Positions 1 through 64,000 of a stretch of DNA of 64,000 nucleotides are shown one piece after another; within the stretch, counting starts at the first letter, position 1, and each line of letters starts with the position of its first letter. Location of the stretch: contig NZ_CP027773.1 of NCBI RefSeq assembly GCF_003019815.1, positions 5,019,324 through 5,083,323 on the forward strand, read 5' to 3'. The stretch comes from Variovorax sp. PMC12 (GTDB taxonomy: Bacteria > Pseudomonadota > Gammaproteobacteria > Burkholderiales > Burkholderiaceae_C). Under the pieces are notes generated by a model that did not search any database, was not told the DNA's origin, and saw nothing but the letters and a program-made list of their open reading frames with translations. Both the position numbers and the translations under genes were made by a program.

Positions 1-717
1 GATGGCCACGCCGCTGGTGTGGTGCGCCAGCGCCGTGTGCAGCAGGGTCTGGTCGAGCCGGCGCAGGTTGCGCACGCCGTCGACGAAGCTGAAGCCGCTC
101 TGCGTGTCGAGGTATAGCAGGCCGTCGCGTGCAGGCAGGCCCAGGTCGAGCAGCGCGACGCCGTGCCTGGAGCTGCGGCCCTGCGGGCGCGCGGGTGCCT
201 GCGCGAGCTGGTCGTGCAGCGTCAGGGCCAGGCTGGTTGCCAGCGTGGTCACGCCGAGTCCGGCACGCGCGCCCAGCAATGCCAGCGTGCTGCCGCGTGT
301 GCCGCCTTGCAGGGTGCTGCGGCGGTCGAGCAGGGCGCGCAGCGTCGTCACCGCATCGGTGGGCGGCGCGGCCATGTCGATGAAATCGTCCACGCCCGCG
401 CGCAATGCGGAGAGCATGGCGGCGGGTTCGGCCGACACGCCGGTTGCCAGCACCGGCAGCGTGGGCCAGTCGCGCTTCAGGCGCTGGTGGAGCTGGATGG
501 CGTGGGCGCCCTGGTCGGGAGAGAAATCGATGAACACCGCCACCGGCCCGAGCAGCGCGATGCGCTCGTCGATCGACTTGGTGTCCGGCGCGAGGATCAC
601 CACCGATCCCAGCGTGCCGAGCGCATCGGTCAGCCACGTGATGTGGCTGCCGTTGCTCGACGCGAACAGGTAGGTCTCGCTGCCTGTCTCGGGAATGCTG
701 TCGCGTGGAGCGTTCAT
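1..717 (-). CDS. cpaE: Flp pilus assembly protein CpaE/TadZ (N-terminal 239 aa; C-terminus runs off the left edge of the window)
   Basis: Manual translation of the minus strand from ATG at 717: MNAPRDSIPETGSETYLFASS... A receiver-like N domain is followed by a MinD/ParA-like region with a deviant Walker A (LGARAGLGVTT). It sits directly downstream of cpaC in the tad locus. No stop codon is reached before position 1. Confidence 0.55.
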   Translation of the reverse strand, partial: MNAPRDSIPETGSETYLFASSNGSHITWLTDALGTLGSVVILAPDTKSIDERIALLGPVAVFIDFSPDQGAHAIQLHQRLKRDWPTLPVLATGVSAEPAAMLSALRAGVDDFIDMAAPPTDAVTTLRALLDRRSTLQGGTRGSTLALLGARAGLGVTTLATSLALTLHDQLAQAPARPQGRSSRHGVALLDLGLPARDGLLYLDTQSGFSFVDGVRNLRRLDQTLLHTALAHHTSGVAI

Positions 718-757
718 GGGGCCTGCCTGCTGCGATGCATGGTCCGCGTCATCGTGC

Positions 758-2155
758 TCAGCGGGAGAAGCCGGGAACCGGCGTGTCGATCAAGCCGCCG
801 AGGAAGTACGAGCGCCATACCGCGCCGTCGCGTTGCTCGGCGCTGCCGGGCAGGTACGGTGCGAGGTCGGTGCCGCGCGCAATGGGCTTCACCAGGTGCG
901 GCGTGACCAGGATCACCAGTTCCTTCTCGCTCATCTGGTAGTTGTTCTTGCTGAAGAACGTGCCGATGATCGGCAGGTCGCCAAGCAATGGCACCTTGCT
1001 GGCGTTCGAGGAGGTGGTGCGGCTGACGAGGCCGCCGATGATGAAGCTCTCGCCGTCGCCGAGCTCCACCGTGGTGTCGGCGCGGCGCGTGGTGATGGCG
1101 GGCACGGCGATGCCGTTCAGGTTGAGTGCGTTCGTGTAGTCCAGGTCGCTGGCCTCTGGCGCGACCTTGAGCACGATGCGTTCGTTGGAAAGCACGGTCG
1201 GTGTCAGCGTGAGGCCGATGCCGAAAGGCTTGTATTCGATGCTCGTGGTGCCCAGTCCCTGCGGCACGGGAATCGGCAACTCGCCACCGGCCAGGAAGCT
1301 TGCGCTCTGGCCCGACAGCGCCACCAGCGTGGGTTCGGCAAGCACGCGGGCCATGCCGTTGCCTTCGAGGAAGCCGACGTTCAAGCCGATGCCGGCCTTG
1401 CTGAAGTTGAACAGCAGGTCGAAGGCCTGCGCCAGCGGGTTGTTGTATTCGCCGGTGATCTGGCCATTGGCGGCAAAGCTTGCAGACGAGAGGGAGGACG
1501 GCGAGAAAACGCCGAAGCTGAATCCGCTCGAATTCGGGCGGGTGCTGAAGATGTTCAGCCCCGCCTGCTTGAGCACGCTGCGGTTGAATTCCACCACCTT
1601 GACTTCGACCTGCACCGTGCTGCTGCGCACGTTCACCACCGAGCGGTCGATCAGCTCCGTCTTCTCGGGGGCGCTGGCCAGCGCCGTCTCTCGCGCGGCC
1701 TGGTGCGTGATCATGTTGTCCATGGTGCCGGTGAGCGTGGACGAACGGCGCCGCACTTCGATAGGGTAGGTGGTGGCCACGGTGCTGCCCTTCTCCCAGA
1801 CCATCAGCGAGGTGCGCCCCGCGGCCTTGCCGGTCACGATCAGCCGTGCCGCTGCGGAGCTCGGTGTCTTGCGGGTGATGGTGACGTTGGCCACGGCCTC
1901 GTCGCCGATCGCCATCCGGTCGATTCCCTTGTCGAGCAGCAGCTCTTTCTGCGTACCGGCATCGAGGACGAGTGCCCGCTGCACGGGCTGCTGCATTGCG
2001 GTCTTTGCATCGGCGGCGGTGGATGCCAGCGGCCAGACGGCTTGGGTCATCGCGCACAGGGCGACCAGGGACGGGCGCAGCAGCCGCGATGAAACCTGGA
2101 CGGGGCTGCTGCTTCTAGCGGCTCGGGTCGATTGCGCGCGAGGCGTGTGGTGCAT
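758..2155 (-). CDS. cpaC: Flp pilus secretin CpaC/RcpA (type II/III secretion system secretin family)
   Basis: 465-aa ORF with a secretin C-terminal domain (..VPLLGDLPIIGTFFSKNNYQMSEKELVILVTPHLV..). Position in tad locus. ATG at 2155. The true start could be further in because a signal-peptide-like segment occurs about 30 aa downstream. Confidence 0.85.
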   Translation of the reverse strand: MHHTPRAQSTRAARSSSPVQVSSRLLRPSLVALCAMTQAVWPLASTAADAKTAMQQPVQRALVLDAGTQKELLLDKGIDRMAIGDEAVANVTITRKTPSSAAARLIVTGKAAGRTSLMVWEKGSTVATTYPIEVRRRSSTLTGTMDNMITHQAARETALASAPEKTELIDRSVVNVRSSTVQVEVKVVEFNRSVLKQAGLNIFSTRPNSSGFSFGVFSPSSLSSASFAANGQITGEYNNPLAQAFDLLFNFSKAGIGLNVGFLEGNGMARVLAEPTLVALSGQSASFLAGGELPIPVPQGLGTTSIEYKPFGIGLTLTPTVLSNERIVLKVAPEASDLDYTNALNLNGIAVPAITTRRADTTVELGDGESFIIGGLVSRTTSSNASKVPLLGDLPIIGTFFSKNNYQMSEKELVILVTPHLVKPIARGTDLAPYLPGSAEQRDGAVWRSYFLGGLIDTPVPGFSR

Positions 2156-2193
2156 GTGTTCTTCCTGGAAGGCGGTATCTGCTGGCTGTTCGA

Positions 2194-3201
2194 TCAGTAG
2201 TTCACGGTTTCGCTGCGCTCGCCGCGAATCACTTCGACCTGGAGGCCGCCGCGCGTGCCGGTGCCGGTTGCGGCGCGCCGGTTGGCAGTGGCGGCAACAG
2301 CGCGCGCTTCGACGGCCGCGGGCTTGACGCTCGACCCCTGGCCGCCGGTGGACAGGTCGAGAGCGGTCAGGCCGGCCTGTGCGAGATCGAGTCCTTCGAG
2401 TGGCGCGCGGCGCGCCTCGCCCGCCTTGGACGACACGGGTTGCAATGCGGTGGGAAGTTCGGCGAAGAGTTTCGGGTCCGGCTGCGACATGTCATTGGGA
2501 TTGCGCAGTGCCAGCATCAGCCGGCCGCTGGCGTCGCCGATGGTCAGCCGGTTCACCTCGTCCACCGGCACCGCCAGCACGGCGGTGCGTGCCATCTCGT
2601 TGCGCTGGGCCTGCTGGGCGGCCGCCTTGTCGGGCGACTTGGACGGCATGCCGTCGACGGATGCGCTGCCGAAGGCCAGCACGCGCTTGCGGGAGAGCAG
2701 CAGTCGCGCCTGGCTGCGGTCGACGTCCTTGCCGTCCGACTTGAGCGTGATGAACACGTCGACGAAGTCGCCGGGCTGGATCTTGTTGCCCGCGCCCATG
2801 ATCTCGTCGGTCTTGATCGCGACCGCGCGCTCGCCTTCCGCGACGCGCAGCGCAAGGCCGGAGACGAGCTGGTTTTCCATCAGCGGGGTGCCTTCGGCGA
2901 GATCGATCACCGGCACGCGTCCGGCCGCCACGGATGCATCCTGGAACGCGCCCGCTGGGTTGATCGTCAGGCGCTCCACGCGCAGTGCATCCGCGGGAAT
3001 CGCCTCGCCCGCGGGCAGTGTCTTGGCTGCCACGACGACCGGATAGACCAGCACCTCCTTGGCCTTGGTGGGGGCTGCGGCGGGGCCCGTGGCCGCCGCG
3101 ACGGGAGCGGGTGCCTGGCGGCTCAGCATCCAGGCGTAGCCACCGAGTGCGATGGCCAGGAGCACGAGGAGGGCGGCGAGGATCTTGGTGAGGTTGATCA
3201 T
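2194..3201 (-). CDS. cpaB: Flp pilus assembly protein CpaB/RcpC (SAF domain)
   Basis: N-terminal TM anchor (MINLTKILAALLVLLAIALG), then SAF-like and RcpC regions. The track start at 3228 is a TTG, so the ATG at 3201 was chosen. Located between cpaA and cpaC. Confidence 0.8.
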   Translation of the reverse strand: MINLTKILAALLVLLAIALGGYAWMLSRQAPAPVAAATGPAAAPTKAKEVLVYPVVVAAKTLPAGEAIPADALRVERLTINPAGAFQDASVAAGRVPVIDLAEGTPLMENQLVSGLALRVAEGERAVAIKTDEIMGAGNKIQPGDFVDVFITLKSDGKDVDRSQARLLLSRKRVLAFGSASVDGMPSKSPDKAAAQQAQRNEMARTAVLAVPVDEVNRLTIGDASGRLMLALRNPNDMSQPDPKLFAELPTALQPVSSKAGEARRAPLEGLDLAQAGLTALDLSTGGQGSSVKPAAVEARAVAATANRRAATGTGTRGGLQVEVIRGERSETVNY

Positions 3202-3282
3202 GGGCGGCGGATGAAGATTTGGGGGCAAGCGATCATGGGACTGGAGGAATGAAGGGCCTGCTGTGACAGAGGCAGATGACTG

Positions 3283-3786
3283 CTAACTCTGTCGCCCCCA
3301 GACCATCCAGGCCGCGGTGGCCAGCGACAGATAGGCTGCGTAGGGAACGATGCGCTTGCGCGCCGTCGTGGGCGCTGCGCCGTTGCTGGTCGCCGACGAG
3401 CGCCCCAGCAACATCAGCGACAGCCGCGGTGCCACGGGCCAGCGCTGCAGCGCGAGCCAGAGCGCGCTGTGAAGGCCTGCCAGCAGGCTGGCCACGACCC
3501 AGATCGGCAGCAAAGCCTGCAGGCCCACCCAGAGTCCGAGCGCGCCTGCGAATTTCACGTCGCCAGCTCCCATGAGGCCAACGGCGTACAGGAGCAGCAA
3601 GGCGCCGAAGCCGACGGCCGCTCCCGTGAGTGCGGTGGACCATTCGATGCCGAAGGGCTGCGTCCCGAGGGCGAGTGCGGCCAGCGCCACTGCGGCGCCG
3701 GCGAGCACGAGCCAGTTGGGAACGCGGCGTTGACGGAAGTCATAGACGGCGACGAACAGCAACCACAGCAGACACGCCAATCGCAT
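3283..3786 (-). CDS. cpaA: A24-family prepilin peptidase CpaA/TadV
   Basis: 167-aa polytopic membrane protein with the conserved GAGDVKF aspartate motif. Immediately downstream of the flp pilin genes. Confidence 0.85.
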   Translation of the reverse strand: MRLACLLWLLFVAVYDFRQRRVPNWLVLAGAAVALAALALGTQPFGIEWSTALTGAAVGFGALLLLYAVGLMGAGDVKFAGALGLWVGLQALLPIWVVASLLAGLHSALWLALQRWPVAPRLSLMLLGRSSATSNGAAPTTARKRIVPYAAYLSLATAAWMVWGRQS

Positions 3787-3801
3787 TGCTTGTGTTGCTT
3801 C

Positions 3802-3987
3802 TCAGGACGCCGGCGCAGTTACCTTGCCGGCGATGTACGTGAAGAGACCTGAGAGTTTGGTGCCGAGACCATTGCTACCGCTGAGGGACGTCACGATGGC
3901 GACGGCGACGAGGCCGGCAATGATCCCGTACTCGATAGCGGTAGCGCCTTCTTCGTCGCGAAGGAAACGGGCAATTGAGTTAAGCAT
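3802..3987 (-). CDS. flp: Flp/Fap family pilin (copy 2)
   Basis: 61 aa, MLNSIARFLRDEEGATAIEYGIIAGLVAVAIV..., the canonical Flp prepilin (G/XXXXEY processing motif). RBS AAAGG upstream. Confidence 0.9.
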   Translation of the reverse strand: MLNSIARFLRDEEGATAIEYGIIAGLVAVAIVTSLSGSNGLGTKLSGLFTYIAGKVTAPAS

Positions 3988-4048
3988 GATGAAGCCTTTC
4001 AGATGGATTAGGAGACTGACAGGGGAGCTTGTTGCTATGGATTCTTTG

Positions 4049-4234
4049 TTAAGAGGCGGGGGCAGTCACTTTGCCGGCAATATAGGTAAAGAGACCAGAA
4101 AGCTTGGGGCCGAGGCCATCGGTGCTGGAGAGGGCCGTAACAATTGCGACTGCAACCAATCCCGCAATGATTCCGTATTCAATTGCGGTCGCACCCTCCT
4201 CGTCCTTTAAAAAACGAGTAATTAGGCTATGCAT
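4049..4234 (-). CDS. flp: Flp/Fap family pilin (copy 1)
   Basis: 61 aa, about 80% identical to the downstream copy. Same Flp motif. RBS AAAGGGG. The AT-richer 400-bp region upstream (4235-4650) is the likely tad promoter region. Confidence 0.9.
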   Translation of the reverse strand: MHSLITRFLKDEEGATAIEYGIIAGLVAVAIVTALSSTDGLGPKLSGLFTYIAGKVTAPAS

Positions 4235-4649
4235 GATTTACCCCTTTCAGTAAGTGTTAACAAAGGCTGATGGGGTGGATGTTATACACAGTAACTCCGT
4301 GTATCAACAAGAGAAACCCACAAGACACGCACTTAGCTGTGCTAGCCAAAAGGTGTAAGCACGATGGCGGCCAGCTTTCCGCCAGCCGGGTCCCGGGGGA
4401 AGGACGATCGGCCAACCGACACTTTGAAGGTTAATTTTTCCCTCTGTAGGCCGCGTCCGACCTCCCATGAAGTGGGGAGGGGAACGTTACGGCGCCGGGA
4501 ACGCGCGAAAGGGCTGCGTTACGGGTACAAACCCGTTACGCGTTACGTAGCACGGGGCCACAAAGCACGATTTGTAACGCTGAAAAAAGCCAGAAAGCGT
4601 GAGCAAAATGTCACGACTCAGCGGTCGTACCCGCGTGGTCAGCAGGGGT

Positions 4650-6038
4650 TCAGCCGAGGATGTCTTCGTGGAAGAGCTTCCACTCGCTGCCTTGGCGCAG
4701 CCAGTACTGGCGCCGCGAGCGCCCGCTCTTCTCGCCTTCGAACACTTCGCCGAAGGTAACCACCATCGTGTCGTCACCGTCCCGCCAGTGGAGGAACGAC
4801 ATGTCCTTGAGCTGCACGCGCTTGCCCTGCGCGTATTTCACTTCGTCTTCGACGGCTGAAATGCCTTCGGTGGATTTCTTGCTGATGCGCTGGAAATCGG
4901 GCAAATAGAATTTCTTCAATTGTGCTTCATTTCCATTGGCCCGCGCGTCTTTCCAGCCATTTATTGCGCTGGAAATGGATTGCGATTCTTTTTCGGCCTG
5001 CGGCTGCGAAATCCATTGCAGGCTGCGTGCGGTGACCACCGGCGTTGCGCCGATTTGCACTTTTCGCAAAAGCTGCTTCAAGTCGGGGTTGGCCATGACC
5101 ACGCAGCCGTCGCTGGCCAGCGGCGCCCGTGCGAACTGCTGGGGCGGGGTGCCGTGCAGCCAGATGCCGCCGCCGGTCTTGCCGCGCCGCACGTCGTACG
5201 GATTGGGGTAGTTGATGGGCAGGGCGCCCGCGCCGTAGAAGTCCTTGAGCGACTTCGGGTCGAGGCTGCTGGTGATGTAGTACACGCCCAGCGGCGTGCG
5301 GGCATCGCCTTCGGTGGCCTTGTCGGTGCCCGACTTGCCGACCGAGATGTAGTAGTCGGCCGTGAGCTTCAGGCCCTTGTCGCTGTTCTCGAACAGGTAC
5401 AGGCGCGAGCGCGAGGCATCGACCGCAATGGCGTAGCGGCTGCGCGTGGAGAGCGCCAGGAACTGCGACGGCACGGTGTTGGCCGGTGGCCGTTCGCGCA
5501 GGGCCTGCAGGCGGCGGCGCGATTCTTCGTGCAGTTCGGCCATGGCCGGGTTGCCGCGCATCCTGGCGATGCTGGCGGTGTCGGGCAGGCTGTTCGACGG
5601 CGGCACCTGGGCCGCGAGCAGGTCGCCATAGACGAGCTGCGCGAGCTGGAAGTTCGGGTAGTCGCGCACCAGGTCGCGGGCCTTGGCGAGCGCGGGACGA
5701 GCCTGGCCGCGGCCGAACATTTCGTAGACGGCGATCAGGCGGGCCTCGGCGTTGCTGGCTTCCTGGATCGGCGCGGCGGCGCGCGCCGGCCTGCGGGCGG
5801 GCTTGGCGGCGGCTGCCTTGGCTTCGGCCACCGCGGCCTTCTTGCCGCCCCTGGCTTCCTTCGCCTCCCTGGCGGAAGCGCGTGCGCCGTGCGCGGCGGG
5901 AGCGCGGTTGCTGCCCACCGCCTTGGGTTTGGACTTGGAGGCGCCGTTGCCGCTGCCGGCTTTCGCGTTGCTCTGCTTGGCCGCAGCCGACGCCTGCGCG
6001 GCACCCGGTGCCGCGAGCATCAGCGCCGAGGCTGCCAT
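4650..6038 (-). CDS. L,D-transpeptidase family protein (YkuD domain) with a C-terminal SnoaL/NTF2-like domain
   Basis: YkuD catalytic region (..GGGIWLHGTPPQQFARAPLASDGCVVMANPDL..). Signal peptide MAASALMLAAPGAAQA at the ATG at 6038. The longer ORF up to 6410 overlaps the upstream TPR gene and is unlikely. A Lys/Ala-rich low-complexity linker follows the signal. Confidence 0.75.
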   Translation of the reverse strand: MAASALMLAAPGAAQASAAAKQSNAKAGSGNGASKSKPKAVGSNRAPAAHGARASAREAKEARGGKKAAVAEAKAAAAKPARRPARAAAPIQEASNAEARLIAVYEMFGRGQARPALAKARDLVRDYPNFQLAQLVYGDLLAAQVPPSNSLPDTASIARMRGNPAMAELHEESRRRLQALRERPPANTVPSQFLALSTRSRYAIAVDASRSRLYLFENSDKGLKLTADYYISVGKSGTDKATEGDARTPLGVYYITSSLDPKSLKDFYGAGALPINYPNPYDVRRGKTGGGIWLHGTPPQQFARAPLASDGCVVMANPDLKQLLRKVQIGATPVVTARSLQWISQPQAEKESQSISSAINGWKDARANGNEAQLKKFYLPDFQRISKKSTEGISAVEDEVKYAQGKRVQLKDMSFLHWRDGDDTMVVTFGEVFEGEKSGRSRRQYWLRQGSEWKLFHEDILG

Positions 6039-6115
6039 CAGCGCTGCCAGCAGGTGTCCGCTGCGCGGACGGAACGGAGGATTCTGAAGCCGGCCGCGCC
6101 GGACGATGTCTGCCA

Positions 6116-7243
6116 CTAGCCGCCGACGCTTTCCTTGCGAATGTGCCACTGATTGCCGGAGCGCTGCATATCCAGCGTCTTGCGGCTGGAGACGTTGAGG
6201 TTGTCGGCGCGATAGATCTGGCGGAACTTGGCCGTGGCGTTGTCGCCGTCGACCTTGATGACCAGGTTCTCGATGTTCACGCTGATGCTGGACTTGCCGA
6301 CGATGCGGGCGCGGCGGTCTTGTTCCCAGCTCTTGCGGCTCTGGCCGCCGCCGGGAGTGAAGTCGCTGCCGTAGGCCGCGAGGTAGCGGTCCATGTCCTG
6401 GCTGGCCCACGCCGAAGCCCAGGCGCGCACGGCCGATTCGACCTCGGCGTTGGCGGCCGGGCTTGCCGCGGGCGCGGGCGACGGTGCCGGGGCGGGCGCT
6501 GGCTCGGGCGCCTTGGGCGCGGCGGCCACCGGGGCGGGCGCCGCCGCGACCTTGGCGGGCGGCGGTGCGGCGGGTGCAGGTGCGGGAACCGGTGCAGGTG
6601 CAGCGGCCTTTGCCACGGGAGCAGGGGCAGGGGCAGGCGCCGGCACGGGCGCAGCCGACGCAACCAGCGTGCCCGGCTTGCCGCCCGCCAGCGCAGGCGT
6701 CGGCGTGAAGAGCGTGCGGATCACCGCCAGCTTGGGCTGCACGGCCGTGTTGTTCTGGTCGAGCTGCAGCGCCTTGCTGTAGGCCTGGCTGGCGAGCCGT
6801 GCATACACGTCGCCGAGGTTTTCCTGGGCGGTGGCGTAGCTGGGGTTGGTGCGGATGGCGCTTTCGAGCGCGGCGCGCGCCTTGTCGAACTGGTTCTGGC
6901 TTGCGTAGATCACGGCCAGGTTGTTGAACGGCTCGGGCAGCTCGGGTGCGTCCTGCGTGAGCTGCGTGAATGCGGCGATGGCCTCGGCGCGCTTGCCGGT
7001 GTCGAGCTGGATCACGCCCTTGAGGAAGCGCATCTGCGGATCGCGCGGCTTGTCCTTGAGGAAGGCGTCGGCCTTCGTCATGGCTTCGTCGAGCTTGCCG
7101 GCCTGCATGAGCTTGTCGACTTCTTCATGTTCGACGGCGGACAGCGCGGGCAGCGCCACGGCACAGGTCGCAGCGGCCAGGAAGAGGGCACGCACGGAGG
7201 GGGAGAAGCTGAAACGGGCGCGTGGCCGGGGGCTCTTGGGCAT
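6116..7243 (-). CDS. TPR-repeat protein with a Pro/Ala-rich linker and a C-terminal SnoaL/NTF2-like (DUF4440-like) domain
   Basis: Signal peptide, TPR helices (..NLAVIYASQNQFDKARAALESAIRTNPSYATAQENLGDVY..), a long PAPAPAPAP linker, then a C-terminal domain of the same type as in the adjacent L,D-transpeptidase. The track start at 7252 is a TTG, so the ATG at 7243 (MPKSPRP..) was chosen. Confidence 0.7.
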   Translation of the reverse strand: MPKSPRPRARFSFSPSVRALFLAAATCAVALPALSAVEHEEVDKLMQAGKLDEAMTKADAFLKDKPRDPQMRFLKGVIQLDTGKRAEAIAAFTQLTQDAPELPEPFNNLAVIYASQNQFDKARAALESAIRTNPSYATAQENLGDVYARLASQAYSKALQLDQNNTAVQPKLAVIRTLFTPTPALAGGKPGTLVASAAPVPAPAPAPAPVAKAAAPAPVPAPAPAAPPPAKVAAAPAPVAAAPKAPEPAPAPAPSPAPAASPAANAEVESAVRAWASAWASQDMDRYLAAYGSDFTPGGGQSRKSWEQDRRARIVGKSSISVNIENLVIKVDGDNATAKFRQIYRADNLNVSSRKTLDMQRSGNQWHIRKESVGG

Positions 7244-7382
7244 TGCGGACAAGACCTCGTAGGGGGTGGGTGATGCGGCAGGGATTGTAAGTGGGGCAGG
7301 TAACCCCCCGATACAGGCCTGACAGTCTTTCGATGCCTTTCAGGTTTGCCCGCAACGGGCGTCGCCGCGGTACAGTGCCGCC

Positions 7383-8345
7383 GTGGACCGCCTCCAAAGC
7401 ATTGAAACTTTCGTTCGTGTCGCGCAGACCCAGAGCTTCGCGGAAGCGGCTCGGCAGCTGCGGGTGGCCAACTCGGTGGTGACCACGCGGGTCAAGCAGC
7501 TCGAGGAATTCCTGGGTGCGCCGCTGTTCCACCGCAGCACGCGCGTGGTGCGGCTCAGCGACATGGGCCAGGCCTTTCTGCGCGACTGCACCGAGCTGGT
7601 CGTGCGTGCCGACAACATCGTCGACCAGATGCGCGACGCGCGCGGCACGCCTTCGGGCACGCTGCGGGTGCATGCGCTGACCGGCATGGTGCTGGGCCGC
7701 TTCGCCTCGCTGCTGCGCGAGTTCCAGACCACCTACCCCGACATCCACCTCGAGCTGATCGTGAGCGACGCGGTGGCCGACCCGGTCAAGGCCGGCGTCG
7801 ACTGCGCGCTGCAGATCTTTCCGGCGGCCTCGCAGGAACTGGTGTCGCGCCCGCTCTTCCCGGTGCGGCGCGTGCTCTGCGCCACGCCCTCCTACCTGGA
7901 GGCCCACGGCACGCCCGCCACCCCGCGTGAACTGCACCGCCACAAGCTGGGCCTGTATTCGGGCTATCCCACGCGCGACCGCTGGACCTTCCATCACAAC
8001 GGCGAGCAGACCACCATCTACCTCGCCGCCGCGCTGCTGACCAACAGCGTGCACCTGCTGCGCGAATATGCACTGGAGCATGCCGGCATCGTCTGCCTGC
8101 CGACGCTGGTGGCGGGAGACGCCATCGCCCGCGGCGACCTGCAGGTGGTGCTGGCCGAGCACCAGCTGTCGTCGTTCTCGCTGAGCGCGGTGTACGCGGG
8201 CACCTCGCGCAATGCGCTGAAGCTGCGGCTCTTCATAGAGCACATCGCCACGCGCTTCACCCGCGTGCCGCCGTGGGACGCCACGCTGATCGAGCGCGGC
8301 CTCATTCCCGCCGAACTGATCGAGTTCAGCCGCTCCAGCGGATAG
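7383..8345 (+). CDS. LysR-family transcriptional regulator
   Basis: N-terminal HTH (MDRLQSIETFVRVAQTQSFAEAARQLRVANSVVTTRVKQLEE) and a LysR substrate-binding domain. GTG start. Confidence 0.85.
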   Translation: MDRLQSIETFVRVAQTQSFAEAARQLRVANSVVTTRVKQLEEFLGAPLFHRSTRVVRLSDMGQAFLRDCTELVVRADNIVDQMRDARGTPSGTLRVHALTGMVLGRFASLLREFQTTYPDIHLELIVSDAVADPVKAGVDCALQIFPAASQELVSRPLFPVRRVLCATPSYLEAHGTPATPRELHRHKLGLYSGYPTRDRWTFHHNGEQTTIYLAAALLTNSVHLLREYALEHAGIVCLPTLVAGDAIARGDLQVVLAEHQLSSFSLSAVYAGTSRNALKLRLFIEHIATRFTRVPPWDATLIERGLIPAELIEFSRSSG

Positions 8346-8378
8346 CGCACGAACAGGGGTAAACCCGGTCGATTATTC

Positions 8379-8401
8379 GGAGACTCCGAATAATCCTCTT
8401 C
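8379..8401. promoter_or_regulatory. Perfect 11-bp inverted repeat ATTATTCGGAG-a-CTCCGAATAAT containing a T-N11-A LysR-type box, upstream of the dioxygenase operon
   Basis: Read directly from the sequence between the lysR stop and the ATG at 8466. The core TCGGAGACTCCGA fits the LTTR T-N11-A consensus. Confidence 0.4.
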
Positions 8402-8465
8402 CAAACTGGTCCCTACCGGCGGCGTCGCATGGCTCCTAGAGTTCGCTCATCCAAGGAGACAAGCC

Positions 8466-8987
8466 ATGACAGCCGCTACTTCGACCACCTACCGCACCCG
8501 CTTCGGGTCGCTCAAGCACTTCGAAAAGGGCCACGTCGAACCCATCGACGACGACGTGCGCCACTACGCGTTCTCCAACTGCTTCGAGATCGCGAGCATC
8601 AGCAAGCCCTACGAGAAGGTCGTGTTCGGCCAGAACCAGATCTACGTCCTGGAGACGCTGCGCGCCGAAGGCACCTCGCCCTGGTACACCTGCGCGCATG
8701 ACGAGTTCGCGCTGGTGATGGACGGCGAGGTCGAGGTGCACCTCGTGCAGCTCGACGCCGCGCAGGCCGTGGCCGACAAGGAAAAGAACGGCGCCGTGCT
8801 CGTCGAGGGCGAGCCCAGGGGCAAGAGGATGGGCTGGATGAAGCTCTCGCGCGGCCACCAGGGCCTGCTGCCGAAGAACACCGCCTACCAGTTCCGCAGC
8901 GCCGGCGAGCCGGGCGTGATCGTCCTGCAGAGCTGCAAGGGCGATCTCTCCGTAGAAAAGTGGGCCGACATCTGCCAATCGCATTGA
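8466..8987 (+). CDS. Putative hydroquinone 1,2-dioxygenase small subunit (HapC/PnpC1/HqdA-like), about 19 kDa
   Basis: 173 aa, directly followed by a 335-aa partner, an aldehyde dehydrogenase and (elsewhere in the window) maleylacetate reductase and pcaIJF. This matches the size and order of two-subunit hydroquinone dioxygenase operons. Strong RBS AAGGAGA. Assignment by context and size, not by motif. Confidence 0.5.
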   Translation: MTAATSTTYRTRFGSLKHFEKGHVEPIDDDVRHYAFSNCFEIASISKPYEKVVFGQNQIYVLETLRAEGTSPWYTCAHDEFALVMDGEVEVHLVQLDAAQAVADKEKNGAVLVEGEPRGKRMGWMKLSRGHQGLLPKNTAYQFRSAGEPGVIVLQSCKGDLSVEKWADICQSH

Positions 8988-9000
8988 GAGGAACCGCAAC

Positions 9001-10008
9001 ATGAACGCACCCGCAGAACTCGCCAAGGTGATCGCGTCGCAGCCCGACGCCACGCTCGGCTACAAGGACTTTTCTCTCGGCAGCTTCAGCTTCCGCCGCG
9101 ACGAATACTTCGTGCACATCGGCTGGAAGACCCGCGACGGCCGCCCGATGAGCCACACCATGGACGCCGGCAACTACCTGCGCGCGCTGATGCGCGACGT
9201 GGCCTGGGGCTTCTTCTACGGCTGGGTCAACTTCGACGACGTGTTCGGCACCGTCAACCACTACGAGTCGGTCGACCTGTACGCCGGCAGCTTCAACGGC
9301 ACCATGAAGGACGCGGGCATCGACCTGCTCGAGAACTTCCCCACCGCGCAGATCCGCGCCACCTTCGAGGCCATGCTCGACGACTGGACCAACGAGAGCT
9401 TCGACCCCTTCGCCGCGCCGCAGGAAACCGGCTCGCCCTATGGCCGCAAGAACGGCAACAACACCGCCAAGATCACGAGGGCACGCGAGCTGGCCAAACG
9501 CTGCGTGGGCCTCAAGGGCGACCTCGACCTGCGCAGCGACGAGCGCGGCGCGCCGGTCAACCGCGCCTTCGCCGACGTGCCGCAGGGCCAGCCCGAGCTG
9601 CACCCCGAGCCCGGCTTCGAGAACGATGTGCACGCCTTCAACCTCTTCGGCTTCCTGAGCCGCTCGCAGGTGACGTGGAACCCGAGCTTCACCTCGGTGG
9701 TGAAGCACAGCTACATGTGCCCGACGACCGAGGAGCACATCCTGCCGATCATCCACGGCAACGACCGCGTCGAGTGGTTCTTCCAGATGACCGACGAAAT
9801 CCACTGGGACTGCGGCGACAAGAACACCGGCAAGCCCATGGCACGCGTGATCATGAAGGCCGGCGACATGGCAGCCATGCCCGCGTACTGCCGGCACCAG
9901 GGCTTCAGCCCCAAGCGCTCGATGCTGCTGGTGTGGGAGAACGGTTCGCCGAGCCTGGTGTACGAGATCCAGAAGGGCGAGTCGCCCGAGATTCCCGTGC
10001 AGTTCTGA
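9001..10008 (+). CDS. Putative hydroquinone 1,2-dioxygenase large subunit (HapD/PnpC2/HqdB-like, cupin-type), about 38 kDa
   Basis: 335 aa, His-rich candidate metal ligands, tightly coupled to the small subunit (13-bp gap). Context as above. Confidence 0.5.
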   Translation: MNAPAELAKVIASQPDATLGYKDFSLGSFSFRRDEYFVHIGWKTRDGRPMSHTMDAGNYLRALMRDVAWGFFYGWVNFDDVFGTVNHYESVDLYAGSFNGTMKDAGIDLLENFPTAQIRATFEAMLDDWTNESFDPFAAPQETGSPYGRKNGNNTAKITRARELAKRCVGLKGDLDLRSDERGAPVNRAFADVPQGQPELHPEPGFENDVHAFNLFGFLSRSQVTWNPSFTSVVKHSYMCPTTEEHILPIIHGNDRVEWFFQMTDEIHWDCGDKNTGKPMARVIMKAGDMAAMPAYCRHQGFSPKRSMLLVWENGSPSLVYEIQKGESPEIPVQF

Positions 10009-10011
10009 TGC

Positions 10012-10122
10012 ATTTCTCCCTCCCCCGCCGGGGGAGGGCAGGGGTGGGGGCTCTCCAGGCCCGCGCCCTCTTCGAAGAAGCCCCCACCCCAACCCTCCCC
10101 CAGCGGGGGAGGGAGAGGAACG
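10012..10122. repeat. REP-like element: two 35-bp units in inverted orientation (CTCCCTCCCCCgccGGGGGAGGGcaGGGGtGGGGG ... reverse complement), intergenic within the operon
   Basis: Read directly. Unit 1 is at 10021-10055 and its near-exact reverse complement at 10081-10115. Each unit holds a small hairpin (TCCCCC-NNN-GGGGGA) plus a G5-A-G3-CA-G4-T-G5 tract. A second copy of the same family is at 13640-13769. Confidence 0.8.
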
Positions 10123-10125
10123 ACC

Positions 10126-11604
10126 ATGCCTGCACCGTCCATCCGCCATCAGCTCTTCATCGACGGCCGCTTCGTCGACGCCGAATCCGGCGAGACGCTC
10201 GCCACGCTCAACCCGCACGACAACACGCCCATCGTCGATGTCGCGCTGGCCGGCAAGGCCGACGTCGACAAGGCAGTGGCCGCCGCGAAGCGCGCCTTTC
10301 CCAAATGGAGCCGCATGGCCGCGGCAGACCGGGGCCGCATCCTGCTGAAGCTCGCCGACCTCATCGAGGCCAACGCCGAGGAGCTCGCGCGCCTCGAATC
10401 GCTGGATACCGGCCACCCCATCCGCGATTCGCGCCGGCTCGACGTGCCGCGCACGGCCGCGTGCTTCCGCTACTTCGGAGGCATGGCCGACAAGTTCCAG
10501 GGCGAGACCATTCCGGTGGAAGAGGGCTTTCTCAACTACACGCTGCGCGAGCCCGTCGGCATCGTCGGCCAGGTCGTGCCGTGGAACTTTCCGCTGATGT
10601 TCACCAGCTGGAAAATGGCGCCCGCGCTCGCGGCCGGCAACTGCATCGTGATGAAGCCGGCGGAGATCACACCGCTGAGTTCGCTGCGCATCGCCGAGCT
10701 GATGGCCGAGGCCGGCCTGCCGCCCGGGGTGGTCAACATGCTGCCGGGGCTGGGCAGCGTGGCGGGCCAGTACATCGCCGAGCATCCCGAGATCGCGAAG
10801 ATCGCCTTCACCGGCAGCACCGCCACCGGCCGGCGCATCGTGCAGGCCAGCGCGGGCAACCTGAAGAAGGTGCAGCTCGAACTTGGCGGCAAGGGGCCGA
10901 ACATCGTCTTCGAGGACGCGAACCTGCAGGCCGCAGTCAACGGGAGCGCGTGGGCCATCTTCCACAACCAGGGGCAGGCCTGCATCGCTGGCTCGCGGCT
11001 GATGCTGCACGAGAAGATCGCCGATGCCTTCCTCGAGCAGTTCATACCGCTGGCCAGATCGATCCGCCTCGGCAACCCGCTCGACGAGAACACCGAGATG
11101 GGGCCGCTCACCAGCGCACAGCACCGCGAGCGCGTGCTGAGCTATGTGGAAGTGGCGCAGGGCGAGGGCGGCGAGCTGCTTGCCGGCGGCAAGTCGCCCG
11201 GCGGCGACCTGGCGAAGGGCTGCTACGTCGAGCCGACGGTGATGCGCGCCATGTCATACAAGGACCGCGTCGCGCAGGAAGAAGTGTTCGGGCCCTTCGT
11301 CACCGTGCTCACTTTCAAGAATGACGAAGAGGCGATGCAGATCGCCAACGGCACCGACTACGGCCTCGGCAGCGGCCTGTGGACCGGCAACCTGCAACGC
11401 GCCCACAAAGTGGCGCGCGACCTGCACGCCGGCATGGTCTGGATCAACAGCTACAAGCGCGTGAACCCCGGCTCGCCCTTCGGCGGCGTCGGCCAGAGCG
11501 GCTACGGCCGCGAGATGGGGTTCGATGCGATGCGCGAATACACGCAGGTCAAGAGCGTGTGGGTGAACGTCGACGCGCAGATACCGCCGCACTTCGCGCG
11601 CTGA
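10126..11604 (+). CDS. NAD(P)-dependent aldehyde dehydrogenase (candidate 4-hydroxymuconic semialdehyde dehydrogenase, HapE-like)
   Basis: 492-aa ALDH-family protein. Position immediately after the dioxygenase pair. RBS GGAGAGGA. Confidence 0.8.
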   Translation: MPAPSIRHQLFIDGRFVDAESGETLATLNPHDNTPIVDVALAGKADVDKAVAAAKRAFPKWSRMAAADRGRILLKLADLIEANAEELARLESLDTGHPIRDSRRLDVPRTAACFRYFGGMADKFQGETIPVEEGFLNYTLREPVGIVGQVVPWNFPLMFTSWKMAPALAAGNCIVMKPAEITPLSSLRIAELMAEAGLPPGVVNMLPGLGSVAGQYIAEHPEIAKIAFTGSTATGRRIVQASAGNLKKVQLELGGKGPNIVFEDANLQAAVNGSAWAIFHNQGQACIAGSRLMLHEKIADAFLEQFIPLARSIRLGNPLDENTEMGPLTSAQHRERVLSYVEVAQGEGGELLAGGKSPGGDLAKGCYVEPTVMRAMSYKDRVAQEEVFGPFVTVLTFKNDEEAMQIANGTDYGLGSGLWTGNLQRAHKVARDLHAGMVWINSYKRVNPGSPFGGVGQSGYGREMGFDAMREYTQVKSVWVNVDAQIPPHFAR

Positions 11605-11649
11605 CCTCGCCCCTTTGCGACAACACAAACAGAAGAGACGGAGACAACC

Positions 11650-12903
11650 ATGACATTCAATCGCAGACAGTTCACGCAGGCCACGGCCGCGCTGGTGGCC
11701 TCGGGCGCAACGCCGCTGGTGTTCGCGGCCGACACGCTGAAGATCGGCTATGTGTCGCCGCAGACCGGGCCGCTCGCGCCCTTCGGCGAGGCCGACAAGT
11801 GGGTCATCGACCAGATGAAGACCGCCTTCAAGGACGGCATCAGCGTCGGCGGCAGGAAGTACGCGGTGCAGATCGTGCTGAAGGACAGCCAGTCGAACCC
11901 CAACCGCGCGGGCGAAGTGGCGAACGACCTGATCCTGAAGGACAAGGTCGCGCTGGTGCTCACCGCCGGCACGCCTGAGACCGCCAACCCGGTGAGCGAT
12001 GCGTGCGAACTCAACGAGGTGCCCTGCGTGTCCAGCGTGGTGCCGTGGCAGCCGTGGTTCTTCGGCCGCAAGGGCGACCCGGCGAAGGGCTTCAACTGGA
12101 CGTACCACCTGTTCTGGGGGCTCGAAGACGTCATCGCCAATTTCACCAACGGCTGGAAGACGCTGGCCACCAACAAGAAGGTGGGCGGCCTTTTCCCGAA
12201 TGACGGCGACGGCAATGCCTGGGGCGACAAGGAGCTGGGCTTTCCCAAGCCGCTCGCGCAGATGGGCTTCACGCTCACCGACCCCGGACGCTTCCAGAAC
12301 GGCACGCAGGATTTCAGCGCGCAGATCGCGGCCTTCAAGAGCGCGGGCTGCGAGATCGTCACCGGCGTGGTGATTCCGCCCGATGCCAAGACCTTCCTCA
12401 CGCAGGCACGGCAGCAGGGCTTCAGGCCCAAGGTCATCACGCTGGGCAAGGCGCTGCTGTTCCCCGGTGCCATCGAGGCACTCGGCGATCTGGGCGACGG
12501 CCTGTCGACCGAGGTGTGGTGGAGCCCGTCGCACCCGTTCACCTCGAGCCTCACGCAGCAGAGCGCGAAGGCGCTGGCCGATGCCTACGAGGCCGGCGTG
12601 AAGAAGCAGTGGACGCAACCCATCGGCTTCGCGCATGCGCTGTTCGAAGTGGCGGCGAATGCGCTGGGGCGCGCGAAGTCTTTGAAGGCTTCGGACGTGC
12701 GCGACGCCGTGGCCTCGACCTCGATCAACTCGGTGGTCGGCCCGGTGAAGTGGGGCGGCCAGGGGCCCTTCAAGAACGTCAGCAAGACGCCGCTGGTGCT
12801 CGGCCAGTGGGGCAAGGGCACGAAGTACAAGGTGGAGCTGACCATCGTCAACAACGAGGCGGCGACCAGCATTCCCACCGGCGGCAAGCTGCGGCTGCTC
12901 TGA
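11650..12903 (+). CDS. ABC transporter substrate-binding protein (LivK/branched-chain amino acid type), Tat/Sec signal
   Basis: 417 aa. N-terminus MTFNRRQFTQATAALVASGATPLVFA is a twin-arginine-like signal. Periplasmic-binding-protein type I fold features. Confidence 0.8.
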   Translation: MTFNRRQFTQATAALVASGATPLVFAADTLKIGYVSPQTGPLAPFGEADKWVIDQMKTAFKDGISVGGRKYAVQIVLKDSQSNPNRAGEVANDLILKDKVALVLTAGTPETANPVSDACELNEVPCVSSVVPWQPWFFGRKGDPAKGFNWTYHLFWGLEDVIANFTNGWKTLATNKKVGGLFPNDGDGNAWGDKELGFPKPLAQMGFTLTDPGRFQNGTQDFSAQIAAFKSAGCEIVTGVVIPPDAKTFLTQARQQGFRPKVITLGKALLFPGAIEALGDLGDGLSTEVWWSPSHPFTSSLTQQSAKALADAYEAGVKKQWTQPIGFAHALFEVAANALGRAKSLKASDVRDAVASTSINSVVGPVKWGGQGPFKNVSKTPLVLGQWGKGTKYKVELTIVNNEAATSIPTGGKLRLL

Positions 12904-12904
12904 C

Positions 12905-13624
12905 ATGACGCTGCTGGCACTGCATGCCGTGAGCAAGTCCTACGGCGTGCTCAAGGTCACGGACGACATCACGCTGTCGGTGGCCGAGGGCGAGACGCTG
13001 GGCATCCTCGGGCCGAACGGCGCGGGGAAGACCACGCTGTTCAACCTGATCTCGGGCGACGTGCGCGTCGATGCGGGTCGCGTGGAATACGCGGGCCGCG
13101 ACGTGACGCGGCTCAAGCCGCACCAGCGCTGCCATGCGGGCATCGGGCGCAGCTACCAGGTGCCGCAGCCCTTCGGCAACATGAGCGTGTTCGAGAATCT
13201 CGTCACGGCCGCCTGCTTCGGCGGGCAGCAGGCCGAGCGCGAGGCATGGCAGACGGCGCACGAGGTGCTCTCGCAGACGGGCCTGATGGCGCATGCGAAC
13301 AAGCCCGCGGGCGGGCTGACGCTGCTCGACCGCAAGCGGCTGGAGCTGGCGCGTGCGCTCGCGACGCGGCCGCGCCTGCTGCTGCTCGACGAGATCGCCG
13401 GTGGATTGACGGAGCCGGAAGCCGCCGTGCTGGTGGCGGAGCTCAAGCGCATCAAGGCGCGCGGCGTGACGATGATCTGGATCGAGCACGTGGTGCATGC
13501 GCTGCTGTCGCTGGCGGACCGGTTGTTCGTCATCAACTTCGGGCAGAAGCTGGCGGAGGGCGCGCCGCGCGCGGTGATGAACGACGCGGAAGTGCGGCGG
13601 GTGTACATGGGGATGGAAGCATGA
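12905..13624 (+). CDS. ABC transporter ATP-binding protein (LivG-like)
   Basis: Walker A GPNGAGKTT, signature and Walker B motifs. ATG 1 nt after the upstream stop. Confidence 0.85.
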   Translation: MTLLALHAVSKSYGVLKVTDDITLSVAEGETLGILGPNGAGKTTLFNLISGDVRVDAGRVEYAGRDVTRLKPHQRCHAGIGRSYQVPQPFGNMSVFENLVTAACFGGQQAEREAWQTAHEVLSQTGLMAHANKPAGGLTLLDRKRLELARALATRPRLLLLDEIAGGLTEPEAAVLVAELKRIKARGVTMIWIEHVVHALLSLADRLFVINFGQKLAEGAPRAVMNDAEVRRVYMGMEA

Positions 13625-13639
13625 GCGCGACACGTCTTC

Positions 13640-13769
13640 GAATTGCTCCTTCCCCTTCCGGGGGAAGGTCGGGATGGGGGCACGACGGCGCTGGTTTCGC
13701 CGTGGCGCCTCATCGAACGCCGCTTGCCCCCGCCCCGTCCCTCCCCCGGAAGGGGAGGGAGCAAAGACC
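13640..13769. repeat. Second copy of the REP-like inverted-unit element (CCTTCCCCTTCCGGGGGAAGGTCGGGATGGGGG ... CCCCCGCCCCGTCCCTCCCCCGGAAGGGGAGGGAG)
   Basis: Same architecture and near-identical core as the element at 10012-10122. Lies between the two ABC ATPase genes. The track ORF 13643-14563 that starts inside it is spurious. Confidence 0.8.
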
Positions 13770-14486
13770 ATGACAGCCCTGCTCTCCACCCACGCCCTCA
13801 AGGCCTTCTACGGCGACGCCCAAGCCCTCTTCGGCATCGACTTCTCGCTCGTGCAGGGCGAGCTCGTCGCCATCATCGGCGCCAACGGCGCGGGCAAGTC
13901 GACCTTCCTCAAGAGCCTCACGGGCCTGGTGCGCGCGCCGCGCGAAGCCATCGAGTTCAAGGGCCGGCCCATCGGCGGCCTTCCGCCCGGCGACATCGTT
14001 CGGCAGGGCCTTGCGATGGTTCCCGAAGGCCGGCGCCTGTTCCCCAGCCTCAGCGTGGAAGAGAACCTGCTCATGGGCGCCACCGCCGCGCGCCGCGGCC
14101 CCTGGAACCTGCAGCGCCTGTATGCGCTGTTTCCCATCCTCGCCCAGAAGCGCCACCAGCCGGGCACATCGCTCTCGGGCGGGCAGCAGCAGATGGTGGC
14201 GCTGGGCCGCGCGCTCATGAGCAACCCCGAGGTGCTGCTGTGCGACGAGCTTTCGCTGGGCCTCGCGCCCATCGTCATCCGCGAGATCTACGCGGCCATG
14301 CCCACCATCACGGGCGAAGGCATGACGGTGGTCATCGTCGAGCAGGACGTGACCATGGCGCGCCAGGTCTCGCAGCGCATCTACTGCTTCCAGGAAGGCC
14401 GCGTGTCGCTCGAAGGCGATTCGGCCGACCTCACGCGCGAGCAGATCTCGCAAGCCTATTTCGGTATCGAGGCCGCACATGCTTGA
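13770..14486 (+). CDS. ABC transporter ATP-binding protein (LivF-like)
   Basis: MTALLSTHALKAFYGDAQALFGIDFSLVQGELVAIIGANGAGKST.. . The ATG at 13770 was chosen over the upstream in-frame extension that runs through the REP element. Confidence 0.85.
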   Translation: MTALLSTHALKAFYGDAQALFGIDFSLVQGELVAIIGANGAGKSTFLKSLTGLVRAPREAIEFKGRPIGGLPPGDIVRQGLAMVPEGRRLFPSLSVEENLLMGATAARRGPWNLQRLYALFPILAQKRHQPGTSLSGGQQQMVALGRALMSNPEVLLCDELSLGLAPIVIREIYAAMPTITGEGMTVVIVEQDVTMARQVSQRIYCFQEGRVSLEGDSADLTREQISQAYFGIEAAHA

Positions 14487-15345
14487 AACCCTCGTCCAGG
14501 GCGTGCTGCTCGGCGGCCTCTACACGCTGTTCGCGCTCGGCCAGTCGCTCATGTTCGGCGTGATGCGGCTCACCAACACCGCGCAGGGCGACTTCATCAT
14601 CCTCGGCGCGTTCGCGGTCATCGCGGGCGTGTCGCTGACGGGCGATGCGGTGGCGCCGTGGCTGGTCGCGCTCGCGGTGCTGCCGGTGGCATTCGGCTTC
14701 GGCTATGCGCTGCAGCGCTACGTGCTCAACGGCACGCTCGGCAAGGACCCGCTGCCTTCGCTGGTCGTGACCTTCGGCCTGTCGATCGTGATCCAGAACC
14801 TGCTGCTGGAGCTGTTCTCGGCCGACCCGCGCGCCATCGACACCGGCGGGCTCAGCACCCAGGGCATTGCGCTCGGCGGCGCGATGTCGGTCGGCGTGCT
14901 GCCGCTGGTCGTGCTGGCGATCGCATTGGTGGCGACGGGCGCGCTGCAATGGCTCTTCGCGCGCACGGCGCTGGGGCGGTCGTTCCGCGCCGTGTCGGAC
15001 GACCGCGAGATCGCCGAACTGATGGGGCTGAACGCGAAGAAGGTCTACGCCTTTGCCACCGCCATCGCCTTCGTGCTCATCGCCGTCGCGGGCGCCTTGC
15101 AGGGCATGCGCACGACGGTGTCTCCTTCAGACGGGCCTCTGCTGCTGCTCTTCGCCTTTGAGGCGGTGATCATCGGCGGCATGGGCTCGTTCTGGGGCAC
15201 GCTGGCCGGCGCGATGATCCTCGGCATCACGCAGCAGATCGGCTTCAGGCTCGACCCGGGCTGGGGCATCTGGTTCGGGCACATCGTGTTCCTGGTAGTG
15301 CTGGTGCTGCGGCCGCAGGGGCTCTTTCCAAAGACGCGCGGATGA
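14479..15345 (+). CDS. Branched-chain amino acid ABC transporter permease (LivH-like)
   Basis: 288-aa polytopic membrane protein. Start overlaps the upstream stop. Confidence 0.85.
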   Translation: MLETLVQGVLLGGLYTLFALGQSLMFGVMRLTNTAQGDFIILGAFAVIAGVSLTGDAVAPWLVALAVLPVAFGFGYALQRYVLNGTLGKDPLPSLVVTFGLSIVIQNLLLELFSADPRAIDTGGLSTQGIALGGAMSVGVLPLVVLAIALVATGALQWLFARTALGRSFRAVSDDREIAELMGLNAKKVYAFATAIAFVLIAVAGALQGMRTTVSPSDGPLLLLFAFEAVIIGGMGSFWGTLAGAMILGITQQIGFRLDPGWGIWFGHIVFLVVLVLRPQGLFPKTRG

Positions 15346-16391
15346 AGCGAATGACGAACATGCCTCCCACACTCATCGCCGTGGAGCGCGCCACCGCCGC
15401 GAGCCGCGCCGCGCTGGCCGTCGGCATTGCCCTGGTGCTCGTTGCGGCCAGCCTGCCTTGGTGGGGCGAGTCGAGCTGGATGCGCGAATTCGTCGAGATT
15501 GCCTGCTACTTCATCTTCGCGATGATGTGGAACCTGCTCGCCGGCTATGGCGGCATGGTGAGCATCGGGCAGCAAGCCTTCTTCGGCTTCGGCGGCTACG
15601 TGATGCTGATGCTGGGCAACTTCGCGGGCGTCAATCCGTTCGTGGCGATACCCCTTGGGGCGCTGGCGGCGGGGCTGGTCGCCATTCCGGTGTCCTTCGT
15701 CGCGTTCCGGCTTTCGGGCGGGTACTTTGCCATCGGCACATGGGTCATCGCGGAAGTGTTCCGGCTGAGCTTCGCGAACGTGTCGGCCGTGGGCGGCGGC
15801 TCGGGCACCACGCTTACCGCGCTGCGCGGCATCGAGAAGGCCACCCGCGAAAGCACCACCTATTGGATGGCGCTGGCCTGCGTGGTCGCGGCCGTCGCGC
15901 TGGTGTACCTGTTCCTGCGCAGCAAGCGCGGCCTTGCGCTGCTGGCCATACGCGACAACGAGGTGGCGGCGGAGTCGCAGGGTATTCCGGTCGCGCGCAT
16001 GAAGCTGGCGGTGTACGTGGTCGCGGCCTTCGGCGCTGGGCTCGCGGGTGCGCTGTACTTCGTGGGCAACCTGCGCATCGGCCCCGATGCGGCGTTCAGC
16101 GTCAACTGGACGGCCTTCGCCATCTTCATGGTGGTCATCGGCGGCATCGGCCGCATCGAAGGGCCGCTGGTCGGCGCGCTCATCTTCTGGGCGCTCAACA
16201 AGTTCCTGAGCGACTACGGCACCTGGTATCTGCTGGGGCTGGGGCTGCTCGCGATTCTCGTCACGCTGTTCTTCAAGCAGGGCCTGTGGGGCTACGCGCA
16301 GCAGCGCTGGGGCTGGTCGCTGTTTCCGACGCAGCGCAAGCTGTCGCCGGTGCACGCGCCGGCCGGCGTCAAGGCTTCTTCACGGTGTTGA
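15342..16391 (+). CDS. Branched-chain amino acid ABC transporter permease (LivM-like)
   Basis: 349-aa polytopic membrane protein. ATGA overlap with livH. Confidence 0.85.
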   Translation: MKRMTNMPPTLIAVERATAASRAALAVGIALVLVAASLPWWGESSWMREFVEIACYFIFAMMWNLLAGYGGMVSIGQQAFFGFGGYVMLMLGNFAGVNPFVAIPLGALAAGLVAIPVSFVAFRLSGGYFAIGTWVIAEVFRLSFANVSAVGGGSGTTLTALRGIEKATRESTTYWMALACVVAAVALVYLFLRSKRGLALLAIRDNEVAAESQGIPVARMKLAVYVVAAFGAGLAGALYFVGNLRIGPDAAFSVNWTAFAIFMVVIGGIGRIEGPLVGALIFWALNKFLSDYGTWYLLGLGLLAILVTLFFKQGLWGYAQQRWGWSLFPTQRKLSPVHAPAGVKASSRC

Positions 16392-16872
16392 TGTAGTACT
16401 CGATCTTCGTGCGGTCCTTGTAGGGATCGTTGTCGAAGAACCTGGTCTCTTGCGAGATCCTGATCTGGTAGCCGTCGCGCACGCCCTCCAGCGAGGTCGC
16501 GCTGTCGGTGGTCACGGGCGAGAGCGTGGGCCTGTGGAAGGCGGCCACCGTCTTGAAGCCGTCGGTGCTGAACGCCTTGACGGCCGCGCTGCTCAGGCGG
16601 CCGGTGCTGTCTGCGGTCACGTCCACGTCGGTCATTGCGGTGTTCGGCGGCACCGAGAGCAGGCTGGCAAGCGGCGGCGGCAAGGTCTTGGCGCCGCTTT
16701 TTTCCTGGATGCGATAGCTCAGGCCGCCCTGCGCGTTGGGCTCGCCCTTCGCAGCGGAGGACTCTTCCATGCTGCTCACGACCCATGCGCTGATGAGCAA
16801 CAGCGGCGCCGCAATGGCGCCCACGTACAGCAGAAAACGCAGGCGGTCCTTGGTGTGGAAAAACTCGATCAT
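16369..16872 (-). CDS. Hypothetical membrane-anchored periplasmic protein
   Basis: ATG at 16872 chosen because of a strong RBS AAAGGGAG 9 nt upstream. MIEFFHTKDRLRFLLYVGAIAAPLLLISAWVVSS is an N-terminal TM anchor. No recognisable domain. The 3' end overlaps the convergent permease gene by 23 nt. Confidence 0.5.
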   Translation of the reverse strand: MIEFFHTKDRLRFLLYVGAIAAPLLLISAWVVSSMEESSAAKGEPNAQGGLSYRIQEKSGAKTLPPPLASLLSVPPNTAMTDVDVTADSTGRLSSAAVKAFSTDGFKTVAAFHRPTLSPVTTDSATSLEGVRDGYQIRISQETRFFDNDPYKDRTKIEYYINTVKKP

Positions 16873-17057
16873 CGGCGTGTGCTCCCTTTGTGGCATGTGG
16901 CGGCTGTCAGGTCGACGCTGCCTTGTCCGCCCATGTTAAAGCCCTGCCTGGTGTTCGTTCAGACTTGATTAATATTTGCCCGTCATGTAACGTTGTGTAA
17001 ACGAAACGTCAGTCACGTTCGTCATTCCCCGGTCTTTTCATTCTTCATGGAGTCATC

Positions 17058-18062
17058 TTGACGATCACCAAACGCCGCTTGCTCGAAGGCGGCGCGGCAG
17101 CCGTCGCCGCCTCGCTGCTCGCGAAGGCTTCCTGGGCACAGCAACGCAACACGGGCGGCGATGCCTGGCCGACCAAGCCGCTGCACATCCTGGTGGGCTT
17201 TCCCGCAGGCGCGTCGCCCGACCTCGCGGCCCGCGCCATCGCGGAGCCACTGTCGAAGATCCTGCGCCAGCCGGTGACGGTCGAGAACAAGCCGGGCGCA
17301 AGCGGCAACACCGTCGCCGACCAGGTGGCCAAGGCCACCGACGACCACACCATCGGCGCGCTGATCAACGGCAACCTCACCATCGCCAAGCTGCTCAACC
17401 CGTCGCTGCCCTTCGACCCCGAGAAAGACTTCGCCCCGGTCGGCCTGATCGGCACCGCGCCGCTGGTGCTGGCCGTGTCGGGCAGCGCCACGGGCAAGAC
17501 GGCGGCCGAGCAACTGCTGTGGGTGCGCAATCTCGGCGGCAGCGGCAAGTACGGCACGCCGGGCGTGGGCACCGTGGGCCACCTGGGCATGGAACTCATC
17601 AAGAGCCGCGCCGCCATCACCGCGCAGCACAAGCCCTACACCGGCAACCCGCAGGTCATCGCGGGGCTGCTGGCCAACGAGATCCAGCTGGCGCTGCTGC
17701 CGCCCGGCCTTGCCATGCCGCACATCAAGTCGGGAAAGATCAAGGCCATCGGCGTGACCTCGCCCGAGCGCAGCCCGCTGGCGAGCGAGCTGCCCACCAT
17801 CCGCGACGCCGACGTGCGCGGCGCCGACCTCGAGATCTGGACCGCGCTCGCCGCGCCCGCCGGCATGAAGCCCGCCGCCGTGGCAAGGCTCAATGCCGCG
17901 CTGGTCGAAGTGATCAGTTCGCCCGAGGTGAGCCAGGCGCTGCTCAAGACCGGCTGGCAGGCGCAGCCCGGCTCTCCCGACACGCTGGCCAAGCGCATGC
18001 GCGCCGACACCACGCGCCTGGGCGGCGTGATCCTGATGAAGGGCATCCGCTCGGACGCCTGA
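17058..18062 (+). CDS. Bug/TctC-family tripartite tricarboxylate transporter substrate-binding protein
   Basis: 334 aa with a Tat-like N-terminus (MTITKRRLLEGGAAAVAASLLAKASWA). Bug-family signature region. TTG start preceded by GGAG. Confidence 0.75.
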   Translation: MTITKRRLLEGGAAAVAASLLAKASWAQQRNTGGDAWPTKPLHILVGFPAGASPDLAARAIAEPLSKILRQPVTVENKPGASGNTVADQVAKATDDHTIGALINGNLTIAKLLNPSLPFDPEKDFAPVGLIGTAPLVLAVSGSATGKTAAEQLLWVRNLGGSGKYGTPGVGTVGHLGMELIKSRAAITAQHKPYTGNPQVIAGLLANEIQLALLPPGLAMPHIKSGKIKAIGVTSPERSPLASELPTIRDADVRGADLEIWTALAAPAGMKPAAVARLNAALVEVISSPEVSQALLKTGWQAQPGSPDTLAKRMRADTTRLGGVILMKGIRSDA

Positions 18063-18092
18063 GCGTGCGCAACGGCGGCCGCGGGTGTGCGC

Positions 18093-18878
18093 TCAGAGCA
18101 GCTGCGACACCCGCTTCGCCGCATCCACCAGCGCAGGCAGCATGGTCTCCTGCATCACCTTCGCGCTGGTGCGGTTCGCCTGCCCGCTGATGTTGAGCGC
18201 GGCCACCATGCGCCCCTGCCGGTCGACGATGGGCGCGGCCACCGAAATCAGGCCTTCCTCAAGCTCCTGGTTCACCAGGCACCACTGCTGCTTGCGCGCC
18301 TGCGCCACCTTGGCCATGAGCGCATCGATGTCGGTCAGCGTGTGCTTGGTCAGCGTCTGGATGTCGGAGGCTTCGAGGCGCGTGCGCACTTCGTCGTCAT
18401 CGAGGTCCGCCAGCAACAGCCGGCCCAGCGACGTGCAGTAGGCCGGCAGTCGGGAGCCCACGCCCAGGTTGATGTGCATGATCTTCTTCGTCGGCACGCG
18501 CAGCACGTAGACGATGTCGGTCGCGTCCAGCACGGCGGCCGAGCACGACTCCTGCACCTGCTGCACCAGTGCTTCCATCACCGGCTCCGCGCGGTTCCAG
18601 ATCGGCATCGACGAGAGGTACGCGAAGCCCAGGTCGAGGATGCGCGGCGTGAGCGTGAACAGCTTGCCGTCGGTCACCACGTAGCCCAGCGTCTGCAGCG
18701 TGAGCAGGATGCGCCGCGCGCCCGCGCGCGTGAGGCCGCTGCCGGCGGCCACCTCGCTCAGCGTCTGGTGCGGCGCGTTCGCGCTGAACGAACGGATGAC
18801 CTGCAGGCCGCGTGCGAAAGACTGCACGTAGCTGTCGCCGGGCGCGGGTGCGGTGGGTTGTGTCGCGTGGGTTGCCAT
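18093..18878 (-). CDS. pcaR: IclR-family transcriptional regulator (PcaR/PcaU-like)
   Basis: 261 aa with an IclR HTH and effector domain. Divergent from pcaIJF. Confidence 0.8.
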   Translation of the reverse strand: MATHATQPTAPAPGDSYVQSFARGLQVIRSFSANAPHQTLSEVAAGSGLTRAGARRILLTLQTLGYVVTDGKLFTLTPRILDLGFAYLSSMPIWNRAEPVMEALVQQVQESCSAAVLDATDIVYVLRVPTKKIMHINLGVGSRLPAYCTSLGRLLLADLDDDEVRTRLEASDIQTLTKHTLTDIDALMAKVAQARKQQWCLVNQELEEGLISVAAPIVDRQGRMVAALNISGQANRTSAKVMQETMLPALVDAAKRVSQLL

Positions 18879-19004
18879 GCTGAGCGATCCTCTCTAGAAT
18901 TCATTATACGAACAAATGTTCTTTAGACGAACAAATTGTCGGTTCGCAGAATCGGGCGGATCGCGGTTCGGTTTCTTCTTTCCTCTCACCCGGAGACAAG
19001 CTTC

Positions 19005-19706
19005 ATGATCAACAAGATCGCGCGCTCGGTCGCCGATGCCCTGTCGGGCATCCAGGACGGCGCCACGGTTCTCATCGGCGGCTTCGGCACCGCCGGCATC
19101 CCCGGCGAACTCATCGACGGCCTCGTCGAGCAGGGCGCCAAGGACCTCACGGTCGTCAACAACAACGCGGGCAACGGCGAGACCGGCCTCGCGGCGCTGC
19201 TCAAGACGGGCCGCGTGCGCAAGATCATCTGCAGCTTCCCTCGCCAGGCCGACAGCCAGGTGTTCGACGGGCTCTACCGCAGCGGCAAGATCGAACTCGA
19301 GCTCGTGCCCCAGGGCAACCTCGCCGAGCGCATCCGCGCCGCGGGCGCGGGCATCGGCGCCTTCTTCTGCCCCACGGGCTACGGCACGCAACTGGCCGGC
19401 AACCGCGAGACCCGCGAGATCGACGGCAAGCAGTACGTGCTCGAGTACCCCATCCACGGCGACGTGGCGCTCATCAAGGCCGAGCGCGGCGACCGCTGGG
19501 GCAACCTGGTCTATCGCAAGGCGGCGCGCAACTTCGGCCCGGTCATGGCCATGGCCGCGAAGAAGACCATCGCCACCGTGCACGACATCGCCGAGCTCGG
19601 CACCCTAGACCCCGAGACCATCGTGACCCCGGGCATCTTCGTGCACCAGGTGGTGCGCATCGAACGCGTGGCGACCCAGGCCGGCGGTTTCAAGAAGGCA
19701 GCATGA
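19005..19706 (+). CDS. pcaI: 3-oxoadipate CoA-transferase subunit A
   Basis: MINKIARSVADALSGIQDGATVLIGGFGTAGIPGELI.. is the CoA-transferase alpha subunit. The track ORF begins 69 nt upstream but the first ATG is at 19005. Confidence 0.85.
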   Translation: MINKIARSVADALSGIQDGATVLIGGFGTAGIPGELIDGLVEQGAKDLTVVNNNAGNGETGLAALLKTGRVRKIICSFPRQADSQVFDGLYRSGKIELELVPQGNLAERIRAAGAGIGAFFCPTGYGTQLAGNRETREIDGKQYVLEYPIHGDVALIKAERGDRWGNLVYRKAARNFGPVMAMAAKKTIATVHDIAELGTLDPETIVTPGIFVHQVVRIERVATQAGGFKKAA

Positions 19707-20350
19707 CCATGACTTACACACGTCGCACCAAGGACCAGCTCGCCGCCCGCGTGGCGCAGGACATCTTCGACGGCGCCGTCGTCAACCTCGGCATCGGCCA
19801 GCCCACGCTGGTGGCCAACCACCTGCCCAAGGGCCGCGAGGTCATCCTGCAGAGCGAGAACGGCATCCTCGGCATGGGCCCCGCGCCCGAGGCCGGCGAA
19901 GAAGACTACGACCTGATCAACGCCGGCAAGCAGCCCGTCACGCTGCTGCCGGGCGGCGCCTTCTTCCACCATGCCGACAGCTTCGCGATGATGCGCGGCG
20001 GCCACCTCGACATCTGCGTGCTCGGCGCGTTCCAGGTGTCGGCCACCGGCGACCTCGCCAACTGGCACACCGGCGAGAAAGACGCCATTCCCGCCGTCGG
20101 CGGCGCCATGGACCTGGCCATTGGCGCCAAGCAGACGTGGGTCATGATGGACCTGCTGACCAAGCAGGGCGCGAGCAAGCTGGTGAAGGAATGCACCTAT
20201 CCGCTGACCGGCATCGCCTGCGTCAAGCGCGTGTATTCCGATCTCGCCACGCTCGAGTGCACGCCGCAAGGCCTGAAGCTCATCGACCTGGTCGACGGCC
20301 TGAGCCGCGAAGAACTCGAGAAGCTCGTCGGCCTTCCGATCGCCGCCTGA
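19703..20350 (+). CDS. pcaJ: 3-oxoadipate CoA-transferase subunit B
   Basis: MTMTYTRRTKDQLAARVAQDI.. is the beta subunit. Overlaps the pcaI stop. Confidence 0.85.
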   Translation: MTMTYTRRTKDQLAARVAQDIFDGAVVNLGIGQPTLVANHLPKGREVILQSENGILGMGPAPEAGEEDYDLINAGKQPVTLLPGGAFFHHADSFAMMRGGHLDICVLGAFQVSATGDLANWHTGEKDAIPAVGGAMDLAIGAKQTWVMMDLLTKQGASKLVKECTYPLTGIACVKRVYSDLATLECTPQGLKLIDLVDGLSREELEKLVGLPIAA

Positions 20351-20379
20351 TCCCTTTCAAGCCATTACAGAGACACACC

Positions 20380-21585
20380 ATGACCAACCAAGCCTTCATC
20401 TGCGACGCCGTTCGCACCCCCTTCGGCCGCTACGGCGGCTCGCTCAGCAGCGTGCGCGCCGACGACCTGGGCGCCGTGCCCCTGCGCGCACTGATGGAAC
20501 GCAACAAGAACGTCGACTGGCAGGCGGTGAGCGACGTGCTCTACGGATGCGCCAACCAGGCCGGCGAAGACAACCGCAACGTCGCGCGCATGTCGGCGCT
20601 GCTGGCGGGCCTGCCGCTCGAACTCGGCGGCGCGACCATCAACCGCCTGTGCGGTTCGGGCCTCGATGCCGTGGGCACGGCCGCACGCGCCATCCGCGCC
20701 GGTGAAGCCGGCCTGATGATCGCCGGCGGCGTGGAAAGCATGAGCCGCGCTCCCTTCGTCATGCCCAAGGCCGAAAGCGCCTTCAGCCGCAACAACGCGG
20801 TGTACGACACCACCATCGGCTGGCGCTTCGTCAACAAGCTCATGAAGGCGCAGTACGGCGTCGACTCGATGCCCGAGACGGCAGAAAACGTGGCCACCGA
20901 CTACAAGATCGAGCGCGAGGCGCAAGACCTGATGGCGCTGAACTCGCAGTTGCGCGCAGTGGCTTCGCAGAAGTCGGGCTTCTTCGACGCTGAAATCGTG
21001 CCCGTGACCGTGCCGCAGAAGAAGGGCGACGCCATCATCGTCAGCAAGGACGAGCATCCGCGCGAGACCAGCCTCGAGTCGCTCGCCAAGCTCAAGGGCG
21101 TGGTGCGTCCTGACGGCACCGTGACCGCCGGCAATGCCAGCGGCGTGAACGACGGCGCCTGCGCGCTGCTGCTGGCCGACGAAGCCAGCGCCGCCAAGCA
21201 CGGCCTCACGCCGCGCGCCCGGGTGGTCGGCATGGCCACTGCCGGCGTCGCGCCGCGCGTGATGGGCATCGGCCCCGCGCCCGCCACGCAGAAGGTGCTG
21301 GCGCTCACGGGCCTCACGCTCGACCAGATCGACGTCATCGAACTGAACGAAGCCTTCGCAGCCCAGGGCCTCGCCGTGCTGCGCCTGCTGGGCCTGAAGG
21401 ACGACGACGCCCGCGTCAACATCAACGGCGGCGCCATCGCGCTGGGCCACCCGCTGGGCGCCAGCGGCGCCCGCCTGGCCACCACGGCGGTGAACCAGCT
21501 GCACAAGGGCGGCGGCCGCTATGCGCTGTGCACGATGTGCATCGGCGTGGGCCAGGGCATCGCGGTGATTCTCGAGCGCGTCTGA
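20380..21585 (+). CDS. pcaF: Beta-ketoadipyl-CoA thiolase
   Basis: MTNQAFICDAVRTPFGRYGGSL.. is a thiolase with the catalytic Cys region NRLCGSGLDA. First ATG at 20380. Confidence 0.85.
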   Translation: MTNQAFICDAVRTPFGRYGGSLSSVRADDLGAVPLRALMERNKNVDWQAVSDVLYGCANQAGEDNRNVARMSALLAGLPLELGGATINRLCGSGLDAVGTAARAIRAGEAGLMIAGGVESMSRAPFVMPKAESAFSRNNAVYDTTIGWRFVNKLMKAQYGVDSMPETAENVATDYKIEREAQDLMALNSQLRAVASQKSGFFDAEIVPVTVPQKKGDAIIVSKDEHPRETSLESLAKLKGVVRPDGTVTAGNASGVNDGACALLLADEASAAKHGLTPRARVVGMATAGVAPRVMGIGPAPATQKVLALTGLTLDQIDVIELNEAFAAQGLAVLRLLGLKDDDARVNINGGAIALGHPLGASGARLATTAVNQLHKGGGRYALCTMCIGVGQGIAVILERV

Positions 21586-21624
21586 CGCCGCATCCATTGC
21601 GGCGCTCGCTGGGCCGCCTTGGCC

Positions 21625-22086
21625 TCAGATGAGCGTCGCACTCACGCCGCGCGCCACGGCGGGGGCGATGCCGGCGTAGAAGAAGCCCAGGTCGTCCTCG
21701 GGGCCGTTGACGGCGCGCCCGCGCACCTTGCTCATCGCGCAGACGCCGACCTGGGCGTCGTCCTTGCCGATGACCAGAACGAAGGGGTTGTCCTCGTCGC
21801 CCCGCAGGTAGCGCCCGCCGAACTCGCGGCGCGCGACCTCGAAGACGTAAGCCGACGCGAGAAAGTGAAGGTCGTCCGGCAAGGGCGCCTGCTGCCTGAA
21901 GAAGTCGTCAAGCACGCGGTCGACCAGCGACAGCGAGGACGCCGTGTAGTCCAGCCGCGAGCCGTCGATGGGCGCGCCGGGCCGCGAGAACGCGTCGACG
22001 AAGTCCTCGGCCTGCGAGGCCATGCCTTCCTCGATCGTCTCGGGCATGGCCGGCTTCTTTTTCTTCAGCAGGTCGAACAATCCCAT
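21625..22086 (-). CDS. Hypothetical protein (DUF3806-like)
   Basis: 153 aa, MGLFDLLKKKKPAMPE.. No known catalytic motif. Confidence 0.55.
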   Translation of the reverse strand: MGLFDLLKKKKPAMPETIEEGMASQAEDFVDAFSRPGAPIDGSRLDYTASSLSLVDRVLDDFFRQQAPLPDDLHFLASAYVFEVARREFGGRYLRGDEDNPFVLVIGKDDAQVGVCAMSKVRGRAVNGPEDDLGFFYAGIAPAVARGVSATLI

Positions 22087-22110
22087 GGTTGCGGTTTTCC
22101 TTCGTCGAAA

Positions 22111-22146
22111 GATGGATGGATGGATGGATGGATGAATGGATGCGAT
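22111..22146. repeat. Tetranucleotide microsatellite (GATG)6 plus two degenerate units, in the promoter region of the DUF3806 gene
   Basis: gatggatggatggatggatggatgaatggatgcgatg read directly, 25-60 nt upstream of the ATG at 22086 on the opposite strand. Confidence 0.85.
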
Positions 22147-22387
22147 GCGCTCGGAATCTGCTCACTGTGTCAGAACCCGCAGTCCGCGCGCAAGCAGGAA
22201 TTCGAAGTACACCGGCGCAGCTAACAGAAGTTCGCGCAGGTTGCAGCGCTCGCCAAAGAGCTACTCCGGGCCTCGGGGCCGTCATGGACATGCCTTGTGC
22301 CGTCAATAGTCTTGCTCAGGGTTTTCCCGCATCGAAGCGGCAAGACCCCATCCAGACAGACAGACAACCCACAGAAAAGACGGAACC

Positions 22388-22804
22388 ATGAAGACCACTC
22401 ACCTCGCCATCGCCGCCGCACTCACCGTGCTGGCCGTCGCCTCCGCCAACGCCCAGCAACGCACCCGCGAAGCCGTCGAGGCAGAGGCAGTTGCCGCGGC
22501 CCACGCCAAGGACCAGAACGTCACGCGCGGTTCGCGCGGCGCCGATCCGTTCAAGTCCGTGGCCGATCCTGAAGCTGTCTACAAGCAGGCCGTCGACACG
22601 GCCCATGCGCCCAACCAGAACGTGACCCGCGGTTCGCGCGGTCCCGATCCCTTCACCTCGAGCCGCGACCCGGCCCAGGTCTACCAGGAAGCCATGGCCA
22701 CCGCGGCAGCGCCCGACCAGAACGTGACCGGCGGCTCGCGCGTCAACAGCAAGGTGATCTCCACCATGGAGAACCCGGTGCTGAAGGCCGCGCAAAGCAA
22801 GTAA
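22388..22804 (+). CDS. Secreted DUF4148-like protein with three tandem roughly 30-aa repeats
   Basis: Signal peptide MKTTHLAIAAALTVLAVASANA. Internal repeats DQNVTRGSRG(A/P)DPF x3. Confidence 0.6.
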   Translation: MKTTHLAIAAALTVLAVASANAQQRTREAVEAEAVAAAHAKDQNVTRGSRGADPFKSVADPEAVYKQAVDTAHAPNQNVTRGSRGPDPFTSSRDPAQVYQEAMATAAAPDQNVTGGSRVNSKVISTMENPVLKAAQSK

Positions 22805-22827
22805 GCAAGGCAAGCGCGCCGGGCTTT

Positions 22828-23337
22828 TCAAGCGCGCATGCGGCGCGCGGGCTCGGCCCGATGCAGGAAGCCGGTGAACGTGTCGGGAGGCGACGAGCCC
22901 ATGAGCCGCCACATGATCCGGCCGAGCTCGCCCCGGTGGTAGCCGGCATGGGTCACGACGTGGCCCAGCATCTCTTCGCGCGACATGCGCCCGGCGGCGC
23001 CGTCGGTGAAGTCGAAGTCGATGCTCTCGGCAAGCTCCTGCGCACTCAGGCGCGCCGTGTAGGCGACATACCAGCGGTCCGTTTCCCTCACTGCCTCTGC
23101 CAGTTCCCGCAGCGGCGGCGCGGTGTCCGACCCTGTGGCGGCGCAGCCGTGGTCCAGGCGCTGCAGGTTCGCCACGAAGATGCGATCGACGATGCATGCG
23201 TGGTTGAAGACGCGGACTGCGGCTTCGTATTCGGCCTGCGGCGCCTTTTCGGCCAGTGCGGCCAGGCCCTCCAGCAGCCCTTCGTCCGCCCATGACTTGT
23301 AGCGGAACAAGGAATTCAAAAGCGTCTGCGTGGTCAT
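22828..23337 (-). CDS. DinB-family (DinB_2) damage-inducible protein
   Basis: MTTQTLLNSLFRYKSWADEGLLEGLAAL.. with the His triad region HVVTHAGYHRGEL. ATG at 23337. Confidence 0.7.
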   Translation of the reverse strand: MTTQTLLNSLFRYKSWADEGLLEGLAALAEKAPQAEYEAAVRVFNHACIVDRIFVANLQRLDHGCAATGSDTAPPLRELAEAVRETDRWYVAYTARLSAQELAESIDFDFTDGAAGRMSREEMLGHVVTHAGYHRGELGRIMWRLMGSSPPDTFTGFLHRAEPARRMRA

Positions 23338-23459
23338 CGCGGTTCCCTTGGATAAAAACGGCACACTTCGCAGCCATCGGCCGACGGCGGGTGCGGGCGG
23401 TCTTATTCTTGAGTGGAGCCTCGAACTTGGGTACTCGCATTCCTTCGCAGCACAGGAGC

Positions 23460-24071
23460 ATGCGCAAAGCACCGCGGCAACAGCGTTCGCGCGCCACGGT
23501 CGACGTCATCATCGAAGCCGCCGCTCGCGTTCTGGGCCGCAGGGGGTGGGCGCGATTCACGACGAATGAGATCGCGGCGGTCGCGGGCGTCAGCGTGGGT
23601 TCGCTGTACCAGTACTTTCCGAACAAGCTGGCCATCGCCGAGGCGATCCGCCAGCGCCACCTCGACGAGGTGCTCCGGGTGTTGTCCGCCGCGGATGAGC
23701 AGGACGGAACCCTTTCGCTCGATCAGCGGGTTGCCCGGTTCGTCGATGGCGTCATCGCCACCCATTCCATCGACCAAGCGCTGCATCACGTGCTGGTCGA
23801 CGAGGTGCCGCTTGGCGCCCGTTCGAGCTACGTGGCGTTCGAGGCTGAGTACCAGCGGCGCTATCGGGCGCTGGTGGCCGCCGCCGACGGCCGTGCTGGC
23901 GAAGACGGCGAAGGGCAAGCCATGGCCGCGCGGATGCTCTCGTCGGCGGTAGAGGGCGTCGTCCACTCGGCGGCGGGCCGCCATGAACTCGGCGCGGCGT
24001 CATTCAGGACCGAATTGGTCCGGCGCATCCTTGCGTACCTGCGCGACCGGGGCGCGGAGTCTCAGGCGTAG
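23460..24071 (+). CDS. TetR/AcrR-family transcriptional regulator
   Basis: MRKAPRQQRSRATVDVIIEAAARVLGRRGWARFTTNEIAAVAGVSVGSLYQYFPNK is a TetR HTH. RBS AGGAG. Confidence 0.85.
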   Translation: MRKAPRQQRSRATVDVIIEAAARVLGRRGWARFTTNEIAAVAGVSVGSLYQYFPNKLAIAEAIRQRHLDEVLRVLSAADEQDGTLSLDQRVARFVDGVIATHSIDQALHHVLVDEVPLGARSSYVAFEAEYQRRYRALVAAADGRAGEDGEGQAMAARMLSSAVEGVVHSAAGRHELGAASFRTELVRRILAYLRDRGAESQA

Positions 24072-24464
24072 GCCTTGGCCGAGCGCAGTTGCAGCATCGC
24101 CAGCATCCGCGCTTCTTCCGCATCGCGCAGGCTCTTGGCTGCGCGGGCAGCGGCATAAGACACATACATCGTTTCGATGGCCTTGCCCCAGGCTTGGGGC
24201 GTCTGGTGCACCGTGTCGGCGGGAAGGCTTGCCGCGTACGCCCCTGGCGCGACGGGCTCCATCGGACAAGCCGGCACGTCGTACCCCGCCTTGCGCAGGA
24301 TGTTTGCTTTGTGGTTTGTGCTGAGCATGCGCGGGGCCTCCTCCGTGGTTGGTGCGAAGAAGATACCGGCACGCCTGCAGGGCCGCCATTAGCTGCTTGA
24401 CGTATGCGGATGTAGGAAAAAGCCCTCTGGGAGCGATTTCTCGGCTCCAACTAAGCCGTAAGCG

Positions 24465-25424
24465 TTAGGCCGGCGATGCCGCGGCATGCCACACCAGCGT
24501 GGCGGCGGTCAGGTCTTCGAGCGCGCTGCCCACGGCCTTGAAGACCGTGCGCTCCTCGTCGCTCGACCGGCCCGCCCGCTCCCCACGGCACAGCTCGGCC
24601 AGTGTGCCCTGGATGTCTTGCGCACGCAGCGTGCCCGCCGCCATCGCGTCGAGCAGGTCGCCGGATTTCTGCAGCGCTTCCGGGGTGTCGACGAAGGTGC
24701 GCGCACCGGCGAAGCAGTGCTCGTCGGTCTCGCGCATCGCGGGCGTGAAGCTGCCGATCAGGTCCAGGTGCGACCCCGGCGCAAGCCAGTCGCCGCGAAC
24801 CAGCGGTGCGGTGGCCAGCGTGGCGCAGCTCACGATGTCGGCGTGCCCGCGCACGGCGGCCTCGAGGTCGGTGGCGGCTCGCGCATTCCAGCCTTCGGCG
24901 CGCCATTGCGCCGCCAGCGCCTCGGCGCCTTCGGGCCGGTGGTTCCAGACCCATACCTCGTCGATGGGCCGCACGCTTGCATGGGCGGCAGGCAGCATTC
25001 GCGCGATGCGGCCGGTGCCCAGCACCAGCAGCCGGCGTGCGTCCTTTCGCGCGAGGAACGACGCACCCAGCGCGGACGCGGCGGCCGTGCGGCGCGCGGT
25101 GATCTCGTTGCCGTCCATCATCGCCAGCGGCACACCGGTGCGCGCGTCGTACAGCACGTAGGTCGCGTGCAGGCCGGGCAGGCCGTGCGCACCGTTGCCT
25201 GGGAAGATGTTGATCGTCTTTATGCCCAGGAAGCCCGTGTCGCTCCACGCCGGCATGATGAGCACCGTGCCCTTGCAGGCGGCGCGGTCCGCGCCGGCGG
25301 TCTCGATGGTGTGCACATGGCGCGGCGGCACCTGCGCCTCGGCCGCGAACGCCGAGCGCAGCGCGGGCACCAGCCGCTCGAAAGCCAGCGGCGCGCGGGT
25401 GGCGGTTTCGTCGAAATGCTTCAT
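24465..25424 (-). CDS. Ornithine cyclodeaminase/mu-crystallin family protein
   Basis: [18 protein letters not shown].. Rossmann region LLVLGTGRIARML. ATGA overlap with the upstream hydrolase gene. Confidence 0.75.
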   Translation of the reverse strand: MKHFDETATRAPLAFERLVPALRSAFAAEAQVPPRHVHTIETAGADRAACKGTVLIMPAWSDTGFLGIKTINIFPGNGAHGLPGLHATYVLYDARTGVPLAMMDGNEITARRTAAASALGASFLARKDARRLLVLGTGRIARMLPAAHASVRPIDEVWVWNHRPEGAEALAAQWRAEGWNARAATDLEAAVRGHADIVSCATLATAPLVRGDWLAPGSHLDLIGSFTPAMRETDEHCFAGARTFVDTPEALQKSGDLLDAMAAGTLRAQDIQGTLAELCRGERAGRSSDEERTVFKAVGSALEDLTAATLVWHAAASPA

Positions 25425-26287
25425 TGCTGCAGCGGCTGCATGGACGATTCGAAGAAGGCCGTCAGCGCCTTGCGGTAGGCGTTGCCGAAGCGCAGCGTCG
25501 TCATCGGCTCGAGATGTCCGGCGCCTTGCACCTCGATCAGCCGCTTGGGCTCGCGCGCGTCGGCCAGCAGCCGCTTCGAATGCTCCACGGGAATCACCTG
25601 GTCGGCCGTGCCGTGAATGAACAGCAGCGGAATCGGCGACACAGCCGCCACGTACTTCGACGCCGCATAGTCGTCGCTCACCAGCAGGCCGGCGCCCTTG
25701 AACTTGTCGTTGGCAATCGAGGAATACGAATAGAAGGTCGACTCGATGGCCGCCGCCTTCACGCCCGCGCGGTTGCCCGAGCCCACCACCGCGATCGCAT
25801 TGGTGCCGCCCAGGCTCTGCCCGAAGACGAACAGCCGCTCCGGGTCGACGTCCTGGCGCGAGCGCACGTAGTTCAGCGCGGCGTTGGAATCTTCGAACAC
25901 GCCCTTGGGCTCCGGTTTGCCCTCGGACTGGCCGTAGCCCCGGTAGTCGAAGACGAGCACGTTGTAGTCCTGCTTGGGCAGCCAGGCCACGAAGCGCCAA
26001 TGCGTGCTCATGTTCTGCGCATTGCCGTGGAAATGCACCACCGTGCCCTTGGCCTCCTTCGGGTTCTTGCGGTCGGCCGCGGGCAGGAACCAGCCGCTCA
26101 GCCGCGTGCCGTCGGCGCTGGTGAACTGCACGGGCTCGTAGCGCATGCCCAGCACGTCTGGCGTCTCGTAGCGCACGTTGTCGGGGTAATAGAACATCGA
26201 CTGCACGCAACCTGCCAGCAGCAGAGGCAGCGCGCACAGCGCGAGTTTTCCGCACCATCGGCGGATCGGGCCGGTGCCGATGGTCAT
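25421..26287 (-). CDS. Alpha/beta-hydrolase lipoprotein
   Basis: Lipobox LLLAGC after [27 protein letters not shown] nucleophile elbow. ATG at 26287 overlaps the exonuclease stop. Confidence 0.75.
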
Positions 26288-26862
26288 GGCTTTTCTGCGC
26301 CCTTGGCGGCCGCGCGGTTCTCCGCGAGCATGTTGCAGAAGAGGGCGCCTTGCTCGATCGCGTCGTCGAGCGCCACATGCGTGTGCGGCATCCCGGGGTC
26401 GAACCAGCGGCGCGGCATCGCGCGCTTGGTGCTGTCGCGGTAGTCGAGCTGGAGCATCGCCATCGCGAACGACTTCACGTCGAGCGCCGAGTGGCTGAAA
26501 GGGCTCTCGCCCGCGAAGCGCATCAAATACCAGTAGACGAACAGGAAGTCGAAGCCCGCGGGGTACGCGACGAACACGGGCCGCGCGGGCAGGCCCTTGA
26601 GCCAGCTCACGTAGTTCTTCATGGCGTGGGCGGGGTCCTGCAGGTCGGTGCGGCAGGCGGCCCATGCCTCAGGTTGGGTCTTCCACCAGGCGGCGGTCTT
26701 CGGGTCGGCTTCGGCGCCGGGCAGCGTGTGCAGGTTGGCGCTGAAGGTGGAAAGCAGTTGCTTGTCGGCCGTGTAGGCGGCCGAGCCGAAGCTGAGCATC
26801 GAATGCGGGCCCGGGATGGGGCCGTCGGATTCGACGTCTGTGCTTATGTAGATTTCTGGCAT
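26284..26862 (-). CDS. DEDDh 3'-5' exonuclease (Rv2179c-like exoribonuclease family)
   Basis: 192 aa with DxE (ISTDVESDG), YxxxD and HxxxxD (HVALDDAIE) motifs typical of DnaQ-like DEDDh exonucleases. Confidence 0.65.
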
Positions 26863-26889
26863 GGGTGTAGGCAGGTCGTTGGGGCTCGC

Positions 26890-28167
26890 TCATTGCGAGT
26901 CGGCGGGGATCAAACGCTTCCACCACGGCTGCTTCGCCGGTGCGGTGGCCGGGGATGCAACAAAAGCCTTGCGGGCCCTGGCGCGAGTGCGCAGCTTTTC
27001 GATGAGGTCTGCGCTTGCCCACACCGACGGCTCGCCTTCGAGCTGTTCGAGCGCCCACCGTATCTCGGACTCTGCCGCTTCGCACATGGCTTCGCCTTTG
27101 ACCGCACCTTGCGTTACGGCCAACTGCTGTTGCGGGTCGCCGTTGCCGAACCAGAAAGTACATGCGGCGATGTACGAGAAAACTGCGGCCTTCATGGGCG
27201 CGTCGTCTGGGCCGGCTTTCCTTGTGGACGCCAAGTGCCGCCCCAGGTCATGCTGTACGCCGAGCAGGCTGTCCACCATTTCGTCGCAGGTCAGCGGCAG
27301 ATTGAAATCCTGTTGCAGCAGTTGCGCCCACAGCACCTTGTCCAAACGGTCCTGCAACGGGAATTTCTTGTCGAAGCCGATGGCCGAGGCGTAGGCCTCG
27401 ACATTGGGATAGAGGGCCTGAGCGCAGAAGGTCGCGAATGCCGCAGCCTTCGGGTTCGAGAGCTTCGACAGCCGGGGCGAAAAGGCCTGGGAGAGGCGAC
27501 TCTGCGCTTGTGACTCGACGACCTGCCGGATGTTCTGCTCCACCCAGTGCAGGTACCAGTCATTGAAACCCATGCGGGTTCCATCTTCTTTCAGGAAGGG
27601 TTTGATGCCCTCGTTGTCCGCTCGCAGGTCGCGCCAGACCGTACCTGCCAGAGGCCCTGTCACGACCAGCCAGTTGCGCAGGGCGCAGCCTTCATGGCAG
27701 ATGGGTATGGCGCCGTCGGTGATGCTGGTGGCGTAGTAGTCGCTTTCAAGCTTCCTTTCCCAAGCTTCGTGCATCCGGTCTTGTTCTTCGACGGGCATGT
27801 CTTCCGGCGGATCGGGCTGCTGGCGCCAGAAGTCCTCAGGAAGGTTCCATGCGTCGCGCAGCGGGAACGGCCTGGACAGGTCTCCGATGAGTGCGTAGCC
27901 CTCGTCCCAACGGCAAAGGTCGTGGCTCCTGTCGTGCATGCCGAGCGGAAACACGCCATATGCCGGGCCCGCACCACCGTTTCCGATCTCCGTGATGAAC
28001 CTGCGGTACTCATCGGGGAATCTGCACCCGTGCTTGGCTTCCACCTGTGCGACCTCTTCTTCGGAAAGTGGCGGATTCAGGTCGTACCAGTGCGACTTCG
28101 CCGCAAAGCAACTGCAGTCCAGATCGAGCCGCTTGAGTGTCTGAAGACGGGACAGGATGTCGGTCAC
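26890..28167 (-). CDS. SMI1/KNR4 (SUKH-1) domain protein with a roughly 230-aa C-terminal extension
   Basis: N-terminal SUKH signature (..HWYDLNPPLSEEEVAQVEAKHGCRFPDEYRRFITEIGNGGAGPAYGVFPL..). 425 aa. GTG start with RBS AAAGGA. Confidence 0.65.
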   Translation of the reverse strand: MTDILSRLQTLKRLDLDCSCFAAKSHWYDLNPPLSEEEVAQVEAKHGCRFPDEYRRFITEIGNGGAGPAYGVFPLGMHDRSHDLCRWDEGYALIGDLSRPFPLRDAWNLPEDFWRQQPDPPEDMPVEEQDRMHEAWERKLESDYYATSITDGAIPICHEGCALRNWLVVTGPLAGTVWRDLRADNEGIKPFLKEDGTRMGFNDWYLHWVEQNIRQVVESQAQSRLSQAFSPRLSKLSNPKAAAFATFCAQALYPNVEAYASAIGFDKKFPLQDRLDKVLWAQLLQQDFNLPLTCDEMVDSLLGVQHDLGRHLASTRKAGPDDAPMKAAVFSYIAACTFWFGNGDPQQQLAVTQGAVKGEAMCEAAESEIRWALEQLEGEPSVWASADLIEKLRTRARARKAFVASPATAPAKQPWWKRLIPADSQ

Positions 28168-28190
28168 GACGGGTTAAGTCCTTTTGCTTG

Positions 28191-28547
28191 TTACGCGATG
28201 CCGAGGATCGACGACACCGAGCGGTGGAGCTCTTCGACGAGTTCCGGGTCCATGTATTTGTACTCGTCCGGAATGTCGAGCACATGGATCGGCTTGCCTC
28301 CCAGCATTCGCGTGAACTCCGCCACAAGCCGCGACTTGTGCTTTTCTTCCATCACCAGGATCACGTCGGCCCATTCGATGTCGTCCACAGACACCGTGTG
28401 CCGCGCATTCGGGCTGGTGCCGGCCGAGCGTGCGCAGATAAGGGGATGCCGGCGCCAGATCTGCTCCGCGGTCGGGCTGCGCCATTGATTTCGGCTGCAG
28501 ATGAAGAGAACGTTGCGAACGGGTGAGGTCGATGGTTTTTCGGGCAT
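28191..28547 (-). CDS. Low-molecular-weight phosphotyrosine-phosphatase/ArsC-fold phosphatase
   Basis: P-loop CX5R(S): VLFICSRNQWRS near the N-terminus, and an Asp-Pro general-acid region (DIPDEY). ATG at 28547 chosen because the longer form overlaps ligT. Confidence 0.6.
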   Translation of the reverse strand: MPEKPSTSPVRNVLFICSRNQWRSPTAEQIWRRHPLICARSAGTSPNARHTVSVDDIEWADVILVMEEKHKSRLVAEFTRMLGGKPIHVLDIPDEYKYMDPELVEELHRSVSSILGIA

Positions 28548-28557
28548 GAATGAATAC

Positions 28558-29028
28558 TCAGGAGGTCGCCTCGGGCAACGCAAAGACATGCAAGTCCCGC
28601 CAACGCCCTGACGAGTTCTCCATCAGCGCGACCTCGGTGCAATGCGCATGCACAGCGCCAGATGCAAGAAGCCGGGTGCCCAGTTCGACGGCAGCATCTT
28701 CCGCATCGCGCACGTTGCCGTGTGCCACTGAAAGATGCGGAACGACGCCTTCGTGTTCGCCGCCATATGGCGGGAAATCGGGAAAGGCCTTCGCGAGCGC
28801 CAGCGTCATCTCGATGAAAGGGGCGGCGGGCTCGGGCGCCAGATACGCGGTCTCGGGAAACCGCCCGACCTTGCCCAGCGAGAACTCGAACGACGGCGTC
28901 TGCGCGAGCACGTGCCGCGCACTGTCCAGCACGTCTGCCGTGATCAGCGCGGGGTCCATGAAGGGAACAAGAAGCGTGATGTGTGCCGGCACGCCGAGCG
29001 CCACGGTCGTAGCGGCGGCGCAGATCAC
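28558..29028 (-). CDS. 2H phosphoesterase, LigT/ThpR-like 2',3'-cyclic phosphodiesterase (RNA 2'-5' ligase family)
   Basis: Two H-x-T/S-x motifs (HITLL and HLSVA) with the correct spacing. 156 aa. Immediately downstream of rtcR. Confidence 0.75.
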   Translation of the reverse strand: MICAAATTVALGVPAHITLLVPFMDPALITADVLDSARHVLAQTPSFEFSLGKVGRFPETAYLAPEPAAPFIEMTLALAKAFPDFPPYGGEHEGVVPHLSVAHGNVRDAEDAAVELGTRLLASGAVHAHCTEVALMENSSGRWRDLHVFALPEATS

Positions 29029-29115
29029 CGGCGATGGGCTCGGCGGCGGGAACCTTCACGACGAATGCGGAGATGGCCATCGGGCGGAGGATAGCCCATC
29101 GATGGCGCACTCCGA

Positions 29116-30735
<1,620 letters not shown>

Positions 30736-30870
30736 GGATATGAAACTAGCTAAATTTATAGATTTTGCGGGATTTTATAGGTATGGATCTAGTTCTCGAA
30801 ACACGTCGAAACGGAATTTCTCCTTTCCCGTCAATGACTTGCATCCCCGATCGTGAAAACTGCCCAAGGC

Positions 30871-30886
30871 TGGCACGCCGGCTGCA
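30871..30886 (+). promoter_or_regulatory. Sigma-54 (-24/-12) promoter TGGCAC-gccgg-CTGCA driving the rtc operon
   Basis: Matches the TGGCAC-N5-TTGCW consensus, with GG and GC at the proper spacing. Located 135 nt upstream of the divergent rtcR and about 540 nt upstream of the first rtc-operon CDS. Confidence 0.7.
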
Positions 30887-30896
30887 ATGGATATCC

Positions 30897-31424
30897 CGTC
30901 AGGATGCAGTCCATCCACTCGCAGGTGCCGCGTAGAAGCGGCCCGGTGCAGCAAGCCAGGCAAGTCCTTGGGTTTGCCGTATGCCGTGGCTGGGCTGCCT
31001 GGCAACTGAACTTGATTCAGTCCCGCTCATGGTTGAGCGCCGTGCTAACCACATGGAGCCGCGGGTTCGATTCCCGCAAAAAACCCGGCGGTGCCTGCAC
31101 CGCCACCTGATGGGGGCGAAAGCCCCTCCGCCCCGGCACACCGGAGCGATGGCGCAGGGCAAACATGCCCTGCGCCGCGCGCCAAAGTGCCAAGCGCAGG
31201 CGGCTTGCGCACCGCGTGCGTGGCAAGGAACTGCGTGTGGCCATCGAAGGCGAGGCAGGTGACGGCGTTGCAAAAGCGACGAGGGAGGCACCTGCCGAGC
31301 CGGGCGACCGCCGCACGTCAGGCCTTGGCTGCCGCAGTGCCCGCCGCCTGCCCTTTCGAGGGCCTAGACCGAATGACTGAAGACTGAACGAAGAAACGAA
31401 CCGAATAACGAGTGGGAGAAAAAG
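30897..31424 (+). ncRNA. Long structured 5' leader or candidate ncRNA of the rtc operon, containing a tRNA T-arm mimic (GCGGGTTCGATTCCCGC, 31061-31077) and several strong hairpins
   Basis: Perfect T-stem-loop consensus (GGGTTCGATTCCC). GNRA hairpin GGGGC-GAAA-GCCCC (31113-31126). 7-bp hairpin (31087-31104). 10-bp hairpin GGCGCAGGGC-aaacat-GCCCTGCGCC (31151-31176). Anticodon-like stem-loop CTGAA-cttga-TTCAG (31006-31020). No credible protein-coding potential. Boundaries are approximate. Confidence 0.45.
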
Positions 31425-32576
31425 ATGTTGGGCTTCAACCGAATCACGATCAAGAAGAACGAACGCGCGCTGCTGCTTCGCAACGGCGATTTCGAGCAAC
31501 TGCTGGGCGCCGGAAAGCACCGGGTGTTTTCGGGTTTCGACAAGATCCAGCTGCAGCGCTTTGCCCTGACCGAGCCGGCTTTCGAGCACGAGCTGGTCGA
31601 CTACTTCCTGGCACAGGAGCCTGAGCTGGTCGAGCGCGAGTTCGTGCATGTGTCGCTCGGCGAAACCCAGGCCGGCCTGCGCCTGGAGGACGGCGTGCTG
31701 GTGCAGATCCTGCCGCCCGCCACCCGCAAGCTGTACTGGCGCGGCCTGCGCGAACAGCGCATCGACGTGATCGACGTGGCTGAAGACGTGCGCCTGCCGG
31801 CCGAACTGGTGTCGAAGCTGCAGAGCGTGGCGCTGCGCCCGCGTGCGGTGGCCGGCCTCGACGGCGTGCTGCTGGTGCAGGTTCCGGAGTTCCACGTCGG
31901 CGTGCTGACGCTGCAGGGCCAGATGCAGGAGCTTCTGGCGCCGGGCAACCACGGTTTCTGGCGCTTCAACCGGCAGGTGGCAGTGACCTGCGTGGACATG
32001 CGCTCGCAGATCGCCGAAGTGAGCGGCCAGGAAATCCTGACCCGCGACAAGGTGGGCCTGCGGCTGAACATGTCGGCGGTGTGGCGCTTCACCGATGTGC
32101 GGCAGGCGATGGCGCAGATGCCGAAGCCGGCCGACCATGTGTATCGCGAGCTGCAGTTCGGGCTTCGCGCCGCGGTGGGCGAGCAGACGCTCGATGCGCT
32201 GCTGGAGAACAAGGCGGCCATCGACCAGACGGTGCTGGCGCAAGTGCGCGAGCGGCTGGAAGGCTCCGGCATTGCGCTGGAAAGCGTGGGCGTGAAGGAC
32301 ATCATCCTGCCCGGCGAGATGAAGACCATCCTCGCCCAGGTGGTGGAGGCCGAGAAGTCGGCCCAGGCCAACGTGATCCGCCGCCGCGAGGAAACCGCGG
32401 CCACGCGCTCGCTGCTGAACACCGCCAAGGTGATGGAGGGCAACCCCGTCGCGCTGCGGATGAAGGAACTCGAAACGCTGGAACGGGTGGCCGAGCGGAT
32501 CGACAAGATCTCCGTGATCGGCGGTCTGGACCAAGTGCTCAATGGGTTGGTGACGCTTCGGCCGAACGCTCCTTGA
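31425..32576 (+). CDS. SPFH/band-7 (stomatin/prohibitin-like) domain protein with an extra N-terminal domain
   Basis: C-terminal SPFH region (..ILTRDKVGLRLNMSAVWRFTDV..VKDIILPGEMKTILAQVVEAEKSAQANVIRRREE..). RBS GGGAGAAAAAG. First gene of the rtc operon. Confidence 0.8.
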   Translation: MLGFNRITIKKNERALLLRNGDFEQLLGAGKHRVFSGFDKIQLQRFALTEPAFEHELVDYFLAQEPELVEREFVHVSLGETQAGLRLEDGVLVQILPPATRKLYWRGLREQRIDVIDVAEDVRLPAELVSKLQSVALRPRAVAGLDGVLLVQVPEFHVGVLTLQGQMQELLAPGNHGFWRFNRQVAVTCVDMRSQIAEVSGQEILTRDKVGLRLNMSAVWRFTDVRQAMAQMPKPADHVYRELQFGLRAAVGEQTLDALLENKAAIDQTVLAQVRERLEGSGIALESVGVKDIILPGEMKTILAQVVEAEKSAQANVIRRREETAATRSLLNTAKVMEGNPVALRMKELETLERVAERIDKISVIGGLDQVLNGLVTLRPNAP

Positions 32577-32631
32577 ACTCCGGACTCGAGAAGGATTGAC
32601 TGGCGCCGAAGAGGCGCCAAGGGAGAAGAAA

Positions 32632-33126
32632 ATGACCGAAGAAGAAATTCGCGCACACGACCTCATCGCCTATGACCTGCACGACGCGGGCTGGGCCGAC
32701 GTGAGCTTCCGCGCCGCTTCCGAGCGACTGGGCTTCGCGGTGTCCTACCTGCACGATTCGCTCGGCGACCTTGCGCGCATGGGCCTGACCCTGCAAAAGG
32801 GTGCCGAGCACGCCGAGGCCGTGTTCATGGACGAGCCGGGCGAGGTGATCCTGCTGGTCTCGGGTGCTTGGGACGTGTTGCAGTACGAGCTGCGCCAGTA
32901 CCGTGACTGGGCCAGCTGGGGAATGGTCGGTGTGCATGACCATGAAGTGGTGGCGCGCGGAGAGATTTCGCGTACCGAGCTGGTCCGGAACATCCATGCG
33001 ATCCTGCAGCGCATCCACGATGAAGTGGGGCCGAAGCGCTACCGCGAGATGTGGGTGGAGCACGACTTCCCGCTGCAGGACTACGAACGACTGTCGATCG
33101 CGCTGTACAAGCGCGCGATGACCTGA
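32632..33126 (+). CDS. Hypothetical protein (164 aa) between the SPFH gene and rtcB
   Basis: ATG at 32632 with RBS GGGAGAAG. Acidic protein with no recognisable motif. Confidence 0.55.
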   Translation: MTEEEIRAHDLIAYDLHDAGWADVSFRAASERLGFAVSYLHDSLGDLARMGLTLQKGAEHAEAVFMDEPGEVILLVSGAWDVLQYELRQYRDWASWGMVGVHDHEVVARGEISRTELVRNIHAILQRIHDEVGPKRYREMWVEHDFPLQDYERLSIALYKRAMT

Positions 33127-33160
33127 ACAGAGGAGTGAAACGATGATGAAAGAAGAAAAA

Positions 33161-34378
33161 ATGAACTACAACCTGCACGAAGTCGAGAACGGCGTGCCCG
33201 TGAAGATGTGGACCCGCGGCGTGCCCGTGGAGCCCGAGGCGCAGAAGCAGCTGGAGAACGCAGCGCGCCTGCCCATCGTGTTCAAGCACATTGCGGCCAT
33301 GCCCGACGTGCACTACGGCATCGGCGCCACCGTGGGTTCGGTGATCCCGACCTTCAAGGCCATCATTCCCACCGCGGTGGGCGTGGACATCGGCTGCGGA
33401 ATGATGGCGTGCAAGACCACGCTGCATGCCAACGACCTGCCCGACAACCTGGGGCCGCTGCGCTCGGCGATCGAGAAGGCCGTGCCGCACGGCTCGAACC
33501 CCAAGCGCATGGGCCGCGACAAGGGCTCGTGGGAGACGCCGCCGAACGAAACCGACGTGGCATGGGGTGCGCTGAAGGACGAGTTCGACGCGATCTGCGA
33601 AGACTACCCGCGCCTGAAGAACACCAACAACCACAAGCACCTGGGAACGCTGGGTACGGGCAACCACTTCATCGAGGTGTGCCTGGACGAGGCGGGCTCC
33701 GTGTGGTTCATGCTGCATTCGGGTTCGCGCGGCGTGGGTAACGCCATCGGCACGCACTTCATCGAGCTCGCCAAGAAAGACGCCGAGCTGCACCAGCGCA
33801 ACCTGCCCGATCAGGACCTGGCGTACTTCGAGGAAGGCGCCCAGTACTTCGGCGACTATGTGCGCGCCGTGGGCTGGGCCCAGAAGTTCGCGCGCGCGAA
33901 CCGCGAAGTGATGATGCAGCGCGTGGTAGCGGCCGTTCGCAAGGTCATCACCAAGCCTTTCGAGGCGCATGTGGAAGCGGTGAACTGCCACCACAACTAC
34001 GTGAGCCGCGAAACGCACTTCGGTGAAGACGTGCTCGTCACCCGCAAGGGCGCGGTGAGCGCGAAGGCCGGCGAGTTGGGGATCATCCCCGGCAGCATGG
34101 GCGCCAAGAGCTTCATCGTGCGCGGAAAAGGCAACCCCGAGAGCTTCATGAGCTGCAGCCACGGTGCCGGTCGAAAGATGAGCCGTACCAAGGCGAAGAA
34201 GCTCTACACCGTGGCCGACCAAGTCGCCGCGACCGAAGGCGTGGAATGCCGAAAAGACGCCGACGTGATCGACGAGATCCCGATGGCCTACAAGGACATC
34301 GACGCGGTGATGGAGGCGCAGCAGGACCTGGTGGAGGTGGTCTACACGCTCAAGCAGGTTGTTTGCGTGAAGGGGTGA
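33161..34378 (+). CDS. rtcB: RNA-splicing ligase RtcB (3'-phosphate/5'-hydroxyl RNA ligase)
   Basis: Near-collinear with E. coli RtcB from MNY.. to the C-terminal ..YTLKQVVCVKG. Metal ligands and nucleophilic His region conserved (HGSNP.., GTGNHFIE, CHHNY, SCSHGAGR). ATG at 33161 (MNYNLHE) chosen to match the canonical N-terminus. Confidence 0.92.
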   Translation: MNYNLHEVENGVPVKMWTRGVPVEPEAQKQLENAARLPIVFKHIAAMPDVHYGIGATVGSVIPTFKAIIPTAVGVDIGCGMMACKTTLHANDLPDNLGPLRSAIEKAVPHGSNPKRMGRDKGSWETPPNETDVAWGALKDEFDAICEDYPRLKNTNNHKHLGTLGTGNHFIEVCLDEAGSVWFMLHSGSRGVGNAIGTHFIELAKKDAELHQRNLPDQDLAYFEEGAQYFGDYVRAVGWAQKFARANREVMMQRVVAAVRKVITKPFEAHVEAVNCHHNYVSRETHFGEDVLVTRKGAVSAKAGELGIIPGSMGAKSFIVRGKGNPESFMSCSHGAGRKMSRTKAKKLYTVADQVAATEGVECRKDADVIDEIPMAYKDIDAVMEAQQDLVEVVYTLKQVVCVKG

Positions 34379-34475
34379 GAGGGTGAGGTCCAAGTACGGC
34401 CTCACGATGGCGCTGTAGAGGGAGAGCTATCGATAGGCTGCGCCTTCGCAGCGCTGTATTGCGAAGGGCTGAAAA

Positions 34476-35117
34476 ATGAAGAGCAACAAGCAACGCCGCG
34501 CCGAGATCAAGGCGCACCGCCGCGAGCGTGCTGCCGCTCTGGCAGCACGCTCGCGCCTGCCGGATGTCCGGCTGCCGAAAGCCGACTTCGCCGATGCACT
34601 CGGTTGCGAGCCGGCGGATCGAGCTGTTCTGCAGCAACACAACAACACCTACGGCGTGCTGCCTGACTTCTATGTCGCGCGTTCATTCATCTGCCGCGAT
34701 TGCGGTGCCGACGAGGTATGGACGGCCAAGCAGCAGAAATGGTGGTACGAGACGATTCAGGGTCACATCGACAGCCGTGCCGTGCGATGCCTCGCATGCA
34801 GGCGCGCACGGCGCGAACGTTTGCGAGCCGTTGCGCCTGGCGCCGACCTTCTGCTCGAGAAGACGTGTCGACTGCGTGCGTTGGGTGCGGCAAAGCCGAG
34901 CGTTCAAGCCAGGGCCGAAATCGAGGCGGCATTGCAAAGCAAATGGTGGAGCCTGCGTGTCGTGGCGATCCAGGCAATGGGGCGCTGGGGCGGTGAAGAG
35001 AACCTCGCACGGCTACACGCGTTCATGGCGTCTCGTCCGGAGGGAGGTCGCCGATACTTCGGTTGGGAGCGCGTCGCCGCGGACGCTGCAAGAAGCGCAT
35101 TGATGCGCAGGGAGTGA
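34476..35117 (+). CDS. Hypothetical Zn-ribbon-containing protein (213 aa)
   Basis: C-x2-C ... C-x2-C (CRDCGADEVW ... CLACRRARR), Arg/Lys-rich N-terminus. Sits in the operon between rtcB and the RNase Z-like gene. Confidence 0.5.
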   Translation: MKSNKQRRAEIKAHRRERAAALAARSRLPDVRLPKADFADALGCEPADRAVLQQHNNTYGVLPDFYVARSFICRDCGADEVWTAKQQKWWYETIQGHIDSRAVRCLACRRARRERLRAVAPGADLLLEKTCRLRALGAAKPSVQARAEIEAALQSKWWSLRVVAIQAMGRWGGEENLARLHAFMASRPEGGRRYFGWERVAADAARSALMRRE

Positions 35118-35125
35118 TCAACGAG

Positions 35126-36082
35126 ATGATGAAACTGACTTTTCTGGGTACCTCCTCCGGTACCCCCACGCGCCACCGCAACGTCTCCGGCCTCGCCGTG
35201 CAGACGGTGCTCGGCCCGGACTGGTTCCTGCTCGACTGCGGCGAGGGCACGCAGCATCGCGTGCTGCAAACGCCGCTGTCCCTGAACGACCTGGCCGCCG
35301 TCTGCATCACGCATGTGCACGGCGACCACTGCTACGGCCTGCCGGGCCTGCTCGCGAGTGCGGGCATGAACAAGCGCACGAAGCCGCTGAAGCTGATTGC
35401 GCCGCTGCCGGTGTGGGAGTGGTTCGAGGCGACGCGCGCGTTGACCGATCTGCATCTGCCCTACGAAGTCGAGCATGTGGATATCGGCGGACCGCTGTTG
35501 GTGTATGAGGTGCCGGGCCTGCGCATCGAAAGCCATGCGCTGATGCATCGTGTGCCCAGCCACGCTTACCGCATGCAAGTCGAGACGCGGCGCGTGCGGC
35601 TGAAAGCGGACGCATTGCGCGCCATCGGCCTGCCACCCGGCCCCGCATGGCGTGCGCTGCAGCAGGGCGAGGACATGCCTTTCAACGGCGGCATGCTGCG
35701 CAGCGCCGACTACACCGAGACCCAGGTCGAAACGGTTGCCGCCGTTGTGGGCGGTGACAACGCCAAACCCGCGTTGCTGCACGACGCCTGCAGGGGCGCG
35801 CAACTGCTGGTGCACGAGGCCACCTTCACGCAGGAGGCACTCGACAAGGTCGGCCCCGGGCCGATGCACAGCTCCGCGCGCCTGCTGGCCGAGTTCGCGC
35901 AGGCGGCCGAAGTGCCCAACCTGATCCTCACGCACTTCAGCGCGCGCCACCAGAACGAAGAGGGCATGGCTGCTTTGATGGCAGAGGCGCAGGCGCACTA
36001 CCGCGGCCATGCGTTCCTGGCCAGCGACCTGGATGTCTACGAGCTCGACAGTGCCGGCAACGTGACCGTCACCCGGGCTTGA
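35126..36082 (+). CDS. Metallo-beta-lactamase-fold ribonuclease, RNase Z/RNase BN-like
   Basis: HxHxDH motif (ITHVHGDHCYGLPGLL) and RNase Z-like length (318 aa). N-terminus MMKLTFLGTSSGTPT matches the RNase Z start. Confidence 0.7.
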   Translation: MMKLTFLGTSSGTPTRHRNVSGLAVQTVLGPDWFLLDCGEGTQHRVLQTPLSLNDLAAVCITHVHGDHCYGLPGLLASAGMNKRTKPLKLIAPLPVWEWFEATRALTDLHLPYEVEHVDIGGPLLVYEVPGLRIESHALMHRVPSHAYRMQVETRRVRLKADALRAIGLPPGPAWRALQQGEDMPFNGGMLRSADYTETQVETVAAVVGGDNAKPALLHDACRGAQLLVHEATFTQEALDKVGPGPMHSSARLLAEFAQAAEVPNLILTHFSARHQNEEGMAALMAEAQAHYRGHAFLASDLDVYELDSAGNVTVTRA

Positions 36083-36108
36083 CGAGAAAAGAAGACAAGA
36101 AGAAAGAC

Positions 36109-36960
36109 ATGAGTACCGAAGAATTCCTGCGCTCTGCCCACCCGATCGAGCCCGCCGTGCGCACGCAGATCATGGAGGCCCTGAGCGACATCGAAGCAAC
36201 GCATGACGTGACCGTGCTGTTCGCCTGCGAATCCGGCAGCCGCGGCTGGGGCTTCGCCTCGCCCGACAGCGACTACGACGTGCGCTTCATCTACGTCAAC
36301 CGCCTGCCGTGGTACCTCACGGTGGCACCGCGTCGCGACGTGATCGAGGTGCCGATCAGCGGCGACCTCGACATCAACGGCTGGGACCTGCGCAAGGCGC
36401 TGGGCCTGATGCGCGAGTCGAACCCGACGCTGCTCGAGTGGCTGCGCTCGCCCATCGTCTACCGCGACGACGCGGTGGCGATGCCGCGCTTTCGCGCGCT
36501 GTCGGAGGCCGTGTTCTCCAACGCGCGCGGCTGGCATCACTACAGCTCGATGGCGAAGAAGAATTTCCGCGAGCATCTGCAGGCCGACGAGGTGCGCTAC
36601 AAGAAATACCTCTACGTGCTGCGACCTCTGCTGGCCGCGCGCTGGATCCGCTCGCGCGCCGGCGTGCCGCCCATGCGCTTCGCCGACCTGGCGCAGCACA
36701 CGCTCGACCCGGTGCGCGACGCGGCGCTGATCGCCGAGATCAACGCGCTGCTCGAGGTGAAGATGCGCGCCGGCGAAGCCGCGACCAGCCCGCGCTGGCC
36801 GGGTATCCACGCGTTCATCGAAGCCGAGCTGGCGGCCAATGCAGCCGAGCCGGTGACGCCGCTGCCGTCGGCCGATGGTTCGGGGCTCGATGCGTTCCTG
36901 TACGACACGGTGCTGCGTCTCGAGGCGGTGAACAAGAAGAAGGAGGCCGTCCATGATTGA
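36109..36960 (+). CDS. Pol-beta-superfamily nucleotidyltransferase (RtcB-associated NTase)
   Basis: GS...D-x-D nucleotidyltransferase motif (LFACESGSRGWGFASPDSDYDVRFIYV). ATG at 36109 preceded by a purine-rich RBS. The track start at 36079 is a TTG. Confidence 0.65.
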   Translation: MSTEEFLRSAHPIEPAVRTQIMEALSDIEATHDVTVLFACESGSRGWGFASPDSDYDVRFIYVNRLPWYLTVAPRRDVIEVPISGDLDINGWDLRKALGLMRESNPTLLEWLRSPIVYRDDAVAMPRFRALSEAVFSNARGWHHYSSMAKKNFREHLQADEVRYKKYLYVLRPLLAARWIRSRAGVPPMRFADLAQHTLDPVRDAALIAEINALLEVKMRAGEAATSPRWPGIHAFIEAELAANAAEPVTPLPSADGSGLDAFLYDTVLRLEAVNKKKEAVHD

Positions 36961-37990
36961 ACTCGACGGCTCCCAAGGCGAGGGCGGCGGCCAGATCCTG
37001 CGCACCAGCCTCGCGCTGTCGGTGGCCACCGGCCAGCCGCTGGCCATCGAGAAGATCCGCGCGGGCCGTGCCAAGCCGGGCCTGATGCGCCAGCATCTGG
37101 CGTGCGTGAACGCTGCCGCCGCGATCAGCGGTGCGCAAGTCGAAGGCGCCGAGCTCGGATCGCAGTCGCTGCGCTTCACGCCCTGCTCGGTGCGCGCGGG
37201 CGAGTACCGCTTCGCGATCTCGGGTGCGGGCAGCTGCATGCTGGTGCTGCAGACCGTGCTTCCGCCGCTGCTGCTGGCTGGCGCACAGAGCCGCGTGCAC
37301 CTGAGCGGCGGCACGCACAACCCGATGGCGCCGCCGTTCCATTTCCTGGAGCGCGCTTTCGCGCCGCTGGTGCGCCGCCTGGGGGCGGACCTGCAACTGA
37401 CGCTTCGCCGCTGCGGCTTCTACCCGGCCGGCGGCGGCGAGGTGGAGGCGGTTATCGTGCCGGCGGCCGGCCCGCTGCAGCCCTTCGACCTGACCGCGCG
37501 CGGCGCGCACCGGGCCGGTCACGCGGAGTGCCTGGCACCGGGCCTGCCGCGCCATGTGCCGACGCGCGAACTCGACACGCTGGGCGGCGCGATGGGCTGG
37601 TCCGGCGAGCAGCTGCGCCTGGGCGCGGTGCGCCAGAACGAAGGGCCGGGCAATGCGCTGATGGCCACGCTGGCCTACGAACACGTCACCGAGGTGTTCA
37701 CCGCCTTCGGCGAAAAGTCGATGAGCGCGGAGCAGGTGGCGCATGGCCTGGCCAGGGAGCTGCGCGCGTTCCAGAAGAGCGAGGCGGCGGTCGGACCGCA
37801 CCTCGCTGATCAGCTGGCGCTGCTGCAGGCGCTTGCCGCGTGGCAGGGCAGGAAGGCCTGCGCCTTCACCTGCAGCGAGGTGACGGAGCACACGCGCACC
37901 AACTGCGCGGTGATCGAGCGCTTCCTGCCCGTGCGCTTCGCCATCGCCGAGGGCGGCGATGCCTGCAGGGTGCAGGTCGCTCCGGCCTGA
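36953..37990 (+). CDS. rtcA: RNA 3'-terminal phosphate cyclase RtcA
   Basis: MIELDGSQGEGGGQILRTSLALS.. is the RtcA signature N-terminus. 345 aa. Overlaps the NTase stop. Confidence 0.9.
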   Translation: MIELDGSQGEGGGQILRTSLALSVATGQPLAIEKIRAGRAKPGLMRQHLACVNAAAAISGAQVEGAELGSQSLRFTPCSVRAGEYRFAISGAGSCMLVLQTVLPPLLLAGAQSRVHLSGGTHNPMAPPFHFLERAFAPLVRRLGADLQLTLRRCGFYPAGGGEVEAVIVPAAGPLQPFDLTARGAHRAGHAECLAPGLPRHVPTRELDTLGGAMGWSGEQLRLGAVRQNEGPGNALMATLAYEHVTEVFTAFGEKSMSAEQVAHGLARELRAFQKSEAAVGPHLADQLALLQALAAWQGRKACAFTCSEVTEHTRTNCAVIERFLPVRFAIAEGGDACRVQVAPA

Positions 37991-38021
37991 GCGGAAAACT
38001 CCTTTCCGCTGTCGTGGTTGA
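37991..38021 (+). terminator. Possible intrinsic terminator after rtcA (GCGGAAA-actcc-TTTCCGC followed by a T-containing tract)
   Basis: 7-bp stem hairpin at 37991-38009 followed by TGTCGTGGTTG. The T-run is weak. Confidence 0.35.
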
Positions 38022-38067
38022 ACGCGGCGCGGGCCGGCGGGAAACTCGGGACAAAGACAGGAAAGCC

Positions 38068-39132
38068 ATGACCACCTCCTCATTCGTCTACAACAGCGTG
38101 CCCCAGCGGGTGGTGTTCGGCGCGGGGTCGCTGCAGCATCTGGCGCGCGAGATCGATGCGCTGGGCGCAAGGCGCGCGCTGGTGCTCTCCACGCCCGAGC
38201 AGCGCCCGCAGGCCGAGCGCGTGGCGGCCATGCTGGGCGGCCACGCGGCCGGTGTGTTCGACCGGGCGGTGATGCACGTGCCCATCGAGACCGCTCGCGA
38301 GGCCAGGGAGGTGGTGCAGCGCCTGGGCGCCGATTGCGCGGTGGCCATCGGCGGGGGCTCCACCACCGGTCTGGGCAAGGCGATCGCGCTCGACTCCGGG
38401 CTGCCGATCCTCGCCATACCGACCACCTATGCGGGTTCCGAGATGACGCCGATCTACGGCCTCACCGAAGCCGGCATGAAGAAGACGGGCAAGGACATCC
38501 GGGTGCTGCCGCGCACGGTGATCTACGACCCGGAGCTTTCCTTGAGCCTGCCCGTGGGCATCAGCGTGACAAGCGGCATCAACGCCATCGCGCATGCGGC
38601 CGAGGGGCTCTACGCGGTCGATTCGAATCCGGTGATGGACCTGATGGCGCAGGAGGGCATTGCCGCGCTGGGCCGGGCGCTGCCCGCCATCCGCGCCACA
38701 CCGCAAGACCCGGGCGCTCGCGGCGATGCGCTCTATGGCGCCTGGCTCTGCGGCGCGGTGCTGGGCAATGTCGGCATGGCACTGCACCACAAGCTGTGCC
38801 ACACGCTGGGCGGCAGCTTCAACCTGCCGCACGCGGAGACGCACACCATCGTGCTGCCGCATGCGCTGGCCTACAACGCGGAAGCGGCGCCGCAGGCCAT
38901 GGCGCGCATATTGAAGGCGCTCGGGGGAAGCAGCAGCGCCGCGCAGGCCGTGTACGACCTGGCACGCGACAACGGCGCGCCTGTCGCGTTGCGCGACATC
39001 GGCATGAAGGAGTCCGATCTCGACCTGGCCTGCGAGCGTGCGCTCAAGAACCAGTATCCCAATCCGCGCCCGCTGGAGCGCGATGCGATCCGCGCCCTGC
39101 TGCAGAACGCCTGGGAAGGCGTGCGGCCCTGA
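38068..39132 (+). CDS. Maleylacetate reductase (iron-containing alcohol dehydrogenase family)
   Basis: MTTSSFVYNSVPQRVVFGAGSL.. and Fe-ADH fold motifs (GGGSTTGLGKAIA). ATG at 38068 with RBS. The upstream in-frame extension is discounted. Confidence 0.8.
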   Translation: MTTSSFVYNSVPQRVVFGAGSLQHLAREIDALGARRALVLSTPEQRPQAERVAAMLGGHAAGVFDRAVMHVPIETAREAREVVQRLGADCAVAIGGGSTTGLGKAIALDSGLPILAIPTTYAGSEMTPIYGLTEAGMKKTGKDIRVLPRTVIYDPELSLSLPVGISVTSGINAIAHAAEGLYAVDSNPVMDLMAQEGIAALGRALPAIRATPQDPGARGDALYGAWLCGAVLGNVGMALHHKLCHTLGGSFNLPHAETHTIVLPHALAYNAEAAPQAMARILKALGGSSSAAQAVYDLARDNGAPVALRDIGMKESDLDLACERALKNQYPNPRPLERDAIRALLQNAWEGVRP

Positions 39133-39159
39133 ACCGGCGGGGCAGGGCCGCGTGCGGCT

Positions 39160-39525
39160 TTACAGGCCGGCCTGGCGGGTGAAGGACACGCTGGGCTTCT
39201 TGTAGGCCTGCGGTACTTCGTCGCGGTAGAAGGCGCGGCGGTCCAGGCTTTGCAGCGGGTTGTGCGCGGCGGCCACGGCCTGGTCGCGGACCGTGCCGCG
39301 GTCAAGCGTGGAATTGAAAGCCACGGCGCCTTCGGCGGCGGTGTCCGAATAGGCGTTGCCTTCGCGCGTGGCGGCCACGGCTTCGGCCTTCACGTCGGCG
39401 CGGCTGGCGGACGAGGTGATGGCATGCACGCCCTCATAGGTTTCTGCATGTGCCGCACCGGCGGCGCCCAGCAGGGCGAAGGCGGCGGCAAAAGCGGAAG
39501 CGGCGATGCGTTGCTTGGTGTTCAT
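39160..39525 (-). CDS. Secreted DUF4148-like protein
   Basis: Signal peptide MNTKQRIAASAFAAAFALLGAAGAAHA and a DUF4148-type mature region. Paralog of the gene at 22388. Confidence 0.6.
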   Translation of the reverse strand: MNTKQRIAASAFAAAFALLGAAGAAHAETYEGVHAITSSASRADVKAEAVAATREGNAYSDTAAEGAVAFNSTLDRGTVRDQAVAAAHNPLQSLDRRAFYRDEVPQAYKKPSVSFTRQAGL

Positions 39526-39642
39526 GGTGAGAATCCCTTTGGTTCAGTGTGTGGGCGGCGGACATTCGTCGTTGCCACAAGCTGAAGTGTGAAACCGCCG
39601 TGCGGTTTGCGATGTGCGTTTGCGCACCGCATTCGGCAACTA

Positions 39643-41304
39643 CTACGCGCATACGGCACCAGTGGATGCGTAGAGCACCGCAAGAGGTTCGGAGCGCCCG
39701 CGCACCGCGAGCGTTTCAGGCGTGCCCAGGGTGTGCGCCACGCCCGCCTGCTCGGCCGCGAACAGCGAGACGACGAGGCGCGACGCCGCCGTCTTCGAAT
39801 GGTCCTGCAGCCGGCTCGCGGTGTTCACCACTTCGCCGATGGCGGTGAAGGTGGTGGTTTCCAGGTAGCCCACCTCGCCCACCGCGGCGCGGCCCGCATG
39901 CAGGCCCATGCCGAACTCCAGCCGCTGGCCGAACTGCGCCTCGAAGCCCTGGCTCCATGCGTCCATGCGCTCGCCGATCAGCTCGGTCGCGCGCAGCGCC
40001 TGCCTGCAGGCGGTCGGCAGGTCGCAGTCGAGCCCGAAGATGGCCATCACGCTGTCGCCGATGAACTGGTTGGGCACGCCGCCGCTCTCGCGCACGGCCG
40101 CGCCCACGGTGGCGAAGTAGCGATCGAGCACATAGGCCAGGTCGAAGGGCCACTGCCGCTCCGACAGGCCTGACCAGCGCCGCAGGTCGACGAACAGGAT
40201 CGCCACGTCTCGCTCGCGCCCGAAGCTGCCGACCGGCGCGGGCCGGCCTTCGTTGGGCAGCGGCGCGAACAGCGGCGTCACCTCGATGTCGCCGCGCGGG
40301 CGCAGCTGACAGGCCAGCCGCACGTCGGCGGGCGCGCGCACGCGCTCCAGCGTGCGTTGCTCGTCGCGGCCCGCTTCTCCGACGTGCTCCGCCGGGCCGG
40401 CCACGCGCACCCGGCAGGTCGAGCAGCGCGCCCGGCCGCCGCAGATCGACAGGTGGTCGATGCCGTGCGAACGGCTCGCCTCCAGCACGCTCCAGCCGCG
40501 CGGCACCTGCACCGTGCGGTCGGGATAGCGCAGCGTGATCGACGGCTGTCGCGACCAGCGCGCGAAAGCGTTGCGCCCCCAGCGCGCCAGAAGCAGCAGG
40601 GCCAGCGCCAGTCCGTAGAACCACTTGATGCTGTCTTCGGCCGTACCGAGCGCCTTGCCCTGCTCGGGCGTCGGCAGCACGACGGGCGGCACGCCGGTCC
40701 ACTGGAACTCCCGGCCCATCGACACGAAGCCCATCGCCGCCGTCAGCGGCAGCGTCACGGCCACGGCCAGCAGCAGGTAGGAAAAGCGCCGGTACGCCGG
40801 CTGCGCCCGCAGCGCGAAGTGCAGGCCGAGGCAGCCGTGGGTCCAGGCCGCCAGCATCATCACCAATTGCGCGGCCGCGCCCTGCCAGTCCCACAGGCCC
40901 CAGACCACCCGCACGTACGAGCCCTCGATGCCGTAGGCCATGTAGGCGCCGCGCATGGCCGTGAGGTGGGTGGCCAGCAGCAGCGGCAGCGCAAAGCCCA
41001 GCAGCACCCGCAGGCCCTCCAGCGGCGGCATGCGCAGGGTGCGCCGCTCCCACAGCGCGACCACGGCCAGCACGAGGTGGGTGCCCGCGGCGCCATACAG
41101 CAGCGCGGTGCCGGGCAGGCTGTGCCAGAACTTCTGCACGCCGCGCAGCACGGTTTCGGCGGCGGCAAACGAATAGATGCCGAGCGAATGGTTCAGCAGG
41201 TGAACCGTGATGTAGGCCATCAGCACCAGCCCGCTCGCCCAGCGGAGATTGCGCCGTGTCGGCGTTCTCGGGGAAAAGTGCGGTTGGGGGGAACGTCTGT
41301 CCAT
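39643..41304 (-). CDS. Membrane-bound class III adenylate/guanylate cyclase with an N-terminal 6-TM His-containing domain and a plant-type 2Fe-2S ferredoxin domain
   Basis: TM helices carrying conserved His (HLLNH, THLTA, WTHGCLGLH). 2Fe-2S Cys pattern ICGGRARCSTCRV...C. C-terminal cyclase domain (FVDLRRWSG...GDSVMAIFG...GLHAGRAAVGEVG). Confidence 0.75.
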   Translation of the reverse strand: MDRRSPQPHFSPRTPTRRNLRWASGLVLMAYITVHLLNHSLGIYSFAAAETVLRGVQKFWHSLPGTALLYGAAGTHLVLAVVALWERRTLRMPPLEGLRVLLGFALPLLLATHLTAMRGAYMAYGIEGSYVRVVWGLWDWQGAAAQLVMMLAAWTHGCLGLHFALRAQPAYRRFSYLLLAVAVTLPLTAAMGFVSMGREFQWTGVPPVVLPTPEQGKALGTAEDSIKWFYGLALALLLLARWGRNAFARWSRQPSITLRYPDRTVQVPRGWSVLEASRSHGIDHLSICGGRARCSTCRVRVAGPAEHVGEAGRDEQRTLERVRAPADVRLACQLRPRGDIEVTPLFAPLPNEGRPAPVGSFGRERDVAILFVDLRRWSGLSERQWPFDLAYVLDRYFATVGAAVRESGGVPNQFIGDSVMAIFGLDCDLPTACRQALRATELIGERMDAWSQGFEAQFGQRLEFGMGLHAGRAAVGEVGYLETTTFTAIGEVVNTASRLQDHSKTAASRLVVSLFAAEQAGVAHTLGTPETLAVRGRSEPLAVLYASTGAVCA

Positions 41305-41370
41305 GAACGGGTTCGAAGCGGCTCCCGAGCATAATCCGCGCGCTCATCCCCCTTGACCACAGACCCCGGC

Positions 41371-42099
41371 ATGGACAAACCAGACCCTGTCCCGCGTTCC
41401 AGCCTCGCACTGCGCCAGATCGCGCTGCTCGAAGGCCTCTCCGACCAGCGGCTGGACCTGCTGGCCCGGCAATGCCTGTGGCACAGCGTGGAAGCCGGCA
41501 AGCCCCTGCTGCTGCGCGCCGAGCAGCAGGGCGAGGTGTTCCTGCTGGTCTCGGGCCGGGTGCGGGTGACGACCTATTCGGCCAACGGCCGGCAGGTGAC
41601 CTTCCGCGACTCGGAGGCCGGGGAGCATTTCGGCGACATCGCCGCCATCGACGGCGGCCCGCGCTCGGCCGACGTCGTCACCCTTGCGCCCAGCGTGGTC
41701 GCCAGCCTGGACCGTGCCGCCTTCATGGCCCTTTTGCGCGACGAGCCGCTGGTGGCTGAGCGGGTGATGCTGCGGCTGGCTTCGCTGGTGCGGCAGCTGT
41801 CGGAACGGGTGATCGACCTGAGCACCCTGGGCGTGCAGAACCGGCTGCACGCCGAGCTGCTGCGCCTGGCCCGTGCCGCCGGCCCGCATGGCGGGGACGC
41901 CAACCAGGCCCGGCTGGACCCCGCGCCCAAGCATGCGGCGCTGGCCAGCCAGATCAGCACCAACCGCGAGCAGGTCACCCGCGAACTCAACGTGCTGGTG
42001 CGCAGCGGCGTGCTGCGCAAGGACGACAAGGCCCTGCTGGTGGCCGACATCGCCCGCCTCGAGGCGATGGTCTCGCAGGTGCGGGGCGACGCCGGCTGA
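41371..42099 (+). CDS. Crp/Fnr-family transcriptional regulator (cNMP-binding domain plus HTH)
   Basis: cNMP-binding domain (..GEHFGDIAAIDGGPRSADVVTLAP..) and C-terminal HTH (SQISTNREQVTRELNVL). The track start at 41353 is a TTG, and the ATG at 41371 was used. Confidence 0.75.
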   Translation: MDKPDPVPRSSLALRQIALLEGLSDQRLDLLARQCLWHSVEAGKPLLLRAEQQGEVFLLVSGRVRVTTYSANGRQVTFRDSEAGEHFGDIAAIDGGPRSADVVTLAPSVVASLDRAAFMALLRDEPLVAERVMLRLASLVRQLSERVIDLSTLGVQNRLHAELLRLARAAGPHGGDANQARLDPAPKHAALASQISTNREQVTRELNVLVRSGVLRKDDKALLVADIARLEAMVSQVRGDAG

Positions 42100-42111
42100 A
42101 CCGGCCGGCCG

Positions 42112-42585
42112 TCAGTTGAAGCGGCCGTTGCGGCCGCCGATGCTGAAGCGGCCGGCGCCCAGCAGCACCACCGTCAGTGCGCCGAACAGGTACAGGCCCT
42201 GCAGTTCCAGCGCCCAGCCGCCCTGCTTGGTCAGCGCGAACAGGTCGGCCATGTGCACGAGGCCGAAAGCCACCAGCATGTTGATCACCACCACGCCGGC
42301 GGCGGCGCGGGTGAAGAGGCCCGCGATCATCAGCAGCGGCGCGACGATTTCGCCGACGTACACCAGGTAGGCGATGCCGCCCGGCAGCCCGGCCTTGGCC
42401 AGCATGCCCGCGATGAAGCCGACGCCCGCCGACAGCTTGAAGATGCCGTGCAGCAGCACCAGGAAGCCGACCGTCACGCGGATCAGCAGCTTGCCGGAGT
42501 CGTCCAGCGTGGTGGGGGAGACGGCGGAAAGCGGCGATGCGATCGGCGCACGTGGGGTGTTGGCGGCTGCGGCCTGGGTGTTCAT
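42112..42585 (-). CDS. DoxX-family membrane protein
   Basis: LLIRVTVGFLVLLHGIFKL.. DoxX pattern. ATG at 42585. Confidence 0.7.
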   Translation of the reverse strand: MNTQAAAANTPRAPIASPLSAVSPTTLDDSGKLLIRVTVGFLVLLHGIFKLSAGVGFIAGMLAKAGLPGGIAYLVYVGEIVAPLLMIAGLFTRAAAGVVVINMLVAFGLVHMADLFALTKQGGWALELQGLYLFGALTVVLLGAGRFSIGGRNGRFN

Positions 42586-42700
42586 GGCGGATCCTTGGAA
42601 ATTGAAGGCCGCCGCGAAATGCGACGGTTGCGCCGCCAGTGTGCGCAGCCGCCGGAAAGCGGGATGTGCGTAAACGCACATGTTTTGCCGCAAAGCCGCC

Positions 42701-43630
42701 TCAGCGCGCGCCGAAATGGCTGGTCCACTTGCGTTCGTAGTCCATCTTCGCGAAGTGCGCCGCCATGAAGTCGATGAAGCTGCGCACCTTGGCCGACAGG
42801 TGCTTGCGGCTCGGATACGCCAGGTTGATGGTCAGGTGCGGCAGGTCCCAGTCGTCCAGCGTGGGCACCAGCCGGCCGGCCACGACGTCGTCGTAGACGA
42901 TGTAGGTCGGCTGCACCAGGATCCCCATGCCGTCGAGCGCGGCGGCCCGCAGCACCTGGCCGTCGTTCGACTCGAGCAGCCCGGTGACCGACACCGTTCG
43001 CGTCTCGCCCCGGCGGCTGAAGCGCAGCTCGTTCGGGTTGTTGGCGTGGGTGTAGATCAGCAGCTTGTGCCGCGCGAGTTCTTCCAGCGTCTTCGGAAAG
43101 CCGTGCTGCGCAAAGTAGCGCGGTGACGCCACCAGGATGCGCCGCGTCTCGCCCAACCGGCGGATCGTGACGTTCGAGTCGGGCTCGAACTCACGCGTGC
43201 GGATCGCCACGTCGATGTTGTTGTCGATCAGGTCGAAGTACCGGTTGGCGGCTTCCACGTGCACCGTCACGCCCGGATAGCGCTGGGTGTATTCGCGCAG
43301 CAGCGGCGCGATGTGGTGGATGGAGAACGACAGCGACGCCGTCACCCGCAGCGTGCCGGTCGGGTTGAAGGCGGTGGCGTTGACCGTCGATTCCGCATCT
43401 GCCAGGTCGCTCAGGATGGCGCGGGCGCGGCCGCAGAACTCGCGGCCCGTGTCGGTCAGGTAGAGCCGGCGGGTGTTGCGCTCCACCAGCCGCGCGCCCA
43501 GGCGGTCCTCCAGCGCACTCAGGTGCCGGCTCGCGGCGGCGTTGGAAAGGCCCAGCGCCTCGGCCGCCCGGCTCAGGCTGCCGGCATCGGCGATCTGCAC
43601 GAGCAGGGCGATTTCGGTCCAGCGGTCCAT
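42701..43630 (-). CDS. LysR-family transcriptional regulator
   Basis: MDRWTEIALLVQIADAGSLSRAAEALGLSNAAASRHLSALE is a LysR HTH. Divergent from the hydroxyquinol dioxygenase gene. Confidence 0.85.
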   Translation of the reverse strand: MDRWTEIALLVQIADAGSLSRAAEALGLSNAAASRHLSALEDRLGARLVERNTRRLYLTDTGREFCGRARAILSDLADAESTVNATAFNPTGTLRVTASLSFSIHHIAPLLREYTQRYPGVTVHVEAANRYFDLIDNNIDVAIRTREFEPDSNVTIRRLGETRRILVASPRYFAQHGFPKTLEELARHKLLIYTHANNPNELRFSRRGETRTVSVTGLLESNDGQVLRAAALDGMGILVQPTYIVYDDVVAGRLVPTLDDWDLPHLTINLAYPSRKHLSAKVRSFIDFMAAHFAKMDYERKWTSHFGAR

Positions 43631-43797
43631 GGGGCGGTGTCTCCGGGGCTTGTCTTCTGTGTGTTCGGACGATTTTGGCGCAGCGGCGTTGCGACCGTTC
43701 CGCTGGGCGGAAAAATCATTTGCGCCCGGCGGCTTTCGGCGCGGCGGCGCGCGGCCTAAAGTGCGCCGTACCTACGAGACGACATGGAGACACCACG

Positions 43798-44643
43798 ATG
43801 CGCAACCTCAACCAGGACAACATCACGCAGGCCGTGCTTGCGCGCTTCGCCGACACGCCAGACCCTCGCCTGCGCGAGATCATGACCAGCCTGGTGCAGC
43901 ACCTACACGCCTTTGCGCGCGAGGTGAAGCTCACCGAGGACGAGTGGTTCCAGGGCATCCAGTACCTCACGGCCACCGGCCAGAAGTGCGACGACAAGCG
44001 GCAGGAATTCATCCTGCTGTCGGACGTGCTGGGCCTGTCGATGCTCACCATCGCGATGAACAACGACAAGCCCGCGGGCTGCACCGAGGCCACGGTGTTC
44101 GGCCCCTTCTACTTCGACGGTGCCCCCGAGTACGAGCACGGCGACGACGTGGCCAACGGCGCCGAGGGCGAGCCCTGCGACGTGCATGCCACCGTGCGCG
44201 GGCTCGGCGGCGAGCCGGTGTCCGGCGCGGTCGTCGACGTGTGGCAGGCCGACGCCGGCGGCCACTACGACGTGCAGCACGCCGGGCTCGACCATGCGGA
44301 GAACCGTGGCACGCTGCGCACCGGGCCAGACGGCTCGCTGCATTTCCGCAGCGTGGTGGCGGTGGCGTACCCGATCCCGGTCGACGGCCCCGTGGGCGAC
44401 CTGCTGCGCGCGACGAAGCGCCACCCGTGGCGGCCCGCGCACCTGCATTTCAAGATCGAGGCGCCGGGCTACGAGCGGCTCATCACGCACGTGTTCCGCG
44501 ACGGCGACGAATGGCTGGACTCCGACGCCGTGTTCGCGGTGCGCCAGTCGCTGGTCGCGCCGTGGAAGAAGCAGGACAACGGCCGCTGGCGCCTGGACTT
44601 CGACTTCGTGCTCAATCCGCTGAAGCAGCCGGCCCGGCAGTAG
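43798..44643 (+). CDS. Intradiol ring-cleavage dioxygenase, hydroxyquinol 1,2-dioxygenase-like
   Basis: Intradiol dioxygenase core (..GAVVDVWQADAGGHYDVQH...RPAHLHFKIEAPGYERLITHVF..). First ATG at 43798. Confidence 0.75.
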   Translation: MRNLNQDNITQAVLARFADTPDPRLREIMTSLVQHLHAFAREVKLTEDEWFQGIQYLTATGQKCDDKRQEFILLSDVLGLSMLTIAMNNDKPAGCTEATVFGPFYFDGAPEYEHGDDVANGAEGEPCDVHATVRGLGGEPVSGAVVDVWQADAGGHYDVQHAGLDHAENRGTLRTGPDGSLHFRSVVAVAYPIPVDGPVGDLLRATKRHPWRPAHLHFKIEAPGYERLITHVFRDGDEWLDSDAVFAVRQSLVAPWKKQDNGRWRLDFDFVLNPLKQPARQ

Positions 44644-44736
44644 GAGGCAAGGCCGGCGGCGCCGGGCGCGTTCCGCGCCATCCTGCTACGCTCGGAAGGC
44701 CCGCCCGCATGGCGGGTTTTCTTTTGCCTTCCGCCC

Positions 44737-45495
44737 ATGGTTTTCCCCCTGATCACCGACCCGCATTTCTATGCGGTCGCCATTCCCGCCGTGCTGCTGC
44801 TCGGCATCAGCAAGAGCGGCTTCGGCGCCGGCTTCGGGTCGCTCGCGGTGCCGCTGATGGCCCTGGCCGTCACCGTGCCGCAGGCAGCCGCCATCCTGAT
44901 GCCGCTGTTGCTGCTGATGGACGTGCTGGGCCTGGCCGCGTTCCGGCGCGACTTCGACCGCTCGCTGCTCAAGTTCCTGATTCCGTTCGGCCTGCTGGGC
45001 ACGGTGATCGGCACGCTGCTGTTTCGCATGCTGCCGGCGCACACGGTGGCGGGCATCGTCGGCGTGTTCACGCTGCTGTTCCTGGCGCAGCGCCTGCTGT
45101 TCCCGCCCAAGCCTGACGACCCGCTGCCCTCGCGCCGCGTGGGCGCGGTGCTGACCACCGTGTCGGGCTTCACCAGCTTCATCGCGCATGCGGGCGGCCC
45201 GCCCATCAACGCCTACGTGATTCCGCTGCGGCTCAAGCCCGTGATCTTCACGGCCACCATGGCGTATTTCTTCTTCGTGGTGAACCTCAGCAAGTGGATT
45301 CCCTACGCCTGGCTGGGCCTCATCGACTTGCGCACGCTGGCCACTTCGCTGGTGCTGATGCCGATCGCGCCGTTCGGCGTGTGGGTCGGCATCCGCATTG
45401 CGCGGCGTATCGACGCGACCTGGTTCTATCGCTTCGTGTACCTGGGCATGCTGCTCACGGGCCTGAAGCTCGTCTACGACGGATTCATCGCCTGA
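44737..45495 (+). CDS. TauE/SafE-family sulfite or anion exporter
   Basis: 252-aa polytopic membrane protein with the TauE/SafE Gly-rich N-terminus (LLLGISKSGFGAGFGSLAVPLM). Confidence 0.7.
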   Translation: MVFPLITDPHFYAVAIPAVLLLGISKSGFGAGFGSLAVPLMALAVTVPQAAAILMPLLLLMDVLGLAAFRRDFDRSLLKFLIPFGLLGTVIGTLLFRMLPAHTVAGIVGVFTLLFLAQRLLFPPKPDDPLPSRRVGAVLTTVSGFTSFIAHAGGPPINAYVIPLRLKPVIFTATMAYFFFVVNLSKWIPYAWLGLIDLRTLATSLVLMPIAPFGVWVGIRIARRIDATWFYRFVYLGMLLTGLKLVYDGFIA

Positions 45496-45513
45496 GGCCC
45501 GCGCGGCGGCCCG

Positions 45514-45873
45514 TCAGAACTCGACGATCGACTTGAAGCCGCCGAAGATCATGCGCCTGGCGTCGAAGGGCATGGTCTTGGGGTCCATCGATGCGATGCG
45601 CGGGTCGGCCATCACCTTGGCGTTCACCGTGTCGCGGTGCTTGCGCGACTTGTAGGTGATCCACGAGAAGGCCACGGTCTCGTCGGCCTTCTGCTTCACG
45701 CTCTGTGGAAACGAGGTCAGCTTGCCGGGCTTCACGTCGTCGGCGATGCACTCGACGTATTCGAGCGCGCCGTATTCCATCCAGACCTTGCCGGCCTTGC
45801 GCGCCAGCTTGCGGTAGGCCTCTACGTTGGCACTGGGAACGGCGACGATGAAACCGTCTACATAACGAGCCAT
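45514..45873 (-). CDS. DUF1428-family protein
   Basis: MARYVDGFIVAVPSANVEAYRKLA.. is the typical DUF1428 start. ATG at 45873. Confidence 0.6.
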   Translation of the reverse strand: MARYVDGFIVAVPSANVEAYRKLARKAGKVWMEYGALEYVECIADDVKPGKLTSFPQSVKQKADETVAFSWITYKSRKHRDTVNAKVMADPRIASMDPKTMPFDARRMIFGGFKSIVEF

Positions 45874-45943
45874 GGAAGTTCTCCTGAACAAAGAGTGGAA
45901 CCGTTGAAGAAAAAATACCGGCGGCTGCATGTGGCCTCCTGGC

Positions 45944-47413
45944 TCACGATGCCGCCGATCCACGGGGTGCCGCTTCTTCTTCGTTGTTGTTGTCCTGCAT
46001 CTGCCCCGGCATGGTGGAGCGAAGCAGCAACGCCCCGATCAGGCCCGCCGCCGCCGCGAACACGGCGCCGACGAGAAACGCAAGGTTGTAGCCGCCGGTG
46101 AGCGCCAGCGGCATCTGCGCGCCGGCGGCCTCCATCGACGCGGTGCGCGCCGCCGCGGCGCTGGCCAGCACCGCCAGGCCCAGCGCGCCGCCCATCATGA
46201 AGGCCGTGTTGACCACGCCCGAGGCCAGGCCCGAATCGGACGGGCCCACCTCGCTCATGGCCGCCAGCAGCACCGGGTTGAACGCCATGCCCGCGCCCAG
46301 GCCGAGCAGCATCATGCCGGGCAGCACGTCGACCACGAAGCTGCCGTTGACCGGTGCGCGCGCGAACAGCGCCAGCCCGATGGCCGCGAGCCACAGCCCC
46401 GCCGCCAGCGGCTTGCGGATGCCGAAGCGCATCACGATTTTTGCCGACAGGCCCAGCGAGAACACCGCCATGATGATGTTGGCCGGCAGGAAGGCCAGGC
46501 CGATCTGCATCGGCGTGTACTGCAGCACCAGCTGCATGTAGAGCGCCGAGATGAAGAACCACGCGAACATGGCGGCCGCCCACAGCACGCCCACCACGTT
46601 GGCCACCGACACGCTGCGCAGCCGGAACAGGCCCAGCGGCATCAGCGGATGCTGCACGCGCGCCTCGATGGCGATGAACACCGCCAGCAGCACCACGGCC
46701 GCGCCGAGCAGGCCCACGGTCTGCGTGGAACCCCAGCCCGCTTCGTTGCCGTTGACCACGCCGTACACCGCCAGCATGAGCGACAGCGTGACCGTCACCG
46801 CGCCGGCCACGTCGAGCTTCTCGCCGTGCGCATGGCCGCGCGCGCTCGGCAGCAGCGCCACGCACAGCGCATACACCGCCACGCCGATCGGCAGGTTCAC
46901 CAGGAAGATCCAGTGCCAGCTCAGCGTGCTCGTGAGCAGGCCGCCCAGCAGCACGCCGATGCTGCCGCCGCCCGCGCACACGAAGCCGTACACGCCCATG
47001 GCCTTGGCGCGCTCGGCCGGCTCGGTGAAGAGGTTCATGATGAGCGAGAGCGACACGGCCGAAACCACCGCGCCGCCCAGCCCCTGGACCGCACGGGCCG
47101 CCACCAGCAGCACCTGCGAGTTGGAGATGCCGCAGGCCAGCGAGGCCAGCGTGAACAGCACCAGCCCTATGAGAAAGAGCTTGCGGTGGCCGTACAGGTC
47201 GCCGAGCCGCCCGCCCAGCAGCAGGAAGCCGCCGAAGGTCAGCATGTAGGCGTTCACCACCCAGACCAGCGATGTCTCGGTGAAGCCGAGGTCGGTGCGG
47301 ATCGAGGGCAGCGCGACGTTCACGATGGTGGTGTCCAGCACGATCATCAGCACGCCGAGGCACAGCACCATCAGCGCGAGCCAGCGCTTTCGGCTGTCGA
47401 GTGCGTCCGTCAT
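45944..47413 (-). CDS. MFS drug:H+ antiporter (DHA2/EmrB-QacA family, 14 TMS)
   Basis: MTDALDSRKRWLALMVLCLGVLMIVLDTTIVNVALPSIRTDLGF.. DHA2 motifs. ATG at 47413. Confidence 0.85.
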   Translation of the reverse strand: MTDALDSRKRWLALMVLCLGVLMIVLDTTIVNVALPSIRTDLGFTETSLVWVVNAYMLTFGGFLLLGGRLGDLYGHRKLFLIGLVLFTLASLACGISNSQVLLVAARAVQGLGGAVVSAVSLSLIMNLFTEPAERAKAMGVYGFVCAGGGSIGVLLGGLLTSTLSWHWIFLVNLPIGVAVYALCVALLPSARGHAHGEKLDVAGAVTVTLSLMLAVYGVVNGNEAGWGSTQTVGLLGAAVVLLAVFIAIEARVQHPLMPLGLFRLRSVSVANVVGVLWAAAMFAWFFISALYMQLVLQYTPMQIGLAFLPANIIMAVFSLGLSAKIVMRFGIRKPLAAGLWLAAIGLALFARAPVNGSFVVDVLPGMMLLGLGAGMAFNPVLLAAMSEVGPSDSGLASGVVNTAFMMGGALGLAVLASAAAARTASMEAAGAQMPLALTGGYNLAFLVGAVFAAAAGLIGALLLRSTMPGQMQDNNNEEEAAPRGSAAS

Positions 47414-47418
47414 GCGCG

Positions 47419-47838
47419 TCACACCAGGGGCTTGCCGCCGTTGATGAGCCAGGGCGTGCCGAAGCGGTCGGTCACCATGCCGAAGCCCTCGACCCAGAAG
47501 GTCGGGCCGAACTGCATCGTGACCTTGCCGCCCTCGGCGAAGGCGTCGAACACGCGCCGGGCTTCGGGCACCGTGTCGAGCGTGAGCGCCACGCCGAAGC
47601 CCTTCATGCCTTCGTAGGGCATGCCGGGCATGGAGTCGGAGGCCATGAGCAGGCCGTCGCCATAGGCGAGGGCGGCATGCATGATGCGGTCGGCCGCGCC
47701 GGGCGGGAACTGCTCGGCGCCGGGCGCCTGGGCCATGGTCATCATCATCTGCATCTTGCCGCCGAGCGTCTTCTCGTAGAAGCGCATGGCCTCGGCTGCA
47801 TTGCCGTCGAACGTGAGGTAGGCGTTGATGGGGGACAT
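47419..47838 (-). CDS. VOC/glyoxalase-family (PhnB-like) protein
   Basis: MSPINAYLTFDGNAAEAMRFYEKTLGG.. is a PhnB-like VOC fold. RBS AAGGAAA. Confidence 0.7.
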   Translation of the reverse strand: MSPINAYLTFDGNAAEAMRFYEKTLGGKMQMMMTMAQAPGAEQFPPGAADRIMHAALAYGDGLLMASDSMPGMPYEGMKGFGVALTLDTVPEARRVFDAFAEGGKVTMQFGPTFWVEGFGMVTDRFGTPWLINGGKPLV

Positions 47839-47961
47839 GAGAGTTTCCTTGGTTGCTTTTGAGTGGCTGTCTCGAGGTTGGCAGGGCCCCATGAGCTTGG
47901 CGACATGGGGGCTCGGGCCGTGCTTGAACCAGGTGACCCGTGACGAAAGAAAGATGCGCGG

Positions 47962-48405
47962 TCAGGCCGGTTGCGCCACGACCAGCAGCCAGCCCACGCC
48001 GAAGCGGTCGGTCAGCATGCCGAAGCTGGAGGTGAAGAAGGTCGGGATCAGCGGCTGCATCACCTGGCCGCCTTCGGCCAGCGCGTTGAACCACTTCACG
48101 GCTTCGGCGTCGGTGCCGGCGGTGAGGGCCAGCATGATGCCCTCGAACTTCGGCTGGCCCGAGCAGCGGCCGTCGGAGGCCATGAGCTCGGTCTCGCCGA
48201 TGCGGACCACCGCGTGCATCACCTTGTCGGGCGCGGGCCCGGCACCGCCGCAACTGGCGTCGGGGTTGCCGGAAGCGGCGGGCTCGGGTGCCGGCGCGTC
48301 GGCATAGCGCATCAGCTGGATCGTTTCGGCGCCGAGCGCCTGCTTGTAGAAGCCGAGCGCTTCGTCGCAGCGGCCTTCGAACGAGAGGTAAGACTGGACT
48401 TTCAT
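47962..48405 (-). CDS. VOC/glyoxalase-family (PhnB-like) protein
   Basis: MKVQSYLSFEGRCDEALGFYKQALGAE.. Paralog of the downstream VOC gene. Confidence 0.7.
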   Translation of the reverse strand: MKVQSYLSFEGRCDEALGFYKQALGAETIQLMRYADAPAPEPAASGNPDASCGGAGPAPDKVMHAVVRIGETELMASDGRCSGQPKFEGIMLALTAGTDAEAVKWFNALAEGGQVMQPLIPTFFTSSFGMLTDRFGVGWLLVVAQPA

Positions 48406-48485
48406 GGCGATTCCTTCTGGCGGATGAGGTGGGTCGGTGGGGCCACGGCGTATCAGGCCGCAAACAATCGGATTACTTTGTGTAC

Positions 48486-48527
48486 ACCGTCCACAAAGAA
48501 TAGCAGGGATAATGGACGGTGTCCACA
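48486..48527. promoter_or_regulatory. Two 13-bp near-palindromic operator-like sites (TGTAC-ACC-GTCCA and TGGAC-GGT-GTCCA) between the divergent tetR and VOC-VOC-MFS operon
   Basis: Read directly. Both sites share the core ACACCGTCCA / TGGACGGTGT, centres about 25 bp apart, in the 132-bp divergent intergenic region. Confidence 0.5.
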
Positions 48528-48537
48528 TGGAAGTGCA

Positions 48538-49191
48538 ATGAAGCTCAACAACGTCCCTGAAAGCCTGCCGCCCGCCCGCAGCACCTACCGCCACGGGGAC
48601 TTGCGCCGGGCACTGCTGGACGCGGGCATCGAGCTCGCACGCGACGGGGGCCCCGACGCCGTGGTGCTGCGCGAAGCCACGAGGCGCGCGGGCGTGGTGC
48701 CGAATGCCGCCTACCGGCACTTCGGCAGCCGCCAGGAACTGCTGTGGGCCGTGCGGGAGGCGGCCCTGGCCGCGGCAGCGGGTGCGATGGAAAAGGAACT
48801 GGCCGTGCTGCCCTGCGACCAGCCGCCCGCCGACTTCGCGCGCGCCCAGGTGCGCGCCATCGGCACCGCCTATCTGCGGTTCGCGCAGGCCGAGCCTGGC
48901 CTGTTCCGCACCGCGTTCGTGGTTTCCGCCGAAGGCGACGGCCAGCTCGGCCCGGGCAAGGCCGGCGCGAGCGGGCTGGACCCGTTCCAGCTGCTGGGCA
49001 AGGCCATCGACCGGCTGGTGGACGCGGGCGTGCTCGACCCGGCGCGGCGCCCGAATGCCGAATACCTCGCGTGGTCGTCGGTGCACGGTCTGGCGCTGCT
49101 CATCATCGACGGGCCACTGCGCGCCATGCCGCCCGCCGAGACCCACGCGCTGGGCCAGCGCCTCATCGACATGGTCGAGCGAGGGCTGTAG
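48538..49191 (+). CDS. TetR/AcrR-family transcriptional regulator
   Basis: ..YRHGDLRRALLDAGIELARDGGPDAVVLREATRRAGVVPNAAYRHFGSRQELL.. is a TetR HTH. ATG at 48538. Confidence 0.8.
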   Translation: MKLNNVPESLPPARSTYRHGDLRRALLDAGIELARDGGPDAVVLREATRRAGVVPNAAYRHFGSRQELLWAVREAALAAAAGAMEKELAVLPCDQPPADFARAQVRAIGTAYLRFAQAEPGLFRTAFVVSAEGDGQLGPGKAGASGLDPFQLLGKAIDRLVDAGVLDPARRPNAEYLAWSSVHGLALLIIDGPLRAMPPAETHALGQRLIDMVERGL

Positions 49192-49205
49192 GCGCCCTCA
49201 GGCGC

Positions 49206-49697
49206 TCAAAGATAGATCTTCTGCAGCAGGCGGATCAGCGTCTCGCGCTCGCGCGCGGTGAGCCTGGCGCTGGCGTCGGCCTCGAGCTGCATCACGGCCT
49301 GCTCGGCCTCGCGGATCAGCGCATCGCCGGCCGGCGTGAGATACAAGCCCACCGCGCGGCCGTCGTGCGGATGGGGCCGGCGCTCGATGAGCCCGCGGCT
49401 GTCGAGCGTGGCAACCAGGCTCACCAGGTTGGGCGGCAGGATGTCCAGCGTGCTGCACAGCTGCCGCGACGTGGCGCCCGGGTTGTGCGCCAGCAGCGAC
49501 AGCACCGAGAAATCGATCTGCTTGAGCCCATAGGGCGCCATGCGTTCCGCGAAGAAGTCGCTGACGATCAGCCATGCGCGGCGGGCGTTGTAGCCGACCA
49601 GGGTTTCGAGCATGCGCGCGTCGAGCCGGTCCGCCTTGCCCGGCGGCGCGATGCTCGGCTCGCTTTTCGCGGGAGCGGATTTCGAAGAGGAAGGCAT
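49206..49697 (-). CDS. MarR-family transcriptional regulator
   Basis: wHTH region (FSVLSLLAHNPGATSRQLCSTLDILPPNLVSLVATLDSRGLIERRPHPHDGRAVGLYLTPAG). Last gene of the long minus-strand operon. Confidence 0.8.
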   Translation of the reverse strand: MPSSSKSAPAKSEPSIAPPGKADRLDARMLETLVGYNARRAWLIVSDFFAERMAPYGLKQIDFSVLSLLAHNPGATSRQLCSTLDILPPNLVSLVATLDSRGLIERRPHPHDGRAVGLYLTPAGDALIREAEQAVMQLEADASARLTARERETLIRLLQKIYL

Positions 49698-49732
49698 GGC
49701 CCGAGCGTACCGCGTGAATGTTGCCCGGCAGC

Positions 49733-51478
49733 CTAGCGCGCGACAGCCTGCGGCTGCGCCGCGTGGGTCAGCGCGACCGTCTCGCAGGCCCGCTTGACGA
49801 TGCCCAGCCGCATCTCGAACTCCGGCAGCGCCCAGCGCCGGAAGGCCGCCGCCACCCGTGCCCTCGCGCTGTCTTGCGGCGCCGCCGCCTCGATGCGCGC
49901 CCAGGCCCAGGCCAGCATCGTGAGCATCGCCACGCGCAGGTAGTCGTCCGCCACTTCGCAGGGTAGCGCCGGGTTGGCGTGCGCGGCCATCGCGACCGTG
50001 GTGCCCAGGTAGCGTAGCTGCGCGAGCCGGCGCTGCACGTCGGCATCGGCCTCGCGCGAGGCGTCGAGCGTGTCGCGCATCTCGAGCAGCACCGCCGACA
50101 TGCCGGCGCCGCCGTCGGGCAGCACCTTGCGCACCAGCAGGTCGATGGCCTGGATCTCGTTGGTGCCCTCGTAGATCATGGTCACGCGCGAGTCGCGCAC
50201 GATCTGTTCGATGCCCCATTCGCGCACGTAGCCATGCCCGCCGAACACTTGCAGGCATTCGCTCGCACCCAGAAAGGCCTGCTGCGTACACGCCGCCTTG
50301 AGCACCGGCGTGACGAACGAGCACCAGCGCTGCGCGCGCTCGCGGGCCTTCGGGTCGGCGTCGTGCGCGGCCACGTCGAGCATCAGCGCGCTGCGGTAGG
50401 CGAGGGTGCGCGCGCCGTCGATCCAGGCGCGCTGCGTGTCGAGGATGCGGCGCACCGCCGGGTGCTCGGCGATCAGGTCCGCGCTTTCGTTGCCGCGGCT
50501 CGCGGGCACGGGGCCGGGCGCGCGCATCTGGCGGCGCTCGGCGGCATAGGCGTCGGCCTTCTGCCAGGCGGCGTCGAGCAGGCCGATGCCCTGCAGCGCC
50601 ACATGCAGGCGCGCCGAATTCATCATCACGAACATCGCGGCCAGCCCGCGCCCCGGCTCGCCGACCAGCCAGCCGGTGGCGTCGTCGAAGCGCATCGTGC
50701 AGGTCGGGCTGCCGTGCAGGCCCATCTTTTCCTCGATGCGTTCGCAGTGCACCGCGTTGCGCGTGCCGTCGGGCAGCAGCTTGGGCACGAGCGCCAGCGA
50801 CAGGCCCTTGGGGCCGGCCGGTGCGTCGGGCAGGCGGCACAGCACCAGGTGCACGATGTTCGGCGTCAGGTCGTGCTCGCCGCCGGAAATGAAGATCTTG
50901 CCGCCGCTCACGCGCAGGCTGCCGTCGGCCTGTGGCACGGCGCGCGTGCGCACCTGGCCCAGGTCGCTGCCCGCATGCGCCTCGGTGAGGCACATGGTGG
51001 CCAGCCACTCGCCGGTCGCGATCTTCGGTACATAGCGCTGCTTCAGCTCGTCGCTGCCGTGGTGCTTGAGGCAGGCGTAGGCGCCGTGCAGCAGGCCGGG
51101 CGCCATCGTGAAGCCGTGGTTGGCGGCGGCCAGCCATTCGTAGAGCACGGCCTCGAGCACGGCGGGCAGGCCCTGTCCGCCGTCTTCGGTCGCGGCCGAA
51201 AGAGCGGGCCAGCCGCCGTCGACGAAGGCCTGGTAGGCCTCGCGAAAGCCCGGCGGGCTGGTCACTTCGCCGCCGGCAAAACGGCAGCCGGTCTCGTCGC
51301 CGGTCCGGTTCAGCGGCGCGATCACCTCGCCAACGAAGCGCCCCGCCTCCTCCAGCACCTGCGACTGCAGCGCTTCGTCAACCTCGGCGAAAGGCGCGAG
51401 CGCGGCCAGGCGCGTGGGCGCATCGAGCGCCGCGTTCAGCAGGAATCGGACATCTTCGGGGCGGGGCTTGTAATCCAT
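49733..51478 (-). CDS. Large acyl-CoA dehydrogenase (AidB/FadE-like, about 580 aa)
   Basis: ACAD N, middle and C domains (..EWGIEQIVRDSRVTMIYEGTNEIQAIDLLVRK..) plus a C-terminal extension. ATG at 51478. Confidence 0.8.
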   Translation of the reverse strand: MDYKPRPEDVRFLLNAALDAPTRLAALAPFAEVDEALQSQVLEEAGRFVGEVIAPLNRTGDETGCRFAGGEVTSPPGFREAYQAFVDGGWPALSAATEDGGQGLPAVLEAVLYEWLAAANHGFTMAPGLLHGAYACLKHHGSDELKQRYVPKIATGEWLATMCLTEAHAGSDLGQVRTRAVPQADGSLRVSGGKIFISGGEHDLTPNIVHLVLCRLPDAPAGPKGLSLALVPKLLPDGTRNAVHCERIEEKMGLHGSPTCTMRFDDATGWLVGEPGRGLAAMFVMMNSARLHVALQGIGLLDAAWQKADAYAAERRQMRAPGPVPASRGNESADLIAEHPAVRRILDTQRAWIDGARTLAYRSALMLDVAAHDADPKARERAQRWCSFVTPVLKAACTQQAFLGASECLQVFGGHGYVREWGIEQIVRDSRVTMIYEGTNEIQAIDLLVRKVLPDGGAGMSAVLLEMRDTLDASREADADVQRRLAQLRYLGTTVAMAAHANPALPCEVADDYLRVAMLTMLAWAWARIEAAAPQDSARARVAAAFRRWALPEFEMRLGIVKRACETVALTHAAQPQAVAR

Positions 51479-51492
51479 GGGGGTTCGGAAAT

Positions 51493-53229
51493 CTAGGGAG
51501 AAGGCGGCTTGCAGGCGAAGCTGCTTGCGCGCTCGGTGTCGCCGCCGGTGTATGTGGCGACTTGCGGATAGGGGCACAGCGGGCGCGTGCGCTGCGGCGA
51601 CCAGCTGGCCGGCACTTCGGCGTTCGGCACGGGCGTGCCGGCACCGCGCGCGGAAGCGGTGATCGACGCGGGCGCCTTGCCCTGTTCGACCCAGTCGACC
51701 AGCGCGCTGAGCATGTCGAACTGGTCAGTGGCGGGGCCGCCCGAGCAGTGGTTCATGCCCGGCACGGGGAAGTAGCGCGCGAACGAGGATGCATCGCCGC
51801 CGTTCGCGGCCTGCACGCGCTCGTACCAGGCGGCGGTGTCGTCCGACGAGAACACCGGGTCGCTGGTGCCGTGGTAGACGATCATGCGGCCGCCCTTGTC
51901 GCGCAGCGCACCCAGGTTGGCCGCGTCCGGCGGCGTCATGAACGACAGCGCCGACTCGCGGAACACGCCGTCCGTCGCGGCGATGCGCGGCGCGTCGCGG
52001 TCCATGTCGAAGCCCAGCGCGAACGGCAGGCCCTGCGGCCGGTCGGCCAGCGGCGGCGTGCTGAAGATGAAGGCCACGGCGCCCGCGTCGCGCGTCGCCG
52101 GGCTCGCGAACTTCCATTCGCGCCAGTTGCCGCCGCTCACGCCCGCGTCGAACGGGAAGCTGCTGTAGATCGGCTGGCCCGCGCTGTTGCGCGCGCCCTT
52201 GAACACGTTGGCCAGCGCATTCTTCTGCGGCGCGCTGAGGCACATGCCGTCGCGCGTGCCTGCGGCGCAGGTGGGAACGTCGCGCTGGATGTCGAAGCGC
52301 GTTTTGCAGGCCTGCACGTTCGACACGATGCCGTCGGCCAGGCCGTCGAGCGCGTCGCAGCGCGCCAGCACCTTGTCGGCCACCAGCTTCAGCTCGGCCG
52401 GGGTGAAGGCGCTTTGCAGGTCGGGCTGGCCGGCGGGCGTCTTCGCGCTGGCCACGGCGGCGTATTGCTGCGCGCCATAGAGCTGCGCCACGGCCGCCTT
52501 CGGCAGGTTGAAACCGGGGTCGCCCGCGAGGATGCCGTCGTACTGCTGCGACGAGCGCACCGCGGCCACCATCGCATGCCGCCCGCCGTTCGAGCAGCCG
52601 CCGAAGTAGGAGCGGTCGGGGCCGCGGCCGTAGGCCTTGGCGATGAGGTTCTTCGCCATCGGCGTGAGCTGCGCGACCGCGTTGTAGCCGTAATCGAGCC
52701 GCGCCTGCGGGTCGAGCCCGAAGCGCGGGCCCATCGAACCCGCATGGCCGGCGTCTGAGCTGATGACGGCAAAACCCATCTGCAGTGCGCTGCTGCGCGG
52801 GCCGCCGCCGCCGATGCCGCCGAGCGCGGGCACCACCACGCCGTCGAGCCCGCCGTTGGCCTGGTAGAAAAAGCGGCCGTTCCATGCCACGGGCAGCCGC
52901 ATCTCGAAGCCGACGGCGTAGCGCTGGTTGTCGACCGGGCTGGTGCGCTCGTTCATGCGGCCTTGCACCAGGCAGTGCGCGGGCGCCGCCATCGCGACGC
53001 CGCCGACCGTGACCATGCCGGCCGGCACGTCGGTGACGGCGGTGTAGACCGTGCCCGGCAGCGCCGCGCGCGTGGTCAGGTCGGCGCAGGCCTGCAGCGT
53101 ACCGGGCCGCGCGGCGGCCAGCGGCGTATGCGGGGCGGGTGGGCGCCCCGCGCAAGCCGCGAGCAGCGTGGCAACGCCGAGCGCGCTCGCGCACAGGCCG
53201 AATGTGAAGTGGCGCCGATGTCTCGTCAT
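51493..53229 (-). CDS. Tannase/feruloyl esterase-family lipoprotein
   Basis: Lipobox LLAACAG. Tannase-family catalytic region (FGGCSNGGRHAMVAA) with Ser in GCSNGG and multiple Cys. ATG at 53229. Confidence 0.75.
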   Translation of the reverse strand: MTRHRRHFTFGLCASALGVATLLAACAGRPPAPHTPLAAARPGTLQACADLTTRAALPGTVYTAVTDVPAGMVTVGGVAMAAPAHCLVQGRMNERTSPVDNQRYAVGFEMRLPVAWNGRFFYQANGGLDGVVVPALGGIGGGGPRSSALQMGFAVISSDAGHAGSMGPRFGLDPQARLDYGYNAVAQLTPMAKNLIAKAYGRGPDRSYFGGCSNGGRHAMVAAVRSSQQYDGILAGDPGFNLPKAAVAQLYGAQQYAAVASAKTPAGQPDLQSAFTPAELKLVADKVLARCDALDGLADGIVSNVQACKTRFDIQRDVPTCAAGTRDGMCLSAPQKNALANVFKGARNSAGQPIYSSFPFDAGVSGGNWREWKFASPATRDAGAVAFIFSTPPLADRPQGLPFALGFDMDRDAPRIAATDGVFRESALSFMTPPDAANLGALRDKGGRMIVYHGTSDPVFSSDDTAAWYERVQAANGGDASSFARYFPVPGMNHCSGGPATDQFDMLSALVDWVEQGKAPASITASARGAGTPVPNAEVPASWSPQRTRPLCPYPQVATYTGGDTERASSFACKPPSP

Positions 53230-53282
53230 GTCGTCTCCTTGCCGCGTGCGCGGCGGGTGTCTCGGTCGATCTTCTTTTCTCG

Positions 53283-54017
53283 TCAGGCGGCCTTGCGTGC
53301 CGCGCCCAGGTAGGTGTCGATCACGCGCGAATCGACCGCGAGCTTGCGTGCCTCGCCCTCGAGGCTCACGCTGCCCATTTCGAGCACATAGCCGTGGTCC
53401 GCCACTTCGAGCGCGGCGCGCGCGTTCTGCTCCACCAGCAGAATGGTCACGCCCGTGGCGCGCAGCGCATCGACCGTGCGGAAGATCTCCTGCACCACCA
53501 GCGGCGCCAGCCCCAGGCTGGGTTCGTCGAGCATCAGCAGCGTGGGGCGCGACATCAGCGCGCGGCCCACCGCCAGCATCTGCCGCTCGCCGCCGGAGAG
53601 CGTGCCGGCCAGCTGCGCGCGCCGCTCCTTCAGGCGCGGGAACAGCGTGTAGACCTCGTCGATGCGGTCGCGCCACTGCTTGTTGCGCAGCCGCACCTGG
53701 CGGAACGCGCCGAGCACGAGGTTGTCTTCGACCGGCATGGTGCCGAACAGCTCGCGTTTCTCCGGCACCAGCGCAATGCCGAGCATCACGCGTTCCTCGA
53801 GCGTCATCGCCGAGATGGGCTGGCCCTTGAACTCGATGACGCCCTTGGAGGGCAGCACGCCCATCAGCGCGTTGAGCAGTGTCGACTTGCCCGCGCCGTT
53901 CGGCCCGATCACGGTGACGACGCGGCCCTGGTCGGCCTGCAGGTCGATGCCGTGCAGCACCTCGGCGCGCCCGTAGCCGGCGTGCAGGTCGCGTATGCGA
54001 AGCAGGGGTGTCGTCAT
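53283..54017 (-). CDS. ABC transporter ATP-binding protein (LivF-like)
   Basis: Walker A GPNGAGKST, signature LSGGERQML, Walker B. Confidence 0.85.
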   Translation of the reverse strand: MTTPLLRIRDLHAGYGRAEVLHGIDLQADQGRVVTVIGPNGAGKSTLLNALMGVLPSKGVIEFKGQPISAMTLEERVMLGIALVPEKRELFGTMPVEDNLVLGAFRQVRLRNKQWRDRIDEVYTLFPRLKERRAQLAGTLSGGERQMLAVGRALMSRPTLLMLDEPSLGLAPLVVQEIFRTVDALRATGVTILLVEQNARAALEVADHGYVLEMGSVSLEGEARKLAVDSRVIDTYLGAARKAA

Positions 54018-54018
54018 G

Positions 54019-55830
54019 TCAATGTTCCGTTCCCAGGTACGCGGCGCGCACCTTGTCGCTGTTCTGCACCTCGGCGGGCGTGCCCTCCATCAGGTGGGTG
54101 CCGAACTCCATCACCACGATGTGGTCGCAGATGTCCATCACCAGCCCCATGTCGTGCTCGACCAGCAGGATGCTCATGCCCTCGTCGCGCAATTGCCGCA
54201 GCACCTTGCCCAGCGCTTCCTTTTCCTTGTGGCGCAGGCCGGCCGCGGGCTCGTCGAGCAGCAGCAGGGCCGGGTCGGCGCACAGCGCGCGTGCGATCTC
54301 CAGCAGGCGCTGCTGGCCCATGGCCAGGTTGCCCGCCAGTTCGTGCAGGTAGTCGCCCATGCCCACGCGCCGCAGCTGACGCTCGGCCTCGCGGAACAGC
54401 GCGCGCTCTTCCTGGCGGTCGATGCGCAGCATGGCCGCGACGGCGCCCTTGCGGCCGCGCAGGTGCGCGCCCAGGGCCACGTTCTCCAGCACCGTCATGT
54501 CCGCCACCATCTTCACGTGCTGGAAGGTGCGCGACACGCCGCGCTGCGCGATCTGCCGCGCGCCCAGCCCGCCGATGGCCTCGCCGCGGAAGCGCACCGC
54601 GCCGCCCGAGAGGCCGAGCACGCCGGTGATCAGGTTGAAGGTGGTCGACTTGCCCGCGCCGTTCGGCCCGATCAGGCCGACGATCTGGCCGGCGCGCGTC
54701 TGGAAGCTGATGTCGTTCACCGCCACCAGCCCGCCGAAGGTCTTGCGGATGGCCTGCACGTCGAGCACCACATCGCCTGCGGCCGGCTTGGCGCGCGCGG
54801 GCAGGTCCCTGGCGTGCTGCCAGTCGACGCTGCGGCGCGGGCGCGGCAGGCGCCGGTCGACGAAGGCCCAGAGGCCCTCGGGCAGGTACTTGAGCACCAG
54901 CACGATCATGATGCCGAACACGATCAGCTCGTAGCTGCCGGCCGTGCCGATGAGCTTGGGCAGCAGCACCTGCAGCTGGTCTTCGAGCAGCTTGACCACG
55001 CCCGCGCCGGCAATGGCGCCCCACACGTGGGCCGCGCCGCCGAGCACCGCCATGAACAGGTACTCGATGCCCATCTTCAGCCCGAAGGGCGAGGGGTTCA
55101 CCGTGCGCTGGAAGTGCGCGAACAGCCAGCCAGAGATGGAGGCCAGCATGGCCGCCAGCACGAAGATGCCGATCTTGAAGCGCAGCGTGTTCACGCCCAT
55201 GGCCTCGGCCATCTGCGAGCCGCCGGCCAGGGAGCGAATGGCGCGGCCGCTGCGCGAGTCGAGCAGGCGTATCACCGCGAATGCCGCGACGATCGCGATG
55301 ACCCAGACCACGCCGTAGAAGAACCGCTGCTGGCCGAACTCGAAGCCGAACAGCGACAGGCCCTTGACGCCCAGGATGCCGTCGTACTTGCCCAGCGCGT
55401 CGAGGTTGCCCATCAGGTAGTACAGCGACAGCGCCCAGGCGATGGTGGCCAGCGGCAGGTAGTGGCCCGACATGCGCAGCGTGATGGCGCCGATGATCGA
55501 GGCGCTGACGCCGGTGAGCGCCAGCCCGATGAAGAGCGTGACCCAGGGCGACAGCCCCGTGTTCACCGTCAGGTAGGCCGTGGTGTACGCACCGATGCCG
55601 ACGAAGGCGGCCTGCCCGAACGAGGTGAGGCCGCCCACGCCGGTGAGCAGCACGAGGCCCAGCACCGGCAGGGTGTAGATGCCGATGTAGTTGAGCTGGA
55701 TGATCCAGAAGTCGGGCAGCGGCAGGAACGGCAGCACGGCCAGCACCAGGATCAGCGCGAGCGGGCCCCAGGTGCGCAGTGCGCTCTTGTCGGGCGCCTG
55801 GGGCGGCGTTGTGTTGATTAGCGCTTCCAT
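54019..55830 (-). CDS. Fused branched-chain amino acid ABC permease (LivM-like) and ATP-binding (LivG-like) protein
   Basis: N-terminal polytopic permease followed by an ABC ATPase with Walker A GPNGAGKSTTFN. A natural fusion. ATG at 55830. Confidence 0.8.
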   Translation of the reverse strand: MEALINTTPPQAPDKSALRTWGPLALILVLAVLPFLPLPDFWIIQLNYIGIYTLPVLGLVLLTGVGGLTSFGQAAFVGIGAYTTAYLTVNTGLSPWVTLFIGLALTGVSASIIGAITLRMSGHYLPLATIAWALSLYYLMGNLDALGKYDGILGVKGLSLFGFEFGQQRFFYGVVWVIAIVAAFAVIRLLDSRSGRAIRSLAGGSQMAEAMGVNTLRFKIGIFVLAAMLASISGWLFAHFQRTVNPSPFGLKMGIEYLFMAVLGGAAHVWGAIAGAGVVKLLEDQLQVLLPKLIGTAGSYELIVFGIMIVLVLKYLPEGLWAFVDRRLPRPRRSVDWQHARDLPARAKPAAGDVVLDVQAIRKTFGGLVAVNDISFQTRAGQIVGLIGPNGAGKSTTFNLITGVLGLSGGAVRFRGEAIGGLGARQIAQRGVSRTFQHVKMVADMTVLENVALGAHLRGRKGAVAAMLRIDRQEERALFREAERQLRRVGMGDYLHELAGNLAMGQQRLLEIARALCADPALLLLDEPAAGLRHKEKEALGKVLRQLRDEGMSILLVEHDMGLVMDICDHIVVMEFGTHLMEGTPAEVQNSDKVRAAYLGTEH

Positions 55831-55904
55831 GTCAGTGATCCGTTGCGCGTTGTCTTTGCTTGCTTGTCGTTTTTGTCGTTGGTTTGTTCGGGGCTTGTGC
55901 ACAG

Positions 55905-56135
55905 GCCACCGGGTACTCCCCTCCGCGAATGTCCCCCGGGGCTGCGCCCCTCCTCCTTTATTTCGCTGCGGGGAGCACCCGGCGCCCTGTGCACAGGGCA
56001 CGCTGCCGGTTCGAAGCCGATCAACCAGCGCTCTGTCCAACGATCACGACGGCGGGGTGCCTTGCGCAGCGAAATAAAGGAGGAGGCCGCAGGCCGGGGG
56101 AAATTCGCGGAGCAAGGTACCCCGTCGGCGTGAGC
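55905..56135. repeat. Large imperfect palindromic element of about 230 bp (roughly 80-bp arms at about 85% identity around a roughly 70-bp centre) filling the 350-bp gap between livH and livMG, MITE- or REP-like
   Basis: Left arm ..ccaccgggtactcccctccgcgaatgtcccccggggctgcgcccctcctcctttatttcgctgcgggg.. Right arm is its reverse complement ..ccttgcgcagcgaaataaaggaggaggccgcaggccgggggaaattcgcggagcaaggtacccc.. The centre holds the palindrome GCCCTGTGCACAGGGC. Confidence 0.75.
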
Positions 56136-56182
56136 GCGCCCCGAATGACCCATGGAGCGACAAACATGAGAAGGGATGTTCA

Positions 56183-57223
56183 TCAGTGCTCCTCGTCCGA
56201 ATGCCCGCTGCGCAAAGAACGCCACAGCAGCACCGGCAGGATGATGGTGAACACGATCACCTCCTTGAACGAGCTCGCCCAGAAAGAGCCGAAGGCCTCG
56301 ATCACGCCCACCGCCAGCGCACCGATCAGCGCGCCCGGATAGCTCGCCAGGCCCGCGATCACGCCGGCGACGAAGCCCTTCAGGCCGATGAGAAAACCCG
56401 AGTCGTAGAACACCGTCGTCGTCGGCCCGATCAGGAGCCCCGACAACGCGCCGATCAGCGCCGCCATCGCGAACGTGAGCTGCCCCGCCGCCTGCGTCGA
56501 GATGCCCATCAGCCGCGCGCCGAGCCGGTTCACCGCCGTCGCGCGCAGCGCCTTGCCATACAGGCTGCGCTCGAAGAAAAGCCACAGCAGCACGATCAGC
56601 GCCGCCGACACGCCGAAGATGATCAGCGCCTGCCCGCTCACGTTCAGCGGCCCCAGCGCCATGCGCTCGTCCCAGAACGGCGGATTGCGGAAGCCCTCGG
56701 CGCCGAAGAACAGCAGGCCCAGCCCCGTCATCGCGAAATGCACGCCCACCGACACGATCAGCAGCACCAGCGAACTCGCGCCCGCCAGCGATTGGTAAGC
56801 CACCCGGTACACCAGCGGCCCGAAAGCCGTGACGATGAACACCGTGAGCAGCGCCTGCACGCCGATGGGCAGGTTGCGCGGGCCGGCCCAGGCCGACACC
56901 GCGCAGACCACGGCCGGCAGCGCGAAGGTGCGCAGCGCGGCTTTCAGCCCGGCCGCCGCGCTGCCGCTGTGGCGCCAGACGCTCACCAGGTCCATCAGCG
57001 CGGCGACGCCGGCCAGGATCAGCAGCAGCCACACCGTGCCCGGCGTCTTGCCGGTCTGGAAGATCGCCAGCGTCAGCGCGCCGTACGCCACGAATTCGCC
57101 CTGCGGGATGAAGATGACGCGGGTCACCGTGAAGACGAGCACGATGCCCATGCCCAGCAGGGCATAGATCGCGCCATTGGTGAGTCCGTCCAGCGTCAGG
57201 ATGCTGGCGATCGAGAGATCCAT
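56183..57223 (-). CDS. Branched-chain amino acid ABC transporter permease (LivH-like)
   Basis: 346-aa polytopic membrane protein. LivH-family motifs. Confidence 0.85.
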   Translation of the reverse strand: MDLSIASILTLDGLTNGAIYALLGMGIVLVFTVTRVIFIPQGEFVAYGALTLAIFQTGKTPGTVWLLLILAGVAALMDLVSVWRHSGSAAAGLKAALRTFALPAVVCAVSAWAGPRNLPIGVQALLTVFIVTAFGPLVYRVAYQSLAGASSLVLLIVSVGVHFAMTGLGLLFFGAEGFRNPPFWDERMALGPLNVSGQALIIFGVSAALIVLLWLFFERSLYGKALRATAVNRLGARLMGISTQAAGQLTFAMAALIGALSGLLIGPTTTVFYDSGFLIGLKGFVAGVIAGLASYPGALIGALAVGVIEAFGSFWASSFKEVIVFTIILPVLLWRSLRSGHSDEEH

Positions 57224-57254
57224 GGCGTGTGTGTGGTGCGGCTGGAGAAAGGGT

Positions 57255-58391
57255 TTACTGCTCGACCTTGAACGCGCCGTTCACCACCTTGAGCATCACG
57301 CCGGTCTCGGTCGTGTAGCCCCAGTGGTCCTGCGCCGTCCAGTTGAGCACGCCGTGCGCGAGCACCGTGCGGCCCATGCCTTCGAGCGCGTCGCGCAGCG
57401 CGGCGCGGAACTCCGGCGTGCCGGGCTTGGCCTTCTTGAGCGCGACCGGAACGGCCTTCTCGAGCACCGTGAGCGCGTCGGCCGCGTGGCCGGCGAACTG
57501 GTTGCGCGAGCCGGGGCCGTAGGCCTTCTCGTAGCCCTGCACGAAGGCCACGGCTGCCGCCTTCGACGGATGGCTGTCGGGCAGCTGCTCGGCCACCGTG
57601 GCGGGGCCCGACACCACGAAGGTGCCTTCGGCGTCCTTGCCGGCGGTGCGCATCAGGTCTTGCGTGGCGGCGGCGTGCGTCTGGTAGACCTTGCCCTTGT
57701 AGCCGCGCTCCATCACCGCCTTCTGCGGCATGCCGGCGCCGCTGCCCGAGGCCACGATCAGGATCGCGTCCGGGTTGGCCGAGGTGAGCTTCAGCACCTG
57801 GCCGGTCACGCTGGTGTCGGCGCGCGCGAAGCGCTCGGTGGCGACGATCTTGATGCCGTTCTTGGCGGCTTCGGCGGTCAGCGCCTTGAGCCACAGTTCG
57901 CCGTAGGCGTCGGTGTAGCCGAGGAAGCCGACCGTCTTCACGTTCTGCTTCTTCATGTGCGCGACCACCGCATAGGCCATCACGTCGTTCGACTGCGGCA
58001 GGCGGAAGAACCACTTGTCCTTGCCCGGCGGCAGGCCGGCCGGCGCGGTCGACAGCTGCGGCGTGCCCGACTCGGCGGTCACGTCGGCCATGGGAATGGC
58101 AACCGGCGTGGCGCTGGAGCCGATGATGATGTCGGCCTTGTCCTCGGTGACCAGGCGCTGCGCGTCCTTCACGCCCGTGGTCGGGTCGGTCGCGTCGTCG
58201 AGCACCACCACCTTGAGCGTTTCGCCCGCGATGGTCTTCGGCCAGATCGCGATGCCGTTCTTCACCGGGATGCCCAGGCCCGAAGCCGGGCCGGTCAGCG
58301 GCTGCACCACGCCGATGGTGATGTCGGCATGGGCGAAGCCCGCTGCCATGAGCGCCAGCACGGCGGCGAGAGTGGTCTTCCTGAAGGTCAT
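57255..58391 (-). CDS. ABC transporter substrate-binding protein (LivK-type)
   Basis: Signal peptide MTFRKTTLAAVLALMAAGFAHA. PBP type I fold. ATG at 58391. Confidence 0.8.
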   Translation of the reverse strand: MTFRKTTLAAVLALMAAGFAHADITIGVVQPLTGPASGLGIPVKNGIAIWPKTIAGETLKVVVLDDATDPTTGVKDAQRLVTEDKADIIIGSSATPVAIPMADVTAESGTPQLSTAPAGLPPGKDKWFFRLPQSNDVMAYAVVAHMKKQNVKTVGFLGYTDAYGELWLKALTAEAAKNGIKIVATERFARADTSVTGQVLKLTSANPDAILIVASGSGAGMPQKAVMERGYKGKVYQTHAAATQDLMRTAGKDAEGTFVVSGPATVAEQLPDSHPSKAAAVAFVQGYEKAYGPGSRNQFAGHAADALTVLEKAVPVALKKAKPGTPEFRAALRDALEGMGRTVLAHGVLNWTAQDHWGYTTETGVMLKVVNGAFKVEQ

Positions 58392-58447
58392 CGATGTCTC
58401 CTGAATACGTTGTGGGGCGGGAACTCGGGTACGCGAAAGGGTGCGGC

Positions 58448-59212
58448 TCAGCGCGGCGCCATGCGCAGCGCGCCGTCGAGGCGGATCACCTCGCCGTTGA
58501 GGTGGCCGTTGGTGACGACGTGGCAGGCCAGCTCGGCGAATTCCGATGGCTTGCCCAGGCGCGGCGGAAACGGGATGGACGCGGCCAGCGATTGCTGCAC
58601 CGGCTCGGGCAGCTCCAGCAGCAGCGGCGTGGCAAAGAGGCCCGGCGCCACGGTGCATACGCGGATGGCGTGCTGCGCCAGGTCGCGCGCCATCGGCAGC
58701 GTCATGCCGACGAGCCCGCCCTTGGAGGCGCTGTAGGCCTGCTGGCCGACCTGGCCGTCGAAGGCCGCCACCGATGCGGTGAAGAGCATCACGCCCTTCT
58801 CGCCGTTGTCGAGCGCCGGCAGCTTCGCGCAGCGCGCCGCGAACAGGCGCGCCATGTTGTAGCCGCCGATCAGGTTGATGTTGACCACGCGCACGAAGTC
58901 TTCGAGCGGCGCGGGGTTGCCGTCCTTGCCGACGATGCGCTTGGCGCTGCCGATGCCGGCCACGTTCATCAGGATGCGCGCGGTGCCGTGCGCGGCCTCG
59001 GCCTTGTCCAGCGCGGCGTTCACGCTGTCGGTGTCGGTGATGTCGCAGACGCAGGCGACGCCGCCGATCTCGGCGGCCACTTTCTCGGCCAGTGCGGCAT
59101 TGCGGTCGAGCACGGCGACCTTGGCGCCCAGGCGCGCGAGTTCGCGTGCGGTGGCTTCGCCAAGGCCCGATGCGCCGCCGGTAACGAGGGCGGCTTGTCC
59201 TTCGATCTTCAT
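58448..59212 (-). CDS. SDR-family oxidoreductase (3-hydroxyacyl-CoA dehydrogenase type II-like)
   Basis: TGGASGLG cofactor motif and YxxxK catalytic dyad (YSASK). Confidence 0.8.
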   Translation of the reverse strand: MKIEGQAALVTGGASGLGEATARELARLGAKVAVLDRNAALAEKVAAEIGGVACVCDITDTDSVNAALDKAEAAHGTARILMNVAGIGSAKRIVGKDGNPAPLEDFVRVVNINLIGGYNMARLFAARCAKLPALDNGEKGVMLFTASVAAFDGQVGQQAYSASKGGLVGMTLPMARDLAQHAIRVCTVAPGLFATPLLLELPEPVQQSLAASIPFPPRLGKPSEFAELACHVVTNGHLNGEVIRLDGALRMAPR

Positions 59213-59233
59213 TCTTGTCTCTCCTGGATGGGG

Positions 59234-61087
59234 TTAGCGGGGCTTGAGGGTGAAGGGCAGGGTGCCGTCGTGCATCGCGTCGGCCAGCGCGGCGCGGTGC
59301 TTGAGCACCGAGCGCTGGTTGATGGAGCCCTTGTCGGTCACTTCGCCCTTGTCGATGGACGGCGGCTCGGCCATCAGGTGCAGCCGCGCGATGCGGTTGG
59401 CGCTGCCGGTGGCGCTCGCGGCCAGCGTGTCGACCACCTGCTGGAAGTGCGCCTGCACCGGCGCGCTTTCGAGCACCTGCTGCATCGTGGCGTCGGCGGG
59501 CAGGCCCGCGAGCTGCCGCACCTTCTGCGTCGGGAAGATCAGCGCGCCCACTTCCTTCAGGTTGATGCCGGTCAGCACCGCGTCCTGCACATAGGGCGCG
59601 CCGGCCGCGATGATCTTCGCGCGCATGGGGCCCACGCTCACGAAGGTGCCGGTGGCGAGCTTGAAGTCTTCCGCGATGCGGCCGTCGAAGCGCAGGCCGC
59701 GGTGGATGTTGCCGTCGTCGATCCACTTGACCGCATCGCCGGTGGAGAAGAAGCCTTCCTCGTCGAAAGCCTCGGCCGTGGCCTCGGGCGCGCGCCAGTA
59801 GCCGGGCGTGATGTTGGGGCCGCGGTAGCGCACCTCGGTCTTGCCGTCGACCTCGATCAGCTTGAGCTCGATGCCCGGCGCGGGCAGGCCGACGTCGCCC
59901 GACTTCACGTCGGGCCCGGTCACGTAGAGGGCGAAGGGCCCCGATTCGGTCATGCCCAGGCCGGTGCCCATGACGATGCGCTCGCCCACTTCAGACTCCT
60001 GCGTCTTGTGCAGGCTGTCCCACACGGGCTGCGACAGCGCGGCGCCCGAGTAGAAGAACATCTTCACGCGCGACAGCAGGTTGCGGCGCAGCACCGCATC
60101 GGTTTCCATGGCGTGCGCGATGGCCTCGAAGCCGGTGGGCACGTTGAAGTAGATGGTGGGCGCGATCTCGCGCAGGTTGCGCAGCGTCTCGGCCATGCCG
60201 GCGGGCGTGGGCTTGCCGTCGTCGACGTACAGCGTGCCGCCGTTGTCCAGCACGATGCCCACGTTGTGGTTGCCGCCGAAGGTGTGGTTCCAGGGCAGCC
60301 AGTCGACCAGCACCGGCGGCTCGTCGCCCAGCGCGGGAATCGACTGGCGCAGCTGCTGCTGGTTGGCGCACCACATGCGGTGCGTGTTGATGACGGCCTT
60401 GGGCATCTTGGTGGAGCCCGAGGTGAAGAGGAACTTGGTGATGGTGTCGGGGCCGGTCGCGCGCATCGCTTCGTCGATGGCGGGCGTGGCGGGCGTCGAG
60501 GCCAGTGCGTCGAGCGAAGTGGCGGCGCGGCCTTCGAGCTCGCCTTCGGCAATGACGACTTCGGTCCCGGCCGGGACGACCGCCGCGATGGCGCGGCCGT
60601 AGCGTGCCGCATCGGTGGCGAACACGAGGCCCGGCGTCAGCGTGTCGAACACGTGGCGCAGCTTCTCGAAGTCCTGGCTCACGAGCGAGTAGGGCGGCGA
60701 TACGGGGCAGTAGGGCACGCCGGCATAGAGGCAGCCGAGCGCGAGCAGCGCATGCTCGATGCCGTTCTCGCTGAGGATGGCCACGGGCCGCTCGGCGCTC
60801 AGGCCGCGATTCAACAGGGCTTGTCCGATACCGCGGGCCTTCTGCAGCGCCTCGGCGTAGCTCACGCGGATCCAGTCGCCGGTGCTGCCGTCGGCCAGCC
60901 GTTCGCGGCGGGCGATGAAGGTGCGATCGGGCGTGGCCTCGGCCCAGTGCGCGAGGCGGTCGGTCATGCGCTCGCGGTAGCTTTCGAGCTGCGTCTCGGC
61001 GGTGAGGTACTGCGTGCCAGGCGCTCCTTCGCGCAGCACGGCGCGGGTCACGCCGAAGGCCAGGGGGCGGTATCGGATGGCGGTCAT
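59234..61087 (-). CDS. AMP-dependent acyl-CoA synthetase (feruloyl-CoA synthetase-like)
   Basis: AMP-binding motif FLFTSGSTKMPKAV, Gly-rich and hinge regions. 617 aa. ATGA overlap with the hydratase gene. Confidence 0.8.
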   Translation of the reverse strand: MTAIRYRPLAFGVTRAVLREGAPGTQYLTAETQLESYRERMTDRLAHWAEATPDRTFIARRERLADGSTGDWIRVSYAEALQKARGIGQALLNRGLSAERPVAILSENGIEHALLALGCLYAGVPYCPVSPPYSLVSQDFEKLRHVFDTLTPGLVFATDAARYGRAIAAVVPAGTEVVIAEGELEGRAATSLDALASTPATPAIDEAMRATGPDTITKFLFTSGSTKMPKAVINTHRMWCANQQQLRQSIPALGDEPPVLVDWLPWNHTFGGNHNVGIVLDNGGTLYVDDGKPTPAGMAETLRNLREIAPTIYFNVPTGFEAIAHAMETDAVLRRNLLSRVKMFFYSGAALSQPVWDSLHKTQESEVGERIVMGTGLGMTESGPFALYVTGPDVKSGDVGLPAPGIELKLIEVDGKTEVRYRGPNITPGYWRAPEATAEAFDEEGFFSTGDAVKWIDDGNIHRGLRFDGRIAEDFKLATGTFVSVGPMRAKIIAAGAPYVQDAVLTGINLKEVGALIFPTQKVRQLAGLPADATMQQVLESAPVQAHFQQVVDTLAASATGSANRIARLHLMAEPPSIDKGEVTDKGSINQRSVLKHRAALADAMHDGTLPFTLKPR

Positions 61088-61857
61088 GTCTTGCTCACCT
61101 TCGCGCCCCGGCCTTCGAGGAAATCGCGCACGCGTTCCTTGGCTTCGGGTGCGGCCTGGGCGATGCCGGCCATGAGCGCTTCCGTGAAGAAGCCGTGGTC
61201 GGCCGACTGCTCGGCGATGCGCGGCAGCGCATGCATGAGCGCGTAGTTGGTCAGCGGCGCGTTGGTGGCCACGCGCTTGGCGAGCTCGAAGGCCTTGTCG
61301 AAGGCCGTGCCTTCGTCGACCAGGTACTGCGCGAAGTTGGCGCGCTCGCCGTCCTCGGCGTTGTAGACGCGGCCGGTCATCATCATGTCGGTCATGCGCG
61401 CCACGCCGATCAGCTTGGGGATGCGCACCGAGCCGCCGCCGCCCACGAAGATGCCGCGCGAGCCTTCGGGCAGCGCGTAGAAGGTGCTGCGGTCGGCCAC
61501 GCGGATGTGGCAGGCGCTGGCCAGCTCGAGCCCGCCGCCGACCACCGCGCCGTGCAGCGCGGCGATCACCGGCACCGGGCCGTGCTGGATCAGGTCGAGC
61601 GCGGCGTGCCACATGCGCGAGTGCTGCATGCCCTGGCCGGCGTCGCGCTCCTTCAGCTCGCTGAGGTCGAGGCCGGCGCAGAAGTGCGGGCCTTCGCCGT
61701 CGATCACCGCGGCGCGCACGGTGGAGGGCAGCTTCTCGAAAGTGTCGCGCAGTGCGAGGATCAGGCCGTCCGACAGCGCGTTGCGCTTGGAGCCGCGCGT
61801 CAGGCGGACGATCGCGACTTCGTCGCGGATGTCGAGTTGGAGGTCTGGATTGGTCAT
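61084..61857 (-). CDS. Enoyl-CoA hydratase/isomerase (crotonase family)
   Basis: Oxyanion hole and crotonase fold (..HFCAGLDL...AALHGAVVGGGLELAS..). Confidence 0.8.
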   Translation of the reverse strand: MTNPDLQLDIRDEVAIVRLTRGSKRNALSDGLILALRDTFEKLPSTVRAAVIDGEGPHFCAGLDLSELKERDAGQGMQHSRMWHAALDLIQHGPVPVIAALHGAVVGGGLELASACHIRVADRSTFYALPEGSRGIFVGGGGSVRIPKLIGVARMTDMMMTGRVYNAEDGERANFAQYLVDEGTAFDKAFELAKRVATNAPLTNYALMHALPRIAEQSADHGFFTEALMAGIAQAAPEAKERVRDFLEGRGAKVSKT

Positions 61858-61963
61858 GGGAAGGTGTTCGGGGTTGCGTTGGATTATGGTTATGAGAAAT
61901 AATCAATTCAAGGCATTCGAGCCTGCCCGAAGCTAGGGACTTACCCGCACTGGAGACAAACAC

Positions 61964-62830
61964 ATGGACTACGAGAACCTCGTTGCGATCGATATCCACA
62001 CGCACGCCGAAGTGAGCTGCTGGAACCCGTTCGACAACTACGGCGAGGAATACGACCGCGCCGCCGACAAGTACTTCGGCTCCAGCGGCCGGCCCACCAT
62101 CGCGGAGAGCGTGGCGTACTACCGTGAACGCAAGATCGGGCTGGTGATGTTCATGGTCGACGCGGAGTCGAACATGGGCCGCCGGCGCATTCCGAACGAA
62201 GAGATCGCCGAGGCCGCGAAGAACAACAGCGACATCATGATCGCCTTCGGGAGCGTCGATCCGCACAAGGGAAAGATGGGCGCGCGCGAGGCGCGCAGGC
62301 TCATCGAGGAGCACGGCGTGAAGGGCTTCAAGTTCCACCCGACGGTGCAGGGCTACCACCCCTACGACAAGATGGCCTGGCCCATCTACGAGGTGATTGC
62401 CGAATACGGCCTGCCGGCCATCTTCCACACCGGCCACAGCGGCATCGGCTCGGGCATGCGCTGCGGCGGCGGCCTGCGGCTGGAGTACAGCAACCCGATG
62501 CACCTGGACGACGTGGCCATCGACTTCCCCGACATGCAGATCGTCATGGCGCACCCCAGCTTCCCCTGGCAGGACGAGGCGCTGAGCGTGGCCACGCACA
62601 AGCCCAACGTGTGGATCGACCTGTCCGGCTGGAGCCCCAAGTACTTTCCGAAGCAGCTGGTGCAGTACGCCAACACGCTGCTGAAAGACCGCATCCTGTT
62701 CGGCAGCGACTACCCGCTGATCACGCCCGACCGCTGGATGCGCGACTTCGAGAACGCCGGCTTCAAGCCCGAGGTGATGCCCGGCATCCTCAAGGGCAAC
62801 GCGGTCAGGCTGCTGAAGCTGGCCGCCTGA
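61964..62830 (+). CDS. Amidohydrolase-2 family metal-dependent hydrolase/decarboxylase (LigW/ACMSD-like TIM barrel)
   Basis: HTH metal ligands at the N-terminus (AIDIHTHAE), further His and Asp ligands (FHTGHSG, HPSFPW, FGSDYP). RBS GGAGA. Confidence 0.7.
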   Translation: MDYENLVAIDIHTHAEVSCWNPFDNYGEEYDRAADKYFGSSGRPTIAESVAYYRERKIGLVMFMVDAESNMGRRRIPNEEIAEAAKNNSDIMIAFGSVDPHKGKMGAREARRLIEEHGVKGFKFHPTVQGYHPYDKMAWPIYEVIAEYGLPAIFHTGHSGIGSGMRCGGGLRLEYSNPMHLDDVAIDFPDMQIVMAHPSFPWQDEALSVATHKPNVWIDLSGWSPKYFPKQLVQYANTLLKDRILFGSDYPLITPDRWMRDFENAGFKPEVMPGILKGNAVRLLKLAA

Positions 62831-62842
62831 GGGGCCTCGCCG

Positions 62843-64000
62843 CTACGCGTCCGCCTCTTCCCTGGCGGCGGCTTCCTCCGCGTCGAGCCGGTCCCAGTCG
62901 CGCCCCGAGCGGCGCTGCCGCTCCTCGCGCTCGCGCGCCATCTGTTCCTCGAACTGCTGGCGGCCGGCCTTGTTGGCGGCGATCAGCTTGGCGCGGTCCT
63001 TGTAGTGGGGATAGATCTCGTCGCTGAGCTTGATGTTCCGCTGGCGGAAGCGCATGGTCGACTCGCGCGCCTCGTGCGCCGGCCATCCCAGCGCTTCGAG
63101 CGTGGCGCGGGCGCTGCGCAGAGAAGACTCGAACACCTCGCGCTCCACATCCGTCACGCCGCGGTCGCGCAGCTGGAACAGGTGCGTCACGTTGCGGGCC
63201 CGCGCGATGATGCGCGCCTGCGGGAAGTTCTCCTTGACCAGATCGACGATTTCCAGCGATTGCTCGATGTCGTCCACCGCCACCACGATGGCCTTGGCCG
63301 TGCCGGCGCCGGCGGTGCGCAGCAGGTCGAGCCGCGTGGCGTCGCCGTAGAACACGCGAAAGCCGAACTGCCGCAAGCCTTCGACGGTGTCGGCGTCGTG
63401 GTCGAGCACGGTCACGCGCAGGCCTTGCGACATCAGCATGCGCCCGACGATCTGGCCGTAGCGGCCGAAGCCGCAGATCAGCACCTTGGCGTCCTGCTGC
63501 TCGGAGATTTCCTCGAGCTGCGGGCCGTGGTTGCGGCTGTAGCGCGGCAGCACGAACTTGTCGAGCAGCACCAGCAGCAGCGGCGACAGCAGCATCGACA
63601 GCGCGACCGCGCCGATCAGCAGCGACGTGATCTCCGGCGGCAGCACGTCGGGTCCCGCGGCCTGGAACACCACGAACGCGAATTCGCCGCCCTGCGCGAG
63701 CAGCAGCGTGAACACCGGCCGCTCCTGGTAGGCGATGCCCATCGCCTTGGCCAGCGCATAGATCACCGCCAGCTTGATGGCCATGAAGCCGACCACCAGC
63801 GCCGCCATGATCCAGGGGCTCGCAATGAGCACGCCGAAGTTGATCGACATGCCCACGGCAATGAAGAACAGGCCCAGCAGCAGGCCCTTGAAGGGCTCGA
63901 TGTCGGTCTCCAGCTCGCGCCGGTATTCGCTCTCGGCCAGCAGCACGCCGGCCAGGAAGGCGCCCAGCGCCATCGACAGGCCCACCAGCTGCATCAGCGC
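62843..64000 (-). CDS. KefB/KefC-type CPA2 K+/H+ antiporter (C-terminal part in window: last TM helices plus RCK/TrkA-N domain; N-terminus beyond the right edge)
   Basis: TM region, then Rossmann RCK domain (VLICGFGRYGQIVGRMLMSQGLRVTVLDHDAD) and a charged C-terminal tail. The ORF is still open at position 64000. Confidence 0.75.
   Translation of the reverse strand, partial: ALMQLVGLSMALGAFLAGVLLAESEYRRELETDIEPFKGLLLGLFFIAVGMSINFGVLIASPWIMAALVVGFMAIKLAVIYALAKAMGIAYQERPVFTLLLAQGGEFAFVVFQAAGPDVLPPEITSLLIGAVALSMLLSPLLLVLLDKFVLPRYSRNHGPQLEEISEQQDAKVLICGFGRYGQIVGRMLMSQGLRVTVLDHDADTVEGLRQFGFRVFYGDATRLDLLRTAGAGTAKAIVVAVDDIEQSLEIVDLVKENFPQARIIARARNVTHLFQLRDRGVTDVEREVFESSLRSARATLEALGWPAHEARESTMRFRQRNIKLSDEIYPHYKDRAKLIAANKAGRQQFEEQMAREREERQRRSGRDWDRLDAEEAAAREEADA

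Follow-up and report, generated by a model that had tools for sequence, protein, structure and literature searches.

The window, a stretch of 64 000 nt of DNA from Variovorax sp. PMC12 (contig NZ_CP027773.1), carries an RtcB operon whose first gene is preceded by a leader of ~530 nt. The genes and the promoter at this locus are as follows.

29116..30735, minus strand: rtcR, sigma-54 enhancer-binding activator with an RtcR/CARF N-terminal domain (Pfam RtcR 1.8e-81 and Sigma54_activat 5.4e-50)
30871..30886, plus strand: sigma-54 promoter TGGCAC-N5-CTGCA, TGGCACGCCGGCTGCA, between rtcR and the first plus-strand CDS (31425)
31425..32576, plus strand: slipin (SPFH/Band-7), 383 aa (Pfam Band_7 2.4e-28)
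33143-34378, plus strand: RtcB (Pfam)
34476-35117, plus strand: zf_Tbcl protein (Pfam)
35063-36082, plus strand: RNase Z homologue (Pfam; NCBIfam RNase_Z TIGR02651 at 238 bits, under the equivalog cut-off of 293)
36079-36960, plus strand: RlaP nucleotidyltransferase (Pfam)
36953-37990, plus strand: RtcA (Pfam)

The repair genes from RtcB to RtcA (33143..37990, plus strand) lie downstream of slipin and are co-transcribed; rtcR is divergent to the leader, an arrangement seen also at 60 of 86 related loci. Over these 86 loci the leader is linked to RtcB in 73 and to RtcR in 60, while the genes for RNase Z (2/86) and RlaP (23/86) are no universal partners. No TROVE (Rsr/Ro60) domain was detected by Pfam in the ten ORFs scanned (28361-39132), in line with an initial annotation of this DNA, which had described an RtcB operon without a Ro gene.

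The sigma-54 promoter given in that annotation is present and unique: TGGCACGCCGGCTGCA alone in the 64 kb window fits TGGCAC-N5-YTGCA, for which chance would give 0.16 matches. The first helix of the leader has the probable transcription start, near 30895-30897, at its base. In roughly 55 out of about 80 loci a sigma-54 promoter was located directly ahead; there the distance from the promoter to the invariant AUGCCG of the 5′ domain is nearly fixed at 105-127 nt, reaching at most 156 nt in four loci with insertions. Neither a plus-strand intrinsic terminator (30600-31600) nor a sigma-70 promoter internal to the leader was predicted; together with the near-fixed spacing, this argues that the leader is co-transcribed with the operon. 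All matches to the leader family lie on the operon strand.

An AlphaFold model of the slipin (pLDDT 76, pTM 0.53) has a beta-rich N-terminal part of 145 aa, an SPFH domain and a long helix; an N-terminal membrane helix is absent. The best Foldseek matches of this model were stomatin and HflK/C, and the longest alignments (444-467 columns) were to major vault protein, a likeness that comes from TM-scores near 0.4 and a model of medium confidence.

The leader had been described as more than 500 nt without credible coding potential before the first CDS, and this holds: none of the overlapping ORFs of 85, 93 and 98 aa is conserved. A small-protein reading of these ORFs (30853-31110, 30981-31262 and 31091-31387) was rejected because indels break the frames and ORF length is variable. 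Indels of 1 and 2 nt occur throughout the leader between close relatives, and the ORF from the invariant ATG at 30981 ranges from 4 to 526 codons in 137 distinct loci; the corresponding AUG sits inside a conserved helix, P3. The 535-nt leader folds at −270 kcal/mol as compared with −227 kcal/mol for shuffled sequences (z = −6.4; none of 100 shuffles was as good). The elements of the leader are listed below.

30904..31000, plus strand: 5′ domain, a three-way junction (model R2, 35.2 bits, E 3.3e-6, full length)
~30908-30919 with 30986-30997, plus strand: P1 of the 5′ domain (from inspection and the Variovorax alignment only)
within 30904..31000, plus strand: P2, hairpin GCCGC-GUAGAA-GCGGC
with AUGCCG at 30981-30986, plus strand: P3, closed by the invariant GGUGC / GC-(AU bulge)-GCC, a helix of about 30951-30955 with 30979-30985
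31005..31021, plus strand: 6-bp hairpin ACUGAA-CUUGA-UUCAGU (local minimum-energy fold)
31024-31039, plus strand: D-arm GCUC-AUGGUU-GAGC, loop GG kept (homology to covariance model R1)
31040-31056, plus strand: anticodon-arm homologue CCGUG-CUAACCA-CAUGG (homology to R1)
31057-31060, plus strand: variable region AGCC of the tRNA-like core
31061-31077, plus strand: T-arm GCGGG-UUCGAUU-CCCGC, GCGGGTTCGATTCCCGC, exact tRNA consensus
31078-31086, plus strand: A-rich linker AAAAAACCC, directly 3′ of the T-arm
31087-31104, plus strand: 7-bp hairpin GGCGGUG-CCUG-CACCGCC (100% paired in the Variovorax clade, one compensatory pair)
31112..31127, plus strand: GNRA-capped hairpin GGGGGC-GAAA-GCCCCU (GGGGC-GAAA-GCCCC at 31113-31126), opening the 3′ domain
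31128..31360, plus strand: 3′ domain of ~250 nt, hairpins inside long-range helices (RNAalifold)
31151-31176, plus strand: 10-bp stem, part of the 3′ domain, truncated in two relatives (L003 and L086)
31361..31424, plus strand: unstructured A/G-rich tract with GAAYGA-like repeats and the Shine-Dalgarno sequence GGGAGA, before the slipin start codon

The initial annotation was right in pointing to an exact tRNA T-arm at 31061-31077 (GCGGGTTCGATTCCCGC) and in listing the GNRA-capped, 7-bp and 10-bp hairpins, all of which are present. It had taken the T-arm for an isolated motif; what we found instead is a three-arm tRNA core within a multi-domain RNA of ~500 nt, as a D-arm and an anticodon arm, overlooked before, lie between the 31005-31021 hairpin and the T-arm. 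That hairpin had been called anticodon-like at 31006-31020. A hairpin is indeed there, at 31005-31021, but it takes the position of the acceptor 5′ strand and not that of the anticodon arm.

The T-arm string GGGTTCGANTCCC occurs once in the 64 kb window (0.00 expected), and the Rfam tmRNA model gives a local match to it (18.9 bits, E 1.7e-5). The elements of the elbow, T-loop UUCGAUU and D-loop AUGGUU, are both present and are invariant or nearly so in 23 distinct Variovorax-type sequences. Model R1, built from 71 loci of genera other than Variovorax, matches the window at 31025-31077 with 33.4 bits (E 4.7e-9); the match spans only model positions 14-70, i.e. the D, anticodon and T arms. An acceptor stem is absent, with the flanks UUCAGUCC and AAAAAAC unable to pair. 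The earlier statement that no complete tRNA can be assembled was borne out: ARAGORN called no tRNA or tmRNA gene in the 64 kb window, and Rfam gave no match there at gathering thresholds, RF00005 falling below threshold. A long-range acceptor stem, UUCAGUC/GACUGAA (31366-31380), appeared in the single-sequence fold; RNAalifold on relatives did not support it, and the 3′ tract that would supply one strand is length-polymorphic.

One or two tRNA-like units were found at the leader position in 135 of 141 distinct slipin loci: the T-loop motif lies 150-700 nt upstream of slipin in these 135 loci (348 nt from T-arm to slipin start in the window), and 93 loci have two motifs. Of 40 independent metagenomic loci, 35 are matched by R1 as well. 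In Burkholderiales, Rhodocyclales and Pseudomonas the element keeps a fixed position and orientation with respect to slipin, and a BLAST search with the leader against 72 556 plasmids returned no match. Four loci (L163-L166) keep the 5′ and 3′ domains yet lack any tRNA-like unit, which makes the mimic dispensable in some lineages. Conservation of the motif and hairpins in orthologous loci, which had been set beforehand as a test that could refute the RNA, was observed.

Covariation in orthologous loci, likewise proposed as a check, was found too. Over the family, the cloverleaf reaches 87.9% pairing and scores 0.363 for covariation, against 0.133. Outside Variovorax the inner four acceptor pairs are well preserved, the related units score 36-69 bits on Rfam RF00005, and many of them are called tRNAs by ARAGORN and the Rfam tRNA model, with anticodons that vary by locus or are of 2 or 4 nt; in many members the anticodon loop is replaced by a GNRA or UUCG tetraloop. 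The most conserved parts of the unit are the elbow and the T-arm. In the Variovorax clade 98.8% of cells are paired, with compensatory changes in five pairs. Among the 23 Variovorax-type sequences the T-arm is invariant and all six helices are 95.6-100% paired, while the anticodon loop drifts (CUAACCA, UUGACCA, UGGAUCA etc.) on a stem of five pairs. The fifth pair of the 31005-31021 hairpin alternates between A-U (12 sequences) and G-C (11), and Comamonas serinivorans has a different hairpin, CUUGG..CCAAG, in the same place, which in other genera is occupied by tRNA-like unit 1. A hairpin follows the tRNA-like unit in every lineage inspected.

The domains on either side show the same kind of support. 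Model R2 of the 5′ domain was built from 28 non-Variovorax loci and includes just the first two pairs of P1, the internal loops being too divergent for cross-genus MAFFT alignment. Over 79 sequences P2 and P3 reach 90.6% pairing and score 0.489 for covariation, as compared with 0.182 in shuffled alignments and at most 0.156 with slid partners. In the 3′ domain, RNAalifold on seven Variovorax-type leaders gave 134 pairs, 28 of them with compensatory changes, and the equivalent domain of 32 Pseudomonas, Burkholderia and Rhodocyclales leaders, with closing helix GCCGGUG/CACCGGC, gave 43 pairs, 32 of them changed on both sides. The GNRA hairpin at 31112-31127 does not vary within the Variovorax clade; its counterpart in other Burkholderiales is GGUCG(A/C)AAGACC followed by ACCCGCC. 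For neither the 5′ nor the 3′ domain was a matching Rfam family found. The A/G-rich tract that follows varies in length by tens of nucleotides among close relatives.

Two kinds of apparent signal were discarded. A terminator-like site on the minus strand (31105-31086 plus a T-run) is the reverse complement of the A-rich linker and the hairpin after the T-arm; shuffled regions would each be expected to yield ~1.2 such sites, and no gene on the minus strand calls for one. Apart from the local tmRNA match to the T-arm, the relaxed-threshold Rfam matches, such as CC3552 and mir-1271, are at chance level.

Taken together, the results bear out the view that a non-coding, structured, tRNA-mimicking RNA lies behind the RtcR/sigma-54 promoter. 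As the alignments indicate, the leader, at about 30896-31424, makes up the 5′ part of the slipin-rtcB transcript from an RtcR-dependent sigma-54 promoter and is a conserved structured RNA of several domains. Its label as YrlA- or Y-RNA-like was not upheld: the order of arms is different, the operon has no Rsr gene, and Rfam Y RNA and YrlA models gave no match at E ≤ 10 in 30700-31500 nor, with gathering thresholds, any in the window and 18 related loci. The alternative offered at the time, a different class of tRNA-like RNA, proved correct, given the R1 homology to units upstream of slipin in other genera. [quoted passage not shown] That preprint describes b7a-tRNA as lacking validation as of 2018, and the literature searched yielded no later experimental work.

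By homology, the core at 31024-77 is a divergent member of the b7a-tRNA family. Like b7a-tRNA it adjoins a Band-7/SPFH gene and RtcB and has tRNA-like D, anticodon and T arms; unlike it, the window copy is one unit instead of two, its D-loop is shortened, and a hairpin replaces the acceptor stem. Sequence comparison indicates loss of both the acceptor stem and the second tRNA-like unit in the Variovorax lineage, and that a covarying hairpin now stands at the acceptor position, where it may be a closed stand-in for the stem. Retention of the D-arm and T-arm is predicted to preserve the D-loop/T-loop ‘elbow’ of tRNA, and the Variovorax pattern, read from aligned relatives, is one of selection on structure rather than decay. 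The find is thus real and useful, not unprecedented. What goes beyond the descriptions that we found is the acceptor-less, single-unit form of Variovorax and the placing of the tRNA-like part between two covarying domains, the 5′ three-way junction and the ~250-nt 3′ domain.

Comparison with known RNAs is instructive. With canonical tRNA the core shares the exact T-arm consensus, the GG of the D-loop and a five-pair anticodon stem; it differs in having no acceptor stem or CCA, and its ‘anticodon’ varies across the family and frequently gives way to a tetraloop; therefore it cannot decode. YrlA (Chen et al. 2014; PDB 6cu1) is, like the window RNA, a tRNA mimic in an RtcR-controlled rtcB operon; both have conserved D and T arms, lack a free CCA end and may have a closed acceptor-like stem-loop, and both are proposed to cooperate with a ring- or cage-forming protein in RNA repair. 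YrlA, though, is permuted at the anticodon stem, with its 5′ and 3′ ends forming the Ro60-binding stem, and runs T, closed acceptor, D, whereas the window RNA runs hairpin, D, closed anticodon hairpin, T, in an operon without Rsr. Vault and Ro60/Y RNA particles might be compared by way of analogy, since a non-membrane repeat-SPFH-helix protein is encoded beside a small structured RNA; the sequence of the window RNA shows no relation to vault RNAs, and the likeness to the vault is an analogy only, drawn with a structure model of moderate confidence. MALAT1 mascRNA is again a tRNA-shaped module in a longer transcript that could dictate processing, but RNAs of that type have acceptor stems recognized by RNase P and are eukaryotic and unrelated.

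The explanation that we favour, with slightly better than even confidence, is that the leader is a conserved RNA with a b7a-tRNA core and serves as an RtcR-induced RNA partner of the operon proteins. The slipin, cytoplasmic and vault-protein-like, and the tRNA-directed repair enzymes would most likely, as far as sequence can tell, use it as a partner or handle. RtcR is reported to be activated by tRNA halves (PMC7790460, PMC10159003). Damaged tRNA would activate RtcR, and the leader RNA would be made in step with the operon proteins and then act as their RNA partner. The tRNA elbow could offer a generic handle to the tRNA-recognizing RtcB, RtcA, RNase Z homologue and RlaP nucleotidyltransferase, while the flanking 5′ and 3′ domains would bind the cytoplasmic, cage-forming SPFH protein, so that repair activities might be assembled on or in the slipin scaffold, as Y RNA partners Ro60. 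In genera with true acceptor stems, RNase P and 3′ nucleases probably free RNAs of tRNA size as discrete species; in Variovorax, where the stem is missing, the mimic probably remains in a longer RNA. Burroughs and Aravind in 2016 reportedly extended to Band-7 and b7a-tRNA the idea of an RNA cofactor. For Rsr and Y RNAs acting with RtcB, the proposal of such a cofactor role by Burroughs and Aravind (2016) is cited in bioRxiv 10.1101/312249. Some observations count against a partner role: the acceptor stem, the usual site of action of RtcB, RNase Z and CCA-type enzymes, is lost; the mimic is absent in L163-L166; and RNase Z and RlaP genes are not universal.

A bolder proposal, which we make tentatively and hold to be rather doubtful, is that the leader belongs to an undescribed class of large (~450-550 nt) structured RNA that forms, with the vault-protein-like slipin, an RNA-protein particle for RtcB repair. 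Such an RNA would begin at the transcription start of RtcR/sigma-54 (or tRNA-array) promoters and would consist of the 5′ three-way junction with its invariant GGUGC/GC-AU-GCC helix, zero to two tRNA-like modules and the 3′ domain closed over a long range, the tRNA-like unit being only one module.

A cis-regulatory leader, in which the folded 5′ UTR and its mimic control stability or translation of the slipin-rtcB mRNA, is in our judgment unlikely. In variants of this reading the leader would bind RtcB or RtcA, or undergo cleavage and re-ligation, the outcome being feedback on the operon or a supply of ligand-like fragments for the CARF domain of RtcR; RtcR senses cyclic-phosphate tRNA halves, and RtcA and RtcB bind the CARF domain (PMC7790460, PMC9650030). 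By construction the leader forms the operon's 5′ UTR and contains neither a promoter nor a terminator of its own, its 3′ domain closes 20-30 nt ahead of the ribosome-binding site in many genera, and GGCG..GGGC at 31151-31160 can pair either locally or with GCCC.GCCG near 31339-31350, which is switch-like. Still, the Shine-Dalgarno sequence and start codon lie in the unstructured A/G-rich tract and no conserved helix sequesters them; no riboswitch, T-box or attenuator was recognized by Rfam, nor a plus-strand terminator in 30600-31600. The anticodon loops, unconserved and often tetraloops, make cleavage by a specific anticodon nuclease unlikely, and 500 nt of conserved three-domain structure is much more than known leaders of this type need.

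We give little credence to a decoy or competitive inhibitor, i.e. a tRNA-shaped module absorbing tRNA-targeting toxins (anticodon nucleases, acceptor-stem nucleases) or tRNA-modifying or -degrading enzymes during repair. The elbow and T-arm are the best conserved parts and induction coincides with tRNA damage; but one or two mimics per mRNA could hardly rival the cellular tRNA pool, the determinants that toxins usually recognize, acceptor stems and anticodon loops, are the variable or lost parts, and the conserved 5′ and 3′ domains and strict linkage to slipin are left unexplained.

Very little credence is due to the Variovorax element being a relic, a decaying b7a-tRNA without function in a leader of which only the rest matters. 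The missing acceptor stem, shortened D-loop and single unit (as opposed to two in 93 of 141 loci) would fit decay, as would the loss of the entire unit in L163-L166; against it stand the T-arm, invariant in all 23 Variovorax-type sequences, and six helices that stay 95.6-100% paired, with compensatory changes, while the nucleotides of the ‘anticodon’ loop drift freely. Finally, that there is no RNA element here, only a small protein (leader ORFs of 85-98 aa exist, one from an invariant ATG, e.g. the 93-aa ORF 30981-31262) or the remnant of a true tRNA gene such as an island attachment site, which an exact T-arm without acceptor stem resembles, is effectively refuted: the attachment-site reading because position and orientation to slipin are conserved across orders and the stems covary, the small-protein reading by 1-2-nt indels between close relatives, the 4 to 526 codons of that ORF and an AUG within P3.

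RtcB/RtcA operons are widespread, and this locus bears on how they find their substrates and on the role of their tRNA mimics. The Ro-linked mimic, YrlA, has a crystal structure, yet no established repair role; for the Band-7-linked mimic we found no experimental examination in the literature. The present locus offers a defined RNA start, fixed by a sigma-54 promoter where the first helix has its base, a covariation-backed domain map of the entire leader and a natural minimal mimic that keeps the tRNA elbow alone. Whether the elbow recruits repair enzymes, whether the flanking domains bind slipin and whether a vault-like particle forms thus become testable questions in the culturable Variovorax paradoxus and relatives. 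Either domain, 5′ or 3′, could become a new Rfam family, and natural variants with two, one or no tRNA-like units exist.

Variovorax entries match the slipin protein at 97-100% identity, and the source of the window is a Variovorax of the paradoxus group. The sigma-54 consensus has a sole match in the 64 kb (0.16 expected), located between rtcR and slipin.

Features of the rtc locus, in window coordinates
29116-30735, minus strand: rtcR, with an N-terminal RtcR/CARF domain and a sigma-54 activator domain
135 nt between rtcR and the promoter: AT-rich spacer
30871-30886, plus strand: sigma-54 promoter TGGCACGCCGGCTGCA
31425-32576, plus strand: slipin (SPFH/Band-7), 383 aa, the next credible gene after the promoter
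3' of slipin, in operon order: 176-aa ORF, RtcB, zf_Tbcl protein, RNase Z homologue, RlaP nucleotidyltransferase, RtcA
32596-33126: the 176-aa ORF between slipin and rtcB, no family match, function unassigned
35063-36082: RNase Z homologue of the second-copy type (TIGR02651 238 bits, below the equivalog cut-off of 293)

The leader separating promoter and slipin shares the strand of slipin-rtcB and runs into it directly; neither a terminator nor a second promoter was predicted in this interval, and the leader RNA is made from the RtcR-dependent promoter. The 176-aa ORF recurred in only two of 86 loci. The ORF of the RNase Z homologue shares 55 nt with the end of the zf_Tbcl ORF; this homologue recurs only in the closest Variovorax relatives, the lineage where the tRNA mimic of the leader lost its acceptor stem. 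In a 90%-identical relative (L083; L-numbers label comparison slipin loci, each with its own coordinates) the gene downstream of rtcR (1-175, minus strand) encodes a 2'-5' RNA ligase-family protein (PF13563); its positional counterpart in the window, ORF 28361-29149, had no family match.

The leader (~530 nt) folds much better than shuffled sequence (z = -6.4). The initial annotation had described an exact T-arm without a complete tRNA, and this is what we found: GCGGGUUCGAUUCCCGC is present at 31061-31077, the core of the motif occurring once in the window against 0.00 expected, and the window gave no tRNA with ARAGORN and nothing in an Rfam scan at gathering scores. The hairpins listed in that annotation were all found, but the one at 31005-31021, taken there for anticodon-like, sits 5' of the D-arm, at the position of an acceptor 5' strand. 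In the local fold, a D-arm with the GG retained (CGCUCA-UGGU-UGAGCG, 31024-31039) and the anticodon arm proper (CCGUG-CUAACCA-CAUGG, 31040-31056, a five-pair stem with a seven-base loop) lie at tRNA spacing directly 5' of the T-arm, with AGCC between the anticodon arm and the T-arm. Thus, the element is a three-armed tRNA core minus only the acceptor stem.

We compared 80 slipin-orthologue loci, one genome per species, from Burkholderiales, Rhodocyclales and Pseudomonas, and added six loci via exact-protein look-ups and 80 metagenomic loci. The proposed check on orthologous rtc loci showed that motif and hairpins are conserved, since in 135 of the 141 distinct loci having enough upstream DNA a T-loop motif lies 150-700 nt ahead of slipin; 93 of the 141 have two T-loop motifs, ~70-77 nt apart. 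Many of the upstream units are called tRNA by ARAGORN and the Rfam tRNA model, with an 'anticodon' that differs between loci (Thr, Met, Ile, Ala, Lys, others) or has an aberrant length of 2 or 4 nt.

Among 71 aligned proximal units, all from non-Variovorax genera, the D-arm and T-arm are near-invariant, the anticodon stem covaries while its loop ranges from 7 nt to a GNRA or UUCG tetraloop, and the acceptor is a short stem with 4-5 good pairs. Paired cells make up 87.9%; covariation is 0.363, with shuffles scoring 0.133 and slid partners no higher than 0.106. The covariance model of this unit (R1) matches the window at 31025-31077 (33.4 bits, E = 4.7e-9); the match is confined to model positions 14-70, i.e. 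the D, anticodon and T arms, with the acceptor absent. Of 40 independent metagenomic loci, R1 detects 35; these matches all share the operon strand and fall at the expected distance.

The distal unit ('unit 1'; e.g. L004 ~3060-3130, L054 ~3090-3160, L063 ~3100-3170) combines, in most Betaproteobacteria, an acceptor-like stem with an additional hairpin and a T-arm and lacks a D-arm; it is a full cloverleaf in Pseudomonas and a hairpin only in Variovorax. Close Variovorax relatives have an extra T-arm-like element between slipin and rtcB, with R1 scores of ~20 bits (L001 4873-4894; L002 4884-4905; L003 4849-4908; L083 3874-3895); in the window this interval gave no R1 match.

The Variovorax form was characterized in 23 distinct sequences (slipin identity 87-100%, plus Comamonas serinivorans). 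Their common architecture has a single tRNA-like unit with acceptor pairing absent and UUCAGUYY and RAAAAAC as flanks. In the preceding hairpin, ACUG(A/G)A-loop-U(U/C)CAGU, the fifth pair is A-U in 12 and G-C in 11 sequences; C. serinivorans has an unrelated hairpin in the identical position. Between 31005 and 31127 all six helices show 95.6-100% pairing, with compensatory changes in five pairs, and the 'anticodon' loop bases drift; this pattern indicates that the shape of the element is under selection and not decaying. The gap between hairpin and D-arm is two or three bases, so the hairpin could, by stacking on the T-stem, take the place of the acceptor helix in closed form, an arrangement that would be a permutation other than that of YrlA. 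The D-loop/T-loop elbow is certainly retained in Variovorax; the elbow is the constant tRNA-like feature of the RNA, the anticodon and acceptor end not being constant. On the minus strand, a terminator-like site (31105-31086; an 8-bp GC-rich stem, then GGTTTTTTGC) is the reverse complement of the A-linker and post-T hairpin; it was rejected as a real terminator, its frequency being within chance expectation and no minus-strand gene lying ahead.

AUGCCG was found 60-110 nt upstream of the first unit in 78 of 81 sequences (80 loci and the window). The 5' domain is a three-way junction in a 79-sequence alignment: P1 closes it, P2 is a G-rich hairpin interrupted by a single bulged base, and P3 is closed by an invariant helix, GGUGC / GC-AU-GCC, with AU bulged and one U-G wobble. 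P2 and P3 are 90.6% paired, and their covariation of 0.489 compares with 0.182 in shuffles and with values not above 0.156 in slid partners; at pair 119-161, for example, 39 sequences have C-G and 31 have G-C. The covariance model of this domain (R2, 28 non-Variovorax sequences) gave a full-length window match at 30904-31000 (35.2 bits, E = 3.3e-6). In loci with a sigma-54 promoter, its distance to AUGCCG is almost constant at 105-127 nt, rising to as much as 156 nt in four loci whose 5' domain has insertions; thus the domain starts essentially at the transcription start.

Four Pseudomonas-like metagenomic loci (L163-L166, e.g. L163 360-800) retain the promoter and the three-way junction and have plain hairpins at the expected positions of the tRNA-like units; L163, the only one of them searched with R2, scored 68 bits and, by inspection, keeps the 3' domain. 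A second AUGCCG ~230-240 nt upstream of the main one (L006, L013, L014, L017-L021, L031, L040) suggests a tandem duplicate of the 5' domain in rtcR-less lineages; in the three loci searched (L006, L013, L021) R2 found nothing at E<0.01 in the second copy.

In every lineage the tRNA-like unit is followed by a hairpin and then by a domain of 220-515 nt (median 280). RNAalifold on 32 Pseudomonas, Burkholderia and Rhodocyclales leaders gave 43 pairs, 32 of them changed on both sides, including a closing helix GCCGGUG/CACCGGC whose end lies ~20-30 nt short of the ribosome-binding site; seven Variovorax-type leaders gave 134 pairs over the entire leader, 28 compensatory. The 10-bp hairpin at 31151-31176 is part of this domain; two relatives have only a truncated form of this hairpin, and 31339-31350 offers its 5' strand an alternative partner, so its status is ambiguous. 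No Rfam family matched the 5' or 3' domain. Before the ribosome-binding site (window 31361-31410 and equivalents in L001, L002, L083 and L086) there are GAAYGA-like repeats, whose tract length differs by tens of nucleotides between near-identical strains, suggesting slippage-prone sequence.

The leader is a real, conserved, structured RNA under structural selection. [quoted passage not shown] We found no further mention of b7a-tRNA in the papers searched. Given the 2016 prediction, together with R1 homology and locus conservation, it is near certain that the window element belongs to this family, and the element is thus not categorically new. The abstract of the 2016 paper reportedly presents SPFH/Band-7 modules with 'a novel tRNA-like molecule' as a counterpart of Ro and Y RNAs. 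What marks the element as an apparently new variant is its single unit without acceptor stem, together with 5' and 3' domains supported by covariation; these features also offer a concrete map for first experiments on the RNA.

The core intuition of the initial annotation, a structured and conserved tRNA-mimicking RNA, was borne out, whereas its Y-RNA label, like the one arm assignment, was not. No Y RNA or YrlA model in Rfam matched the leader region even at E<=10, the operon has no Rsr gene, and the topology is different: YrlA has its opening in the anticodon stem and presents T-arm, closed acceptor and D-arm in this order, whereas the Variovorax element has a closed anticodon arm and runs hairpin, D, anticodon, T.

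Salmonella RtcR is activated by tRNA halves or nicked tRNAs with 2',3'-cyclic phosphate ends (PMC7790460, PMC10159003), and the CARF domain of RtcR is bound by RtcA and RtcB (PMC9650030). We infer that tRNA damage would cause leader RNA and repair proteins to be made together. The elbow might serve as a generic docking surface for tRNA-recognising enzymes, and the flanking domains might, by analogy with Ro/Y RNA, bind the SPFH protein to form a repair particle. Genera with real acceptor stems are expected to free tRNA-sized RNAs through RNase P and 3' nucleases; in Variovorax the unit probably remains embedded in a longer RNA.

The slipin model (pLDDT 76) starts with beta strands, with no N-terminal membrane helix, and comprises ~145 beta-rich N-terminal residues, the SPFH domain and a long helix. 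It is with major vault protein, which has an SPFH-like shoulder domain, that the model gives its longest structural alignments (444-467 columns, TM ~0.42), and the whole model aligns with this protein along its length (repeats, SPFH shoulder, helix). The model points to a soluble cage and away from a membrane microdomain protein; it fits the proposed repair particle loosely.

Overall, we lean towards a b7a-tRNA-type leader RNA that is a partner of slipin and the repair enzymes, its identity being near certain and its function put forward tentatively. That the region is a cis-regulatory leader is unlikely, and a toxin decoy is quite improbable. Still more doubtful is a relic in the Variovorax lineage, as the paired helices and compensatory changes speak for selected shape and not decay. 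A protein gene or tRNA remnant is hardly credible: leaders of close relatives have 1- and 2-nt indels throughout (tens of nucleotides in the A/G-rich tract before the Shine-Dalgarno), and the 93-aa ORF, ruled out as a gene on these grounds, starts at an invariant AUG that sits within helix P3 and elsewhere opens ORFs of 4 to 526 codons.

Slipin-rtcB loci without divergent rtcR (Rubrivivax, Aquabacterium and Roseateles-type Burkholderiales) instead have arrays of 5-10 tRNA genes that look canonical, in the slipin-rtcB orientation and 1-2 kb upstream (L006 1799-2342; L008 1749-2209; L009 1654-2214; L010 153-2031; L011 1295-2369; L014 65-511; L021 401-1197; L024 1729-2345; L040 1611-2136). As TrcR acts as a common repressor of a tRNA array, rtcB and a slipin gene in Anabaena (PMC10272220), the association of tRNA arrays with slipin and RtcB may be general.

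Follow-up and report, generated by a model that had tools for sequence, protein, structure and literature searches.

An RNase Z gene between rtcB and rtcA in a predicted RtcR-controlled operon of Variovorax belongs to a clade almost always linked to rtc genes

The window analysed here, a 64,000-nucleotide stretch of the Variovorax sp. PMC12 chromosome, carries a predicted seven-gene operon under sigma54/RtcR control in which the genes of an RNase Z and of RlaP (RNA-ligase-associated Pol-beta nucleotidyltransferase) lie between rtcB and rtcA (Table 1). The order is tRNA-like leader RNA, Band-7, a 176-aa protein, RtcB, a zinc-ribbon protein, RNase Z, RlaP, and RtcA. We read these genes as one operon because a conserved -24/-12 promoter precedes them, the successive junctions around RNase Z and RlaP are tight (gaps of 8 nt and 26 nt, then an 8-nt overlap), and no terminator-like site was found on the forward strand between positions 30600 and 38200. 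The locus thus has the divergent RtcR, the sigma54 element, RtcB, RtcA, and the short or overlapping junctions of an RtcR-regulated rtcBA operon forming one predicted transcription unit. The promoter is the likely start of the operon transcript; its assignment rests on position and conservation (GG-N10-GC is kept in a metagenome relative, locus L095) and not on the pattern match alone, which is at chance level in the window (5 matches versus 7.4 expected).

Table 1. Genes and elements of the Variovorax rtc locus (positions in the window).
Feature	Coordinates	Strand	Evidence
Low-molecular-weight-phosphatase-like protein, 118 aa, CX5RS motif (CSRNQWRS), downstream of the 2H gene	28191..28547	-	LMWPc 26.4 bits (cutoff 23.2)
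2H (2',5'-RNA-ligase-type) phosphoesterase, directly downstream of rtcR	28558..29028	-	2_5_RNA_ligase2 E=2e-22
rtcR, sigma54-dependent activator with CARF-like RtcR domain, divergent from the operon	29116..30735	-	RNA_repair_RtcR 823 bits (cutoff 650); Pfam RtcR + Sigma54_activat
Predicted sigma54 (-24/-12) promoter, TGGCACGCCGGCTGC	30871..30885	+	pattern match, 1 mismatch
tRNA-like element in the ~530-nt leader	31005..31077	+	manual fold, z = -2.8
SPFH/Band-7 protein, operon gene 1	31425..32576	+	Pfam Band_7 E=2e-28
176-aa protein (164 aa in NCBI)	32596..33126	+	kept upstream of rtcB in L002
rtcB, RNA 3'-phosphate/2',3'-cyclic phosphate ligase	33143..34378	+	Pfam RtcB E=2.5e-128
Treble-clef zinc-ribbon protein, 213 aa, weak HEAT-like C-terminus	34476..35117	+	zf_Tbcl E=1.6e-14; HEAT_2 E=0.028
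Short-form RNase Z (ElaC/RNase BN type), 318 aa	35126..36082	+	TIGR02651, PDB sequence, motifs, fold
RlaP, 283 aa from ATG	36109..36960	+	Pfam PF10127
rtcA, RNA 3'-terminal phosphate cyclase	36953..37990	+	PRK04204 408 bits (cutoff 352); Pfam RTC + RTC_insert

The original prediction had placed two genes between rtcB and rtcA. Both are there, but the insert comprises three genes, since the zinc-ribbon/HEAT-like gene precedes the MBL-fold gene. The slot of this additional gene is variable, being filled in relatives by an unrelated 476-aa HEAT protein (L087) or an unrelated 687-aa protein (L086); we thus discarded the idea of a conserved partner upstream of RNase Z, as the three proteins have no detectable similarity to one another. 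The 176-aa protein had no match in Pfam, NCBIfam, PHROG, or PADLOC. On the other side of the promoter, the 2H phosphoesterase gene, possibly an end-healing accessory, also lies beside rtcR in L002, L003, and L095, and the phosphatase-like gene is kept in L002 and L003. Membership in an anti-phage defence system was considered and rejected, PADLOC giving no match for seven proteins of the locus.

An ORF check placed the MBL-fold and nucleotidyltransferase genes on the forward strand where the original prediction had put them, and both are genuine genes rather than chance ORFs, with strong family matches (E=8e-71 for RNase Z and E=2e-90 for RlaP) and thousands of homologues. The RNase Z gene starts with ATGATG, 8 nt past the stop codon of the preceding gene (35115-35117), and its ribosome-binding site, GGGAG, is within the 3' end of that gene. 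The MBL protein was said to carry the RNase Z HxHxDH motif and an RNase Z-like N-terminus, and we found both. The zinc motif (motif II) reads H63-V-H65-G-D67-H68, is unchanged in 19 clade members, and aligns with H63/H65/D67/H68 of the B. subtilis enzyme, as expected of the MBL fold. The N-terminus, MMKLTFLGTSSGTPTRHRN, fits that of RNase Z and contains the PxKxRN loop as P14-T-R16-H-R18-N19, in which Arg replaces Lys, as it does in the E. coli enzyme (PTRTRN). The other metal-binding and catalytic motifs are all invariant, namely H141 (III), D211 (IV), H270 (V), H230-E231-A-T, and H248-S-S. The flexible arm, the exosite that binds the T-arm, is also present in an ungapped alignment, with GLPPGPAW at 168-175. 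One residue, according to what Dutta, Malhotra and Deutscher reportedly found in 2013, lets CCA shield tRNA from E. coli RNase BN; R274, which we take to be this residue, is unchanged across the clade. The alignment revealed no obvious clade-specific insertion, substitution, or active-site change hinting at a special substrate.

Comparison with ElaC/RNase BN by HMM, PDB sequence, and fold groups the MBL protein with RNase Z/RNase BN and not with non-nuclease MBL hydrolases. The NCBIfam model TIGR02651 matches over nearly its full length (E=8e-71, profile 1-301/302), with scores below the equivalog cutoffs (238.6 bits versus 292.95 for TIGR02651 and 225.5 versus 252 for NF000801), and NCBI names several members of the clade "ribonuclease Z" and others "MBL fold metallo-hydrolase." Alignments are full length with both the E. 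coli (2cbn, 5e-48) and the B. subtilis (1y44) enzymes. The AF2 model (pLDDT 90.6) has as its top Foldseek matches 2cbn (TM 0.84) and 4gcw (TM 0.83), the latter a tRNA complex, and overlaps them over 309-312 columns. The gene product is thus a short-form RNase Z whose catalytic site appears intact by its motifs and which is predicted to cleave tRNA. That the protein would instead be an Apyc1-like cyclic-nucleotide phosphodiesterase with no RNase activity might be suggested by precomputed Pfam matches to PF23023 (Anti-Pycsar_Apyc1) on every clade member and by a partial N-terminal match to the NCBIfam family cyc_nuc_deg_phdiest. However, the bona fide Acinetobacter RNase Z has the PF23023 match too, our Pfam scan of the window protein did not retrieve it at E<=0.01, and PADLOC gave no match. 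Moreover, Apyc1 (7u2r) superposes on the model with a TM of only 0.60 against the 0.83-0.84 of RNase Z, and the flexible arm, which the Apyc1 type does not have, the PxKxRN loop, and the HEAT and HST motifs are all present. On fold and motifs we rejected this reading, to which we attach next to no probability.

The adjacent nucleotidyltransferase is RlaP by its family match, with an intact GS/DxD/D site that predicts nucleotide addition. PF10127 covers its nucleotidyltransferase domain and C-terminal helical domain in full length (E=2.2e-90, 303.1 bits versus a gathering threshold of 23, profile 2-247/249), a PHROG nucleotidyltransferase family matches at 1.8e-85, and the expected RNA ligase neighbour is rtcB in the same predicted operon. 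Numbered from the ATG at 36109, G43-S44, D55-x-D57, and D86/D88 are unchanged across six homologues with identities as low as 45%, and the third catalytic carboxylate is D86 or D88. The junction with the RNase Z gene is tight, as originally described, with either start: the longest ORF begins at TTG 36079 (293 aa) and overlaps the RNase Z stop (TTGA), and the NCBI start is the first ATG, 26 nt past that stop. The GS...DxD motif and the following rtcA were likewise correctly recognized, the rtcA start at 36953 overlapping the RlaP stop (36958-36960) by 8 nt, and the catalytic Asp residues are retained on alignment. The proposed likeness to CCA-adding enzymes was not borne out: RlaP was the only Pfam family found at E<=0.01, to the exclusion of any CCA-enzyme or poly(A) polymerase head-domain family, and NCBIfam gave no match. 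A search by sequence retrieved no PDB entry, hence no solved RlaP structure. According to a 2025 preprint (Carruthers, Fatma & Huang, PMC12776372), two Pseudomonas RlaPs add 1-2 nt, from any NTP, to an RNA 3'-OH, cannot use 3'-phosphorylated ends, favour the anticodon-loop break over the acceptor 3' end in a nicked-tRNA mimic, and label full-length tRNA in total RNA as well. With no more than one or two NMPs of any kind added and a preference for anticodon-loop breaks (PMC12776372), RlaP probably does not rebuild CCA.

What is new is that a clade of RNase Z from Comamonadaceae and Acinetobacter is almost always linked to rtc genes. At an identity of at least 61%, 13 of 15 loci are rtc linked, versus 2 of 145 below 60%, so that the original prediction rightly held an RNase Z inside an rtc operon to be unusual for the family as a whole. 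The gene holds its place near rtcB/rtcA despite differing layouts, down to ~61% identity, and two clade members, Lampropedia L006 and L092, are without rtc genes within 7-8 kb. In a neighbour-joining tree, the Comamonadaceae-type clade has a bootstrap of 77% with Acinetobacter as its sister at 71%; throughout the latter genus, the RNase Z gene is located between rtcR and rtcB. An rtc-linked RNase Z from Kangiellaceae joined the clade in 0 of 100 bootstraps, which indicates a linkage independent of that of the Comamonadaceae and Acinetobacter clade. RNase Z and the nucleotidyltransferase gene are each kept with rtcB/rtcA in other genomes, as was anticipated. They do not form one module, since, of 16 informative loci, 8 have RlaP beside RNase Z and 8 have no RlaP, and Pseudomonas has rtcB-RlaP-rtcA without RNase Z. 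A 259-aa protein that follows RNase Z in L009 was considered as a divergent RlaP and rejected, with no similarity and no Pfam match. Variovorax robiniae has a minimal operon, rtcR|rtcB-RNase Z-rtcA, with no RlaP and no tRNA-like leader; therefore, the tie of RNase Z is to RtcB/RtcA and not to RlaP or the leader RNA, and the same operon argues against the earlier inclusion of the leader in the pathway. RlaP between rtcB and rtcA was already known in Pseudomonas (PMC12776372). In contrast, the literature says very little about a recurrent association of RNase Z with rtc genes: its adjacency in A. baumannii was noted in 2011 as island G51, without interpretation (PMC3224125), and it does not figure in the published descriptions of Band-7/Ro RtcB systems, as far as that of Burroughs & Aravind (2016) is reflected in the papers citing it.

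The leader itself folds into an element with a closed hairpin, a D-arm (GCUC-AUGGUU-GAGC), an anticodon-like arm (loop CUAACCA), and a T-arm (GCGGG-UUCGAUU-CCCGC), and the fold has neither a canonical acceptor stem nor a CCA end. Its core is nearly invariant relative to L095, with variable flanks. A canonical tRNA or Y RNA was looked for in the leader and discarded, with no hit from ARAGORN or from Rfam (E<=1), and the arms are visible by manual folding only. The element resembles the Band-7-associated tRNA-like RNA that Burroughs & Aravind (2016) predicted, as that work is cited in bioRxiv 10.1101/312249.

We propose, with somewhat less than even confidence, that the RNase Z is a damage-induced trimmer resetting aberrant tRNA 3' ends to the discriminator 3'-OH for the housekeeping CCA enzyme. 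We favour a trimmer because the HMM, PDB, and fold matches all point to a tRNA-processing RNase Z with a flexible arm; the invariant R274, the place within the predicted operon, and the linkage of the clade to rtcB/rtcA also speak for it. In this model, tRNA damage would yield 5' tRNA fragments ending in 2',3'-cyclic phosphate, which RtcR would sense, as shown for Salmonella RtcR and presumably in Variovorax, thus inducing the whole operon. RtcB would reseal the breaks, RtcA would regenerate cyclic ends, and RlaP would restore the one or two nucleotides lost from break ends that carry a 3'-OH. RNase Z would have a separate job: its flexible arm would dock on the acceptor/T-arm of the tRNA, and the enzyme would cut just 3' of the discriminator where the tail differs from an intact CCA, i.e., tails that are truncated, blocked by a phosphate or cyclic phosphate, or over-extended by a promiscuous RlaP or by RtcB mis-ligation. 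The clean 3'-OH left by the cut would be rebuilt by the housekeeping CCA-adding enzyme and not by RlaP. Co-induction, the substrates, and this sharing of tasks among the three enzymes are what we infer. In E. coli, RNase Z/BN is known to remove tRNA 3' ends that are aberrant, e.g., CA, CU, and CCU (PMC7479834), and to counteract the CCA-adding enzyme in vivo (PMC11784652). The chemistry leaves the tracking with rtcB/rtcA unexplained, because RtcB does not use the 3'-OH and 5'-P ends that RNase Z generates. Moreover, the Acinetobacter rnz would not be co-induced, since the sigma54 promoter lies downstream of it, and because it is outside this promoter and is retained by A. baumannii strains without rtc genes (PMC3224125), RNase Z probably also has an rtc-independent role.

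Maturation of the operon's own tRNA-like RNAs, such as the Band-7-associated leader or YrlA-type Y RNAs, into a cofactor of the Band-7 or Ro scaffold, by excision from the polycistronic transcript or by opening of a closed acceptor-like stem, is another conceivable role, which we consider rather unlikely. Most RNase Z-bearing rtc loci, the only ones counted, do carry a tRNA-like RNA module: Band-7 with a T-arm element in the window and L095, YrlA in L002, L004, and L091, Ro with a T-loop motif in L084, Ro in the Acinetobacter locus L094, and a tRNA-Lys-like gene upstream of Band-7 in L009. In M. smegmatis, tRNA enzymes act in the processing of YrlA, and RNase P/Z have been proposed to open a closed acceptor stem (bioRxiv 10.1101/312249). 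Nevertheless, the V. robiniae operon retains RNase Z behind a leader of ~85 nt in which no tRNA-like element was found, both Ro and Band-7 genes are missing from A. pittii, the window element is devoid of the acceptor stem and 3' trailer that RNase Z needs, and the tRNA-like gene of L009 has its CCA already encoded. Still less probable, in our view, is an ordinary general-purpose RNase Z/BN that came to lie near rtc genes through shared horizontal transfer or hitch-hiking. Such an origin would agree with the want of any sequence feature setting the clade apart from housekeeping RNase Z, with an Acinetobacter rnz that appears to have its own promoter region and survives the absence of rtc genes, and with the two clade members that have no rtc genes nearby. 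It would hardly account for a Variovorax gene so embedded in an operon that its ribosome-binding site is inside the gene ending 8 nt upstream, for a place beside rtcB/rtcA surviving many rearrangements to ~61% identity, or for a second, independent linkage in Kangiellaceae, and a housekeeping tRNA-processing gene behind a damage-only sigma54 promoter would be odd.

RNase Z could also act at the break itself, either removing the end nucleotide(s) that bear a 2',3'-cyclic or 3'-phosphate to give RlaP a 3'-OH, or degrading unrepairable fragments to switch the RtcR signal off; we regard this as unlikely. Its chemistry gives a 3'-OH, and E. coli RNase BN is said, after Dutta and Deutscher in 2009, to be an exonuclease as well and to cut 3'-phosphorylated RNAs endonucleolytically. 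RlaP cannot use phosphorylated ends, and where its 3'-OH comes from in RtcB operons is a problem that its discoverers regard as unsolved; they point to the gap that RlaP needs and leaves a 3'-OH and RtcB needs a 3'-phosphate (PMC12776372); the end of RtcR signalling is an open question too (PMC7790460). However, half of the RNase Z loci have no RlaP, the 2H phosphoesterase and the phosphatase-like protein are candidate end-healers already in the locus, the conserved flexible arm favours recognition of a whole tRNA, and the resulting 3'-OH would still be unsealable by RtcB. Finally, the original prediction saw a two-gene module in which RNase Z would cut off damaged tRNA 3' termini for the neighbouring nucleotidyltransferase to rebuild CCA, which now appears improbable. 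RNase Z would indeed leave the 3'-OH required by RlaP, RlaP labels full-length tRNAs in total RNA (PMC12776372), and the genes are adjacent in half of the informative loci. Yet RlaP has little NTP specificity, halts after 1-2 nt, and disfavours the acceptor 3' end of the nicked-tRNA mimic (PMC12776372), it matches no CCA-enzyme family, and each of the two enzymes occurs without the other. Hence, the RNase Z identity, the catalytic Asp residues, and the co-conservation with rtc genes stand, but CCA rebuilding and the two-gene module do not.

rtc operons are widespread, and their repair targets and order of steps are still unclear. The rtc-linked RNase Z clade brings in a candidate for a third activity, namely endonucleolytic trimming that leaves a 3'-OH, and its linkage points to an unstudied trimming step and to repair targeting the 3' end of tRNA. 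It is conceivable, if unlikely, that it represents an unrecognized "trim-and-rebuild" branch of tRNA repair beside RtcB sealing, in which RNase Z would remove blocked or corrupted 3' ends to leave a 3'-OH and RlaP and/or the CCA enzyme would re-synthesize what was lost; the 2H phosphoesterase and the low-molecular-weight phosphatase beside rtcR might then produce the 3'-OH at breaks. In a bolder version, RNase Z and RtcB might open the closed acceptor of the tRNA-like leader to yield a tRNA-shaped cofactor, by analogy with the maturation of circularly permuted tRNA genes. RNase Z, RlaP, RtcB, RtcA, and the 2H/phosphatase pair constitute a testable set for multi-step tRNA repair.

The locus is not a new kind of system, as the operon, RlaP, and the Band-7/tRNA-like module were known or predicted. 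As far as the Band-7/b7a-tRNA and Ro/YrlA RtcB systems are described in the citing literature, they likewise combine RtcB, a scaffold (here Band-7), and a tRNA-like RNA under RtcR, and the Variovorax element differs from the Band-7/b7a-tRNA systems in having no canonical acceptor stem and being missed by ARAGORN/Rfam; rsr-yrlBA-rtcBA of Salmonella is of the Ro/YrlA type (PMC7790460). The rtcR|rtcB-rlaP-rtcA operons of Pseudomonas fluorescens and P. aeruginosa (PMC12776372) have the same regulator, ligase, and cyclase, with RlaP directly upstream of rtcA, but RlaP is alone between rtcB and rtcA, where Variovorax adds the zinc-ribbon protein and RNase Z, and only Variovorax has Band-7, the 176-aa protein, and the tRNA-like leader upstream. 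Relative to E. coli RNase BN/ZiPD (2cbn) and B. subtilis RNase Z (1y44, 4gcw), the Variovorax enzyme is of the same length class (31-34% full-length identity), with common metal- and tRNA-binding motifs, the flexible arm, and a closely similar predicted fold. The genes of those enzymes are stand-alone housekeeping genes, whereas the Variovorax gene lies within a predicted RtcR/sigma54 repair operon and its clade travels with rtcB/rtcA; the Variovorax enzyme itself scores below the equivalog cutoffs. The closest parallel in its own sister clade, Acinetobacter rtcR-rnz-(rsr)-rtcB-...-rtcA, also has RNase Z beside rtcR, rtcB, and rtcA. There, however, rtcR is on one side of rnz and the sigma54 promoter of rtcB on the other, rnz apparently has its own promoter, and the cluster has no RlaP, whereas the Variovorax RNase Z gene lies between rtcB and rtcA, within the predicted transcription unit.

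The RNase Z gene is embedded in one co-directional gene array, with rtcR divergent from the rest.

Features of the rtc region in the window
Feature	Position	Strand	Remark
2H phosphoesterase, LMW-phosphatase-like and 425-aa SUKH/SMI1_KNR4 genes	26890-29028	-	after rtcR
LMW-phosphatase-like protein	28191-28547	-	CX5RS motif (CSRNQWRS); conserved beside rtcR in close relatives L002, L003
2H phosphoesterase	28558-29028	-	downstream of rtcR; conserved in close relatives L002, L003, L095
rtcR	29116-30735	-	divergent
Intergenic region rtcR/Band-7			689 nt
Putative sigma54-type -24/-12 element	30871-30885		TGGCACGCCGGCTGC
Predicted sigma54 promoter, then leader	30871-31424		leader ~530 nt
tRNA-like element	31005-31077		in leader
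Band-7/SPFH gene	31425-32576	+
176-aa protein	32596-33126	+	no family match
rtcB	33143-34378	+
213-aa treble-clef zinc-ribbon protein	34476-35117	+	weak HEAT-like tail
MBL-fold protein (RNase Z)	35126-36082	+
RlaP nucleotidyltransferase	36109-36960	+
rtcA	36953-37990	+
Membrane protein, 2Fe-2S ferredoxin + adenylate/guanylate cyclase domains	39643-41304	-	just downstream of operon
Crp-type cNMP-binding regulator	41353-42099		adjoins ferredoxin/cyclase protein

The original prediction placed two tightly joined genes between rtcB and rtcA. Only 8 nt separate the upstream stop from the start of the gene for the MBL-fold (MBL) protein, whose GGGAG ribosome-binding site lies within the upstream gene; the first ATG of the nucleotidyltransferase (NTase) gene is 26 nt past the MBL stop, an alternative TTG at 36079 giving a 4-nt overlap with that stop, and the rtcA start overlaps the NTase stop by 8 nt. 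The sigma54-type element is kept in a metagenomic relative, and no terminator-like site was found on the + strand between 30600 and 38200. These tight junctions, the conserved element and the lack of a terminator-like site confirm the observation, except that the genes between rtcB and rtcA number three, the zinc-ribbon gene included.

The MBL protein groups with tRNA-processing RNase Z, as had been proposed, and no grouping with non-nuclease MBL hydrolases was seen. Its match to TIGR02651, the RNase Z model, spans profile positions 1-301 of 302 (E=8e-71), and the scores lie under the curated equivalog cutoffs (238.6 vs 292.95 for TIGR02651; 225.5 vs 252 for NF000801). Its best match among sequences of solved structures is E. 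coli RNase BN/ZiPD (2cbn, 5e-48, residues 2-305), B. subtilis RNase Z (1y44) matches at 2e-45, and the alignment to solved RNase Z structures crosses the flexible arm without large gaps. The AlphaFold2 model (mean pLDDT 90.6) has 2cbn (TM 0.84) and the B. subtilis RNase Z-tRNA complex 4gcw (TM 0.83) as top fold matches, and reaches only TM 0.60 with Apyc1, a phage cyclic-nucleotide phosphodiesterase whose Pfam family the precomputed annotation puts on all these proteins. Among 19 members of the clade, P14-T-R16-H-R18-N19, H63/H65/D67/H68, H141, D211, H230-E-A-T, H248-S-S, H270 and the arm GLPPGPAW are all invariant, a set that we take to define the RNase Z family. R274 is likewise invariant in the clade; in the work of Dutta, Malhotra and Deutscher in 2013, this residue is reported to underlie the protection of tRNA by CCA from E. 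coli RNase BN. The MBL protein has all that an RNase Z requires.

The NTase matched a single family, PF10127 (RlaP, so named because it is associated with RNA ligases), along the complete profile (E=2e-90); it is RlaP and not the CCA-adding type of enzyme first suggested. Its catalytic Asp residues are present, G43-S44, D55-x-D57 and D86/D88 being invariant in homologues with identities as low as 45%. A December 2025 preprint (PMC12776372) describes RlaP genes exactly between rtcB and rtcA in P. fluorescens and P. aeruginosa, so that this half of the finding was already known. According to the preprint, Pseudomonas RlaP extends an RNA 3'-OH by one or two NMPs and takes any NTP as donor, refuses 3'-phosphorylated ends, and labels rRNA, full-length tRNA and tRNA fragments; on a nicked tRNA mimic, it favours the 3' end of the anticodon-loop break, the acceptor 3' end being a poorer substrate. 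Its authors propose that RlaP refills nucleotides taken off by 'smart' ribotoxins, and raise the problem that the 3'-OH it leaves is not ligatable by RtcB (PMC12776372). Given the family match and this biochemistry, the idea of CCA rebuilding by the NTase is unsupported.

The loci searched with the window's operon proteins comprised 80 genomic, 80 metagenomic and ten targeted contexts. At 61% identity or more to the window's RNase Z, the enzyme occurred with rtcB or rtcA in 13 of 15 loci, one of the two exceptions being a 1.4-kb contig, in line with the expected co-conservation with rtcBA; below 60% identity, RNase Z was rtc-linked in 2 of 145 loci. Layouts vary, and RNase Z keeps its place beside rtcB/rtcA: V. 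robiniae has a minimal operon (rtcR, rtcB-RNase Z-rtcA) with a leader of only ~85 nt, and other loci read Ro-(RNA)-rtcB-RNase Z-183 aa-rtcA (L084), HEAT protein-RNase Z-rtcA (L087), 687-aa protein-RNase Z-RlaP-rtcA (L086) and, in a degraded locus (L083), rtcB-HigBA-RNase Z. In other loci, unrelated proteins occupy the slot upstream of RNase Z, where the window has the 213-aa zinc-ribbon protein. Of the 16 informative loci, half have RlaP next to RNase Z (window, L002, L003, L004, L086, L088, L089, L095) and the other eight lack it (L005, L009, L082, L083, L084, L087, L091, L094), which argues against RNase Z and the NTase forming one pair. Altogether, the whole RNase Z clade goes together with rtcB/rtcA whether or not RlaP or a tRNA-like leader is present, and the Variovorax RNase Z is predicted to sit inside an RtcR/sigma54 unit.

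At the degraded locus, the pair between rtcB and RNase Z is a HigB-type toxin-antitoxin pair (7376-7952), rtcR and rtcA are not nearby, and a Vsr/DNA methylase unit forms the flank. L084 (1-16957) carries two RtcB systems head to head around one rtcR, RlaP-RtcB-PrfH and the Ro-containing one, with HipA and Fic toxin genes a few kb away.

In neighbour-joining trees, Comamonadaceae-type RNase Z forms a clade (bootstrap 77%), to which the sequence of a 37%-GC Acinetobacter contig (L094) is sister (71%). The RNase Z gene lies between rtcR and rtcB across the genus Acinetobacter (L094, L168 and L170); the rnz-rtc adjacency in A. baumannii island G51 was noted in 2011, without interpretation, and rnz is retained in A. 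baumannii strains without rtc genes (PMC3224125). In A. pittii (L168, 8933-10230), the sigma54 promoter TTGGCACACTCAGTGCA (~10126-10142) lies downstream of rnz, which therefore splits the regulator rtcR from its promoter, and Acinetobacter rnz seems to have a TATAAT-type promoter of its own; the rnz-rtc link there is positional, not transcriptional. Kangiellaceae RNase Z joined the clade in 0 of 100 bootstraps and its rtc association is independent, the order (L009) being rtcB-rtcA-tRNA-Lys-like gene-Band-7-660 nt-RNase Z, beside a second RtcB-PrfH pair. In L009 (5771-5900 and 10266-12449), this second pair is convergent, with an RF-1 domain in PrfH; the tRNA-Lys(UUU)-like gene, upstream of Band-7, has its CCA encoded and a second T-arm-like motif ~65 nt on. 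The end of the RNase Z gene is overlapped at its stop by the gene of a 259-aa protein that matched no family.

The tRNA-like element in the window's leader combines a closed hairpin, D-arm, anticodon-like arm and T-arm, with no canonical acceptor stem; ARAGORN and Rfam made no call for it. Its core is nearly invariant relative to the metagenome relative L095, and the linkers vary. It is probably the Band-7-associated tRNA-like RNA predicted by Burroughs and Aravind (2016), as relayed by a citing preprint. In Ro-type Variovorax operons (L002, 4645-5199; also L003, L004 and L005), the stretch from the Ro gene to rtcB has two or three GGTTCGANTCC T-loop motifs at a spacing of ~110 nt, of which Rfam calls one YrlA; this suggests several tRNA-like RNAs in each operon.

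Our best inference, held tentatively, is that RNase Z provides a damage-induced reset of tRNA 3' ends. It would cut after the discriminator if the tail is anything other than intact CCA: shortened, blocked by phosphate, or lengthened through promiscuous RlaP activity or mis-ligation by RtcB. Rebuilding of the tail would fall to the housekeeping CCA enzyme, and RlaP would act at internal breaks. E. coli RNase Z/BN takes off aberrant tRNA 3' ends, e.g., CA, CU and CCU (PMC7479834), and over-produced RNase BN is a burden in cells without CCA-adding enzyme (PMC11784652). The weak point of this proposal is that RNase Z products (3'-OH, 5'-P) are not RtcB substrates, which leaves the tight tie to rtcB/rtcA unexplained.

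RNase Z might instead mature tRNA-like RNAs encoded in its own operon. This would suit the YrlA, Ro, or Band-7 plus tRNA-like RNA found at most RNase Z loci, but such modules are missing in A. pittii and in the minimal operon of V. robiniae, and we consider it rather unlikely. The Acinetobacter evidence supports a general-purpose RNase Z merely hitch-hiking near rtc, an unlikely reading against which stands its position inside the window operon. A role in supplying RlaP by trimming break ends that are blocked, or in switching off RtcR by clearing fragments, is quite unlikely. That RNase Z and the NTase together rebuild CCA is very improbable, given the substrate preferences of RlaP. The interpretation in the original prediction is supported in part: it holds for the arrangement and the RNase Z identity, and not for a CCA-rebuilding NTase.

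Beyond rtcR, the 2H phosphoesterase and the LMW-phosphatase-like protein are candidates for RNA end healing that could turn cyclic-phosphate ends into the hydroxyl ends needed by RlaP; the SUKH/SMI1_KNR4 protein encoded after them belongs to an immunity-protein family. The ferredoxin/cyclase protein and its Crp-type neighbour are, as far as can be told, unrelated to RNase Z and rtc.

No account of RNase Z as a working part of rtc systems turned up in the searchable literature, which does not extend to the 2016 comparative-genomics paper. RNase Z is a new accessory, concrete and open to testing, in a repair pathway that is poorly understood, and not a new kind of system. The system is of a known kind, an rtcBA operon under RtcR regulation that has RlaP and a Band-7/tRNA-like RNA module, and the variant seen here has RNase Z as well; as in the Pseudomonas rtcB-rlaP-rtcA operons, RlaP lies between rtcB and rtcA.

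Follow-up and report, generated by a model that had tools for sequence, protein, structure and literature searches.

The window analysed here, a 64,000-nt stretch of contig NZ_CP027773.1 from Variovorax sp. PMC12, carries on its minus strand an ABC transporter operon in which a livH-type permease gene is followed by a fused livM-livG gene (livMG), with livF starting 1 nt past the fusion (Table 1). Between livH and livMG lies a non-coding spacer of 352 nt (exactly 55831-56182), which bears out the remark of an earlier note on this DNA that the gap between these two permease genes of one operon is unusually long. Over 4,041 nt that cross this spacer and take in the gene for a LivK-type binding protein, livH, the spacer itself and the beginning of livMG, the window matches the chromosome of Variovorax sp. 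PDNC026 (CP070343.1) with 100% identity. A conserved open reading frame through the spacer was considered and rejected. An orphan ATG, which overlaps the stop codon of livH (TGATG) and with which the R-side flank starts on the mRNA strand, lies 349 nt from the downstream TGA and out of frame with it; moreover, since the hairpin tips described below vary among copies in steps that are not multiples of three and since empty sites exist, no conserved reading frame is present in the element.

Comparison with related operons, which the earlier note had proposed, revealed that empty sites are present in close relatives. Among 80 metagenomic loci that encode close relatives of LivH, the element was found in three, with LivH identities of 100%, 100% and 95%, whereas at loci with 97%, 92% and 87% LivH identity and at about 70 others the stop and start codons lie 1 nt apart (TGAcATG). 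Because the filled site (GAGGAGCACTGA, then 345 bp, then CACTGAcATG) can be aligned directly with the empty site (GAGGAGCACTGAcATG), the entire spacer is seen to be inserted DNA of about 345-351 bp. The livH-livMG spacer is a lineage-specific insertion of a non-coding repeated element: both empty sites and other copies were found. The element is present in all ten contigs that encode the identical LivH, three of which terminate within it. In Variovorax sp. H27-G14 a second copy lies at the livMG-livF junction, which is empty in the window; the end of livMG has nearly the same sequence as the end of livH (GAACATTGAcATG), and the second copy of H27-G14 is situated exactly there. At least four unrelated insertions have occurred at the liv stop-start junction across different lineages, which suggests that coupled junctions of this kind are general landing sites.

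Table 1. Features of the livH-livMG region, with positions counted from the first nucleotide of the window.
Feature	Position	Strand	Description
livH-type permease gene	56183-57223	minus	Upstream gene; 346 aa; PF02653 (BPD_transp_2)
CACTGA, upstream copy of direct repeat	56183-56188	minus	Last His codon and stop codon of livH
Whole insertion	55832-56182		351 bp with one CACTGA copy counted in; not present in orthologous liv operons; defined by filled/empty alignment
R-side outer flank	56146-56182		Rough mirror image of the L-side flank
Conserved core	55884-56145		262 bp; common to all full-length Variovorax copies; defined by BLAST limits, alignments and conservation profile
Closing helix P0, 3' half	56137-56142		CGCCCC
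Right hairpin module R	56041-56136	plus (folded sense strand, antisense to the liv genes)	28 pairs, 13 compensatory
R invariant core	56069-56109	plus	GCGAAATAAAGGAGGAGG, tip GGCCGCAGGCC with C(GCA)G loop, GGGGGAAATTCGCG
Centre between modules	55995-56040		Conserved within Variovorax only; CGATCAAC at 56018-56025
Left hairpin module L	55897-55994	minus (folded sense strand, the liv mRNA strand)	27 pairs, 11 compensatory; 97.4% paired
L invariant core	55924-55966	minus	GCGAAATAAAGGAGGAGG, tip GGGGCGCAGCCCC with C(GCA)G loop, GGGGGACATTCGCG
Closing helix P0, 5' half	55890-55895		GGGGCT (family consensus RGGGCG); pairs with 56137-56142
L-side outer flank	55838-55883		Poorly conserved; T/G-rich (A/C-rich in mRNA)
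CACTGA, downstream copy of direct repeat	55832-55837	minus	1 nt before the livMG ATG (55830-55828)
Fused livM-livG gene (livMG)	54019-55830	minus	Downstream gene; 603 aa; PF02653, PF00005 (ABC_tran) and PF12399

The inserted DNA is strongly self-complementary. The reverse-complement arms described in the earlier note are real, with 55949-55983 and 56052-56086 being 86% complementary over 35 nt and 55908-55939 and 56094-56125 being 81% complementary over 32 nt, and each strand carries a single copy of the 22-mer CCTCCTCCTTTATTTCGCTGCG, for which 0.00 occurrences would be expected by chance. Folding of the two strands of the spacer yielded -189.4 kcal/mol (z -8.05) and -201.4 kcal/mol (z -9.76), and none of 100 shuffled sequences folded as well on either strand. 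The left arm also contains a local inverted repeat of its own (55889-55929/55962-56002). This local pairing, rather than the long-range pairing of the arms, is what has been conserved. A consensus structure calculated with RNAalifold from 45 copies consists of two local hairpins and a 6-bp closing helix, P0, in which 97.5% of cells are paired (shuffled mean, 90.9%) and the covariation score is 0.233 as opposed to 0.112 in shuffled alignments, a value reached by none of 500 shuffles. Compensatory changes affecting both sides were observed at 26 of the 61 pairs of this structure, and P0 itself shows an A-U to G-C covariation at alignment columns 23/350. In contrast, the giant hairpin formed by pairing one arm with the other is 85.8% paired, compared with 85.5% after shuffling (reached by 46 of 500 shuffles), with a covariation of 0.097 compared with 0.095 (reached by 94 of 500), and was therefore rejected as the conserved structure. 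For the window copy the giant hairpin is the minimum-energy RNA fold (-189 kcal/mol, compared with -147 kcal/mol for the local folds only), so that it is a thermodynamically fair structure and yet, lacking covariation beyond the shuffled level, not a conserved one.

These results alter the anatomy originally proposed, a palindrome of roughly 230 bp with two 80-bp arms around a 70-bp core. The core shared by full-length copies is 262 bp, the insertion comprises the whole 345-351-bp spacer, and the arm-core-arm arrangement is not the conserved one. The perfect palindrome assigned to the central core, GCCCTGTGCACAGGGC, is present (55984-55999) and forms just the foot of the left hairpin. The ends of the element are inverted relative to each other (TGTTCRGGGCG...CGCCCYGAACA), and this similarity can be extended to about 19 bp in many copies. 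Outside them, conservation is poor over the outer 40-55 nt of either side, which mirror each other and carry tandem arrays of 12-17-nt units in other copies.

Each of the two hairpins represents a module of approximately 95-115 nt with a constant layout, in which a stem leads to GCGAAATAAAGGAGGAG, a short G+C tip hairpin, CGGGGGACATTCGC and the returning strand of the stem. The stem is variable but co-varying, while the purine-rich internal loop formed by GCGAAATAAAGGAGGAG and CGGGGGACATTCGC is invariant; in other genera the same invariant sequences are found within hairpins with different yet still complementary stems. The R core of the window differs from the family consensus GGGGGACATTCGC by a single substitution (GGGGGAAATTCGCG). 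Modules occur singly or as doublets, and all 74 doublets are arranged tail-to-tail (none head-to-head and none in tandem), with a core-to-core distance of 100-109 nt in most; about 32 internal singlets were also found. The invariant loop holds a perfect 8-nt Shine-Dalgarno-like sequence, AAAGGAGG, and is followed by no start codon.

Wobble pairs indicate which strand of the module folds. Over 167 distinct modules there were 328 G.T against 10 A.C pairs on the sense strand, and 147 modules had more wobble on the sense strand, compared with one on the antisense strand. Since wobble lies almost wholly on one strand, the folded form of the module is a single strand with a defined polarity, which in the window is the plus strand for R and the minus strand for L; the folding energies agree with this assignment (L, -73.7 kcal/mol sense and -67.5 kcal/mol antisense; R, -56.1 and -46.9 kcal/mol, respectively). 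For R, 115 G.U cells were counted on the plus strand against one A.C, and on the mRNA strand, where R carries A.C mismatches, 88.7% of its pairs are canonical as opposed to 97.8%. G.U pairs amount to approximately 9% of stem pairs, a proportion as typical of RNA as of DNA. Read on the folded strand, C(GNA)G terminates 115 of about 141 tips, and in 111 of about 141 the loop is C(GAA)G or C(GCA)G. The commonest tip, GCGAAGC, accounts for 49 copies, and CCGAAGG, the form present in ssiA, lies inside several others. GCGAAGC is a mini-hairpin of extraordinary stability in its DNA form and of much lower stability in its RNA form, and it has been described in single-strand initiation signals (PMC13037366; PMC3201870).

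The earlier suggestion that the element exists in multiple copies was confirmed. BLAST comparison with the fetched loci recovered 45 full-length copies at 37 distinct loci, and the 262-bp core that they have in common (55884-56145) is present at no fewer than 37 other loci in Variovorax, in many unrelated contexts. The spacer matches 14 places with 83-89% identity and unrelated flanks on three Variovorax replicons of more than 1 Mb (megaplasmids or chromids). No further copy is present within the 64-kb window. A core 19-mer common to both arms was found in at least 120 genome stretches of a collection with one genome per species. Among the matches listed, most carriers belong to Variovorax, and the others to Hydrogenophaga, Ramlibacter, Polaromonas, Rhodoferax, Piscinibacter, Aquabacterium, Pseudorhodoferax, Xylophilus and Hylemonella, together with one metagenome-assembled genome of Stagnimonas; the 19-mer had no match in viral contigs. 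The module is spread through the Comamonadaceae, with dozens of copies per genome in Variovorax and related bacteria. Many of the 19-mer matches lie at contig ends, as expected of a repeat that breaks assemblies.

The copies occupy many unrelated intergenic sites and form genome-specific subfamilies, and one fully compensated variant of the R stem was found in seven copies at seven different loci, all in the genome GB1P17, which indicates amplification of a variant master copy. In two metagenomic contigs (L124 and L125) the flanks are 99.8-100% identical and the elements only 84.7%. All differences fall in the centre, in the L module or in one flank, so that part of one copy has been overwritten by another. 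Hairpins at orthologous sites keep their pairing while diverging faster than the adjacent coding sequence. We infer that the doublet is the unit amplified in Variovorax.

Full-length Variovorax copies are located 20-90 nt from both neighbouring genes and have a strong orientation bias. In co-directional contexts 29 copies lie in one orientation and two in the other (about 25 and two by distinct loci), whereas eight full-length copies lie between convergent and three between divergent genes. Singlets show no such preference (seven on the same strand as their neighbours, nine on the opposite strand and nine between convergent genes). Orientation-specific insertion into the stop-start junction, a polar target, is the simplest explanation of the doublet bias. 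Local GC skew was tried as a proxy for the direction of replication and set aside, being confounded by gene orientation. The neighbours met most often are LivM/G-like ABC proteins (at 21 of 123 loci). Others looked diverse when their sequences were read by eye, with a TonB-type receptor, a sensor kinase and an amidohydrolase among them, and we do not claim specificity for a gene family.

Taken together, these features favour, with a probability of about 0.6, the reading that the element is a non-autonomous mobile repeat resembling REPINs and BIMEs that is propagated via folded single strands. The use of a single-stranded nucleic acid is suggested by the one-strand fold, the independence of singlets from transcription, the way R is kept intact on the strand opposite to the mRNA, and the DNA-type tip. 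The module would then serve as the recognition structure for a trans-acting enzyme that mobilises it through a folded single-stranded nucleic acid, and ssDNA would be a more likely substrate than RNA, as it is in REP/REPIN-RAYT systems or at IS200/IS605 ends. Insertion would be preferred at tight stop-start junctions within operons, in one orientation relative to transcription, and the liv copy would probably be a tolerated passenger. With the insertion, the 1-nt translational coupling of livH and livMG is lost, as is the in-gene ribosome-binding sequence GAGGAG before livMG, in place of which ACGGATCAC now stands. The transcript gains a highly structured stretch of about 350 nt, with a predicted RNA structure of about 190 kcal/mol in which helices of 25-30 bp could be cut by RNase III.

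Several observations stand against this reading. No mobilising enzyme was found, and a real target duplication would be unusual for single-strand transposition of the HUH type. The orientation bias of the doublets and the presence of AAAGGAGG could point to a role at the RNA level, the wobble content of about 9% is compatible with RNA, and the lowest-energy fold of the window copy is the giant hairpin. The search for an enzyme covered 203 loci (approximately 1.4 Mb of fetched sequence), in which a single Y1_Tnp gene was present, 4.7 kb from a singlet module and unflanked by modules. This gene, initially a marginal hit of the probe for a RAYT association, is a real Y1_Tnp gene but unlinked to the modules, and the association was rejected; no homologue of it was found on the three copy-bearing Variovorax chromids. 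Likewise, no recurrent transposase-like family was found among the 25 largest clusters of neighbour proteins, as judged by cluster size and a 60-residue preview. A more specific form of this reading, which we put forward as a tentative possibility only, holds that the module of about 100 nt is the ssDNA substrate of an undescribed mobilisation or DNA-processing system of the Comamonadaceae that targets stop-start junctions in one orientation. Such a system would be REP-like with its own recognition logic, would lack the GTAG/CGTC tag and might involve no RAYT.

The boundaries of the insertion bear on a second explanation, namely a classical MITE that arose by deletion from an insertion sequence and is moved in double-stranded form by a DDE transposase, which recognises the terminal inverted repeats and leaves a target duplication of fixed length. 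Such an origin, which we regard as unlikely, would agree with a small (345-351 bp, below 600 bp), non-coding and multi-copy element that has inverted ends extendable in many copies and empty sites in relatives. At the window copy the flanking CACTGA is matched at six of six positions, and the extended repeat (GGAGCACTGA versus GGATCACTGA) at nine of ten, and the downstream CACTGA is possibly a target-site duplication; an unrelated insertion at the same junction (L146) is flanked by a perfect duplication of 12 bp. In addition, an orphan ATG overlaps the upstream stop codon or follows it within 2 nt in 11 of 18 copies, and an orphan TGA precedes the downstream start codon by no more than 1 nt in 6 of 18. 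Both junctions are thus often stop-start-like, which fits duplication of a coupled junction. A target-site duplication, which the earlier note had proposed to look for, was not confirmed in the family at large: over 18 copies, direct repeats within a locus scored 6.72 and those between loci 6.88, and a first generic scan for target duplications performed no better than a control with the right flank reversed.

Other properties of the element are also difficult to reconcile with a MITE. Clustering of neighbour proteins and a Y1-transposase probe, applied to 203 loci (about 1.4 Mb), revealed neither a parent insertion sequence nor a transposase close to any of the copies. The outermost 40-55 nt, where the binding site of a transposase would be expected, are the least conserved part of the element and conservation is highest in an internal loop halfway along each arm, while the compensatory changes within arms and the strand-specific wobble would not be expected of a site bound as double-stranded DNA. 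Finally, the module also occurs as a singlet without a partner arm. The earlier classification as a MITE or REP/BIME-like element is therefore correct insofar as the element is inserted, multi-copy, non-coding and palindromic, and of the two labels REP/BIME is the nearer, with neither a consistent target duplication nor a parent insertion sequence having been established.

It is also conceivable, though somewhat less so than a MITE origin, that the element is a cis-acting RNA element of operon transcripts that has been selected as such, its mobility being merely a means of spread. Possible roles include a processing site for RNase III or RNase E, a stabiliser of the 3' end of the upstream cistron, a ribosome stand-by site or decoy provided by AAAGGAGG, and a partial attenuator. 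Several properties of the copies are in keeping with this idea. Their orientation relative to transcription is biased by about 25 to 2, they lie nearly always between genes that are co-directional or converge, divergent pairs being rare, and a transcript of either strand meets the pyrimidine-loop form first and then the purine, Shine-Dalgarno-like form beside the downstream gene. Beside the downstream start codon the mRNA-sense flank is rich in A and C and lacks structure, the stems contain G.U pairs at about 9%, and, as mentioned above, hairpins at orthologous sites stay paired while diverging faster than their coding flanks.

A selected RNA function would, on the other hand, leave unexplained why singlets have no orientation preference and why R is kept on a strand that is almost never the mRNA, at the cost of canonical pairing on the mRNA strand. 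About 70 orthologous operons work without the element, the genes next to its copies are functionally unrelated, and avoidance of divergent promoter regions would be equally expected of any tolerated selfish insertion. Neither a terminator-like nor a promoter-like site was found within the element. In particular, it contains no intrinsic terminator, understood as a G+C-rich stem followed directly by a run of T; the T-rich stretch TCCTCCTTTATTT sits in an internal loop and has only three T among its first eight bases. The earlier proposal that the element might act as an attenuator or stabiliser within the operon is consequently without support from its sequence, and the Shine-Dalgarno-like loop likewise has no start codon to serve.

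An independent small RNA gene, or an antisense RNA directed against the liv transcript, expressed from the sense strand of the module is very improbable: the modules do fold strand-specifically and the sense strand of R is antisense to the operon, but there is no promoter-like site, terminator or Rfam match, the module occurs in both orientations relative to its neighbours, and each genome has dozens of copies, in which the stems vary and only the loops are invariant. In Rfam 15 no family was matched, the sole match being plant MIR918 (47.5 bits against a gathering score of 268), a spurious result of the long hairpin, and neither Rfam 15 nor the literature searched by organism, element type and sequence contained a description of the element. 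A one-off local rearrangement or a chance palindrome without a family can be dismissed on the basis of the shuffle controls, the 45 full-length copies elsewhere and the 120 or more stretches with the core motif.

Strand-specific folding, a DNA mini-hairpin tip and an invariant loop make the presumed mobilising factor directly searchable. A natural experiment is provided by near-identical strains whose sole difference is a structured insert of 350 bp at a translationally coupled junction, or the identity of the copy that occupies it. The element also adds a well-delimited repeat family to environmentally important bacteria such as Variovorax, Hydrogenophaga, Polaromonas, Ramlibacter and others, and accounts for recurrent assembly breaks at contig ends and for unusually long intercistronic gaps.

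Among known systems, REP elements and REPINs, in which two REPs form a hairpin, are mobilised by RAYT tyrosine transposases of the HUH/Y1 type (PMC3116915, PMC3337134, PMC3479197). The present family resembles them in being extragenic and present in many copies, with an imperfect hairpin as the unit that folds on a defined strand, in occurring as singlets and as inverted doublets, of which the doublet can fold as a long hairpin and is the amplified unit, and in its genome-specific subfamilies and its location between co-directional or convergent genes. It differs from REPs in the length of the module (about 95-115 nt, as opposed to 20-40 nt), in copy number (tens rather than hundreds per genome) and in the part that is conserved, which is a large internal loop with a tip mini-hairpin and not a GTAG/CGTC tag at the foot; no stem-foot tag is conserved across genera, CGTC being present in the Variovorax R stem only. 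No RAYT flanked by copies was found, and a possible target duplication is present, both unlike REPs and REPINs. BIMEs, especially the enterobacterial BIME-1/RIP type with two inverted REPs and a conserved central motif, share with this element the inverted pair of hairpins, a centre conserved within the lineage, a location inside operons and apparent recombination of modules between copies, although the sequences are unrelated and the units of BIMEs much smaller. Judged by eye, the centre of the element corresponds only in part to the IHF consensus (ATCAA...).

In size and location the element is closer to the Correia/NEMIS elements of Neisseria and to ERIC of enterobacteria and Yersinia, which are bacterial MITEs with the capacity to form long RNA hairpins, imperfect palindromes of 100-350 bp within operons, co-transcribed with them and with empty sites in relatives. 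In these systems RNase III or RNase E cleaves the hairpins, and mRNA stability can depend on the orientation of the element. Unlike the present element, to which they have no sequence similarity, they possess defined terminal repeats and target duplications of TA or similar, and no internal strand-specific hairpin modules. Most module tips, on the folded strand, are the d(GCGNAGC) mini-hairpin motif known from the phage G4 origin, RSF1010 ssiA and the phage N4 promoters (PMC13037366; PMC3201870), where, however, such motifs are single functional sites of phages or plasmid origins and not dispersed chromosomal repeats; that the modules take part in priming or in the exclusion of SSB is pure speculation.

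In summary, the closest systems are REPINs and BIMEs by architecture and strand-specific hairpins, and Correia and ERIC elements by size and location. Neither REP/REPIN nor MITE fits fully, since the GTAG/CGTC tag and a flanking RAYT are lacking on the one side and a parent insertion sequence and consistent target duplication on the other. What makes the family notable beside these systems is the combination of a clear single-strand folding signature, an invariant loop and recurrent landing at coupled stop-start junctions.

The copies of the element at loci L124 and L125 are only 84.7% identical to each other in a pairwise comparison, whereas their flanks are 99.8-100% identical. The differences are confined to the centre between the two inverted hairpin modules, the left (L) module and a 12-nt deletion. 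To judge from the aligned sequences, this pattern looks like ectopic gene conversion, in which another copy would have replaced part of the element. Each of the two alleles was seen again in several samples.

Variation of another kind was found in Variovorax sp. GB1P17, the only genome to carry a subfamily with a variant stem in the right (R) module, which it does at seven loci. This stem is fully compensated (CTCTTTTTCGCGAA...TTCGCGAAAAAGAG), and the short hairpin that ends the module, its tip, reads GCGAAGC. At two further loci, L007 and L121, the L end of the element is adjoined by tandem arrays, the unit of which repeats the element terminus together with the neighbouring flank.

In the window, livM and livG form one fused 603-aa protein (permease plus ABC ATPase), a fusion also present in orthologs of this operon. 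The livH|livM junction of other orthologous operons was observed to hold different inserts. In the metagenomic ortholog L132, about six tandem copies of a ~97-nt unit (CACCCCCAGGCTTCGCGCACTGCG...GGCGGACCGGCAAAGCCGGATCCGCGGTGTTCACTGGCT), unrelated to the element, occupy this position. L146 carries a different insert of 130 bp, made of two ~68-nt units; on either side of it lies a perfect direct repeat of 12 bp, CATTGACATGAA, which extends across the stop-start junction. Two more unrelated spacers of 127-154 nt lie at the junction in L199 and L200, and GGCGGACCGGCAGAGCCGGATCCGCGG is common to the L200 spacer and the L132 unit.

A Y1_Tnp protein (PF01797, E = 7e-12) with a C-terminal helix-turn-helix is encoded in L031, between a toxin-antitoxin-like pair and dnaG. 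No modules flank this gene at the locus; a lone module lies 4.7 kb away.

Features and their coordinates (window positions for the fusion, otherwise those of each locus).
Feature	Locus	Position
Element, first allele	L124	4042-4393
Element, second allele	L125	4042-4377
GB1P17 subfamily	L026, L032, L055, L074, L076, L082, L117	
Tandem array (GGTGCCGTTCCT)x4, abutting L end	L007	4330-4392
Tandem array (GGGGCGCTGCTGTTC)x3, abutting L end	L121	left flank of copy at 5393-5682
livM-livG fusion	window	54019-55830
~97-nt tandem units	L132	4036-4660
130-bp insert	L146	4042-4172
Unrelated spacer	L200	1375-1528
Unrelated spacer	L199	4039-4165
Y1_Tnp gene	L031	632-1516
Pseudorhodoferax doublet	L040	3500-3800

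A doublet of the same family, with two modules tail-to-tail, also lies between livH-like and livM-like genes in Pseudorhodoferax sp. Leaf265. Its L-core/R-core order runs with transcription, whereas in the co-directional contexts of Variovorax it runs against, a comparison in which L/R homology is unassignable outside Variovorax.
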